This document shows positions 1-64,000 of a stretch of 64,000 nt of DNA, one piece after another. The DNA lies in NCBI RefSeq assembly GCF_964194155.1, contig NC_135901.1:26722001-26786000 (forward strand). Reading direction: 5' to 3'. Both the position numbers and the translations under genes were made by a program. Positions within the stretch are counted from its first letter, which is position 1, and every line of letters begins with the position of its first letter. The notes under the pieces are model-generated. The model had not been told where the DNA came from. It did not search any database and saw only the letters and a program-made list of their open reading frames with translations. This stretch comes from Cetorhinus maximus (Eukaryota).

Positions 1-805
1 TGCAAGCTTTTACTCATCAAAAGAAACTAAGTGCTTGATATGCTAATGAGTAAACATAGATGCTGGCTTAGCATGTAAGGTGTGAAAGGAATTTGCATTT
101 TTAGATATACAGATGATGGGAGATTTGGATTTCAAAGGGATTTTAGTCTGTTTACAACCAGCCAGATAAGCAAGGTTAAGGAATGTGTTCATTTTTCCCA
201 AAGTTTACTGACAATAAATAGCAGCAACATAAAAGTTTATATATTGTGAGGAAGATACAGTTTCAAAGACATATGAAACAATAAAATTTACGTATTAAAA
301 GAGAGAAATGTATACAAAGGATGATGAGGCTACGTGCCAGGAGGAGACTCTGTGAGATTGAACAGAAGTGTGTGAAATAGCCTTAATGAAGCCTCCCACA
401 TTTGTGCATAAATCTGCTGTCTACTGAAACTGAAGCTGGAGAAAAGCCATTTGGAATTCCACTGTCCAGAGTATTGTGTTAATTTGTTGGATCTGTTTAA
501 AATCTAAAATGTATTTTTGGACCGTGGCCTTAAAGGGAGTGTAACTGGGAGTCAGGTTAATTAGGGATTCTAGGAATTACAGTAGTAGTTGTAGTCTTAT
601 GTATGTGCTTGACAGCTCTTATTTTGTTAATAAATATTTTAATTGAATTTTTTAAATGTCCAAAAGGCTTGGTGGGCTGATTACTTCTGAATTCAGAGCA
701 TGCATCTCGAAATAAATACAAATTACAAAACCATTGTGATAGCGCGCCCAAGTTTCCCTCGTGGATTTGGTCTGCCTGGCACACATCATCTGCCGCGTCA
801 CAACA
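1..805 (+). mobile_element. Gypsy-type LTR, 3' part (truncated by window edge)
   Basis: Reverse complement of ~660-805 aligns by eye with the LTR end at 58870-59010; ends in ...CAACA. Confidence 0.7.
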
Positions 806-1199
806 GGATGTGTGTGTGTGTGTGCAAGGGTAATTAAACTGGGGAGCTGGGGTAGGTTAGTAAAGATAGCTTGTCTGTGGGAACTGAGAGATGAAAGGTA
901 AAGGTGCTAGATGCACGCATTGGTCAAGAGAGGCTATGGTGAAGTTGGAATTACAAGTAAATAAGTTGGGTTTTAAAATTTGTATGAGGTAACAGGTAAG
1001 GACTTGACTTTTCGGCTGCCAAACTTCAAAAGGAGTTTAAGGGACTTTCACAACTTACAAAGCTTTCATAAGTAAACAAGGGAAGGTTATTAAATTTTAT
1101 TTCACCTGAAAGCGGAGGCAATAGGAAGACATAAAAGATTTTTATATTTTGGAAAAGTTGAACCATCTGCACCCAAACTACGTTAAACAATCAAATTAA

Positions 1200-1470
1200 A
1201 AACAAACGCACAGCCAGTCATGGAATTTAATTTAATGTTCGCTAATTAGCAATAAAACCCCAAGTAGGGGGTTCCCCCAGGATTCTTACAGTTCACACCT
1301 TGAGGGTGAGGAGTTCTCTCTCACCGACTCCTCACTCAAATCCGCTCTGTTATTTTCTAGTTTTGTTTTGACCCCACCTGGGGTAACATCTACTCGATCT
1401 TTTCTTCTCCTGAAGGAGTGCTGTGAGTTCTAGGTTACTCGTACATAAGGACACATGCTTCAAGCAACAA
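1200..1470 (+). repeat. Non-coding block with an inverted paralog at ~10339-10606
   Basis: Shared tracts such as GGGTAACATCTACTCGATCTTTTCTTCTCCTGAAGGAG and CCCCCAGGATTCTTACAG on opposite strands. Confidence 0.8.
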
Positions 1471-2431
1471 ATCAAGCATGGATGTAAAAGATTCTCCAGC
1501 TCTCTCTTCACCCCTATCTAACTTGTGGACAGTTCTTACCGAGTATTATTTCCCATGTTACTTTAAGTTTTTGACCACGACACGTGTGTTTAATTCTATC
1601 CTGATTGTTTTAAAGTCAGTTTTGCTATGGAGTATGCGCCAATGCTTTCACGATATCAAAACGTTGTTTCATTTCCCCGGCCGTGTAAACTATTTCATGT
1701 CACGGTGTTTGTCAATTAGCTGCACATCTTTGGGACCTGATCTTCAGTACAATTTCATCGTGCATTTACACGCTATTTGCTTCATACGTGACGTGACAAA
1801 TCGCATCTGCGCACTTGCACCAGTATTCCAATGTCATGCCGCATAGTCTTAACTTTCAGGTTTGCTTATCGAAAGATTGAAGCCTGTCTTTGTTTCCGTC
1901 TGTCCGTTCCGGTCCTGATATTTCAGGTAGTGGCCAGGCTTTCAAAGGTGGTTTTCTTCAAAACGAAGTTCATAGGCAAGGGTGCAAATATCTCCGAGAG
2001 AAAGCAATCAATTTATTCATCTCATCTACACATTCCAAACTTTCACTAGAATGCAGACCAGGTTCATATATATTCCATTGAACTACACCCAAGGTGCATT
2101 ATTCCAATTCCTTTACTGTCCAATACAATGTTTTCATAATATCTTCAAAACAGAAATCAAACATTCCCATTGAATTTCAGGTGTTGACATGTTTTGTTTG
2201 ATCATATATTTCCGATGTCAGGCTGGGCTTGTTCTCCTTGGGGAAAAGGAGGTTGCGGGGAAATCTGATAGAGGTGTACAGGATTATGACAGGTTTAGAT
2301 AAAGCGGACAAAATTCAGCTGTTCCTACTGACTGAGGGTACCAGGACTCAGAGACATAGACTTCAGGCAAGTTCGGTTCAAACCTGGATGTGATTAACAA
2401 CAGCAATAACAGCAGAATCCAACCCCTGTAA

Positions 2432-3022
2432 TCACTTGTGAACTCGCTGGTGTCTCAGCAGGTGGGCTGACCGAGTGAATCCCTTTCCACACACAGAGCA
2501 GGTGAATGGCCTCTCCCCAGTGTGAACTTGCTGGTGTCTCAGCAGGTGAGAGGAAGTAGTGAATCCCTTCCCACACTCAGTGCAGGTGAATGACCTCTCC
2601 CCAGTGTTAACTCGCTGGTGTCTCAGCAGTTGAGAGAAAGTAGTGAATCCCTTCCCACACTCAGAGCAGGTGAACGGCCTCTCTCCAGTGTGAACTCTCT
2701 GGTGTCTCTGCAGGCTGCATGACTGATTGAATCCCTTACCGCACACGGAGCAGGTGAACGGCCTCTCCCCAGTGTGAACTCTCTGGTGTCTCTGCAGGCT
2801 GCAGGACTGAGTGAATCCCTTTCCACACACGGAGCAGGTGAACGGTCTCTCCCCGGTGTGAACTCGCTGGTGTGTCAACAGGTTGATTGACTGAGTGAAT
2901 CCCTTCCCACACACGGAGCAGGTGAACGGCCTCTCCCCGGTGTGAATGTGTCGATGTGTTTGCAGCTCCGATGGAGACCGGTATCCCTTCCCACAGTCCT
3001 CACATATCCATGGTCTCTCCAT
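2432..3022 (-). CDS. C2H2 zinc-finger protein A, 196 aa, 7 fingers (finger 5 has His->Asn)
   Basis: ATG GAG AGA CCA at 3022 ([10 protein letters not shown]); tandem CxxC-x12-HxxxH with TGERPF linkers; last-exon acceptor TTTACAG|G, exon starts 3382. Confidence 0.9.
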
Positions 3023-4201
3023 GGTGCAGGTGTTCTTGTATATCTGTAGGTTTGGCAATCAATTGAAGCCTCGCCCATACACAGAACACATGTAGTATTT
3101 CTCCCCACTGTGAATGGTACGTTCTTTTTTCAGGCTGTGTAACTGGTTAAAGTTCCTTCCACAGTCATTGCTCTGGAACACTCTCACTCGGTATGTGTGT
3201 CTCGGTGCTTTTCCAGTCACACTAATGTTTAAAATCTTTTGAAGAAGACAGAAAAGACAAACATTTCTCCTTCTCGATTCAAAGGCCGATGATATTCGAC
3301 TCCCATGAATTGAGTGACTCCGTCAGATCTTGATGTGATGTTTTGAGAATTTTGTCTGCGAATCCTTTACCTTCTGGTAATCCTGTAAAAGGAGTTTTCA
3401 AAAGTCATCACTGTCAGTTCAGGACAGAAATTCAGAACAGGCAATTCTAGTTTCTATGGAACATTCCTTCTGCTCTCGTTCCCTTGAAATTATAAATCTT
3501 TGACCTATACACTCTCCCTCCATCTCACTCTGTTGTAGCAAATATACACTCTCCCAATTCTTCTGTAGTTGCTAACTCATGCTGGTTAACAGATCCATTT
3601 ACAGCGCTTCTCTCTCTTTTTGATATATATATGTATATGACTAAAAATTCATGTAATATAAACTGTATTACGTGGTACATGGGAGATGTGAGGAAGAACT
3701 TTATTTAGGCAGAATATGGTCATGTCCTGGAACTCGCTGCCTATGAAGATGGTCGAGGCAGAAATGATCAATCATTTTAACATAAAATTGGATGGGCACG
3801 CAAAGGAAATAAACTTCCAGGGCTATGGGGATTTAGAAGGAGAACTGGACTGACTGGAAAGCTCTACAGAGACTCAGCTTGGACTCAAGTTGCCAAAATG
3901 GACTCCTTCTGTGTCTTAACATCTCTATGTTTAGAAATGTATGCAGTACAATATTACTAGTCTAGAAATTAAATAAGTGTACTTAATTAGAGAGCTATAA
4001 ATAATATGCACCATACACACTAGACATATCTACAACCTATATTAATTTACTATCCCCTTAAATGTCAGCCATCTCCTGGGGAAACCGCCCCTTCAATTGT
4101 GAACATTAGGAAAGTGACCATCCTTTTAGACAAATAAACGTGTCAAGCTGAGAGAGCAAAGAATGTCAAAGTCTTTAAGAGAGAGAGATAACTGAGCCAA
4201 C

Positions 4202-4242
4202 CTTTCCAGAGTCTGCACCCTCCCTGGATTCACTTCCAGTTC
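4202..4242 (-). other. Non-coding micro-exon 2 of ZNF-A (41 nt); exon 1 donor at 4314
   Basis: TTTTGCAG|GAACTG...CTGGAAAG|GTTGG; homologous exons at 27737-27786, 39733-39782, 48659-48707. Confidence 0.7.
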
Positions 4243-4319
4243 CTGCAAAATCAACAATTTACCCCTAAAATTGAGACAAGAAATGGAAAGGAGGGGAAAC
4301 ATTGATTCCCTCACAGATG

Positions 4320-4790
4320 TAGCCTAGAGGAGGAAGTTTCAGACTGAGGCTCACAGTCCAACTTCCGCATTATGACGTCAACAGCGGAACCCTTCCTGCA
4401 TCAGCCAATCGGAATCACTCTGCTCCGCGGTGACGTCCTCGGGTCCCAGGCTGCAGGGCCAGGCGCGGGTCCCGCCCCCACCCATTGTCCCCCCTCCCCC
4501 TTCCACCTCCTCGAGCCAAGGTTTCCAGGCAACCGGCTTGACGGCTCCGGCCAGAGCGAGAAGCGGCGAACTTCCCCCCCCCCCACCACCACCCACCTCT
4601 CTCTCTCTCTATTGGTCAAAAATAAATCGAGCGCGACAGCTGGCGGCAGCCGCCACTGCGCCTGCTCCGGACGGCTCGGGGTGGGGGGGGGTGGTCAGCA
4701 GCGCTTTCTGCGCCTGCGCGCTGGGCTGCCAGCTGGTGGAGGAGGGGAAGAGACTTGACAAAATGTCTTCCCCATTTTCCTGCTAAATCT
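4320..4790. promoter_or_regulatory. CpG-rich bidirectional promoter of the ZNF-A/ZNF-B pair
   Basis: Perfect CRE TGACGTCA 4373-4380, ETS-like ACTTCCG, CCAAT boxes, GC box, NRF1-like TGCGCCTGCGC; paralog at 39855-40470. Confidence 0.75.
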
Positions 4791-5091
4791 TCCTCACACC
4801 CCCACCCCTGTATCTCTAATCAAGTGATACAATCCTCTATAGTACTCACAGTTTTTTGCCCAGTAATATAGATCTACATAGAGGCCAGCATGAAGATTTT
4901 CAGGTCTGTGTGCCCAGTGCAGAAGGCAGTCAGCATGGATCAGTCAATCAGCTTAAGTAGAATGGGGAGGGTGAATATTAGGGACAGCAGAGTAAGAATG
5001 GAGGGAGAGAGTGTGCGATGGAGATTTCCAGCTTTTGGGTGGGTGGGCGGGTGGAACGAGAGAGGAAATCATGTTTTATAAAAACTAGAAT

Positions 5092-5261
5092 ACCTGGAAA
5101 AACTCAGCAGGTCTGGCAGCATCTGCGGAGAGGAACACAGTTAACGTTTCGAGTCCGAATGACCCTTCAACGGAACTGTTCTGCCAGACCTGCTGAGTTT
5201 TTCCAGGTATTTTTGTTCTTGTTTTGGATTTCCAGCATCCGCAGTTTTTTTTGCTTTTTTC
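5092..5261. mobile_element. Penelope-like terminal fragment with inverted repeat
   Basis: Inverted arms CCTGGAAAAACTCAGCAGGTCTGGCAG / CTGCCAGACCTGCTGAGTTTTTCCAGG; 14-bp TSD ATAAAAACTAGAAT (5078-5091, 5262-5275); same family as 62720-62850. Confidence 0.75.
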
Positions 5262-5721
5262 ATAAAAACTAGAATTGCCTGCCCTGAATTTCTCTCCTGT
5301 ACTGACCGTGATGACTTTTGTCAACTCCTTTTGCAGGGCATTGGAAGAGGGCAATTGGCAAGTCAGAAATCTCCAAGGTAACGCCATGACCAGATCCGAC
5401 AGAGTCACTCGATTCATCAGGACCGGAATTTCATCAGCGTCCGCATCTACGAGGAGAAATGTTGGTCTGTTCTGCCTGCTTCAAAAGTCTTGAAAATCAG
5501 TGTGACTGGAAAAGCACCGAGACGCGTGCACACACACACACACACACACCCCCGGATTAGAGTGTTCCAGTGGACTGACTGAGGGGAAAGAGGTTTAACC
5601 AGTTAGACAGCCTGAAAAAAACATCGCACCATTCATAGTGGGGAGAAACTGTACACGTGTCCTGTGTGGAGACAAGGCTTCAACTGATTGTCCAACCTGG
5701 AGACACCAGGGCGTCCGCACC

Positions 5722-6396
5722 ATGGAGAAACCGTGGAAGTGTGAGGACTGTGGGAAGGGATTCCCATCCCCATCTGCACTGGAACCTCACCGACGCGTTC
5801 ACACTGGGGAGAGGCCGTTCCCCTGCTCTGTGTGTGGGAAGGGATTCAGTCAGTCTTCCCACCTGCTGACACACCAGCGAGTTCACACCGGGGAGAGGCC
5901 ATTCACCTGCTCTGAGTGTGGGAAGGGATTCAATAATTCATCCCACCTGCTGACACACAAGCGGGTTCACAGCGGGGAGAGGCCGTTCACCTGCCCTGAC
6001 TGTGGGAAGGGATTCAGTGATTCATCTACCCTGCGGAAGCACCAGCGAGTTCACACCGGGGAGAGGCCGTACACCTGCTCTGAGTGTGGGAAGGGATTCA
6101 TTCAGTCATCTCACCTGGTGACACACCAGCAGGTTCACACTGGGGAGAGGTCATTCACCTGCTCCATGTGTGGGATGGGATTCACTCAGTCATCACATTT
6201 GCTGAGGCACCAGCGAGTTCACACTGGGGAGAAGCCGTTCACCTGCTCTGAGTGTGGGAAGGGATTCAGTGATTCAAGCTCTCTACTGACACACCTGCGA
6301 GTGCACACAGGGGAGAGACCGTTCACCTGCTCCGTGTGTGGGAAGAGGTTCACTCAGGTGTCCAACCTGCTGAGACACCAACGAGTTCATAAGTGA
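5722..6396 (+). CDS. C2H2 zinc-finger protein B, 224 aa, 8 fingers
   Basis: ACC ATG GAG AAA CCG TGG at 5722; 8x28 aa; acceptor TTTTGCAG|G, exon starts 5337. Confidence 0.9.
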
Positions 6397-6689
6397 TTAC
6401 AGGGGTTGGATTCTGCAGTTGTTGTTGCTTTTAATCACCTCCAGGACTAAACCATGTTCATTGTGACACTTGGTGAAGTGGGAGGGTCAGAGGGTTTCTT
6501 TCTGCTGGGCTGGCTGGTCTCACAACTTTGCTTCCAGTGGCTGATGCTCTTTGAGCCTGGGAGTGCACATTTCCACAAAAGCTGATGAAGGACATTTATT
6601 TTATCCTGAACAGTAAACAGTGTTTTTCCTACCACTACAGGTAGATCACAAATAAATACATTTGTCTCTGTTCCATTGAGTCTACAGCA

Positions 6690-7750
6690 CAGGGCCAGGC
6701 CAGTCAGCACGATTGCTCTATGTAAGTATTTACGCTCCACATGAGCCTCCACCCACCCCTTTTCATCTCCTCCATCAGCATATCCTTCTATTTCTATATC
6801 CCTCGTGTATGTATCTAGCTTCTCCTTAAATATATTCATGCTATTCACCACAACCACTCGCTGTGGTAGTGAGTTCCACATTCTCACCACTCGCTGGGTA
6901 AAGAGGTTTCTCATGAAATCCCTATTGGATTATTGAACCCCTTCATCATCTTAAAGACTTCCATCAGGTCACCCTTCAGTCTTCTCTTTTCCAGAGAAAA
7001 GCAGCCCGAGCCTTTCCTGAGGGTTAAATGCTCTCAGTTCTGGTATTATTCTTGTGAATCTTTGTTGCCCCTTCTCCAATTCCTCTATTTCCTTTTCCTA
7101 AATGGAGATCACAAATGTTGACAGTACTCCCAGTGTAGTCTAACCATGGTTCTAAACAAGTTGAACATAAACTCCCTGCTTTTCAATTCTATCCCTCCAG
7201 AATGGAACCCTATATATGGGCCCCACACTTTAGGAAAGATGTGAAGTGCTCAGAGAGGATGCAGAGGAGATTTACGAGAACGGCACCAGGTATGAGAGAC
7301 TTCAGTTAGTAGGAGAGTCTGGAGCAGCTGAAATTGCTTTCTTTTGATCACAGAGTATTAGGGTAGAGAAGGAGGCCATTTGGCCCATCGAATACATGCC
7401 AGCTGTCAATAGAGCATACTGGTCAGTCCCATTCTATTCCTGTTACCCTGCAAGTATATTTCTCTCAACTCTCAAGTGTTCAACTAATTTCCTTTTGAAA
7501 TCGTTCATCATCTCTGCTTCCACCGCCCTCTAAGGCAGTGAGTTCCAGGTCATTGCCACTCACTGTGTAAAAATGTTCTTCCTCACATCATCCCTACATC
7601 TCCTGTCCAGAACCTTAAACCTGTGCCTCCTTACCCTTGTATCATCAACGAATGGGAACAGCTTTTCTCTGTCCACCTTATCTAAACCTGTCATAACCTT
7701 GTACACCTCTATCAAATCTTCTCTCAACCTCCTTCGCTCCTCGTAGAGCC
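6690..7750. mobile_element. Old CR1 fragments in the ZNF 3' flank, co-duplicated with the gene
   Basis: RNLFTQRVVRMWNSLP; near-identical fragments at 24890-25265 and 36760-37420 at the same position relative to the ZNF stop codons. Confidence 0.8.
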
Positions 7751-8444
7751 ACTCAACCTGACATCTGAAATAAAGAACAAACAAAATATGTTAATACCTG
7801 AAATCATCTGGGGATGCTTATTTTCTGTTCTGAAGTTATGATAAAAATATTGTACTTGACAGTAAAGGAACTGGAATAGCTCAACGAGAGTGTAGTTCAA
7901 TGGAATTTCTCAATCTGGTACCCATATACATTGTGGTGGATTCAAGAAAGTGCAGAGACGAATCAGTTGATAGATTTCAATTGGAAAGTTCTGTATCCTT
8001 TACTTTTTTTTGATATAGAAAAACACATTTGAAAGCGTATCTGCACCCCGGCTCTCCAAATGAGTATTATGACTTAGTGCCATTGCCCTGCCTTTTCCCC
8101 ATACCCTTGCACATTGTTTCTATTCAAATAATCATCTAATGTCCTCTTGAATGCCTTGATTGAACCTGCCTCCACCACACTTCCAGGCAAAGCATTCCAG
8201 ACCCGAGCCACGCATTGCGTGAAGTATCAGGGCCATACTGGGGCAGATCAGCGAAGGTTTTGAGACTCTCACCCACTTTGACCTTTTGATGAGATCACCT
8301 GAAAGTGAAGAACATGTGGCGTGATTTTGGGACGCCGGTGTGAATGTGCAGCTGTGATTTGTTGCATGTGGAGCAACGAACACGGGGAAATGCACACTGA
8401 ACCTGCACTGCAGAACGGGTCCCGGACATGCGCAGCTCCTTGAC

Positions 8445-8658
8445 TTTTTTTTTTTGCAAAAATATACTTTATTCACAAAATATCTTCAACAACATTTCAA
8501 ACCATTTCAAAATCACCAACACAAAAATACAATCAGGTTCAACTTTTACAACGTGTATCACGAAATGCATTGATACAAAAAAATGAATATTACAATCATT
8601 TGCAGACATTCATTTTGAGCTGTACAGCCTGAGGGGATTTAAACAGTTCCCAGCCCCA
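8445..8658 (-). mobile_element. 5'-truncated Tx1/L1-clade 3' UTR with poly(A)
   Basis: Matches 47169-47375; 20-bp TSD GACAT(G/A)CGCAGCTCCT(T/C)GAC at 8425-8444 and 8659-8678. Confidence 0.8.
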
Positions 8659-8798
8659 GACATACGCAGCTCCTCGACACCCAGCATGACATGAAATGGT
8701 TCATGTGGGGCCTGGGCACTGAGACAACATTTTGACGTCACCAAGGCACTGACACACACCCCAAGGAGAAACTGACTTTAAAAACAATCAAGAGAGAA

Positions 8799-9805
8799 TT
8801 GCAGCTCTGGAATCCGCGTTATAGGAAGGATGTGATTGCACTAGAGAGAGTGGAGAGGAGATTTACCAGGATGTTGCCTGGGCTGGAGAGTTTTAGTTAT
8901 GAGGGGAGATTGGATAGACTGGGGTTATTTTTAATTGGTGGGGTGGTAAATAATGAGGAGGATAGCCTTAGATTACAGGAGGATATAGACAGGCTGGTCA
9001 GATGGGCTAATCAGTGGCAAATAGAAGTTAATCCGGATAACTGTGAGGTGATGCACTTGGGCAGGACAAACAAGGCACGGGAATACACGATGAATGGTAG
9101 GACCCTGGGAAGTACCGATGATCAGAGGGACCTTGGTGTGCATGTCCACCGGTCCCTTAAGGTAGCGGAACAGGTGGAAAAGGTGGTTTAAGAAGGCATA
9201 TGGGATACTTGCTTTCATTAGCCGAGGCATAGAATATAAGAGCAGGGAGGTTATGCTGGAACTATATAAAATGCTGGTTAGGCCACAGCTAGAGTATTTC
9301 GTGCAGTTCTGGAATCCGTATTATAGGAAGGATGTGATTGCACTGGAGAAAGTGCAGAGGAGATTTACCAGGATGTTGCCTGGGCTGGAGAGTTTTAGTT
9401 ATGAGGAGAGATTGGATAGACTGGGGTTATTTTCTCTGGAGCAGAGGAGATTGAGGGGGGACAAGATTGAGGTGTGTAAAATTATGAGGGGCATAGGTAG
9501 AGTAGACAGGAAGGAACTTTTCCCCTTGGTGGAGGGATCAATAACCAAGGGGCATAGATGTAAGGCAAGGGGCAGGAGGTTTAGGGGGGATGCGAGGAAG
9601 AATTTTTTCACCCAGAGGGTGGTGGGAATCTGGAACTCACTGCCTGAAAGGATGGTAGAGGCAGAAACCCTCATAACATTGAAGAAGTTTTTGGATGTGC
9701 ACTTGCGGTGCCAAGGCATACAAGGCTATACTTGTTTGACTGGTGCAGACTCGATGGGCCGAAGGATCTTTTTCTGTGCTGTAGACCTCTATGACTGTGA
9801 CTATG
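8799..9805 (+). mobile_element. CR1 LINE ORF2 3' portion (composite, degenerate)
   Basis: LVRPQLEYFVQFWNP, RRLRGDKIEV, FFTQRVVGIWNSLP; CTATGA-type tail. Confidence 0.9.
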
Positions 9806-9887
9806 AGAATTAAACACACTGGTCATGGTCAGTAAAATGGATAAAAGTTTGGGTTGGGACAGTTAAAAGGCTTGGGAGAAATAATAA

Positions 9888-11950
9888 GACCATAAGACGT
9901 AGGAGCAGAAGCAGGCCATTTGACCCATTGAGTCTGCTCCACCGTTCAACGAGATCATGGCTGATCAGATAATCCTCAACTCCGCTTTCCTGCCTTTCCC
10001 CCATAACCCTTGATTCCCTTACTGATTTAAAATCTGTCTATCTCAGCCTTGAATATATTTAATGACCCAGCCTCTACAGCCCTCTGCGGTAAAGAATTTC
10101 ACAGATTCACTACCCACTGAGAGAAGAAATTTCTCCTCTTCTCTGTTTTAAATGGTTGCAACCCTTTACTCTGAGATTACGGCCCTAGACTCTCCCACAC
10201 GGGGAAACAACCTCTCAGTGTCTACCCTGTCAAGCCCCCTAAGCATCTTATATGTTTCAATACTCGATAGGAACTGTCCACAAGTTGGATAGGGGTAAAG
10301 GGAGAGAGCTGGAGAATCTTGTACACCCCGGCGTGATCTGTTGCTTGAAGCATATGTCCTTATGCATGAGTAACTTAGAACTCACGGCGCTCCTTCAGGA
10401 GAAGAAAAGATCGAGTAGATGTTACCCTAGGTGGGGCCTGAATAGAAGTGGAAAATAACAGCGGAATTGAGTGGTGGGTCGGAGAGACAATACTCGTCCC
10501 CCTCAAGGTGTGGACTGTAAGAATCCTGGGGGTCCCCCTCCTTCAGGTTTTCTTGCTAATTAGCAAACATTACATTCTATGACTGGCTGTGCATTTATTT
10601 TTAATTTGGTTGTTACACTCCTCCTGTTTCTATCCCTGTTGTGATTACGCTCTGGGTAAGGATGGTTGACAGGTGACAGAATAGGAAACCATGATTTGGG
10701 TCTTCATGGACCAAATGTTTTATTGACCTGAAAGGTGTAAAAGGAACATGCAAACAAGGAGCAGGAGCAGGCCATTCGGCCCTTTGAGCCTGCTCTGCCA
10801 TTTAATAGGATCATGGCTGACCTCGTAGTAACCTGAACTCTGCGTCCTGCCTACCCCCGATAGCCTATCACCCCCTTGCTTACCAAGAATCTATCCGCCT
10901 CTGCCTTAAAAATATTCAAGGCTCTGCTTCCCCCGCTTTTTCAGGAAGAGAGTTCCAAAGTCTCAGAGCCCTCAGAGAAAAGGTTTTGCCTCATCTCCAT
11001 TTTAAATGGGCGACCCCTTAATTTTAAACAGTAACCACGAGTTCTAGACTCTCCCACAAGAGGAAACATCCTCTCAACATCCACCCTGTCAAGACCCCTC
11101 AGCATCTTATAAGTTTCAATCGAGTTGCCTCTTACTCTTCTAAATTCCAGCGGATACAGGCCCGGCCTGTCCAACCTTTCCTCATGAGACAACCTTGCCC
11201 ATTCCGGGTATTAGTCTGGTAAACCTTCTCTGAACTGCTTCCAACACATCTACCTCCTTCCTTAAGTAAGGTGACCAATACTGTACGCAATCCTAGTGCT
11301 CTGTACAACTGAAGCATAACCTCCCTACTTTTGTATTCAATTTCCTCACAATAACTGTTAACATTCACAGAATCACAGAATTTTAACGGCACAGGAGGAG
11401 GCCATTCAGCCCATCATGTCTGCACCCCGGCTCTCCAAATGAGTATTATGACCTAGTGCCATTGCCCTGCCTTTTCCCCATACCCTTGCACATTGTTTCT
11501 ATTCAAATAATCATCTAATGTCCTCTTGAATGCCTCAATTGAACCTGCCTCCACTACACTTCCAGGCAATGCATCCCAGACCCGAACCATTTGTTTTTCT
11601 CACATCACATTTGCTCCTTTTGCAAATCACTTTAAATCTGTGATCTTTAAAGCTTCAGATCTCCCTAACTACTCTGTCCAGCTCCCTGATGATTTTGAAC
11701 ATCTCCATCAAATCTCCTCTTAGCCTCCTCCTCTCCAAGGAGAACAGTCCCAACCTCTTCAATCTCCGTAACTGAAGTTTCTCATCCCTGGAACCATTCT
11801 CGTAATCCTCTTCTGCACTCTCTCCAATGCGTTCACATCCTTCCTATAATGTGACGCCCAGAACTGTACACAATACTCTCGCTGAGGTCTAACGAGTGTC
11901 TTATATAAATTCAGCATAACCTCCTTGCTTTTGTACTCTATGCCCCTATT
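9888..11950 (-). mobile_element. Several 5'-truncated CR1 3' ends (about 9888-10260, 10745-11365, 11366-11950)
   Basis: CR1 ORF2 C-terminal translations and 3' tails with short repeats (e.g. CACAGAAT). Confidence 0.8.
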
Positions 11951-13920
11951 ACCTATGGTCTGAACAGGAGTGCTGTGTTTGGCTGCAGTAGAGAGCTTCA
12001 GTTGGACACTGGTGACTGAGGGAGGTTAAGGGTTAAATTCTATCTAAAATCTAGTCGTTCTTTAATTTAGCAATTAACTAAAAGTTGCTGTTAGGGTTGG
12101 AAGAAGGTGAGTTTTATTCCAGCCTTAAAACAGGCCTCAAACAGGCTCCGCTTGCAATTGTAACTAGTTAATTAGATAACTGGCTTAATCAGGTTTTCAG
12201 AGGCTCGGTTCAGAGAGTATAAAAGTAGGTTATGTTATAGTGCTGACTTTGTCTGGAGTGGAGTGCTGTGTTTGGCTGCAGTCGAGAGCTTCAGTTGGAG
12301 TTTGGTGACTGAGGGAGTTTAAGGGTTAAATTAAGGGTGAAATTCTATCTAAAGCCTAGTCTTTCTTTAATTTAGCAATTAGCTAAAAGTTGCTGTTAGG
12401 GTTGGAAGAAGGTGAGTTTTAGACCGGAGTGGAGAGGCCAGTGAGAGCGGTATAAAAGGGTGCGAGAAACACAGGCCGAGGCCGGGGAGGAGAAGTGTAC
12501 CCTCAGGACCTTCAGGCAATGGAGTTCGAAGTGACCTCACAATTCAAAAAGTGACGTGACGCAGGGGAGGCGGCTGATTGGTCAGTAGAATCAGGTGAGT
12601 ATTTCTACTTCTACTTTTTCTACGAATTAATCAAAAGACTATCAAGGATAGTCAGCATGGCTTTGTCAGACGGAGGTCATGCCTAACCAATTTGATCGAA
12701 TTTTTTGAGGAGGTGACCAGGTGTGTAGATGAGGGTAGTGCAGTTGATGTAGTTTATAGGGGCTTCAGCAAAGCCTTTGACAAGGTCCCACATGGGAGAC
12801 TTATAAAGCAGGCAAATACACATGGGATACAGGGTATTTTGATAAGGTGGATTCAAAATTGGCTTTGTTGGAGGAGACAGAGGGTGATGACAGAAGGCTG
12901 CTTTAGTGACTGGAAGTCCGTGTCCAGTGGCGTACCACAGGGATCTGTGCTGGGTCCCCTATTATTCATCATTTATATAAATGACATAGATGACTATGTG
13001 GGGGGTAGGATTAGTGAGTTTGTGGATGACACAATGATTGGCCGGGTGGTTAACAGTGAGGTTGAGTGTCTTGAGCTACAGGAAGATGTAGACGGGATGG
13101 TCAAATGGGCAGATAAGTGGCAGAAGGAATTTAACCCTGAAAAATGTGAGGTGATACACTTTGGAAGGAGTAATTTGACAAGGAAGTATTCAATGAATGG
13201 CATGACACTAGGAAGTTCTGAGGAACAAAGGGACCTTGGCGTGTGTGTCCATAGATCTCAGAAGGCAGAGGGGCATGTTAATGGAGTGGTGAAAAAGGCA
13301 TTTGGGACACTTATCTTTATCAATTGAGGCATTGATTATAAAAGTAGGGGGGTCATGTTGGAGTTGTATAGAACCTTGGTGAGGCCACAGCTGGAGTTCT
13401 GTGCACAGTTCTGGTCACCACATTATAGGAAGGATGTGATTGCACTGGAGGGGGTGCAGAGGAGATTCACCGGGATGATGCCTGGGGTGAAACATTTAAG
13501 TTATGAAGAGAGGTTGGATAGACTTGGGCTGTTTTCGTTGGAGCAGAGAAGACTGAGGGGCGACCTGATCGAGGTGTACAAGATTATGAGGGGCATGGAC
13601 AGGGTGGATAGGGAGCAGCTGTTCCACTTAGTTGAAGGGTCAGTCACGAGGGGACACAAGTTCAAGGTGAGGGGCAGGAGATTTAGGGGGGATGTGAGGA
13701 AAAACCTTTTTACCCAGAGGGTGGTGACGGTCTGGAATGCGCTGCCTGGGAGGGTGGTGGAAGCGGGTTGCCTCACATCCTTTAAAAAGTACCTGGATGA
13801 TTACTTGACACGTCATAACATTCAAGACTATGGGCCAAGTGCTGGTAAATAGGATTAGGTAGGTAGGTCAGGTGTTTCTCACTTGTCGGTGCAGACTCGA
13901 TGGGCCGAAGGGCCTCTTCC
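11951..13920 (+). mobile_element. CR1 LINE with tandem 5' monomers and a large internal deletion, then RT to 3' tail
   Basis: Repeat units ~11968-12115 and ~12260-12420; RT motifs [20 protein letters not shown] at 12692-13852. Confidence 0.75.
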
Positions 13921-13944
13921 TGCAAGGAGGCTTCAGGGTTAAAT

Positions 13945-14780
13945 CGCAAGTTGTGTGTGTGGGCAAACACATAGCAGATGCAGTATAACAAGTTATACGC
14001 TTCGGTGTGAAAAACAGAAAGGCAGAGTATTATTTAAATGGTGATATATTGGGAAATGTGGATGTACAAAGGGATCTGGGTGTCCTTGTACACTAGTCAA
14101 TGAAAGTAAACAGGCAGCAAGCAATTACGAAGGCAAATGGTATGTTGGCCTTCGTTGCAAGAGGATTTGAGTTCAGAAGTAGGGATGTCTTACTGCAGTT
14201 ATACAAGGCCTTGGTGAGACCACACCTGGAGTATTGCGTGCAGTTTTGGTCTCCCTACCTAAGAAAGGATATACTTGCCATAGAGGGAATGCAGCAAAGG
14301 TTCACTAGGCTGATACCGGGGATGGCAGGACTGTCGTACGAAGAGAGTTTGGTTCGACTGGGCCTGTATTCACTAGAGTTTAGAAGAATGAGAGGGGATC
14401 TGATTGAAGCATATAAAATTCTAACAGGGCTAGACAGGCTAGATGCAGGGAGGATGCTTCCCCTGGTTGGGGTGTCTAGAACCAGGGGCCACAGCCTCAG
14501 GATACAGGGCAGGCCATTTAGGACTGAGAGAAGGAAAAATTTCTTCACTCAGAGTGTGGTCAACCTGTGGAATTCTTTACCACAGAAGGCTGTGGAGGCC
14601 GGGTCACTGAGCATGTTCAAGAAAGAAATTGATAAATTTTTGGAAATTAAGGGGCATCAAGGGGTATGGAGAGAAAACAGGAATATGGCGTTGAGATAGA
14701 TGATCAGCCATGATCATATTGAATGGCGGAGCAGGCTCAAAGGGCCAAATGGTGTACTCCTGCCCCTAATTTCTATGTTT
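13945..14780 (+). mobile_element. CR1 LINE 3' fragment
   Basis: ORF 14100-14699 LVRPHLEYCVQFWSP...FFTQSVVNLWNSLP. Confidence 0.9.
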
Positions 14781-16710
14781 CTATATTAATAAAGCCCAGG
14801 ATACTATATGCTTTATTAACTGCTCTCTCCACCTGTCCTGCCACCTTCAATGATCTACGCACATATACACCCAGGTCTTTTTGCTCCTGCACCCCCTTCA
14901 AAATTTCACCCTTTGTTTTATATTGTCTGCCCATGTTCTTCCTACCAAAATGCGTCACTTCACACTCCTCCGCTTTGAACTTCATCTGCCACCAATCTGC
15001 CCACTCCACCAACCTGTCTATGCCCTTTTGAAGTTCTACACTGTCCTTCTCACAGTTTGCAACATCCCCAAGCTTCATATCATCCGCAAACTTTGAAATT
15101 GTCTTCTGCACACCAAGATCTAGATCATTAATATATATCAGGAAAAGCAAGGGTCGCAATACCGACCCCTGGGGAACTGCACTACAAACCTTCTTCCAAC
15201 TGGAAAAATATCCATTGACCGTTACTCTCTGCTTCCTATTTTGCAGCCAATTTTGTATCCACATTGCTACTGTCCCTTTTATTCCATGAGCAATAACTTT
15301 TCTCACAAGTCTGTTATGTGGCACTGTATCAAATGCCTTTTGAAAGTCCATGTACATCACATCAACAGCATTACCCTCAACGACCTTTTCTGTTACCTCT
15401 TCAAAAAACTCCAGCAAGTTGGTTAAACACAATTTCCGCTTTAGGAATCCATGCCGGCTCTTCCTTATCAACCCATATTTTTCCACGTGACTACTAATTC
15501 TATCCCGAGTAATTGTTTCTAGAATCCTGCCCACCACTGAAGTTGAACTAACTGGTCTGTAATTGCTGGGCTTATCCTTACAACCTTTTTTGAACAAGGG
15601 TGTAATGTTTGCAATTCTCCAGTCCTCTGGCACCACCTCTGAGTCTGGAAGACTGAAAAATTATGGCCAGTGCCCCAGCAATTTCTACTCCATGAGCCTT
15701 TATTTTCCGCAATAATCTTTGATGCGGCACTTTATCAAATGTCCTTTGGAAATCTAAGTACATCCACCGGTTCCCCTTTATCCACAGCACATGTTACTTT
15801 CTCAAATAAACCCATTATGTTGGTTAAACATGATTCCCCTTTCACGAAACCATGTTGACTCTGCATGATGACCTTGAGCTTATCCAAGTGCCCTGCTATA
15901 GTTTCTTTAAGAATAGCTTCTAACATTTTCCCTACGACAGATGTTAAGCTAATTGGCCTGTAGTTTCCCACTCTCTGTCTCCCTTTTTGAATAATGGAGT
16001 TACATTTGCTATATTCCAATCTAATGGGACCTTCCCCATATCTAGGGAGTTTTGGAAAATTAAAACCAATGCATCAACTATCTCACTAGTCATTTTGTTT
16101 AAGACCCTAGGATGAAGTCCACCAGGACCCGAGCGCTTGTCAGCCCAGAGCTCCAACAATTTACTCAGTACCACTTCTCTAGTGACTGTAATTTTCCTGA
16201 GTTCCTCCTTCCCTTCCATTTCCTGATTTATAGCTGCTTCTGGGGTGTTACTTGTATCTTCTATAGTGAAGACTGATCCAAAATGCCTGTTAAATACATC
16301 TGCCATTTCCTTGTTTTCCATTATCAATTCTCCAGACTCACTTTCTGTCGGACCAAGACTCACTTTATTAACTCGTTTCTTTTTAAAATATTTATGGAAA
16401 CTCTTACTGTCTGGTTTTATATTTCTGGCTAGTACTCTAATTTTTCCCTCCTTATTAACCTTTTAGTCTATTCTGTCCAATCTTCTGGCCTTCCACCTAT
16501 CTTTGCACAATTATATACTTTTTCTTTAAGTTTGACATTATGTTTAACCTTTCTAGTTAACCACAGATGGTGTGTCCGTCCCTTGGGCTTTTTCTTACTC
16601 ATTGGAATGTATTTATTCTGTGTATTCTGAAATATCCCCTTAAATGTTAGCCACTGCATCGCTATTGACCTATCCCTTAACCTAATTTGCCAATCCACTT
16701 TAGCCAGCTC
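14781..16710 (-). mobile_element. Two adjacent CR1 ORF2 RT fragments
   Basis: NYRPVSSTSVVG, DFQKAFDTVPH, VPQGSVL, FADD. Confidence 0.9.
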
Positions 16711-17779
16711 TCTGTGGCTTTTTCTTTGACACTAATTCTTGTGGAATTTGGCCTCGGGAGTCTGTCTCCTTCTTTGACAGTAATGTCCTTGGAACTCAGC
16801 CTCGGGAGTCTTCAGTACCTGGCTAACAAGTAAGACCTTCCGAACCTCGACTTTATCCCCAAAGTGACCATTACCTCACGTCAGAGTGGGTTCTGTTGTG
16901 ACATAATGATTGGTCAGATTGGTTACTAGGTTAATTTAACTGGATGCCCAATTACTTACACAGTAACACAGTATCTTTACAGCGCATACGGGGCCATTCG
17001 GCCCATCGGGTCTGCACTGGCTTGCTGAAAGAGCATTCCATTTAGTCCCACTCCCCTGCCTTATCCCCGTAACCTCTCACTTCGGATAGCAATCCAATTC
17101 CCTTTTGAATCCTTCAATCAAACCTGCCTTCACCAACCTCTCAAGAAGTTTTTTCCAGGCTCCAACCATCCTCTGGGTGAAATATTTTTTCCTTGCATCA
17201 CATTTACTCCTTTTGCCAATTATTTTGAATCTGTGCCCTCTGGTTCTTGATGATCTCTTGAGTGGGAACAGTTTCTCACTATTTATCCTGTCCATGCCCC
17301 TCAGGATCTTGAATACCTCTATCAAGTCTCCTCTCAGCCTTCTTTTCTCCAAGGAAAACAGTCCCAACCTCACCAATCCATCTTCATTGCTGCAGTTCTT
17401 GATCCCAGGAATCATTTTTATGAATCTCCTCTGTACTCTCTCCAATGCCTTCACATCCTTCCTCAGGTATGGTGCCCAGAACTGGGCACAGTACTCCAGA
17501 TGAGACCTAACTAATGTCTTTTACAAGTTCAACATGACCTCCTTACTCTTGTACTCAATGCTTCTATTAATAAGGCCTAATATACTATATGATTTATTAT
17601 CTGCTCCCTCAACATGCCCTGCCATCTTCAATGACCTATGTACATATACACCGAGGTCCCTCTGTTCCTGCACCTCCTTTACAGGCTCTCCCCTTATTTT
17701 ATATTGTCTCACCATGTCTTTCCTGCCAAAATGAAGCAATTCACACTTCTCTGCATTGAACTTCACCTGCCACTTGTCT

Positions 17780-20700
17780 TCTCTTTTTTTTATTCATTCA
17801 CGGGATGTGGGCTTTGCTGGCTGGGCCAGCATTTATTGCCCATCTCTAGTTGCCCTTGAGAAGGTGGTGAGCTGCCTTATTGAACTGCTGCAGCACATTT
17901 GGTGTAGATACACCCACAATTGCTGTTAGGAAGGGAGTCCCAGGATTTTGACCCAGTGACAATGAAGGAATGGTGATATGTTTCCAAGTCAGGGTGTGAG
18001 TGACTTGGAGGAGAACTTCCAGGTGGTGATGTTCCCATCTATCTGCTGCCTTTGTCTTTCTAGATGGTAGTGGTTGTGGGTTTTGAAGGTGCTGTCTAAG
18101 GAGCCAAGGTGAATTCCTGCAGTGCATCTTGTAGATGGTACACACTGCTGCTACTGTGCATCGGTGGTGGAGGGAGTGAATCATAGTCATAGAGTCATAC
18201 AGCACAGAAACAGGCACTTCAGCCCATCATGTCTGTGCTGGCCATCAAGCACCTATCTGTTTGTGGATGTGGTGCCAATCAAGCGGGCTGCTTTGTCCTG
18301 GATGGTGTCAAGCTTCTTGAGTGTTGTGGGAGCTGCATTCATCCAGGCAACTGGGGAGTATTCTAACACACTCTTGATTTGTGCCTTGTAGATGGTGGAC
18401 AGGCTTTGGGGAGTCAGGAGGTGAGTTACCCGTCGCACGATTCCCAGCCTCTGACCTGTTCTTGTAGCCACAGTAATTATATGACTGGTCCAGTTCAGTT
18501 TCTGGTCAATGGTAACCCCCAGGGTGTTGATAGTGGGGGAACTCAGTAATGGTAATGCCATTAAACATCAAGGGACGATGGTTAGATTCTCTCTTGTTGG
18601 ATATGGTCATTGCCTGACACTCGCATGGTGCGAATGTTACTTGCCACTTGTCAGCCCAAGCCTGGATATTGTCCAGGTCTTGCCACATTTGGACATGGAC
18701 TGCCTCAGTATCTGAGGAATCGTGAATGGTGCTGAACATTGTGCAATCATCAGCGAACATCCCCACTTCTGACCTTATGATAGAAGGAAGGTCATTGATG
18801 AAGCAGCTGAGGATGGTTGGGCCGAGGACGCTCCCCTGAGGAACTCCTACAGTGATGTTCTGGAGCTGAGGTGATTGTCCTCCAACAACAGCAACCATCT
18901 TCCTTTGTGCTAGGTATGACTCCAACTAGTGGAGAGTTTTCCCTCTGATTCCCATTGACTCCCATTTTGCGAGGGCTCCTTGATGCCACAATTGGTCAAA
19001 TGCGGCCTTGATGTCAAGGGCAGTCACTCCCACCTCACCTCAGGAGTTCAGCTCTTATGTCCATGTTTGAACCAAGATTGTAATGAGTTCAGTGGCCCTG
19101 GCAGAACCCAAACTGAGTGTCAGTGAGCAGGTTATTGCTAAGCAAGTGCTGCTTGATAGCACTGTTGATGACCCCTTCCATTACTTTACTGATGATCAAG
19201 AGTAGACTGATGGGGCGGTAATTGGCTGGGTTGGATTTGTCCTGCTTTTTGTGCACAGGACATACCTGCACAATTTTCCACATAGCCGGGTAGGTGCCAG
19301 TGCTGCAGCTGTACTGGAACAGCTTGGCTAGGGGCGCGGCAAGTTCTGGAGCGCAAGTCTTCAGTACTATTGCTGGAATATTGTCAGGGCCCATAGCCTT
19401 TGCAGTATCCAGTGCCTTCAGCCGTTGATATCTTGATATCACGTGGAGTGAATCGAATTGGCTGAAGACTGGCATCTGTGATGCTGGGGACCTCCGGAGG
19501 AGGCCGAGATGGATCATCCACTCGGCACTTCTGGCTGAAGATTGTTGCCTTACCTTTTGCACTGATATGCTGGGCGCCCCCATCATTGGGGATGGGGATA
19601 TCTGTGGAGCCTTCTCCTCCAGTGAGTTGTTTAATTGTCAACCAACATTCATGACTGGATGTGGCAGGACTACAGTGCTTAGATCTGATCCCTTGGTTGT
19701 GGGATCGCTTAGCTCTATCTATCACTTGCTGCTTATGCTGTTTGGTATGCAAGTAGTCCTGTGTTATAGCTTAACCAAATTGACACCTCATTTTTAGGTA
19801 TGCCTGGTGCTGCTCCTGGCATGCCCTCTTGCACTCTCATTGAAGCAAAGTTGATCCCCTGGCTTGATGGTATGGTAGAGTGGGGGATATGCTGGGCCAT
19901 GAGGTTACAGATTGTGGCTGAGTACAATTCTGCTGCTGCTGATGGCCCACAGCACCCCATGGATGCCCAATCTTGAGTTGCTGGATCTGTTCAAAATCTA
20001 TCCCATTTAGCACGGTGGTAGTGCCACACAACACGATGGAGGACATCCTCAATGTGAAGGCGGGACTTCATCCCCACAATGACTGTGCGGTGGTCACTCC
20101 TACGGATACTGTCATGGACAGATGCATCTGAGGCAGGCAGGTTGGTGAGGATGAGGTCAAGTATGTTTTCCCCTCTTGTTGGTTCCCTCACCACCTGCCG
20201 CAGACCCAGTCTAGCAGCTATGTCCTTTGGGACTTGGCCAGCTTGGTCAACAATGGCGCTAGCGAGCCACTCTTGGTGATGGACATTGAAGTCCCCCACC
20301 CCGAGTACTTTCTGCGCCCTTGCCAGCGTCAGTGCTTCCTCCAAGTGGTGTTCAACAATGAGGAGCACTGATTCATCAGCTGAGGGAGGGCGGTACGTGG
20401 TAATCAGCAGGAGGTTTCCTTGCCCATGTTTGACCTGATGCCATGAGACTTCATGGGGTCTGGAGTCGATGTTGAGGACTCCCAGGGCATCTCCCTCCCG
20501 ACTGTATACCACTGTGCCGCCACCTCTGCAGGACCTGTCCTGCCGGTGGGATAGAACACACCCAGAAATGGTGATGGTGGTGTCTGGGATATGATCTGTA
20601 AGGTATGATTCCATGAGGATGACTATGTCAGGCTGTGGCTTGACTAGTCTGTGAGACAGCTCTCCCAATTTTGGCACTAGCCCCCAGATGTTAGTGAGGA

Positions 20701-21098
20701 CGACTCTGCAGGGTCGACAGGGCTGAGTTTGCCGTAGTTGTTTCCAGTGCCTAGTTGATGCTGGGTGGTCCGTCCGGTTTCATTCCTTTTTTGAGACTTT
20801 TGTAGCGGTTTGACACAAGTGAGTAGTTTGTTAGGCCATTTCGGAGGGCATTTAAGAGTCAACCACATTGCTGTGGGTCTGGAGTTACATGTAGGCCAGA
20901 CCAGGTAAGGACGATTGATTTCCTTCCCTAAAGGACATTAGTGAGCCAAATGGGTTTTTACAACAATTGCGATGGTTTCATGGTCATCATTAGACTTTTA
21001 ATTACAGGTTTTATTGAATTCAGATTCCACCTCTGCCGTGGCGGGATTCGAACCCGGGTCACAGAACAGCGATTATATCACTACACCATCGCCTCCCC
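17780..21098 (-). mobile_element. Full-length CR1/L2-group non-LTR retrotransposon with tRNA-derived head and a single degenerate APE+RT ORF
   Basis: A box 21078-21088, B box GGTTCGAATCC 21044-21054; APE motifs (PDIVILMESYL, YRPPS, GDFNVH, LDLILTN, SDH); RT ([26 protein letters not shown]); GAAT/A-rich tail; small CR1 tail nested at ~18181-18258. Confidence 0.85.
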
Positions 21099-21216
21099 AA
21101 TCTGCCCAATCCACCAACATGTCTATGTCCTTTTGAAGTTCAAGGCTATCCCCATCACAGTTGACAACATTTCCAATCTTCGTATCATCTGCAAATTTTG
21201 AAATCATGCCCTGCAC

Positions 21217-21990
21217 TGTTACGGGACAGCAGTTTGGCAAAGCTGAGTTATTAAAAAATCCCAGAGACGAACTTTAAACAACTGTCATAACCTATATTTT
21301 AAGTGGTATATTTGAGGTGCAACTCTAAATTTAGGAATCAGACCACCAGTTCTCGAGAGGTTTTATATTAAACTAAATGAAACATTCTATTAATTTACAC
21401 AAGTTAAATATATACACATGGCTACAAATTACTACTATCATAACTTTTAACAAATTCCCAAACTAATTTTCATTAAGGCAACGGCAACCCATAGATTTTT
21501 AAGCAGACACCAGGCAAAGCATTTTCATCCTACAAATTCAAAATGAGGCTCCTTTCGCTTTGGTTCCTGTGGAGACAGTTGTAGGCTTACACTGCTTTGA
21601 TCTTATGTTGCCTCTGCACTGCACACACAAAAACTGCTATCGGTTATATCCAGCACATCTCATTGAATGTAAATTCCCCTTGTATCACCAGCCCCTTTGA
21701 ACTCCACCTCTACTAACAATAAAACCCCTTTCATAGCACAAATTTTATTAGTAATATAAACATGTTGCTTGGTCTCTGCTAGCTAGGTGCCAGATTTCAC
21801 CCCACTACTTGAATGCTCTATTCAAAAAATGCAAATGCGCTCTACCTCTCTTCCATCTGAAAACTAGTACACATCAAAGCACCCAGACCAGCTGGCTTTA
21901 ATCCAATTAAGACACACCCACAGACTAAACCTCTTTTTTAAAAGAAAAATATTTTCCAATAATATTATATACATTAATAGCTTCATGACA
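21217..21990 (-). mobile_element. Solo Gypsy-type LTR
   Basis: TG...CA termini, perfect 5-bp TSD TGCAC (21212-21216, 21991-21995), similar to the LTRs at 52931 and 58870. Confidence 0.9.
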
Positions 21991-23649
21991 TGCACACCAC
22001 AGTCTAGCTCATTAATATATATCAGGAAGAGCAAGAGACCCAACACTGACCCCTGAGGAACTCCTCTACAAACCTTCCTCCAATCTGAAAAACAACCATT
22101 TATCGCTACTCTCTTGTTTCCTGTCACTCAGCCAATTTCTTATCCAAGTGCTTACTTTTCCTTTTATTCCATGACCTAGAATTTTGCTCACAAGTCTGTT
22201 GTGTGGCATTGTATCAAATGCCTTTTGAAAATCCATATACCTCACATCAACAGCATTTCCTTTATCAGCCTTCTTTGTTATCTCCTCAAAAAACTCCAGC
22301 AAGTTAGTTAAACATGATTTACCCTCAATGAATCTATGCTGGCTTTCCTTAATTATCCTGCATTTGTCTAAGTGATTATTGATTTTATCCCGTACCATAG
22401 TTTCCAGAAGTCTCCCTACCACTGACTGGCCTGTAGTTGCCAGCTTTATCCTTGTACCCCTTTTTGAACAAGGGTGTAACAGTTCTCCAGTCCTCTGGCA
22501 CCTCCCTTGCGTCTAAGGAAGACTGGAAGATTATCACTAGTGCCTTTGCAATTTTCACTCTCACTTCCCTCAGTAATCTTAGGTGCATCTCATCTGGTCC
22601 TGGTACCTTATCTATTTTAAGTAAAGAAAGCCTTTCCAACACTTCCTTCCACTTGATTGTAAGTTCTTCTGGTGTACCAGTTATCTCCTCTCTCACCTCA
22701 GCCTGGGTAGCAAGTTCTTCCTTTGTAAAGACAGATGCAAAGTACTCGTTCAACACCTCCGCTATTTCTCCAGCCTCGACATGCAAGTCCTCTTTTCTGT
22801 CCCTAATCAGCTCTACTCTTTCTTTTATCACCCTTTTATTATTTACACTATAGAGGGCCTTAGGATTCCCTTTTATGTTCGCTGCCAGCCTCATTTTATG
22901 CTCTCTCCTTGCTTTTTCTTTATTAGTTTCTTCACTTCCCCTCTGGTCCTTCAATATTCAGCCTGAATCTCTATTATCTTAGGCAGGAATACAATAGAAC
23001 TGTTTAATACTATCCCTTTATCTGATCCTATACAATCCCTTATTTGTCCTGTTTCAACTGTTGAGGCACATCAGAGCTTGAAGGTCTCCCTTGCCAGTAC
23101 ATTTCTCTTTATTGCACATTCTTTACATACACGGCAATTAAGGTTTTACATTTTTACAGCAAATAAAACTCAGTCTTTTACTATAACGACTGATTCATTA
23201 TTGATTCATTAATTGTAACTCAATTCAGGCTCACTACTTATTCAATCCTCTGTTACTGACTGGTCGTTAATTAATACAGTAATCTTTAATTAATACATTT
23301 GGTTCATACAAGATGCACTGGTTCAAAATGACAGCTTGTGTGGAAGATAATAGCTTTCTTACTAATCTTGATCAGATTGAACAATGAGACTTATTCTTGA
23401 GCTGGACTTTGGCAGAAGATAATGTCCTGTAGCTTATTAAAATTAGAAAATAATTCATTTGTTTAAACAAGTTCTGCTGGCTCTCTGCAGTTTCTGCAAA
23501 CATTTCAGTTTATACAGTGTTAATTCTTAAGATGCACATCCAGTCACATGTTAAGAGTTTAAAATGGCTTCCTCGACCTTGTCACTTGTAACAAGTGAAT
23601 ATGGTACGAAAGCGATTGATTTTTAAAACTAAATTTGATTACCCAGGTC

Positions 23650-23745
23650 GACAACAGTGACTACATTTCAACAGTACTTCATTGACTGTAAAATGCTTTG
23701 ATAGCTCCTGAGGCCATGAGAGGTGCTACAGAAATGCAATGTTTC
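23650..23745 (+). mobile_element. L2-type/DeuSINE-like 3' tail fragment
   Basis: ACAACAGTGACTAC...GTACTTCATTG.CTGTAAA..GCTTTG...GCTA.A.AAATGCAA recalled as an L2-derived SINE tail. Confidence 0.45.
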
Positions 23746-24274
23746 TCCAATTGCCCACAAATTTGGATATATTACAGTCGGTCCCCTCGTCAATATCGTT
23801 AATAAAGATTGAGTCTTAATTTTGTGTAACAACCATGTCTTTGACACAGTTTTGGATACTCTGTGAGAATCCAAACACACTGTTCTGAATTAAAATGTAG
23901 TGTTTTAAAATATAGTGAGCTGTTGTGTTTTGGAAGGCACTGCCTGGAAACAATGCGAGAAGCAGCTTCGACTCTGTGTTTTTCAAAAAGAAACTAAACA
24001 GGTTCTTGAAAGGAAAAGAACATTGCAGGTCAATGGAATTAATTGGGTAGTTTATTTTCCAAAGAGCCAGCCTGAGCACAGTGGCCTCCCTCTGTGCTCG
24101 ATCAGTCTCATGTACGTTTAAAGCAAAGCAGTAATGATCTGGAACCCGATTCCTATCAGGTGGTAGAAGTAAAGATGTTGGAATGAGTTCAAAAGGAAAT
24201 TAGACAGGCTCTTAAGGGAAGAAAACCTGCAGGGATACGGGGACAGGACAGGGCAATGGGACTCTCATTTAACG

Positions 24275-24880
24275 ATATAAGAGCAGGGAGGTTATACTGG
24301 GACTGTATAAAACGCTGGTTAGGTCACAGCTAGAGTATTGCGTGCAGTTCTGAAATCCACATTATAGGAAGGATGTGATTGCACTAGAGAGAGTGCAGAG
24401 GACATTTACCAGGATGTTGCTTGGGCTGGAGAGTTTTAGTTATGAGGAGAGATTGGATAGGCTGGGGTTATTTTCCCTGGAGCAGAGGGGATTGAGGGGG
24501 GACATGATTGAGGTGTATAAAATTATGAGGGGCATAGATAGGGTAGACAGGGAGGAACTTTTCCCCTTGGTGGAGGGATCAATAACCAGGGGGCATAGAT
24601 TTAAGGGTAAGGGGCAGGAGGTTTAGAGGGGATGTGAGGAAGAATTTTTTCACCCAGAGGGCGGTGGAGATCTGGAACTCACTGCCTGAAAGGGTGGTAG
24701 AGGCAGAAACCCTCATAACATTTAAGAAGTATTTGGATGTGCACTTGCGATGCCATGGCATACAAGGCTATGGGCCTAGTCCTGGAAATTGGGATTAGAA
24801 TGGTGAGACACTTGTTTGACCGGCAAAGATTTGATGGGCCGAAGGACCTTTTTCTGTGCTGTAGACCTCTATGACTCTAT
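24275..24880 (+). mobile_element. CR1 LINE 3' fragment
   Basis: Near-identical to 9235-9800; CTCTATGA tail. Confidence 0.9.
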
Positions 24881-25548
24881 GATTCACAATAACAGGACTG
24901 AGAGCATTTAACCCTCAGGAAAGACTGGGGCTGCTTTTCTCTAGAAAAGAGAAGACTGAAGGGTGACCTGATGGGAGTCTTTTAAGATGATGAAGGGGTT
25001 CAATAATCCAATAAGGATTTCTTGAGAAACCTCTTTACCCAGCAAGTGGTGAGAATGTGGAACTCGCTACCACAGCGAGTGGTGGAGGTGAATAGCATGA
25101 ATACATTTAAGGGGAAGCTAGATACATACACGAGGGAGAAAGGAATAGAAGGATATGCTGATGGAGTGGGGGGAGATGAAGAGGGGTGGGTGGAGGCTCA
25201 TGTGGAGCATAAAAACTTACAGAGAGCAATTGAGCTGACTGGCCTGGCCCCTGTGCTGTAGACTCAATGGAACAGAGACAAATGTATTTATTTTAGGTTT
25301 ACCTGTAGTGGGAGGAAGAGCACTATTTACTATCCAGGATAAAATAAATGTCCTTCATCAGCTTTTGTGGATCATTTCAGTAGAAACGTGCGCTCCCAGG
25401 CTCAAAGTGCATCAGCCCACTGGAAGCAAAGCAGTGAGACCGGCCAGTCCAGCAGAAAGAAGCTCCCCGACCCTCCCATTTCACCAGCTGTCAGAACGGA
25501 CATGGTTCATTTCTGAATGTGCTTAACAGCAGCAACCAACCCCTGTAA

Positions 25549-26586
25549 TCACTTGTGAACTCGCTGGTGTCTCAGCAGGTTGGATGACTGAATGAATCCC
25601 TTCCCACACTCAGAGCAGGTGAACGGCCTCTCCCCAGTGTGAACTCGCCGGTGTGTCAGCAGGTTGAATGAATTACTGAATCCCTTCCCACAGTCGGAGC
25701 AGGTGAACGGTCTCTCCCCAGTGTGAACTCGCTGGTGTGACCACAAGGCGGACGAATCACTGAATCCCTTCCCACACGCAGAGCAGGTGAACGGCCTCTC
25801 CCCGGTGTGAATGCGTTGGTGTGTCTGAAGGCTGGATGACGTTCTAAAGCTCTTAGCGCAGCGAGAGCAGCTGAACGGTCTCTCCTCAGTGTGGATGCAC
25901 TGGTGGACCCTCAGATCCACAGCACTTTTGAAGCCACTCCCACAGTCGGAGCATTTAAAGGGTCTCTCGTTGGTGTGAGTGACATGGTGTCTCAGCAGAT
26001 GGGATGACTGAGCGAATCGCTTCCCACACACGGTGCAGGTGAACGGCCTCTCCCCGGTGTGAACACGCTGGTGTGCCAGCAGGTTGGACGACCGAGTGAA
26101 TCCCTTCCCACACTTGGGGCAAGTGAACGGCCGCTCCCCGGTGTGAACTCGCTGGTGGTTCCGCAGGGTGGATGAATCACTGAACCCCTTTCCGCACACA
26201 GAGCAGGTGAACGGCCTCTCCCCGGTGTGAACGCGCTGGTGTGTCAGCAGAGCGGATGAATGCGTGAACCCCTTCCCGCAGGCAGAGCAGGCGAACGGCC
26301 TCTCCCCAGTGTGACTGCATCGATGAATCTCCAGCTTAGTTGCGGATCTGAATCCCTTCCCGCACTCAGGGCAGGCGAACGGCCTCTCCCCAATGTGAAC
26401 CCGCTGGTGTGTAAATAAGTTGGATGAATTACTGAATTCCTTTCCGCACTCATAGCAAGTGAACGGCCTCTCCCCGGTGTGGCTGCGGCGGTGAATCTCC
26501 AGCTCCGACGGAGAGCGGGATTCCTTCCCACAGTCCCCGCATTTCCATGGTTTCTCCACAGTGCGGGTTTCCTTGTGACCCTCCAT
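25549..26586 (-). CDS. C2H2 zinc-finger protein C, 345 aa, 12 fingers
   Basis: ATG-initiated ORF MEGHKETRTVEKPWKC; last exon starts 26926, micro-exon 27737-27786, exon 1 donor 27859. Confidence 0.9.
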   Translation of the reverse strand: MEGHKETRTVEKPWKCGDCGKESRSPSELEIHRRSHTGERPFTCYECGKEFSNSSNLFTHQRVHIGERPFACPECGKGFRSATKLEIHRCSHTGERPFACSACGKGFTHSSALLTHQRVHTGERPFTCSVCGKGFSDSSTLRNHQRVHTGERPFTCPKCGKGFTRSSNLLAHQRVHTGERPFTCTVCGKRFAQSSHLLRHHVTHTNERPFKCSDCGSGFKSAVDLRVHQCIHTEERPFSCSRCAKSFRTSSSLQTHQRIHTGERPFTCSACGKGFSDSSALWSHQRVHTGERPFTCSDCGKGFSNSFNLLTHRRVHTGERPFTCSECGKGFIQSSNLLRHQRVHK

Positions 26587-27845
26587 GTTTGACGATCAGT
26601 TGAAGCCTCATCTACACATAAAACGCACATGCGATCTCGCCTCGCTGTAAATGGTACGGTGTTTTTTTCAGGTCATCTAACTGATTAAAGCTCATTCCAC
26701 AGTCAGTGCACTGGAACAATCTCACTCAGGTGTGTCTGTCTCGTGCTCCTTTTCCAGTCACACTGATGTTTAAAACCGTTTGAAGCAGACAGGACAGACA
26801 AACATTTCCCCTTCTAAGTTCATAGACCAATGGTATTAAGTTCCCAATGAATTGAGTGACTCTGTCAGGTCTCAACGTGACGTTTGGTTTGAGATTACTC
26901 TCGGCAAATCCTCCCCTCCTAATATCCTGTAAAAGGAGTTTACAAAAGTCATCACTGTCAGTACATAATTGAAATTCAGAAGAGACAATTTGAGTTTATA
27001 TTTCCCAAAAGTCATCCGAGACAGACTCCCTCCATTCTCACTCTGCCGTCCCTAAGATTCACCCTCCCAATTCTCCTGAAGGAGCAATTCATGCCAATTG
27101 ACAGATCCAAGGGCACTGCGTCTTGTCCTGGACGCAATATATTTGATATATATGCATGAAACAGGATGAAGAATGTGTGGTATGCAGTAGTGTATTTCTT
27201 AATTAGAGATACAGTGGGAGGGAGATGTGAGGAAGAAATTTATTTAGGCAGCGAGCGGTCTTAATCTGAAACTCACTGTCTGTGAGGATGGTGGAAGTAG
27301 GGACGGATGATTTAAAAATGAAAGTGAATGGGCACTCAAAGGACATAAACGTACACGGGAATGTAGAGAGGGAATGGGACTGGCTAGATTGCTCCACAGA
27401 GAGTTGACATGGACTTGAGTTAATGAATATGGTCTCCTTCTGTGCCATAATGACTCTATGACTGAAAATATATATGCATTACCACATTTAAAAAACTAGA
27501 AATAATAAATGCAATTTATTACAGAATCATAAATAATTTATATGGAAGTTGTATGATATAACAATACTACACAAATCTCGGTCCTATATTAATTTACAGT
27601 CCCCTTAAATGTCAGGCATCTCCTGGGGGAAACCACCCCTTTCATTGTGTACCACCCCTTTAATTTTAGCCAGACAAATAAATGTGTCAAACTGAGGTAG
27701 CAAAGGATGTCAATGTCTTTAATGACCCAGGGCAACCTTTCCAGAGTCTGCACCCTCCCTGGATTCAGTTCCTTTCCCTTCAGTTCCTGCAAGTCAACAA
27801 TTTCCCCCCAGAATGAGAAAAGAAATGGAAAGGGGGAGAAACGAA

Positions 27846-28550
27846 AGTGTTTTACTCACAGATGTTGGACACAGGAGAAGGTTTGAGTGCGTGTGAAGCT
27901 AAATCTGTAGTGAGATGGGGAGGGGGAGAGAGAGGAGGAGCAGCAGCTTTGCTGGGCAACAATGAGCCAGGTGAACAAGTTCATCGTCCAACATCCGCGT
28001 TCAGACAATGGGGGAAGCTCCGTGCAGCCATCGGGACAAAGCCCGCGCTCTGATTGGTTGGAGGACCAGAATCTCTTCCGATCCTCCAGCTCTGTCCATT
28101 GGTCAATTCGCGGTACGGCCGGACTGTGGGTGCGTCACCCGAGCCCACGTGGGGGTAAAGTCACTTTTCACCTCCAAACGCGCGCGCGCTGAGCTGTTGT
28201 CCAATTCTGCGGAACGCCCCCCTCTGAATCTTTGTGACGTTCAAAAAAGGCACGCTGCCTGAGTCAGCCAATAGGAATCGTTCTGCTCCGCGGTGACGTC
28301 CTCGGTTTCCAGTCAGGAGGCCAGGCGCGAGAATTGGGATTGGGGGAGCCCCGCCCCCCCCACCCCTCCACCTCTTGGAGCCAAGGGTACAGGCAACCGG
28401 CTGACTACTCCGGCCAATAGGGAGGGCTGGAGGACCGGAAGGACCCTGGTCCTCCAGCCAATCAGAGCGTGGGCTTTGTGTGAATGAAGATTGAGCTTCA
28501 CACAGACTAAAACTTCCTCTTGCGCCCAACATCTGTGAGTAAAACACTTC
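27846..28550. promoter_or_regulatory. Quasi-palindromic bidirectional CpG promoter of the ZNF-C/ZNF-D pair
   Basis: Inverted copies of the exon 1 end CCAACATCT|GTGAGTAAAACACTT at both edges; inverted CCAAT-dyad modules 28035-28104 and 28411-28480; TGACGT motifs. Confidence 0.8.
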
Positions 28551-28552
28551 CA

Positions 28553-30445
28553 GCGGTGGTGGGAGTGAATGTTTGTGGATGGGGTGGCTGCTTTGCCCTG
28601 GACGGTTTCGAGCTTCTTGAGTGTTGTGGGAGATGCACTCATCCAGGCAAGTGGGGAGTATTCCATCACACTCCTGACTTCACAGAATCACACGGTGCAG
28701 AAGAGGCCCTTCGGCCCATCGAGTCTGCACTGACACGTGAGAAACACCTGACCTATCTACCTAATCCCATTTACCAGCACTTGGCCCATAGCCTTGAATG
28801 TTATGACGTGCCAAGTGCTCACCCAGGTACTTATTAAAGGATGTGAGGCAACCCGCCTCCACCACCCTCCCAGGCAGCGCATTCCAGACCGTCACCACCC
28901 TCTGGGTAAAAAAGTTTTTCCTCACATCCCCCCTAAACCTCCTGCCCCTCACCTTGAACTTATGTCCCCTTGTGACTGACCCTTCAACTAAGGGGAACAG
29001 CTGCTCCCTACCCACCCTGTCCATGCCCCTCATAATCTTGTACACCTCGATCAGGTCGCCCCCTCAGTCTTCTCCGCTCCAACGAAAACAACCCAAGTCT
29101 ATCCAACCTCTCTTCATAACTTCAATGTTTCATCCCAGGCAACATCCTGGTGAATCTCCTCTGCACCCCCTCCAATGCAATCACACCCTTCCTATAATGT
29201 GGCGACCAGAACTGCACACAGTACTCCAGCTGTGACCTCACCAAGGTTCTATACAACTCCAACATGATCTCGCTACTTTTGTAATCTATGCCTCGCTTGA
29301 TAAAGGCAAGCGTCCCATGTGCCTTTTTCACCACCCCACTTACATGCCCCTCCACCTTCAGAGATCTATGGACACACACGCCAAGGTCCCTTTGTTCCTC
29401 AGAACTTCTTAGTGTCATGCCGTTCATTGAATACTTTCTTGTCAAATTACTCCTTCCAAAGTGTATCACCTCACACTTTTCAGGGTTAAATTCCATCTGC
29501 CACTTATCTGCCCATTTGACCATCCTGTCTATATCTTCCTGTAGCCCAAGACACTCAACCTCACTATTAGCCACCTGGCCAATGTTTGTGTCATCCGCAA
29601 ACTTACTAATCCTACCTCCCACATAGTCATCTATGTCGTTTATATAAATGACGAATAATAGGGGACCGAGCACAGATCCCTGTGGTACGCCACTGGACAC
29701 TGGCTTCCAGTCACTAAAGCATCCTTCTGTCATTACCCTCTGTCTCCTACAACTAAGCCAATTTTGAATCCACCTTATCAAAGACTTGTGCCTTGTAGAT
29801 GGTGGACAGGCTTTGGGGAATCAGGAGGTGAGTTACTCACTGCAGGATTCCCAGCTTCTGACCTGCTCTTGTAGCCACAGTATTTATATGGCTGGTCCGG
29901 TTCAGTTTCTGGTCAATGGTAACCCCCAGGATGTTGATAATGGGGGATTCAGCAATGGTAAAGCCATTGAAGGCCAAAGGGCGATGGTTAGCTTCTCTCT
30001 TGTTGGAGATGGTCATTGCCTGACACTTGTGTGGCACTAATGTTACTTGCCACTTGTCAGCCCAAGCCTGGATATCGTCCAGGTCTTGCTGCATTTGGAC
30101 ATGGACTGCTTCAGCATCTGAGGAGTCGCGAATGGTGCTGAACATTGTGCAATCATCAGCAAACATCCCCACCTCTGACCTTATGATGGAAGGAAGGTCA
30201 TTGATGAAGCAGCTGAAGATGGTTGGGCCTAGGACACTACCCTGAGGAACTCCTGCACTGATGGTCCTGGAACTGAGATGACTGACCACCAACAACCATA
30301 ACCATCTTCCTGTGTGCTAGGTATGACCCCCACCAGCGGAGAGTTTCCCCCCCCTGATTCCCATTGACTCCAGTTTTGCTGGGGATCCTTGATGCCACAC
30401 TCAGTCAAATGCTGCCTTGATGTCAAGGGCGGTCACTCTCACCTT
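28553..30445 (-). mobile_element. Internal fragment of the tRNA-headed LINE family, interrupted by a CR1
   Basis: [34 protein letters not shown]; colinear with ~18160-19040. Confidence 0.85.
28681..29782 (-). mobile_element. Young 5'-truncated CR1
   Basis: TSD GACTT (28676-28680, 29783-29787); highly similar to 12840-13920. Confidence 0.9.
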
Positions 30446-30820
30446 GAGTGACAGTATATTAGGAACAGCAGAGTGAGAATGGAGGGAGATTGTGTAAGAC
30501 AGAGATTTACAGCTTTGGGGGATCGACAGAGGGAAAGAATTTTCCTTAGAAACTAGAATTGTCTGTTCCGAATGTCTACCTTGTACTGACCGTGATGCTG
30601 TTTGTAAACTCCTTTTACAGGATATTAGAAGGGGAGGATTTACAGACAGAAATCTCAAAAACAAACATCACTTCAAGATCTGACAAATTCACTCACTTCA
30701 TCAGGACCTGAATATCATCGGCCTTCGAAACTAGAAGGAGAAACGTTTGTCTGTTCTGTCCACGTTCTAAGACTTAAACATTGGTGTGACTGGGAAAGCA
30801 CAGAGGTGCACACACCCGAG

Positions 30821-31205
30821 TCATAGAGTTTTACAGGGTGGAAAGAGGCCCTTCAGCCTATCCTGTCCGCGTCGGTCATCAGGCCCCTGATCCCATTTAA
30901 TCCCATTTTCCAGCGCTTGGCCCATAGCCTTGTATGCTATGGTGCTTCAAGTGTTCATCTAAATCTTAACCGTTGAGGGTTCCTGCCTCTACCACCCTTT
31001 CGGGCAGTGAGTTCCAGATACTCCCCTGCTCCCCTCCCCACCCACCCTCTGGGTGAAAAAAACTTTTCCTCAAATCCCCTCTAAACCTCCTGCCCCTTAC
31101 CTTAAATTTATGCCCCCTGGTTATTGACCCCTCCACTTAGGGGAAAGGTTTCTTTCTATCGACCCTATCTATGCCCTTCATAATTTTGTACGCCTCAATC
31201 GGGTC
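30821..31205 (-). mobile_element. CR1 3' end inserted in the 5' UTR part of the ZNF-D last exon
   Basis: CR1 tail interrupting the consensus CACACCCGAGT/GAGAGTGT segment. Confidence 0.75.
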
Positions 31206-31372
31206 TGAGTGAGAGTGTCCCAGTGCACTGGCTGTGGAAGGAGCTTTAACCAGTTACACAGTTGAAAAATAATCACAGCACTCACAGCAGGGAGAGACCG
31301 TACACGTGTCCTTCCTTTGCACGAGGCTTCAACTGATCACCCAACCTGGAAAGACACAAGGGCAGCCGCACC

Positions 31373-32050
31373 ATGGAGAAACCGTGGAAATGTGGGGACT
31401 GTGGGAAAGGATTCAGATCCCCATCCCGGCTGGAAACCCACCGCCGCAGCCACACCGGGGAGAGGCCATTCGCCTGCTCCGTGTGTGGGAAGGGATTCAC
31501 TCAGCGAACGAGCCTGGTACGACACCGGATGGCTCACACCGGAGAGAGGCCATTCACCTGCTCGGTGTGCGGGAAGGGATTCACCACCTCGACCTGTCTG
31601 CTGGCGCACCGACACATTCACACCGGCGAGAGGCCGTTCACCTGCTCCGAGTGCGGGAAGGGATTCAACAAGTCATCCACCCTGCAGAACCACCGCGCCG
31701 TCCACACGGGGGAGAGGCCGTTCAGCTGCTCCACGTGTGGGAAGGGGTTCACTCAGGCGTCCAACCTGATGAGACACCAGCGGGTTCACACCGGGGAGAG
31801 GCCGTTCACCTGCTCCGAGTGTGGGAAAAGATTCAGTGACTCGTCGACCCTGTTGACACACCAGGGAATTCACACTGGGGAGAGGCCGTTCACCTGCACT
31901 GTGTGTGGGAAGGGATTCGCCGATTCAGCCACCCTGCGGAAACACCGGCGAGTTCACACCGGGGAGAGGCCGTTCACCTGCTCCATATGTGGCAAGAGAT
32001 TCAATCAGTCCTCCAACCTGCTGAGACACCAGCAAGTTCACACCGATTAA
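31373..32050 (+). CDS. C2H2 zinc-finger protein D, 225 aa, 8 fingers
   Basis: [10 protein letters not shown] start; last exon starts 30621; exon 1 donor 28535. Confidence 0.9.
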   Translation: MEKPWKCGDCGKGFRSPSRLETHRRSHTGERPFACSVCGKGFTQRTSLVRHRMAHTGERPFTCSVCGKGFTTSTCLLAHRHIHTGERPFTCSECGKGFNKSSTLQNHRAVHTGERPFSCSTCGKGFTQASNLMRHQRVHTGERPFTCSECGKRFSDSSTLLTHQGIHTGERPFTCTVCGKGFADSATLRKHRRVHTGERPFTCSICGKRFNQSSNLLRHQQVHTD

Positions 32051-32167
32051 ACACCTTTCAGATGTTCTGAATTAGGGTTGTCAATTGTATCAATTAAGGT
32101 TAAGCATGTATAGTTGGTGGGCATTGATTGGATGGTTACTTGAGTACAAGTAAAGAGAGACTGACTA

Positions 32168-32350
32168 GGGGAGGCGGTGGCATAGTGGTGTTGTGGCTGG
32201 ACTGGTAATCCAGAGGCCCGGGTTAATGCTTTGGGGACACAGGTTCAAAATCCCACCACAGCAGCTGGTGGAATTTAAATTCAATGAATAAACCTGGAAT
32301 TGAAACCACAAACCGTTGTCAACTGTTGTAAAAACACATCTGGTTCACTT
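32168..32350 (+). mobile_element. 5' part of a tRNA-derived SINE (same family as 51213-51574)
   Basis: A box TGGCATAGTGG, B-box-like GGTTCAAAATCCC, body GGTGGAATTTAAATTCAAT. Confidence 0.75.
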
Positions 32351-32459
32351 GTGAAGGAATAAAGGTCAAATAATACGGAATATTAGAGACTTGCTGACAC
32401 AGAGTGCAGTGGGGCCAGCAGGAGTGACCTTGTAGTGAGGATTGCCTATGGCTAAGGAG

Positions 32460-33475
32460 TATGACAGTTCTACTTGACTAGGTTTGGTGATGTCACACTA
32501 AAAAGAGTATTGATTCCATGCAAAATAGCTGTAGTCAGGCACTTCATCAGCACTGGTGTAGTCTGTAGTGGGAATACCCTTACTGTTGAGTAAACCTTCC
32601 ATGAATAAGGCACAAATGAAACTGGACACAGAGCACGATAAGGCAATTTAACGTCAGTGGATCTGCAGTTTACTCAATCAGGACATTATCATATCCCCTT
32701 AACAATACCTGATGTTTCTAATCAGAGTGAGAAAGGTTCACAGCAGCAGGTGGCAAGATCTGAAAGCTACACAATTTGCTCATCTGTCTTGTCGAAGATT
32801 AAAAATCCTGCTAAAAGATGTAGAGGAGGTTGATGAAGAGTATACAAGGCTCATAGAAGAAATTAGTGCAAAGTGTGAAATGTGTGAAAAGTATTGGAGG
32901 ACACCGTTGCATCCTATTGTAAACCTTCCCTTGGCATGTGACTTTAATGAGGTCGTTGCCATGGATCTAAATGTATGGGACAAAGACAGAAATATTTTCA
33001 TTCTACACTTTATAGACATGGTAACCCGATTTAGTCTTTCTCCAATAGTACATGGCAAGGATGAAAGGGTGATTATCGACCAAATCCTGGAGAAATGGAT
33101 AGGGACTGGACCTGGGGCACCAGCTAAGTTTCTGACTAATAATGGAGGGGAGTTTGCGAATGATGAGTTTAGGGATGTGTGCGAAAACACGGACATTATG
33201 GTCATGAACATCACAGCTGAAAGTCCTTTCAGCAATGGACTCTGTGAAAGGAATCACACGGTGATCAATGAAATGATGCAGAAAATCTTAGCTGTTCAGC
33301 CAAACTGCAAGTTGATAACTGCACTGGCATGGACGATTCATGTAAATAATTCACTTCAGATGGTTGGAGGGTATCGTCCCCATCAATTGGTCTATGGGAG
33401 AAATCCCAAATTATCCTCTGTGCTGGGTGATAGCCCTCCTGCTTTAGAAGGGACTACAATTAGTTCCAATTTTAA
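32460..33475 (+). mobile_element. Degenerate protease-integrase fragment, probably GalEa-type Ty1/Copia
   Basis: FGD...IPLLLSK protease-like segment directly upstream of QFAH...C..C and integrase core FNEVVAMDL, ILHFID, NNGGEF, ESPFSNGLCERNH. Confidence 0.65.
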
Positions 33476-33640
33476 TCATCAATTATTGGATTGTTTCACA
33501 AAAAGAAGCGCTCGAGCTAAGAAATTATTGGGGATCCTAAAAGATCTTAAAAGTCTTACAATGTAGTAATGCTTTGTACAAAATAAGGAAAATCATATTT
33601 TTTCCTCTTTGATTTGTTTTGAAATAATGTTTGTATGTAT

Positions 33641-34837
33641 TGTCACGATCCCGGTTGGGACCGTTAATGATTAAAGAGAAATTCGAACACCCAGTAATAA
33701 ACTGAAAGAATTGTGCCACAAGATTCCACGTTTTTAAACAAAAACAAACTTTACTGCATATATCAAGCAAAACAAAATTAAAAACCAGCACTACGAACTT
33801 AACACTATAATTTATAAAGACTTGAGCTATAAACCCAGTTCTACTTTTTAACTCCCCCTAAGGGTTCCTTTACTTAACGATATCTTAAAGGTTCATTCAC
33901 TTCTGTTCCTGTGACCATCCTAAAAGTATCTCCAGAATTCACTTTAATTCTCTTGAGTATTCCAGCTATTCTCCAACCTCCAAGGTTTTATGGGGGTCCT
34001 TCCATTGGCTTTTGGCTCAGCAACCATCAAACTTCCCTTTAAGACCTCAAAACGGTGGACTCCTCAGTCCAAGCGTGGGCTTCACTGCCTTCTCGCTGAG
34101 GGATTTCAACATTAGGAACACCCCTGGTTCCTAATGGCCCTCTAGGCTTCTAGTCCCACAGCTGGTTCACAGCTCCTGGTCCCACATTTCCTGCTGACTG
34201 ACCAAGCTGCCTGCAGGCTCATGACTAAAACTGCCTTCAGTGACCAAACAAAAGTCACAACGGGTCACTCATTTTTTAAGTTTTCACACGATCAGCTCTG
34301 ACCTTTATTGAATCAACACGTCATCTTTTAACTGTAATTAACCCAGGCTTGTTTCACGTGCATTTACATCAGAGTTGTGTTTACCTGTTTAGAACATAAG
34401 AAATAGGAGCAGGAGTAGACCGCTCGGCCCCTCGAGCCCGCTCCGCCATTCAATAAGATCATGGCTGATGATCTTGTGTTTCGATTTCCATGTTCCCATC
34501 TAACCCCGATAACCCTCGCTTCCCTTGCCTAACAAGAATCTATCTACCTCCGCTTTAAAAATATTCAGTGACCCCCCCACCTCCACCGCCTTCTGAAGCA
34601 GAGAGCTCCAAAGTTGCACAACCCTCAGGGAAAAAATTTCTCCTCATCTCTGTCCTAAAAGGGTGATCCCCTAGTTCTGGACTCCCCCACAAGAGGAAAC
34701 ATCCTTTCGATGTCCACCTTGTCAAGGCCGTTTCTCAACCAAGTGTTTCCATTTATCTACATTTAAAAGAATTCCAATCTCAAAACTGAAAGTTATTTTC
34801 CAAAACATATGAATTGTGAAACTAGACACTTGCAACA
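33641..34837 (-). mobile_element. Putative solo LTR of a second family, with a CR1 tail nested at ~34390-34730
   Basis: TG...CA ends; similar end in opposite orientation at ~40700-40795; no TSD seen. Confidence 0.45.
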
Positions 34838-34844
34838 GCCGATG

Positions 34845-35878
34845 ATGGGCCGAAAGGCCTCCTTCTGTGCTCGATGAACGTTGTGTGCATTGAAAAGAGG
34901 GAGATCATTTTCAATTGTGGGTGGCATATTAAAAAAAGCAGTCTCCTCTTCTCTGTATGTTTAGTTTAACACTTAAATCTCCCTTGGCATTCTCTGGGGT
35001 GACAGATGGAATTTAATACAGAGAAGCGTGAGGTGATGTGGTTTGGCAGAAGGGATAGGGAGAGGCAGTGTAGACTTAATGGCACAGTTCTGAAGAGTGA
35101 GCAGGGACAGAGGGTGCTGGAGGTTCATGCGCAGAGATCATTGAAGACGGCAGGACAGAGTGAGAGAGGAATTAGCAAAACACATGGGATCTTGGGCTTC
35201 AGAAATGGAGAGCTTGAGAACAAAGGCAGGGAATTTATATCAAGTTCTGATCAATTCAGCCCTCAGCATCGTCGCCTGGCTGTCAGTGACACGAGCAATA
35301 GGGAGACAGAAAGGTGCCGGAGGCTCAAATGAGAATTTGAAACTTGTGGCTCTAAACCAACACTTCAACATTTGTCAGTCCAGTGCATTTATTTATACTG
35401 TGGTTTTCTTATTAGCAGATTTTGGCACTGGAGGCAAATGGTGGGATCTTTAAATGGGTAAAGAATAAGAAAATTGCAGAGCTATGGGATTAATTGGGTC
35501 GCTGTTTCAAAGAGCTGGCATGAGCACGATGGGCCGAATGGCCTCCTTCTGTGCTCCACCATCCTCGTGTACATTTAAAGGGGGGAGGCTCATCTTCAAT
35601 TGTGGGTGACAAACTAAAGAAAGCGGTGTCTCCTCTGCTCTACATTTAGCTTAACACTTAAATCTCCCCTTAACATTCTCTGAAGTGGCAGATGGAATTT
35701 AATACAGAGAAGCGTGAGGCGATTTGGTTTGGCGGAAGGGACAGGCAGAGGCAACATAGACTGACTGGCACAGTTCCAAAGAGTGAGCAGGGACAGAGGC
35801 TCCCTGGGGGTTCATGTGCAGAGATCATTGAAGGTGGTGGGGCGATTGAGAGAGGAATTAGCAAAGCAAGCGGGATCT
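34845..35878 (+). repeat. Direct duplication of a ~360-bp unit (34845-35210 and 35528-35878) containing CR1 pieces
   Basis: Shared TTCAATTGTGGGTG...TTAACACTTAAATCTCCC...GATGGAATTTAATACAGAGAAGCGTGAGG. Confidence 0.8.
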
Positions 35879-36095
35879 CCGACTATGAAGCCTTTCCGTG
35901 TCAGGATACACACATGGCAGACAAAGCACCTGCTTCCGGCTGTTTCTCCTAGATTGTTTCTTTCCCTGAACTAGCCTGAAGCCAGAGGGTATCGCTTGAG
36001 GGGCACCAATCCACATCAAGCCTGTCTGAGCAGGAGTCGCTCCCACTCTTACCGCCTGCCATAGGTGTTGCTGGGAGGATTCGCGGATTGATAGA

Positions 36096-36750
36096 ATCTT
36101 GGGCTTCAGAAATAGAGGTACTGAGTACAAAAAGAGGGAAGTTACGCTGAACCTTTTATAAAGTTCCGGATAGAACCAAATACATTATTGTATCCAGATC
36201 TGGTCACCACACTTGAGGAAGGGTGTGAGGGTCCTTGAGAGGGTGGAGAGGAGATTTACCAGAATGGTTCCAGGGATGAGGGATTTTAACCGCGAGGTCA
36301 GGTTGGAGAAACTGGGGTTGTTCTCCATGGAGGAAAGGAGGTGGAGGGGAGATTTGATGGAGGTGTAGAAGATTCTGACAGGTTTAGATAAGGCGGACAG
36401 AGAAAAGCTGTTCCCATCAGCTGATGGTGCCAGGAAGAGGGGGTGGGGGGGTGCGGGAACAGAGCTTTCAGGTTTGGACAAGAGATACAGTGGGCTGGGG
36501 GGGGGAGCAAGTGAGGAGGAATATTTTTACATGGTGAGTGGGAATGATAACTCAGTGCCTGTGTGGGCGGTGGAAGCAGAGACAATGAACAATCTCAAAA
36601 TGAAATTGGATGGGCAGCTGAGGGAAATCAACTTACAGGGCTACAGGGAAAGAACGGGGCAATGGGATAGAGTGGCTATGCTCCAAAGAGCGCCGGCATG
36701 AGTTCGATGGGCCGAATAGCCTCTTTCTCTGCCCTACTGACTCCATGATC
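36096..36750 (+). mobile_element. Old CR1 3' fragment
   Basis: Degenerate ORF2 C-terminus and tail. Confidence 0.75.
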
Positions 36751-37714
36751 TAAAGAGAACAATTTCAGCTGCTCCAGTCTCTCCAACTAACTGAAGACCC
36801 TCATCTTGGTGCCGTTCTCGTAAATCTCCTCTGCACCCTCTCTGAGCACTTCACATCTTTCCCTACAGTGTGGGGCCCATATATAGGCTTCCATTCTGGA
36901 GGGATAGAATTGAAAAGCAGGGAGGTTATGTTCAACTTGTTTTGAACCATGGTCAGACTACACTGGGAGTACTGTCAACATTCGCGATCTCCATTTAGGA
37001 AAAGGAAATAGAGGCACTGGAGAAGGGGCAACAAAGATTCAGAAGTATAATACCAGAGCTGAGAGCATTTAACCCTCAGGAAAGGCTCGGGCTGCTTTTC
37101 TCTGGAAAAGAGAAGACTGAAGGGTGACCTGATGGAAGTCTTTAAGATGATGAAGGGGTTCAATAATCCAATAGGGATTTCATGAGAAACCTCTTTACCC
37201 AGCGAGTAGTGAGAATGTGGAACCCACTGCCACAGCGAATGGTTGAGGTGAATAGCATGAATACATTTAAGGGGAAGCTGAATACATACATGAGGGAGAC
37301 AGGAATAGAAGGATATGCTGATGGAGTGAGAGGAAGAGGGGTCAGTGGTGGCTCATGTGGAGCATAAATACTGACAGAGACCAACTGAGCCGACTGGCCT
37401 GGCCCCGTGCTGTAGACTCAATGGAACAGAGACAAATGTATTTATTTTAGATCTACCTATAGTGGTAGGAAAAGCATTATTTACTATCCAGTATAAAATA
37501 AATGTACTTCATCAGCTTTTGTGGATTATTTCAGTGGAAATGTGCACTCCCAGGCTCAAAGAGCATCAGTCCACTGGAAGCCATGTTGTGAGACCGGCCA
37601 GTCCATCAGAAGGAAACCTTCCGACCCTCCCACTTCACCAAGTGTCAGAATGAACATGGTTTAGTCCTGGATGTGACTAACAGCAACAATAACAGCAGAA
37701 TCCAACCCCTGCAG

Positions 37715-38557
37715 TCACTTGTGAACTCGCTGGTGTCTCAACAGGTTGGATAACCGGGCGAATCCCTTCCCACACACGGAGCAGGTGAACGGTCTCTCCC
37801 CAGTGTGAAGTCGCTGATGTGTCAGCAGGTTGGATGACTGAGTGAATCCCTTCCCACACACGGAGCAGGTAAACGGCCTTTCTCCAGTGTGAACTCGCTG
37901 ATGTGTCAGCAGGGTGAATGAATCACTGAATCCCTTCCCGCACTCCGAGCAGGTGAACGGCCTCTCCCCAGAGTGAACTTGCTGGTGTCTCAGCAGGTTG
38001 GATGAGTGACTGAATCCCTTCCCACAAACGGAGCAGGTGAACGGCCTCACCTCAGAGTGAACTTGCTGGTGCGTCACCAGGTTGGATGAGTGAGTGAATC
38101 CCTTCCCACACACAGAGCAGTTAAATGGCCTCTCCCCAGTATGAACTCGCTGGTGTGAAAGCAGGTTAGATGACTGAGCGAATCCTTTCCCACACATGGA
38201 GCAGGTGAATGGTTTCTCCCCACTGTGAACTCTCTCATGTGTCAGCAGGGTGGATGAATCGCAGAATCCTTTCCCACATTCGGAGCAGGTGAATGGTCTC
38301 TCCCCGGTGTGAACTCGCTGGTGTATCAGCAGGTGGGATAATTGCGTGAACCCCTTCCCACACTCAGAGCAGGTGAATGGTCTCTCCCCAGTGTGAACCC
38401 GTTGGTGTGTCTGCAGGGTGGCTAACCGAATGAATCCCTTCCCACACTCAGGGCAAGTGAACGGCCTCTCCCCAGTGTGAATGCGTCGATGAGTTTCCAG
38501 CACAGACGGGGAACGGAATCCCTTCTCACAGTCCCCACATTTCCACGGTTTCTCCAT
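37715..38557 (-). CDS. C2H2 zinc-finger protein E, 280 aa, 10 fingers
   Basis: [10 protein letters not shown] start, 10x28 aa; last exon starts 38916; micro-exon 39733-39782; exon 1 donor 39851. Confidence 0.9.
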
Positions 38558-39854
38558 GGTGCGGGAATCCAGGTGTGTCTCCAGAGTCGAGGATCAGTTG
38601 TCACTTCGTCCACACACACGTGTACGGTCTCTCTCCGGTGTGAATGATGTGATGTTTCTTCAGGCTTTGTAACTGGGTAAAGCTCTCTCCACAGTCAGTG
38701 TACTCGAAGACTCTCACTCAGGTGTGTGCGTCTCGATGCTTTTCCTGTCATCCTCATGTTTAAAACCTTCGAATCAGACAGAACAGACCAACCGACATTT
38801 CTGCTTGTAGATTCAAGGAATGATGATATTCAGGTCCCGTTGAATCAATGACTATCAGATCTAGACGTGACGTTTAGCTTGAGATTTCTGTCTACAAATC
38901 CTCCCCTCCTAATATCCTGTAAAAGGAATTTACAAAAGTCAACACTCTCAGCACAGGAATGCAATTCAAACCAGACGATTCTAGTTTCTACACAACATTC
39001 TTTCCCTCTTGTTACCCAAAATCTCTAAATCTCTGTCCCATACATGCTCCCTCCATTCTCACACTGCTGTACCTAATATACACCCTCCCAGTTCTCCGGA
39101 AGGTGATAATTCACACTGATCAACAGATCCATGCTCACTGGACTAAAAATGTCTGTAATCAGTGGTACCTGGGCGATGTATGGAGTAGGATTATTAATAA
39201 GCCAGTGAGTGGTCATGTCATGGAACTTGTGGCCTACAAGGATGGTGGAAGCAGAGGTGACCAATGGTTTCAAAATGAAATTGGATGGGCACTTGAAGGA
39301 AATAAACTTGCAGGAGTACGCGGATATAGGGGGAGAATGGGACTGACTGGATTGGTGTACGGAGGGTTGGCATGGACTCAAGTTGCTGAATGGGCTGCTT
39401 CTGTGCTGCCAAAACTTTTGACCAGAAATATATAACACAGCACCAATACAGTACTATATTATCAGATGAGAAATAATAATAAATGTACTTTATTGCAGGC
39501 CCATAAATAATATAACTAACATGTACCATACAACAACACTACACATATCTTTGTCTTATATTAATTTACTGTCCCCTTAAATGCCACCCATCTCCTGGGG
39601 AAACCACCCCTTTAATTGTGAACATTAGGAAAGAGACCATCCTTTTAGACAAATAAATGTGTCAATCTGAGGGAGCAAAGGATGTCAATGTCTTTAAGGG
39701 AGAGAGAGAGAGAGAGGGATACCTGAGCCAACCTTTCCAGAGTCTGCACCCTCCCTGGATTCACTTCCTCTCCTTTCAGTTCCTGCAAGTCAACAATTTA
39801 CCCCCAGAATGAGAAAAGAAATGGAAAGGGGGGAAGCATTGATTTCCTCACAGA

Positions 39855-40470
39855 TGTTGCCCAGAGGAGGAAGTTTCAGTCCGAAGCTCATTGTCCAACT
39901 TCCGCATTGTGACGTCCACAGTGGAACCCTGCCTGAATCAGCCAATAGGAATCACTCCGCTCCGCGGTGACGTCCTCGGGTTCCAGTCCGCAGGCCAGGC
40001 CCGGCGCGCGGACACGGGCGCCCCGCCCCCACCCATTGTTTCCCCCCTCTCCCCTCCCCTCCCTCTCCTCGAGCCAGGGTTTCCAGGCAACCGGCTGACG
40101 ACTCCGGCCAGCGCGAGAAGCCCCGCTCGGCGAACTCTCCCCCTCCGCCCCCCCCCCCCCCCCCCACCCTCTCACTCTCTCGGGAGGCGGCTGGCTGCTC
40201 CAAAAAATAGATCGAGAGCGACCGCTGGCGGCAGTCGCCACTGCGCCTGCTCCGGGGTCAGCTCGGGCGAGGGGGGTCGGGGAGGGGTCAGCAGCGCTTT
40301 CTGCGCCTGCGCACTGGACTGCCAGCTGGGGAGAGGGGAAGAGACTTGACAAAATGTCTTCCCTTCCCCATTTTCCTCCAAGCCATACAGTTTGATTTTA
40401 AACAGCCCAACATTTGCTTTTAGCTTCACACAGACACTAAAACTTCCTCTTCTGTCCAACATCTGTGAGT
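39855..40470. promoter_or_regulatory. CpG-rich bidirectional promoter of the ZNF-E/ZNF-F pair
   Basis: Paralogous to 4320-4790 (ETS, CRE-like, CCAAT, NRF1-like TGCGCCTGCGCA); exon 1 donor GTGAGT at 40465. Confidence 0.8.
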
Positions 40471-41742
40471 AAAAGATTTTCTTTCCCTTCCCCCCTGGGA
40501 AATACAGCGAGTTGTGGGAATCTGTAACTGGAATTAGAGCCAAATATGCTGAGGGGGGAAATGCTGGTGATTTTGTGGAGCCTGTTTTTATTGTATAAAC
40601 TGTTTCAAGTGAAAATTATCCTGTCTATTCAAATCCTGTTTGTCTGTTAATGCAGGCTTCATTGATGTTGATTTTAGTTTGATTTTTACAGTAAAAGGTT
40701 TTTTTTAAAAAAAGTGAAACCTTGCCCTTCGGTTTATTTGGGGTTGTCTGGGAATTTGTTTAAGGTTATCGGTCTCCATGGGGATCGAAACAACAGAGAT
40801 ATGTCTAGTGGTGCATATTAGATACATTATTCACGGTTCTGTAATAAAGTTCACTTATTATTTCCAGTCTTTTAACATGGTGCTGTAGCTACGTTATATA
40901 GTTCCAATCGTAGAGTCATTACGACACAGAAGGAGTCCGTTCGGCAACTCAAGTCCATGCCAATTCTCTGTTGAGCAATCGAGTCAGTCAGTCCCATTCC
41001 CCTGCAAATTTATTACCTTCATTTATTTTATATGTATATATATATAAAATAAGCACTAAGCATGGATCTTTTGATCAGCATGAATTGGCACCTTCAGAAG
41101 AATTGGGAGGGTGTACATTAGGTACAGCGGAGTGAGAATGGAGAGAGTAAAAACAGTAAAATGCTGGAAAAACCCAGCAGATCTGGCAGCATAGGACTCT
41201 TCATATGACTTCTTCAGTGCTCAGAATGGAGGGAGAGTTTGTGGGATGAGGATTTACAGCTTTTAGGGAATGAGAGAGGAAAGAATGATCCATAGAAACT
41301 AGAATTGTCTGTTCTGAATTTCTGTCCTGTGCTGACAGTGATGACTTTTGTACACTCCTTTTACAGGATGTTAGAAGGGGAGGATTTGCAGACAGAAATC
41401 TCTATCCAAACATCACGTCAAGATCTGGGAGAGTCACTCGATTCATCGGGATTTGAATATCAGTGGCCTTTGAATCTAGAAGGAGAAATGTTTATCTCTC
41501 TGTCTGCTTCAAAATATTTTAAACATCAGCGTGGCTGGAAAAGCACCGAGACACACACACACACACACACACACACCTGAGTGAGTGTGTTCCAGGGAAC
41601 TGATTGTGGAAAGAGCTTTAACCAGTTACACAGCCTGACAAAACATCACACCATTCAGAGCAGGGAGAAACTATATATGTGTTATGTGTGTGGATGAGGC
41701 TTCAACTGATTGTCAAACCTGGAGACACAAGGACCCTACGCC

Positions 41743-42753
41743 ATGGAGAAACAGTGGAAATGTGGGGACTGCGGGAAGGGATTTCGATTCCCGTCTGAGC
41801 TGGAAACTCATCAACGCGTTCACACTGGGGAGAGGCCATTCACCTGCTCAATGTGTGGGAAGGGATTCAGTGGTTCATGGCAGCTGCATGCACACCAGCG
41901 AGTCCACACTTTGGAGAGGCCGTTCCCCTGCTCTGTGTGTGGAAAGGGATTCAGTGATTCATCCAACCTGCTGAGACACCAGCGAGTTCACACCGGGGAG
42001 AGGCCGTTCACCTGCTCTGAGTGTGGGAAAGGATTCACTCAGTTATCCACCCTGCAGACGCATCTGCGAATTCACACTGTGGAGAGGCCGTTCAGCTGCT
42101 CGGAGTGTGGGAAGGGTTTCACTCAGTCATCCAACCTGCTGCTGCACCAGCGCATTCACACTGGAGTGAGGCCTTTCACCTGCTCCGAGTGTGGGAAGGG
42201 ATTCACTCGATTATCCAGCCTGCAGAGACACCAGCGTGTTCACACCGGGGAGAGGCCGTTCACCTGTATGGTGTGTGGGAAGCGATTCACTCAGTCATCC
42301 ACCCTGCTAAAACACCATGTTACTCACACCAACGAGAGACCCTTTAAATGCTCCGACTGTGGGAGTGGCTTCAAAAGTGCTGCGGAACTGAGGGTCCACC
42401 AGCGCATCCACACTGAGGAGAGACCATTCAGCTGCTCTCTCTGCGCTAAGAGCTTTAGAACGTCATCCAGCCTTCGGATACACCAACGCATTCACACCGG
42501 GGAGAGGCCGTTCACCTGCTCTGTGTGTGGAAAGGGATTCATTGATTCATCCACCCTGCTGACACACCAGCGAGTTCACACCGGGGAGAGGCCGTTCACC
42601 TGCTCCGTGTGTGGAAAGGGATTCACTAATTCATTCAACTTGTTGACACACCAGCGAGTTCACACCGGGGAGAGGCCGTTCACCTGCTCCGTGTGTGGGA
42701 AGGGATTCATCAATTCTTCGCACCTGCTGAGACACCAGCGAGTTCACAAGTGA
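41743..42753 (+). CDS. C2H2 zinc-finger protein F, 336 aa, 12 fingers
   Basis: GCC ATG GAG AAA CAG TGG at 41743; 12x28 aa; last exon starts 41367. Confidence 0.9.
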
Positions 42754-42997
42754 CTGCACGAGTTGTGTTCTGCTGTTATTGCTGCTGGAAAACACATTCA
42801 GGACTGAACCATGTTCGTTCTGACATCCTTTGCTCCCTCAGATTGACACGTTTATTTGTCTGGCTGAAATGATGGCCTCTTTCCTAGTGGTCACAATTAA
42901 AGGGGTGGTTTCCCCAGGAGATGGCTGACGTTTAAGGGGACAGTAAATGTAGGACAGAGATGTGTCTAGTGTTCTTATAAGGTACATATTAGATATA

Positions 42998-43657
42998 TTT
43001 TTTATTCATTTATGGGATGTGGGCATCACTGGCAAGGCCAGCATTTATTCCCCATCCCTAATTGCCCCTTGAGAAGGTGGTGGGTGAGCCACTGCATTGA
43101 ACTGCTGCAGTCCATGTGGTGTAGGTATGCCCACCGTGCTGTTAGGGAAGGAGTTCCAGGGTTTTTACCCAGCGATAGTGAAGGAACGACCGATATATTT
43201 CCAAGTCAGGATGGTGAGTGACTTAGAGGGGAACTTTCAGGTGGTGGTGTTCCCAAGTGTCTGCTGCCCTTGTCCTTCTAGGTGGTAGTGGCCGTAGGTT
43301 TGGAAGGTGCTGTCGAAGGAGCCTTGGTCAATTCCTGCAGTGCATCTTGTAGATAGAACACACTGCTGCCACTGTGGTTTGGTGGTGGAGGGAGTGAATT
43401 TTTGTGGATGGGGTGCCGATCAAGTGGGGGCTGCTTTGTCCTGGACGGTGTCGAGCTTCTTGAGTGTTGTGGGAGCTGCACTCATCCAGGCATATGGGGA
43501 ATATTCCATCGCACTCCTGACTTGTGCCTTGTAGATGGTGGACAGGCTTTGGGGAGTCAGGAGGTGAGTTACTCGTCACAGGATTCCCAGCCTCTGACCT
43601 GCTCTTGTAGCCACAGTATTTATATGACTGGTCCAGTTCCGGGTCTGGTCAATGGTA
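42998..43657 (-). mobile_element. 5'-truncated copy of the tRNA-headed LINE family
   Basis: Colinear with 17785-18515 including the GGGCAATTAGGGATGGG..ATAAATGCTGGCC tail. Confidence 0.85.
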
Positions 43658-44679
43658 TGTTATTTATGGTTCTGTAATAAAGTTCATTTGTTATCATTTG
43701 TAGTCTTGCAGTATATTACTGTAGCTATGTTATGTGTTTCCTATCATAGAGTCATTACAGCGCAGTAGGAATCCGTTTGGAAACTCAAGTCCTTGCTGAC
43801 TCTCCGTGGAGCATTCCAGTCAGTCCCAATCCCCCTCTATATTCCCTTAACCCTGCAAGTTTATTTTGTTTCAAGTACACCATGCAATTTCATTTTGTAA
43901 TTGTTGGTCATCTCCACTTCCACCACCCTCATGGGCAGTGAGTTCCGGGTCACGACCGCTCACCGCTGAAATAAAGTTCTTCCTCACATCCGCCTCCCCA
44001 CCCCCCACCCCCCGAACCCCTGTATCTCTATTCTATTAATACTGCGTATATTACACGCTCAACTTTAGTTCAATAAATATACATAAATCTATATGTATTC
44101 AGGCCTGCAGCCTGCATGGACATTTTCAGGTCTCTGCGTCCTGGACAGGAAGAGGTGATCACGGATATGCCGATCACCATGAATTGGTACCTTCAGGAGA
44201 ATTTGGAGGAGGGTATGTTAGGCACAGCAGAGTGGGAATGGAGTGTGTGCGCGTCTGGGACGATTTCCGGGGAATGAGCGAGGAAAGGATGTTCCGCAGA
44301 ACCTAGAATTGTCTTATCTGACAAGTCCATCCTGTACTGATGTGATGGCTTTTGTAAACTCCTTTTACAGATATGAGTAAGGGATCATTTGCAGACACAA
44401 ATCATGAGGCAAAATTCATGCGAAGATAGACAGTCGCTCAATTCATGGGAGCTGAATATAATCAGCCCTTGGATCTCGAAGGAGAAATGCTTGTCTGTTC
44501 CACCTGCTTAAAACGATTTTAAACATTACTCCGACTGTACAAGCATTGAGACATGCTAATGAGTGTTCCAGTAGACTGGAAGAGCTTTATTCAGGTACAC
44601 AGCCTGAAAAATCAACGCACCATTCACAGCGGGTAGAGACCGTACACATACACGGTCAGTGCGTCATGTCAGTGTGATT

Positions 44680-45515
44680 TGGATAAGCTTGAGTGAGTGG
44701 GCAAATGCATGGCAGATGCATTATTTTGTGGATAAATGTGAGGCTATCCACTTTGGTAACAAAAACAGGAAGGCAGAGAGAGAGGGGAATGTGCATCAAG
44801 ACCTGGGTGTCCTTGTATACCAGTTGCTGAAGGTAAGCATGCAGGTGCAGCAGGCAGTAAAGAAGGCAACTGGTATGTTGGCCTTCATAGCCAGAGGATT
44901 CGAGTACAGGAGCAGGGATGTCTTGCTGCAATTGTGCAATATTGTGGAATATCTGGAATATTGTGTGCAGTTTTGGTCTCCTTATCTGAGGAAGGATGTT
45001 CTTGCTATAGAGGGAGTGCAGCGAAGGTTTACCCGACTGATTCCTGGGATGGCGGGACTGACATATGAGGAAAGATTGAGTCGGTTAGGATTATATTCGC
45101 TGGAGTTCAGAAGAATGAGGGGGGGGATCTCATTGACACCTCTTAAATTCTAACAGGACTAGACAGGGTAGATGCAGGAAGGATGTTCCCGATTGTGGGG
45201 GAGTCCAGAACCAGGGGGGTCACAGTCTGAGGATATGGGGTAGACCATTCAGGACTGAGATGAGGAGAAATTTCTTCACCCAGAGAATGGTGAGCCTGTG
45301 GAATTCGCTACCACAGAAAGTAGTTGAGGCCAAAACACTGTATGTTTTCAAGAAGGAGTTGGATATAGTTCTTGGGGCGAAAGGGATCAAAGGATATGGG
45401 GAGAAAGCGAGACCAGGGCTATTGAGTTGGATGATCAGCCATGATCATAATGAATGGCGGAGCAGGCTCGAGGGGCCGAATGGCCTACTTCTGCTCCTAG
45501 TTTCTATGTATGTTT
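44680..45515 (+). mobile_element. CR1 3' fragment inside pseudogene G
   Basis: LEYCVQFWSPYLRKDV, FFTQRMVSLWNSLP. Confidence 0.9.
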
Positions 45516-45796
45516 CTATATATATGTACTGTGTGTAGATGAGGTTTGAACTGATCATCGAACCTGGAGAGACAACCGTGCACCATTGAAAAACCAGTGG
45601 AAATGTGGGGACTGTGAGAAGGGATTCTGGTCCCTTTTTGAGCTGGAAACTCATCAATGCAGTCACACCGGAGGAGGGGAGAGGCCGTTCACCTGCTCCG
45701 AGTGTGGGAAGGGATTCGGTGATGTATCCGACCTCCAGGAGCACCAGTGAATTCACACTGTGGAAAGGCCGTTCACCTGCTTCGACTATGGGAAAG

Positions 45797-46304
45797 TCAG
45801 GGGGTAGCTGCGGCGGCGCTGGGCCGGTGGGTGGCCTCCGCGGCCGGGCTGGGTCGGGGGACACCCATCATCGGACTGGTGGAAGGACCGGGTCGGGGCC
45901 GACCCGAACCCGAGCAGCAGTGAGGAGGGGGCCGGCTTCACCAAAGATCCCCCCTGGCCCCGGGCAGGCCGGGTCGGGACGCGGGATGAGTGGGGAGGAG
46001 GAGGCGGGGGCCAGCGGGTACCGGGCCGGGGTACAGAGCGGAGACAGGGGGCCCAGCACGAATCCCTCGTACGGCTCTTCCTTGATGAGAACTAGAGGCG
46101 AGAGAGAGAGAAACAGGAGAAAGGGGCGATTAGACACCGAGATTAGACATAGTGTATTTAAGAGCGAGATAGATAGATTCTTGATTGGTAAGGGGATCAA
46201 AGGTTACGGGGAGAAGGTGAGAAACTTATCAGCCATGATTGAATGGCGGAGCAGACTCGATGGGCCGAATGGCCTAATTTCTCCTCCTATGTCTTATGGT
46301 CTTA
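45797..46304 (+). mobile_element. Chimeric insertion: GC-rich captured gene fragment plus CR1 3' tail
   Basis: Flanked by duplicated GGAAAG within a finger; CR1 tail ~46150-46304. Confidence 0.65.
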
Positions 46305-46393
46305 TGGAAAGGATTCAGATCCCGGTCTAAGCCGAGATTCACCAACACAGTCGCACTGGGGAGAGGCCGTTCACTTGCTCTGAGTGTGGGAAG

Positions 46394-46752
46394 CGGTTGG
46401 ATAGTGCTTTTTTCACCTAACTAGTATTCCAGAGACCCAAGATAATCCTCTGGGGACCCAGGTTCGAACCCCACCACGGCAGATGGTGAAATTTGAATCC
46501 AATAAAAAAATCTGGAATTAAAAGTCCAATGATGACCATGAAACCATTGCCGATTGTTGTGAAAACCCATCTGTTTCACTAATGTCCCCTTTAGGGAAGG
46601 AAATCTGCCATCCCTACCTGGTATGGCCTACATGTGACACCAGACCCACAGCAATGTGGTTGACTCTTAAATACCCTCTGGACAAGGGCAATTAGGGGTG
46701 GGCAATAAATGCTGGCCTAGCCAATGGTGCCCACATGAATGAATAAAATAAT
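46394..46752 (+). mobile_element. tRNA-derived SINE
   Basis: B box GGTTCGAACCC; 9-bp TSD TGTGGGAAG (46385-46393, 46753-46761). Confidence 0.9.
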
Positions 46753-46959
46753 TGTGGGAAGGGATTCAGTCAGTAATCTACCCTGCTGACACACAGGCAA
46801 CTTCACACTAGGGAGAGGCTGTTCACCTGCTCTCAGTGTGGGAAGGGGTTCAGGCTCCGTTGAAGACATCACAATGACTGAGAGGGGCGTTCCCAGCACA
46901 CACCGTGACCCATTGGTTCCAGAAGGAAAATACTGCAGATTGGACGACAGCTCAGCGCG

Positions 46960-48900
46960 TTTGGCAGTCAAAGTTTCTCCCTCCCTCGCCCCCCACCACC
47001 CCAACACGGGTTGGGGTTCTACCCCCTCACTGTGGTCAAACCGGGTTTGTCCAATGGGAAGATCTGGAGGGCGCTGGTCCTCCAGCGAATCAGAGCACGG
47101 GCTTTGTGCCAATGGCTTCACAGAGATTCCCTCATTGTCTGATGAGGCGGGCGTTGGACAATGAGCTTTTTTTTTATTGTAAAAATATACTTTATTCATA
47201 AAAAATCTTCAATCACATTCAAAACCATTTCAAAAACAACATTACAAGGGTACAATCCAGGTTAAACTTTTACAAAATGTATCACCAGGTGCATCAGTAC
47301 AAACAATATTACAATCATTTACAGCCTTTCATTTTGATCTGTACAGCCCGAGGGGCTCTAAACAGTTCCCAGTCTCTCGGTGCGCTGTGGTAGAAAGGTC
47401 TTAGACAGCGACCCTTCCCCATTGCGCCTTTGCGGCAGCTGCCCCAAGCTTTAGTGCGTCCCTCAGCACGTAGTCCTGGACTTTGGATTGTGCCAGTCCG
47501 CAACAATCGGTCGGGGACAACTCTTTGTGCTGGAAGACCAACAAGTTTCGGGCAGACCAAAGCGCGTCTTTCACCGAGTTGATGATCCTCCAGCTGCAGT
47601 CGATGTTTGTCTCGGTGTGTGTCCCTGGGAACAGCCCGTAGAGCACAGAGTCCTGTGTCACAGAACTGCTCGGGATGAACCTCGACAGCAACCACTGCAT
47701 CTCTCTCCAGACTTTCTTTGCAAAGGCACAATCCACAAGGAGGTGAACAACAGTCTCTTCCCCACCACAGCCACCTCGAGGGCATCGTGCAGAGGGGGTG
47801 AGACTCCTGGCGTGTAGGAAGGATCTGACGGGGAGGGCCTTTCTCACCACCAGCCAAGCTACGTCTTGGTGCTTGTTGGAAAGTTCTGGCGATGAGGCAT
47901 TCTGCCAAATGACTTTGACAGTCTGCTCGGGGAACCATCCCACAGGGTCCACCCTCTCCTTATCCCTCAGGGCCTCTAGGACGTTACGTGCTGACCACTG
48001 CCTGATGGACTTGTGGTCAAAGGTGTTTTTCCGCATAAATTTTTCCACCAGGGACAGGTGGTACGGCACGGTCCAACTACTTGGAGCGTTCCGCGGCAGC
48101 GTGGCCAGACCCATCCTTCGCAACACCGGGGACAGGTAGAACCTCAGCACGTAGTGACACTTGGTGTTTGCGTACTGAGGGTCTACGCACCGCTTGATGC
48201 AGCCACACACAAAGGTGGCCATCAGTATGAGGGCGATGTTGGGCACGTTTTTTCCCCCTTTATCTAGAGGCTTGTACATCGCGTCCCTGCAGACACGATC
48301 CATTTTCGACCTCCAGATAAAGCGGAAGATGGCTCGAGTGATCGCCATCGCGCAGGAGTGTGGAATGGGCCAGACCTGCGCCACGTACAGCAACAGCGAG
48401 AGTACCTCACACCTGATGACCAGGTTCTTACCCGCAATGGAGAGGGAGCGTCGCTCCCACATGCCCAGTTTCCTTTTCACCATAGCCGTTGGACAATGAG
48501 CTTGTTCACCTGCTCATTACTGCCCGGCAAAGCCGCTGCTGGTGCTCCTCTCTCTCGGAATGAAGGTTTAGCTTCACACACATTAAAACTTTCACCTGTG
48601 CCCAACATCTGTGAGCAAATCGTTTTCCTAATTCTGGGTTTAAATTGTTGACTTGCAGGAACTGAAGGGAAAGGAAATGAATCAGGGAGGGTGCAGACTC
48701 TGGAAAGGTTGTTCCGGGTCTCTCTCTCTCTTAAGTTCCATCAGCTTGACACATTTATTTGTCTAAAAGGATGGCCTCTTTCCTAATGTTAACATTTAAA
48801 GCGGTGTTTCACGTTTAAAGGGGTGGTTTCCCCAGGAGGTGGCTGGCATTCAAGGGGACAATAAATTAATATAGGACAGAGATATGTGTGGTGTTGTTAT
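46960..48900 (+). promoter_or_regulatory. Orphan ZNF-family promoter, exon 1 (donor 48611) and micro-exon 2 (48659-48707), split by Tx1
   Basis: Homologous to the reverse complement of 27590-28200; no coding exon follows within the window. Confidence 0.7.
47169..48486 (-). mobile_element. 5'-truncated Tx1-clade (L1) retrotransposon
   Basis: Open ORF2 C-terminus (WERRSLSIAGKNLVI, FRFIW, CPRGGCGGEETVVHLLVDC), poly(A), 17-bp TSD CGTTGGACAATGAGCTT (47152-47168, 48487-48503). Confidence 0.92.
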
Positions 48901-49059
48901 ATGGTGCATATTATTCACGGTCCTCTGATTAAGTACATTTACTTCATTTCTTGTGAATGAATCCATTTCAGTAACAAATGTTGAAATGTTTGCTCCACAC
49001 CCACAGGGTTTTATCTGTTTAAAGCCACAAACAGGAAGGTCCAGTTTTCTCCTGGAGTT

Positions 49060-49490
49060 TGAGGCAAATCAGCTTCCAAAATGATGCAGAGTTTCAGCCA
49101 ATGAGAGAGATCCGGGCTCAGCCCCGCCCCTCATTCACTCCGATTGGTTGGAGGACCAGCCGCTCCCGCTCGGTCCTCCAGCCCCGCCCCATCTTCCTAT
49201 TGGTCCGGAGCACGGTCAATCACGCCCCACGGGCATTGTAATCTGATCATGCGCAGGCCCTGACGATAGACGGTAAGAGAGCTCGAGCGAGCGGGTTTAA
49301 AATGGAGGTTTTACAAAGACCGAGTGTGGATTCAGAGCCCAAAATAAAACCGGCAACATCTTCTCCCTAAGATGCGACTAGAGAACCGTGAACATTATCC
49401 CCGACTCCCCGGTCTCTCCCTCGCTCGGGTCCGACTCTTGGGGGGTTGGAAAGGTCTGCTAGGCCCTGGCGCATGCGCAGTGTCAGCTCA
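49060..49490. promoter_or_regulatory. Additional CpG-rich promoter-like element
   Basis: Three CCAAT boxes, two GC boxes, perfect NRF1-type GCGCATGCGC near 49470, family dyad motif. Confidence 0.65.
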
Positions 49491-49777
49491 TTCAGGGAGA
49501 GTCTGTAAATGAAGGGAAAAATGATGCAGGTTAGGGAGCGTCTCTAAAAATGATGATTGTCAGGAAAAATCTGCAAATGAAGGAAAAATGATACAAAAAC
49601 AGAAAATGCTGGAAAAACTCAGCAGGTCTAACAGCCTCTGTGGAGAGAACAACAGAGTCAACGTTTCGATTCCATATGACTTCTTCAGTGGAAAAGTGAT
49701 GACTGAGCATGGAGTGCTTTCAAAGGAATGGGGAAATACTGATGAGTAGAGAATGTCTGGAAAGAATCATTGAGTCA

Positions 49778-50740
49778 ACTCCAGTGGAGTTCCCCAGAGA
49801 CCCTTGCTTTTCCTGATACATATTAGCAATCTAGATCTTGGTATGCATGGGACAATTTCAAAGTTTGCGGATGATACAAAACTTGGAAGCACTGTAAACT
49901 GTGAAGGGGACTGTGCAGAACTTCAAAAGGACACAGACAAGTTGTTGGAGTGGGCAGGTCGATGGCAGGTGAAGTTCAATGCAGTGAAGTGATTTCATTT
50001 TGGCAGGAAGAACATGTAGAGACAATATGAAATAAGGGGTACAACTCTAAAGGGTTCAGGAGCAGAGGGACCTGGGTGTATATATGCATAAGTCATTTAA
50101 GTGGCAGGACAGGTGGAGCGAGCAGTTAATAAAGCATACAGTATCTTGGGCTTTATTCATAGGGGCAGAGAGTACAAGAGCAAGGAGGTTATGCTGATTT
50201 TATATAAGGCACTAGTTAGACCTCAGCTGGAGTATTGTGTACAGTTCTGGGAGCCACACTTTTGGAAGGATGAGAACGCATTGGAGAGAGTGCAGAAGAG
50301 GTTTACAAGAATGGTTCCAGGGTTGAGAAACTTCAGTTATGAAGATAGATTGGAGAAGTTGGGACTGTTCTTGGAGAGGAGATTTGATAGAAGTGTTCAA
50401 AATCATGAGGGAGCTGGACAGAGTAGAGAGGGAGAAACTTTTCCCGTTTGTAAAAGGATTGAGAATGAGAGGGCACAGATTTAAAGTGATTTGCAAAAGA
50501 AGCAAATGTGATGTGAGAAAAAAGCGTTTTCACACAGCGAGTGGTTGGGGTCTGGAATGCACTTGCCTGGAAGTGTGGCGGAGGCAGGTTCAATCGGGGC
50601 ATTCAAGGAGGCATTAGAATGTGCAGGGGTATGGGGAAAAGGCAGGAGAATGGCACTGAGTCATAACGCTCATTTGGAGAGCTGGTGCCAATGTGATGGG
50701 CTGAACGGCCTCCTTCTGCAATGTAACAATTGTGTGATTG
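49778..50740 (+). mobile_element. CR1 3' fragment
   Basis: ISKFADDTKLG, LVRPQLEYCVQFW. Confidence 0.88.
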
Positions 50741-51212
50741 TGCGATAGAATAGCACAGTACAGGAGGAGGCCATTTGCCCCATTAAGTCTATGCCAGCCC
50801 TTTGCAAGATCCAGTTTGTTCCACTCCCCTGCTCTTTTTCCATAACCACAAGAATTGGGAGCAGGAGTAGGCCATTCAGCACCCCTCCCCCCAAATCTGC
50901 TCACCATTCAATAATATCACGGCTGACCTGATTATAGCCTTAACTCCACCTTCCTTTCTGCCACCCCAGAACCCTTGACCCCCTTGTTGATCAAAACTCT
51001 GTCTAACAGCCTTCTAAATATTCAATGACCCACCTTCCACCTCTCTCTGGGGAAGAGAATTCCACAGACTAAAGACCCTCAGAGAGGAAAAATAAATTCT
51101 CCTTATCTCAGTCTTAAATGGGAAACCCCTAATTCTTAAAATGTGTCCCATGGTCTGCCACAAGGGGAAACACCCAGCATGCACCCTGTCAACTCCCCTC
51201 AGAATCTTAGAT

Positions 51213-51574
51213 GGCGAGGGGATGGCGTAGTGGTATTGTCACTGGACTAGTAATCCAGAGACCCAGGGTAATGCTCTGGGGACCCGGGTTTGAATCCCAC
51301 CACGGCAGATGGTGGAATTTGAATTCAATAAAGATCTGGAATTAAAAGTCTCACGGCGACCATTGTCGATTGTTGTAAAAACCCATCTGGTTCACTAATG
51401 CCCTTTAGGGAAGGAAATCTGCTGTCCTTACCCGGTCTGGGTCTGGTCTACATGTGACTCCAGACCCACAGCAATGTGGTTGACTCTTAAATTCTCTCTA
51501 AACAAGGGCAAATAGGGATGGGCAATAAATGCTGGCCTAGCCAACGACGCCCACATTTCATGAATGAATAAACA
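51213..51574 (+). mobile_element. Full-length tRNA-derived SINE
   Basis: A box TGGCGTAGTGG, B box GGTTTGAATCC, LINE-shared tail, TSD TAGAT. Confidence 0.9.
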
Positions 51575-52930
51575 TAGATCATCTCTCACCCTTCTAAGTA
51601 AGTATAGGCCCAATAAGTATATTCCCCGGGAGTCAGTTGAGTGAACCCTCTCTGTTCTGCAATTATATCCTTTTTTAAGTAAGGAGAGCAAAACTGTACA
51701 CAATATTCCAGATGTGCCCTGTTGCTGGAACAACACTCCAAGCTGCCCAAATTTAAATGCCAAGCTGTCCAAATTTTATACCCTACAATAGCCTTCCTGT
51801 ACAACACTTCCTGTACCAGCATCAGCACATCAACTTTGTATGATTCACGTATCCAGATCACTTGGTACCTCAGAGTCCTGCAGCCTCTCTCCATTCTACT
51901 CTTCCTGCCAAAATGGACAAGTTCACATTTTAGGAACATAGGAGCAGGAGTAGGCCATTCAGCCCATCGAGCCTGCTCTGCCATTCAATACTTTCGTGGC
52001 TAATCATTCACTTCAATGCCTCCCACCCACCCCCCCCCCTCCCCCCCCCCCCAAACGCTATCCCCATATCGCTTTGCGTCATTGGCATTTAGAAATCTGT
52101 CAATCTCTACTTTAAACATACTCAATGACTGAGCTTCGACAGCCCTCTGGGTTAGAGAATTCCAAAGATTCACAACTCCCTGAGTAAAAAAGTTTCTCCT
52201 CACCTCGGTCCTTAATTTGAAATTGCGTCCCTGGGTCCTAGGCTCTCCAACCAGGAGAGCATCCTACCTGCACCTACCCCTGTCTGTCCCTTTAAATATT
52301 TTGTAGGTTTCAATGAGATCACCTCTCATTCTGCGAACCTCTAAAGAATACAGGCCCAGTTTCCCCAATCTCTCTTCACAAGACAGAGGACATAGGATCC
52401 CCAGGAACAAGTCTGGTGAACCTTCGTTGCACTCCCTCTATGGCAATAATACCTTTCCATGGTAAGGGAACCAGAACTGCACACAGGACTCGAGGTGCGG
52501 TCTAACCAAGGTTCTATACAATTGAAGCAAGACTTCACTACTCCTGTACTCAAATCCTCTGGTGAAAAAGGCTAATATACCATTAGCCTTCCTAATTGAC
52601 TGCTGCACCTGCTTGTTAGCTTTCAGTGACTTATGGACAAAGACACCTGAGTCTCTTTGTACATCTACACTTTCTAATCTCTTACTATTTAAGAAATACT
52701 CTGCACGTCTGCTCCTTCTACCAAAGTGGATAACCTCACATTTTTCCACATTACATTCCATCTGTCATGTTCTTGCCCACTCACTTAAGTCTGTCCAAAT
52801 CCTATTGAAGCCGTTTTACAACTTCCTCACAACACACATTCCCACCTAGCTTTGTGTCATCCGCGAATTTGGAAATATTACATTTGGCCCCCACATCCAC
52901 CCCACATCCAAATCATTGATATATATTGTG

Positions 52931-55900
52931 TGTTATGGCAGGCGGGTGGTAAATGCCAAGCTGCCCAAATCCCAGAGGGAAACTTGAAGCAGCTGCCACA
53001 ACTATTTGCAATTTGTATTTATTTCGAGGTGCGGGCTTTGAGTTCAGTAAAAAGAACACCACCAAGTCTTATAGGTTTCTTAAAAGACTAAATTAAACCT
53101 TTATTACATAAAAAAATGATTTTAAGCACTTAAATAGGTTTACAAATCGCTACTATAATAACTTCTAGCTCCCCTGATTAATCTAACTCCCAATTACACC
53201 TCCGTTAAGACAACAATAAAAACAATAAAATGTATTTTAAAAGACCCAGGCAAAGTAATAGATACCCTAAACAGTCAAACTCAAAGTGAGTTTTCTTAAC
53301 TTCAGTTCTTGCAGACAGCGGTTTGGACACATAGGCTGGAGGCTTTTCACAGTTGTTAGATCTTAGAATTCCTGCCTTTACACACAGCCTTCTCTCCTTT
53401 ATCCATATTTTTTCCATTAAATGCAAATTCCCATTGTTTCACTATGTCTTTGGACTTTACCTCTCTAATAATAAAAATCTATCATAGTGCCAATTTTACC
53501 AGTAATCTTTGGGAAAAATAAACACACTGTTTCTTAACTTCTCCTGGCTAAGTGAAACATTTCACCCCTCTTTTCAATTCAAGCTAGTCTGGTTTATTTT
53601 AAAATGCAAATGTTTCCTCTACACCTCACATTGTAAAACTTCACCCATGTTTACCCACTTAACATTTCAAACCTAGCTTATTTTCTGATTCATCAAAGTC
53701 TTCAGACCAGCTGCCTTTAATTCAATTAAGTCTCCCCCCGCCACACACACACAGACCCATAGACACAGACCCCACTATTACTTTACACCCCATTATTACT
53801 TTACAATAAATTCCAATAACATTATGAACATTATTATATCTTCCTGACATACCCCTCCTTATTAAAAAAAAACATTATAATTTAAAAAGATGGCTTTATT
53901 TTCTGAACTTCCGTGATAAATACCCTATCGGTTTTTCAGTTCCAGTGTCATCTTCTTGTAACAGTACAGCCCCAATGCCTATATCGCTTACATCAATGGA
54001 CAACTTGATTGGCGTAATTGGGTACTGCCAAAACTGGTGTCGTAATTAATACAGTTTTCAAATTGTCAAATGCTTTCTGACAGTCCTGTGTCCATTGAAA
54101 CTTCTTGTTCTTTTTTAATAGTTCAGTCAACGGAGCAACCACACGGCTAAAATTTGGTTCAAATTTCCAGTAAAACCCACTCCTGCCCAGAAATCTCAAA
54201 ACTTCTCGTTTTGTTGTAGGCACGGGGAAATCCAAGATAGCCTTGACTTTCACATCTCTCAGAGCCACCTTACCATGTCCAATGGTATGGCCTAGGTACG
54301 TAACCTGCACTTTTGCAAATTCACTTTTAGCCAAGTTCATCACCAAATTAGCTTCTTGTAATCGAGCAAATAATTCTTCCAGGTGGTGTAACTGCTCCTC
54401 CCACATCTGACTGAAAACTATCCAGTCATCAATATAAACAGCACAATTGCTCAGACCTGCAATTACTTTGTGTGTTAGTCTTTGAGATGTTGCAGGTGCA
54501 TTTTTCATACCAAATGGCATGACATTAATCTGATAAAGTCCATCTGGCATCACAAAAGCCGATATCTCTTTTGCGCTCTCCGATAATGGTACTTGTACTT
54601 GCCAATATCCTTTTAGCAAGTCAATCTTTGTGATAAATTTTGATTGTCCCACTTTCTCAATGCAATCTTCCAGCCGTGGTATACGATATGAATCTGCTTG
54701 GGTCACTGCATTCACCAGTTGATAGTCCACACAGTCTTTCTGTTCCATCTGGCTTCAGTACCAGCACAATAGGTGAACTCCAGTTACTGCAACTAGACTC
54801 TGTTATATCATTTTGAAGCATGAATTCAATTTCTTTCTGTACTTGTGATAACTTTACCGGATTTAATCTATAAGGATGTTGCCTTATCGAAGATGAAACT
54901 TCTACAGACACATCATGTACAGCTAAATTTGGCCTCCCCAACTTATTTCCACAAATAGCTTTGTGTGACTGCAATAGCTTCTCAAAATCGCTTTGACACT
55001 CGTCTGGAAGGTATTACATTTAAATTGTCAAGTACCCCCTCGTTATCCAATTTGATTAGAGGAAAATCAGCCTCAGAATCCTGCATTTCAACCTCTTTCC
55101 CATTACCTACCACCACGAGCACCTCCTTTTGGTCCTCTCCTCTGTCAAAGTACTTTTTAAGCACATTTACATGACGCACCCTCTGCTTCTTTCTTCTGTC
55201 TGGAGTATTTATTAAATAATTTACTTCACTCAGTTTCTTTTCAATCCTGTAAAGCCCACTAAACCTTGCCTTTAACGAGTCACCCAGTACTGGTAACAGA
55301 ACTAACACTTTCTCCCCACCAACAAAACTACGAGCTGTAGCTTCCCCGTCTTCCTTCACTTTCATCACTTGCTGTGATATCTTTGAATGTTCCGTAACCA
55401 ACTCACATGCTCTGTCCAATCTGTCTCTGAAATTTGGTACATAATCCAGGAGAGCAGTTTCTGAATCTTGACCCACCAATTTCTCAAGAATCAATTTCCG
55501 TGGTACTCTCAACGCATGACCATAAACTAATTCTAAAAGACTAAAACCAGTCAATGCATTAGGAGCACCTTCCAAACCCACGACCACTACCACCTAGAAG
55601 GACAAGAGCAGCAGATAGATGAATAGATGGGCACCGCCTGGAAGTTCCCCTCCAAGACAATCACCATCCTGACTTGGAAATATATCGCCGTTCCTTCACT
55701 GTCACTGGGTCAAAATCCTGGAACTCCCTTCCTAACAGCACTGTGGGTGTACCTACATCACATGCAGACTACAGCGGTTCAAGAAGGCAGCTCACAACCA
55801 CCTTCTCAAGGGCAACTAGGGATGGGCAATAAATGCTGGCCCAGCCAGCAAAGCCCACATCCCGTGGATGAATGATAATAATTTAAAAATCCCTAATAGC

Positions 55901-58900
55901 AAATAACAGGAATGGAATTCCCCAACCCAATCCTGTGGATAATCCTGACTATACACCCTCATCATAGTTTTTAGAGTATGATGCCATCTTTCCAAAGCCC
56001 CTTGTGACTCAGGATGGTAAGCTGTTGACTTAAATTGTTTTATCCCCAAACTGTTCATTACTTCCTTAAACAGCTGTGACATGAAATTTGAACCCTGATC
56101 TAATTGTATTTCCTTAGGTAAACCATATCTTGTAAAACAATTAGTCAACTCTTCCACAGTTTTCTTTGCTGTAATATTTCTCAAAGGCATTGCTTCAGGA
56201 AGCCTGGTAGACACATCCATTGTTGTTGATTTCTACTTTTAGTAGAAGGGCGGGGTCCTACACAATCAACCATGACCCTAGTAAAAGGCTCTTCAAAGGC
56301 TGGAATTGGAATTAAAGGTGCCGGCTTAATCACTGCTTGTGGTTTCCCTATCACCTGACATGTGTGACATGTTCTACAGAATTTGACTACATCATTTTGC
56401 AGTCCAGGCCCGAAAAATGTTTTTGTATTTTTGCCTGTGTCTTTCTAATTCCTAGGTGTTCCCCCATTGGAATTTCATGGGCAATTCTCAGAATCTCATT
56501 TCTACATCCAAATGGTATTATAATCTGATGCACCTCTCCCCAGCTTTCATTTGCTGAAGCATGACTAGGCCTCCGTTTTCCCATTAGAACATTACCTTAA
56601 GGTAATAACATTCTGGAACACATTTTGCCTCTGCTTCTGAGTAAGCTGTTTAATATAAATGTCTTATTTGCAAATCCTTTTTCTGTAACTCCACTAACTG
56701 CCTTGAGTTAAAGCTGCATTGTCTTCCAGACTTTCTTCCTGAACAATGTCATCAAACACACTGTCAGCTAATTGAGCTTCCACACCTTCTCCCTGCCTTT
56801 TAACTTCTTGTCCTTCTTGTTTCAACCTATGAGCCTGTGATCTCGTTATCACACAATCTGGAAACAATCCAGGATGCTCTCTCTGCAACACTTTTGTTGA
56901 AAACACTTCTACAGGCTGCTCAACTACCATGGGCTTCACTCACATCTGGGACCCAGCTGTATCATTACCCAAAATAAATTGAACCCCTGCAATGGGCAAT
57001 TTTTCCACTACTTCAATAATTACCTGACCTGTTTTCCATTTACTCTTTAAATGTACCTTCCACAATGGAATAAGTTTAGCATCTTCATGAACCCCACTTG
57101 TTCCTGCAATACTGCCTCTGAACAACAAATATCCCATAACATTAAGGATTGACTAGACCCATGTGTCTCTTAAAATTTTAACATCTTTACCTACTCCACC
57201 ATGTGCACATGGAAAGACTCCCCCTTCACATACAAAATCTTTAAACATTTCTGCAACCTGCTCCTCAGAACTATCTTGGGTAACTGTGAACACATTCCCA
57301 CTTCTTTACCTATCACTGATCCTGCCTGTTTTACCTGTACACAAACCACTGTTTTTTCCTGTGTCTGAACCTCAGAACCCACAGTACTTTTACTTCCAGT
57401 AAAAAGTACTGCACCCCTGATTTTCCTTGCAATTTCCAGCACACTGACTTCGTGTATCCAACTTTATTGCAATAAAAACAACTTAATTTTCAATGTCACC
57501 TCTACCCTCAGCACCTTCCTTTTTATTCTGAGAAAAAACTTCCTGGGAATTTCCACCTACTCCTCTTCCCTGACTACCCACCTTCCTTTCACCTTCCCAC
57601 TTTCTATCCTTTTCTGATTTAAAAGGGTGATGAGAAAATCACAGAATCACAGAATCTCACAGTGCAGAAGAGGCCCTTCGGCCCATCGAGCCTGCACTGA
57701 CACATGAAAAACAAAAATGTTTAGCTCTATGAACTAACTCATAATTATCAGCTGTCTCTGCTGCTTGTCTTACCATTCCAACCCTCTGTTCCTCCACATG
57801 AGTTCTCACTTGCGAAGGAATTGAATCTTCAAACCCTTCCAAAAGAATTACCGCTCTAAGAGCTGCATATGTTGTCTCTATCTTTAATGCCCATATCCAC
57901 CGGTCAAAATTACTTTGTTTTACTCTCTCAAACTCAATATAAGTTTGCCCAGGCTGTTTTCTCATATTCCTAAATTTCTGCCTGTATCCCCCAGGAACCA
58001 ACTCTTATGCACTCAAAATAGCTTTTTTTTTACCATATTGTAGTTCACCGACACTTCTGACAGTGGAGCATAAACCTCATGTGCTCTACCCACCAACCTG
58101 TATTGTAATGACAATGTCCAGTTTTCCTGTGACCATTTCATCTGTTTAGCTATCTTCTCAAATGAAATAAAGAATTCTTCAACATCTATTTCTTGAAACT
58201 TTGGAAGAGCTTGTACAAATTTAAACATCTCTCCACTGGGTTTTAAGTTAAAGGATTTTTCATCATCAGAACTTTCCTCAGGACCTGAGATTCTCTTTTT
58301 TAACTTTCAGCCTTTTAAGCTGGTATTCCCTTTCTCGTTCCTTCTCTCTTTCCCTTGCCTCTCTTCCTTTATCCTTCTCTCTCTTGCCTGGAATTCCAGT
58401 TCCAGCTTTCTTTCTTTCTCCTGTCTTTCTGCTTGCTCCCTTTGAAGTGCCCTTTCTTTTCCCGCTGCCTCTAATTCCAATTTTTTCATTTGCAACTGAA
58501 TTTGAGCCCATTCCAATGCAGCACCCCTTGGAGAACTCGGTCTCTCAGGTATCCCTTCCAATTTCAAATGTTGTGCTATACCTTCAATTATATCTGACTT
58601 CCTTAACCATGCAGGTAATCCCAATTGTAACTTATCTGCCAATTCCATTAATCTAACTTTAATTACCTTCTGTAAACCAGCCAAAGTTACAACATTAGTT
58701 CCTAGACAAGTCTTGGCAACTGCCAAAGCCACATTGCAGTCTCACCATTTCAAACAAAAACCTCACACCTCCTGAATTCAAAGTACTTCTCATACTTGTA
58801 ACCTTAAGCTTCACCAACACCAAACCAATCAAGGAATTTCAAATGCATCCCGCAAAGAGCCCCCAATTTTGTTATGGCAGGCGGATGGTAAATGCCAAGC

Positions 58901-59759
58901 TGCTCAAATCCCAGAGGGAAACTTGAAGCAGCTGCTACAACTATTTGCAATTTGTATTTATTTTGAGGTGCGGGCTTTGAATTCAGTACAAAGAACACCA
59001 CCAAGTCTTATAGGTTTCTTAACAAAATGAATCAAACCTTTATTAAATTTTTAAAAAATGATTTTAAGCACGTAAATAGGCTTACAAATTACTACTATAA
59101 TAACTTCTAGCTCCCCTGATTAATCTAACTCCCAGTTACACCTCCATTAAGGCAACAATAAAAACACATGTATTTTAAAAGACCCAGGCAAAGTAATAGA
59201 TACCCTAAATAGTCGAATTCAAAGTGAGTTTTCTTAACTTCAGTTCTTACAGACAGCGGTTTGGGCACAGAGGCTGGAGGCTTTTCACACTTCTATCTTA
59301 GAATGCCTGCCTTTACACACAGCCTTCTCTCCTTTATACATGTTTTCCCCTTTGAATGCAAATTTTCACTATGTTTTTGGACTTTACCTCTCTAATAATA
59401 AAAATCTATCATAGTACCAATTTTACCAGTAATCTTTGGGAAAAATAAACACACTGTTTCTTAACTTCTCCTGGCTAAGTGAAACATTCCATCCCCCCTT
59501 TTCAATTCAAGCTAGTCTGGTTTATTTAAAAATGCAAATGTTCCCTTTACACCTCACATTGTAAAACTTCACCCATGTTTACCCACTTAACATTTCAAAC
59601 CTAGCCTATTTTCTGATTCATCAAAGTCTTCAGACCAGCTGCCTTTAATTCAATTAAGTCCCACACACACACACAGGACCCATAGACACAGACCCCACTA
59701 TTACTCTACTTTACAATAAATTCTAATAGCATTATGAAAATTATTATACCTTCCTGACA
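52931..59759 (-). mobile_element. Two-LTR Gmr1-like Gypsy retrotransposon (degenerate; gag-PR-IN-RT-partial RNase H)
   Basis: LTRs 58870-59759 and 52931-53849; TSD (A)TTGTG; tRNA-Pro-like PBS 58847-58865; PPT 53851-53860; integrase (DQGSNF, YHPESQGALER) upstream of RT (MPFGMKNAP, YIDD). Confidence 0.92.
55568..55889 (+). mobile_element. 3' fragment of the tRNA-headed LINE family inside the Gypsy integrase
   Basis: Reverse-complement match to 17785-18095. Confidence 0.85.
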
Positions 59760-60654
59760 ATTGTGAACAGCTGGGGACCGAGTACTGATCCCTGTGGTAC
59801 CGCACTAGACGCAGCCTGCCAAGTGAGAATGACCCGTTTATTCCTACTCTCTGTTTTCTGCCTGTTAATCAATCCTTAATCCATGCCAGTATATTCCCTT
59901 CTATTCCATGTGCTTTGATTTTGCTTATCAGCCTCCTGTGGGGAACTTTATCAAAAGCCTTCTGAAAATCCATGTATACTACATCCACCGTTCACCTTTA
60001 TCAATCCTGTTGGTAACATCTTCAAAAACTCCAACAAGTTTGTCAAACGTGATTTCCCATTCATAAATCCATGTTGACTGTGCCGAGTCAGATCATTATT
60101 ATCCAAGTGTGCATCCTTTATAGTAGTTTATAGCATTTTCCCTACAACTGGCGTAAGGCTAACAGGCCTGTAGTGGAGTGACATTTTCTACCTTCCAATG
60201 TGTAGGAACCATTCCAGAATCTATAGAAGTTTGGAAGAGGATCATCAATGCATCCATTATCTCCATAGCTACCGCTTTCAACTCTCTGGGATGTAGATCA
60301 TCAGGCCCCGGGGGCTTATCAACCTTCGGTCCCATTAATTTCTCCAGTACAATCTTGTTACTAATGCAAATTTCCTTCAATTCCTCATTCTGCTTCGTCC
60401 TTTGGATCTCTAATTCTGTATCTTCCTCAGTGAAGACAGACACAAAGTAATCATTTAGCTTCTCTGCAATTTCCCTGTTCCCCGTTGTGAATTCTCCTGA
60501 CTCTGCCTGTAATGGACCTACGCTTGTCTTAGCCATACATTTCCTTTTTACATATCTATAGGAGCTTTTACAATCCATTTTCATATTTTTTGCCAGTTTA
60601 CGTTCATATTCTATTCTCCCTTTCTGTATCAGTTTCTTGGTCCTCCTTTAATAA

Positions 60655-60795
60655 CAGCTCTGAAGAAGGGTCCTACAGACTGGAAACGTTAACTCTGTCT
60701 CTCTCTCCACAGATGCTGTCAGAGCTGCAGAGTTTTTCCAGCGTTTTCTGTTTTTATTTCAGGTTTCCAGCATCTGCGGTATTTTGCTTTTATCC
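60655..60795 (+). mobile_element. Penelope-like terminal repeat fragment
   Basis: Matches 62718-62850. Confidence 0.75.
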
Positions 60796-62109
60796 TGGTC
60801 CTCCTTTGCTGTATTCTAAAATCCTCCCAATCCTCAGGTTTACTACTATTCCTGGCAACTTTATAGGCCTTTTCTTTTAATCTTATACAATCCGTCACTT
60901 CCTTTGTTCGCCACTGTTGACGGACTTTGGGTTTTTGTGCCTCAAAGGAATGTTATGATTGCTGTAAGCTATGTAATAATTCTTTAAAGACTGTCCATCG
61001 TCATACCTTTTAATGTATTTTCCCAATCCGCTTCAGCCAATTTGCCCTCGTACCTTCATAATTTCCTTTGTTCAACTTTAACACCCTTGCTTCAGATTGA
61101 ACAACCTCACTTTCCAACATAATGTAAAATTCTATCACGTTATGGTCACTCATCCCTAAAGGTTATTTTACAACAAGTTTATTAATTAGCCCTTTGTTTT
61201 GTTACGTAATACTAGATCTAAAATAGCCTATTCCCCGTTGGTTCCTCAACATACTGCTCCAGAAAACCATCCCCAACGCACTCCAGAAACTTGTCTTCCA
61301 CAGCATTAGGCTTACCCAGTCTGTATGCAGATCGAAGTCACCCGTGATTACTGTATCAGCCCTGCTACACGCTTCTCTAACCTCCTGATTAATACCATGT
61401 CCCGCACCACCTCCATTGTTTGGTGGCCTGTAAACAACCCATACCTACGTTTGCGGTCCCTTGCTGCTTCTTAGCACCGTCCGAACAGATTCCACATTTT
61501 GTTCTTCCGATCTGAATCCTCCCTTGCTAATACGCTGATCCCACCCCTTAACATCAGCGCCATGCCACCTCCTTTTCCTTTCTGCCTGTCCTTCCTAAAT
61601 GTCGAACGTCCTTGAACATTCAGTTCCCAGTCTCAGCCTGAATTTTTCCCGCATCGGCCGGGCTCAGCGGGAGCGGGTGGGGGCGGTCGCGGAGCTGAAC
61701 ACCGCCATTTTACACAGGCAGGCCAATTGAGGCCCGCCCAGCGTAATACGCGAGGGGTGGCTACCTGTGCAGGCGGGGAGGAGGGAGAGTCGGGCCTAGC
61801 GCACAGTTCGCGCATGCGCACGAAAGAGCGCATCAATCTCCCTGAGGTAGCTCCGTGCCTCGGAGATGATTGAAGCGGTTTTTTAAAAAAATAAATAAAT
61901 GCAATAAAAATGTAATGAACCATATCCCACCACTTGTGTCACGTGAGATGGGACATGTTTTTATTTTTCCAGAAAAAGTTTTTATTTAATTCGCAAAAGC
62001 TTTAGGAAACCTTGACCCGCTCGTGGAATGAGGTTTTCTAAAAAACGTAAAGGCCGCTTGGCCTTTTCCCCCCCCAAAACCGTTAGGTTGGACGGGCAGC
62101 GTAACATTC

Positions 62110-62850
62110 CGCAAGCATGACCCAGACCCGCAAGCGTGACCCAGACCTCCCTGTCGCTTGCCATTTCAACACACCACCCTGCTCTCATGCCCGCATGTCC
62201 GTCCTTGGCTTGCTGCAATGTTCCAGTGAAGCTCAACACAAACTGGAGGAACAGCACCTCATCTTCCAACTAGTCACTTTACAGCCTTCTGACTGAATAT
62301 TGAGTTCAACAATTTTAGATCATGAACGCTCTCCTCCATCTCCACCCCCTTTCCGATCCCCCTTTTTCCAATAATTTATAATTTTTTTACACTAGATATT
62401 TTTCTTTTCCCTCCTATTTTTAAATTTATTTCGATCCATTGTTTCATCTCCACCTTTTAGCCCATTTCGATCCCTTCCCCCCACCCCATCCCCACTAGGG
62501 CCGTCTGCCACTAGCTTGTCCTGCTTGCTTCCCTTAATGTCACCATTAGCACATTCCTTAGATAATATCACCACCGTCAACACCCCTTTGTCCTTTTGTC
62601 TATGATATCTTTAGCAATCTCTTCTTTGCCTCCACCTATCACTGGCCCTCTATCCAGCTCTACCTGTCCCACCCACTTCTACCAGCTTATATTTCATCTC
62701 ATTTCTATATTTCCTTAGCTCTGACGAAGAGTCATACGGACTCGAAACGTTAACTGTATCCCTCTCCGCAGATGCTGTCAGACCTGCAGAGTTTTTCCAG
62801 CTATTTTTGTTTTTGTTCTAGATTTCCAGCATCCGCAGTATTTTGCTTTC
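62110..62850 (+). mobile_element. Penelope-like element 3' end (GIY-YIG C-terminus and terminal repeat)
   Basis: DLPVACHFN...KLEEQHLIFQL.TLQP..LNIEF translation, followed by hammerhead-bearing repeat. Confidence 0.8.
62721..62755 (+). ncRNA. Minimal hammerhead ribozyme core
   Basis: CUGACGA-A-GAGUC-AUACG-GACUC-GAAA-CGUUA: conserved core, 5-bp stem II, palindromic AACGUU. Confidence 0.65.
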
Positions 62851-64000
62851 ATATTATATTCGTGTTAATTACCCATTTAATGGCCTTAATAGGCCTATCA
62901 ATCGTCGGCGGGCGGACAGCCGACTCCGTCACGCGCCCGCCGAACGAAATGTCGCGCGTCATTTTACACTCCGGCGTGTCAGGCTTGCCCCTGCAGGCCG
63001 AGTGTAAAATCCTGGCCCCTGTAATCACGTTTCCGTCATGACAATAAGATCATACCCACTTACCTCTACTTGTGCCTTTAAATCGTCTACCTTGTTGCGA
63101 ATGCTGTGTGCATTCAGGTAGAGCGCCCTTAACTTAGCCTTTTTGACATTATTCCGCATTCTAGGTTTAGGTGATGCTTGCTCTCCTTCCACCCGCCTTC
63201 TAATTTCACTTGCCACTTTTCCACTGCCCGTTACCAGCTTTGCTTCCTTCCAATCTGAGCAACCCCTTAGGTTACCCAACCTCTGATCAGCTAGTTTAAA
63301 CCCTCCCCGACAGCACCAGCAAATCCCCCTGTGAGGATATTTAGTCCCTGTCCTGCTAAGGTGTAACCCTTCCAGCTTGTACCGGTCCCACCTGCCCCAG
63401 AACCAGTCCCAATGCCTCAGAAATCCAATGCCGTCCCGTCTACACCCAATTCTCCAGCCGTGTGTTCAATCGCTCAACCCTCCTATTCCTTTGATCACTG
63501 GCACGTGGCACTGGGAGTAATCCTGAGGTCACAGGGCAACTCGGGTTGGGCCAGTGAAGCCCACGTCCTGTGAATGAATAATAAAAAAAAAGCAGCTCTT
63601 GAGGTCCTGCTTTTTCATTTCCTCCCAAACTCCCTAAAATCTGCTTTCAGGGTCTCATCCCTCTTCCTACCTATGTCATTGATACCAATGTGGACCACGA
63701 CCTCTCGCTGTTCACCTTCCTCCACAAGGATGCCCTGAAGCCGATCTGTGATGTCCTTGACCCTGGCACCAGGAAGACAACATACCACCCTGAAATTAGA
63801 AGGTGGGTGGAATGAGAGCAAGCATCACCTAAACCTAGAATACGGAATTATGTCAAAAAGGCTAAGTTAGATAAAAAAGGGTAAGAGAGAGGAAAAAGTG
63901 GACATTGGGCCGCTGGAAAATGACGCTGGAGAAGTAGTAGTGGGGAACAAAGAAATGCCGGAGGAACTGAATAGGTTCTTTGCGTCAGTCTTCACGGTGG

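Follow-up and report, generated by a model that had tools for sequence, protein, structure and literature searches.

The tRNA-headed SINEs in the 64-kb window, the whole stretch of DNA that was analysed, are composed of the first ~290 nt and the last ~70 nt of a LINE of the Zenon type that itself begins with the same tRNA-derived head. We put the probability at roughly 0.7 that such SINEs arose by internal deletion of the headed LINE, and that at least two SINE families were produced in this way from successive LINE subfamilies. We conclude that the family present in the window came from the LINE, possibly by way of a third junction type described below. SINEs are generally explained as fusions of a small-RNA head with a LINE tail; where their bodies come from is an open question. 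Here head, body and tail would derive from one LINE in one step, more than once, and dated parent-offspring pairs within one genome would make the birth of a SINE traceable.

Two SINE copies lie on the plus strand of the window, copy A at 51213–51574 (A box 51223–51233, B box 51287–51297, junction 51502/51503) and copy B at 46394–46752 (junction 46682/46683), the latter inserted in an array of C2H2 zinc-finger repeats. The corresponding LINE, decayed and full-length, occupies 17783–21098 on the minus strand. From 5′ to 3′ it comprises a tRNA-derived head (21032–21098; A box 21088–21078, B box 21054–21044), a body or 5′ leader common to LINE and SINEs (20844–21031), a hairpin whose loop has 7 nt, with a GCT codon of the main frame after it (20804–20843; a candidate tRNA mimic, mutated in this copy), the remnant of a single ORF (17846–20803, stop codon 17848–17846), and a tail common to LINE and SINEs that holds the last 10 nt of the ORF, the 3′ UTR and an A-run (17783–17858). 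The ORF remnant is interrupted by stops and frameshifts and encodes a basic N-terminus, an AP endonuclease and a reverse transcriptase (Pfam Exo_endo_phos_2, E 8e-10; RVT_1, E 5.5e-11). Near the 3′ end, a foreign retroposon tail of about 77 nt (18182–18257, minus strand) is private to this copy; it corresponds to a gap at query positions 2863–2940 in nearly all other copies and resembles other repeats of the window.

By BLASTN, copy A matched the window LINE in two blocks, with 83% identity over 225 nt (21060–20844, E 7e-63) and 87% over 70 nt (17858–17789, E 2e-20). The equivalent blocks for copy B had 86% identity over 224 nt and 80% over 74 nt. These blocks agree with the initial annotation, which had both SINEs following the long element from its head to about 20845 and then jumping to its last ~65 nt, and the similarity of the body held in formal alignment. 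The junction, which had been described as the same in both copies, was indeed identical by alignment. It leaves the element 3 nt beyond the end of the body and re-enters it 10 nt before the end of the ORF, from where the 3′ UTR follows. The first 37 nt of the head align as a separate block because 30 nt of the head, anticodon arm included, are missing from the window LINE (reference columns 38–67). Compared with the majority sequence of young LINE heads and bodies, copy A was 95% identical (281 columns), and it grouped with young LINEs in the tree described below. Target-site duplications had been proposed for both SINEs. For copy B this was borne out by a 9-nt duplication identical at 9/9 positions (left 46385–46393, overlapping sequence that resembles the G-rich 5′ end of the element itself; right 46753–46761), while the candidate of copy A is weak, with 6/7 nt. 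Within the family, four of 16 SINEs examined and one of seven head-to-tail LINEs had duplications of at least 6 nt; being mostly too short or eroded, target-site duplications were set aside as proof of insertion as a unit.

Judged by its genomic copies, the head-bearing LINE is the normal form of its family. The 4-Gb genome was searched with the ORF sequence only, and the 30 best loci of 3800 candidates, the window's own locus among them, were examined. The body lay directly upstream in 19 of the 30, and the head start was reached in nine; the other 11 were cut at differing points, interrupted or partly matched, with no alternative 5′ end in common. Headed long copies might in principle be sporadic chimeras, made by LINEs inserting into, or template-switching onto, a SINE, and 5′-truncated LINE copies that carry no head do exist. 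This explanation is hardly credible given one fixed leader-to-ORF junction in 131 instances, the lack of any alternative 5′ end and the same structure at the start of published consensuses from five species. The window copy, too, is one insertion in the reverse transcriptase region of an unrelated LINE, and its host flanks align end to end on other copies of that host (49844–49957 and 49963–50125), which indicates a single insertion site.

Seven head-to-tail LINE copies measured 3190–3356 nt. The majority sequence of 27 copies, those long enough to align among 40 fetched, contains a single 975-codon frame free of stops, which encodes endonuclease and reverse transcriptase and begins about 300 nt from the 5′ end. 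The only upstream frame has 35 codons, there is no ORF1, and the element ends in an A-rich tail. Among 150 scored matches, in which intact young copies were sought, the longest open frame was 751 aa. The family made up ~9% of an evenly spaced 600-kb genome sample, a share that makes it a major force in these genomes; short-junction SINEs numbered seven copies in 600 kb of evenly spaced sample.

Based on motif matches and a by-eye match over the first 400 nt of published consensuses, we assign the long element to the elasmobranch Zenon-1 LINE family. In the supplement of PMC13343379 there are Zenon consensuses for five elasmobranch species, one of them a ray, seven in all (CarCar, HypSab, RhiTyp and ScyCan Zenon-1; SquAca Zenon-1 to -3), and each starts with the same tRNA head and body within the first 400 nt, the portion compared by eye. 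Over this portion the window family is nearly identical to CarCar_Zenon-1, and the elements described there are likewise 3.2–3.3 kb long, with a single ORF, no ORF1 and an A-tail. In the main text of that source, neither "tRNA" nor "polymerase III" occurs, and a partner SINE is not described. A whale shark preprint names a CR1-Zenon-like LINE without detail (10.1101/443036), and Zenon is described as the tail partner of bivalve SINEs (PMC11481361). The literature covered, to which subscription journals and Repbase or Dfam entries do not belong, held no account of a tRNA head, Pol III transcription or a partner SINE for shark Zenon. The nearest database proteins to the LINE ORF were 38–40% identical, apart from a Heptranchias protein with 68% identity over 34% of the query. 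The latter, P0036, is a predicted aldo-keto reductase model that holds this piece of LINE protein, probably as a gene-model artefact or through exonisation.

The genome contains at least two SINE families with different junctions. A set of body ends was collected from 1.6 Mb of fetched sequence, which was mostly chosen by search, so that the counts are not proportional to the genome. The 267 body ends comprised 131 LINEs, 42 short-junction SINEs, 48 long-junction SINEs, 29 other joins of head and tail, and 17 unclassified cases. The long junction lies 23 nt further along than the short one, which cuts just before the hairpin; the long junction cuts just after it, and long-junction SINEs keep the hairpin without the GCT codon. 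In majority sequence, short SINEs differ from the LINE at 4 of 290 columns and long SINEs at about 14. At 12 diagnostic head sites, chosen from the same data, 34 of 35 scorable short SINEs were of the young type and 36 of 40 long SINEs of the old type, and the LINEs (n = 97) comprised 84 young, 6 intermediate and 7 old heads.

A head/body tree was built from 63 of 140 eligible rows, five of the 63 being old LINEs, over 277 columns and with CpG columns removed. Eighteen short SINEs, including both window copies, and 18 young LINEs formed one branch (support 100/96), with long-junction SINEs and old LINEs apart from it; most forks in the tree were not resolved. Old LINEs are thinly sampled, as a search that started from an old LINE copy yielded mainly young ones. 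Forcing all SINEs into a single clade cost 53.8 lnL units, a narrow, borderline rejection (AU p 0.037). In the tails, short and long SINEs differ at 3 of 6 sites, and there the short SINEs carry the LINE alleles. The LINE copies form a graded series in head and tail into which the short SINE fits, its tail matching a slightly older LINE tail than that of the window copy. None of the 14 scorable young-head LINE copies had the exact tail haplotype of the short SINE, the nearest differing at one site.

The third junction was found in three copies, all with young heads (9:0, 10:0 and 5:0). Further joins keep ORF sequence that is absent from both SINE families, with 3′ breakpoints for example at 2857, 2892, 2899, 2906, 2910 and 2914, compared with 2927–2928 in the two families, and 11 of the 131 LINE leaders were followed by a deletion of more than 300 nt within 1.5 kb. 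Such one-off joins may be DNA deletions after insertion or SINE-LINE chimeras. Several short SINEs have additional small deletions at the start of the tail (L085:37 and L085:2173, minus strand; L019:154; L117:953; L154; L345:989), and two near-identical copies with such deletions flank one locus in opposite orientation. More divergent head-and-tail elements, joined at yet other points, lie at loci L301, L304, L311, L328 and L307 and may represent an earlier stratum of SINEs.

The grouping of SINEs and LINEs in the tree, the third junction and the many one-off deletions are best explained by repeated deletion from the LINE. Very probably, leader would be joined to tail by a deletion or by a template jump, either while reverse transcription proceeds or afterwards, and the resulting unit, already equipped with a promoter and a tail recognised by the reverse transcriptase, would be amplified in trans by the Zenon protein. 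The reverse order would start from an ancient tRNA SINE with head, body and Zenon tail, whose 5′ part was captured by a Zenon LINE while the SINE lineage continued, the heads being kept alike by gene conversion or template switching. The greater mean divergence of long-junction SINEs (0.099 vs 0.072 and 0.084), their private tail alleles, two of which are nearly absent from LINE tails, and the nearly equal 3′ breakpoint of both SINE families (2927/2928), which would also result if one SINE family descended from the other, speak for such an order. Outgroup Zenons without a head imply, too, that a capture happened at some time. Yet in its head as well as its tail the short SINE sides with the LINE rather than with the long SINE, SINE monophyly was rejected (at the p value given above), the third junction has young heads, and no SINE with the same head and another body or tail was present among 208 head matches or among the body-end instances. 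A SINE-first origin is thus improbable and may apply to the oldest SINE family only, for which either order is conceivable. The initial annotation had posed an either/or, with the SINE arising by deletion or the LINE capturing half of a SINE. For the window SINEs its first alternative is favoured; as a dichotomy it was a false choice, as the LINE must have gained its head earlier.

The head of the family folds as a cloverleaf with an AGT anticodon and a long variable arm (ARAGORN, relaxed threshold), and it is nearest to tRNA-Thr (z 8.2) among the five host isotypes compared from fetched loci. An Rfam search with the SINE gave at best E 1, to tRNA-Sec; neither the SINE nor the leader had a match near the gathering score. 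The consensuses of coelacanth Zenon and two hagfish Zenons in PMC13343379 do not start with the head in the first 400 nt compared, and the LINE must therefore have gained it earlier than the SINEs were formed. An ancestral Zenon would probably have acquired it once, before the shark/ray split, and the donor may have been a tRNA or an extinct SINE. Among 80 related loci from metagenomes, no BLASTN match to head or body and no A and B box pair upstream was found; most are 24–40% identical, many have no 5′ end and their clade membership is presumed, so they form a weak outgroup. As to the body, three of its motifs were missing from the hagfish SINE supplement, and UCON3 was rejected as a source, the body bearing no resemblance to the printed UCON3 domain.

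Non-autonomous elements made of the two ends of a LINE have precedents. The Persaeus SIDE of Lepidoptera combines the two ends, 5′ and 3′, of a Zenon LINE and had several independent origins; as described in PMC6740152, it has no tRNA homology or Pol III promoter, whereas the shark parent LINE carries a tRNA head. R2 SIDEs of Drosophila are described as products of likewise repeated internal deletions that keep both functional ends (PMC3414825). The same source portrays the R2 RNA as cut by a ribozyme from a Pol I rRNA co-transcript, without a tRNA head, unlike the shark LINE, and the R2 parent as probably translated via an IRES. In bipartite SINEs of RTE and Vingi LINEs, body and tail also both come from a LINE (PMC5786205, PMC7245038), but there the RNA head was added after the deletion, and the accounts given concern these two clades only (PMC5786205); in sharks the head already sits on the autonomous Zenon LINE. 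RTE-1_DAn and relatives are LINE consensuses with tRNA-like sequence, but of the RTE clade (PMC5786205, the only source found for RTE-1_DAn and tRNA). The SINEs HE1, SacSINE1 and CmiSINE of cartilaginous fishes likewise have tRNA heads; compared by description, their listed partners are HER1, CR1-4_DR-like or L2-2_CM, with sharing confined to the tail (PMC5499810, PMC3747384). The statement in the initial annotation that SINE/LINE pairs typically share only the 3′ tail omits bipartite SINEs and SIDEs, in which both ends are shared, as these sources describe them (PMC5786205, PMC6740152). The unusual point is that the tRNA head itself is common to SINE and LINE.

The window SINEs are SIDE-type derivatives and formally also tRNA SINEs. 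Like SIDEs, they contain nothing but the two ends of one autonomous LINE, and they and the long-junction SINEs are each amplified as a family of their own with a fixed junction, within 2 nt of which lie 39 of the 42 short copies and 42 of the 48 long ones. They depart from SIDEs in the sense in which Persaeus was defined, free of a small-RNA head and Pol III promoter, in having A and B boxes and a cloverleaf. As in tRNA SINEs (SINE2), the head is tRNA-derived with both boxes and the 3′ tail is common to a partner LINE; bipartite RTE/Vingi SINEs differ in that here the partner is Zenon and already bears the head. Since the parent LINE carries the tRNA head, its deletion product is formally a SINE. 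The LINE is already catalogued and deletion derivatives of Zenon are already known in moths; the tRNA-headed parent is the difference.

Pol III stops at runs of at least four T on the non-template strand. The window LINE copy has one TTTT run in 3.3 kb, compared with 16 A-runs. Reverse transcriptase segments of the family had 15 TTTT runs in 54.3 kb, or 0.13 of expectation, older relatives had 0.33, and other reverse transcriptase families of the same genome had 84 in 21.3 kb, or 1.27 of expectation (some loci in this comparison overlap). The depletion is specific to strand and base, with an observed/expected ratio of 0.24 for T vs 0.84–1.19 for A, C and G, and copies with old heads were also low in T-runs (0.64 per kb). 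In the majority ORF, which is T-poor, codon shuffling predicted 12.8 TTT runs and four were found (0 of 2000 shuffles as low), and for TTTT it predicted 2.1 against none found (P 0.078), which is not significant alone. The majority ORF also has no TTA among its 88 Leu codons. Low Phe content was discarded as a sign of T avoidance, being clade-wide (mean 3.2% and minimum 2.0% in 108 homologues vs 1.85% here). Three of the 80 metagenome relatives had 0–0.7 TTTT per kb, with no head found and no sure 5′ end, and the rest 2–18 per kb; L193, L214 and L265, on metagenome contigs, are distant LINE relatives (28–37% identity) with a nearly TTTT-free sense strand.

Given the T-run depletion and the intact boxes A and B with which the element begins, transcription by Pol III is likely. 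We lean towards the view that Pol III, directed by the boxes of the head, would synthesise the complete 3.3-kb RNA. Contigs of four sequencing runs, presumably of RNA, cover the element and carry no information on start, strand or polymerase. Alternatively, the SINEs could be deletion derivatives of a LINE transcribed by Pol II, from the body or by host read-through, the head being merely carried along by the LINE and active in the SINE alone. For this, one may point to moth Zenon derivatives, which amplify without a Pol III promoter according to PMC6740152, to the P value of the TTTT test taken alone, to T-poor composition and low Phe that are partly clade traits, and to an upstream AUG frame that has been kept. 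We regard it as rather unlikely, as every LINE subfamily and the seven published consensuses, as printed over the compared part, keep the boxes precisely at the 5′ end, and the shortage of TTT and TTTT concerns one strand and one base and is not seen in the genome's other LINEs. If the head does drive the LINE, a vertebrate would here have a naturally occurring Pol III transcript of 3 kb that codes for protein and must be translated without a cap, and the usual division of labour between polymerases would have an exception that can be tested. Extended further, and at somewhat less than even odds, Pol III transcription may date back to the shark/ray ancestor, with T-runs purged over 3.3 kb and translation without cap or AUG via a tRNA-mimicking leader. 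The LINE would then be a standing SINE factory, in which successive subfamilies each bud off SINEs and any deletion joining leader to tail yields a complete SINE.

A Pol III RNA is uncapped, and the ORF has no early AUG (none in frame for 290 codons, the first Met being codon 291), which together suggest non-AUG, cap-free translation. With slightly less than an even chance, the ORF would start without AUG just after the hairpin at the body end. By the general tRNA consensus, the loop of this hairpin reads like an Ala anticodon loop, and an in-frame GCT follows, an arrangement that may correspond to the anticodon-like loop and paired codon ahead of the non-AUG frame in a dicistrovirus-type (IGR) IRES. 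Of 79 copies, 55 have 19 nt between hairpin and ORF and nine have 16 nt, and the frame is kept in 66; by eye it is also kept in four of six published consensuses in the compared part, both Squalus ones breaking it. The candidate tRNA-mimic hairpin folds no better than shuffled sequence (z 0.18); for a 146-nt stretch of the body, taken from copy L003, the fold has z −2.0. No IRES family, the dicistrovirus type included, was found in the leader by Rfam (E up to 10). A conserved out-of-frame AUG opens the 35-codon upstream frame (20783–20676, minus strand), which overlaps the endonuclease start in the +1 frame; its spacing to the endonuclease is 92 nt in 63 of 79 copies, and this frame could be the real start.

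The window holds further pieces of the same family. A head-only fragment with old-type alleles, its 3′ part lost, lies at 32168–32349 on the plus strand, and more 5′-truncated or internal Zenon LINE fragments lie at 29783–30444, 28586–28680, 42998–43657, 55564–55881 and 63550–63587. Two LINE segments of 1.09 kb (12838–13924 and 28696–29782) are 93% identical in opposite orientation, far closer to each other than other copies in the window are. About eight paralogous arrays of 84-nt repeats that read as C2H2 zinc fingers, 70–85% alike and on both strands, lie at 2375–4780, 5260–7740, 24888–27001, 31200–32045, 36329–40377, 41226–42825, 45519–45794 and 46340–46853, the last being the array that copy B interrupts.
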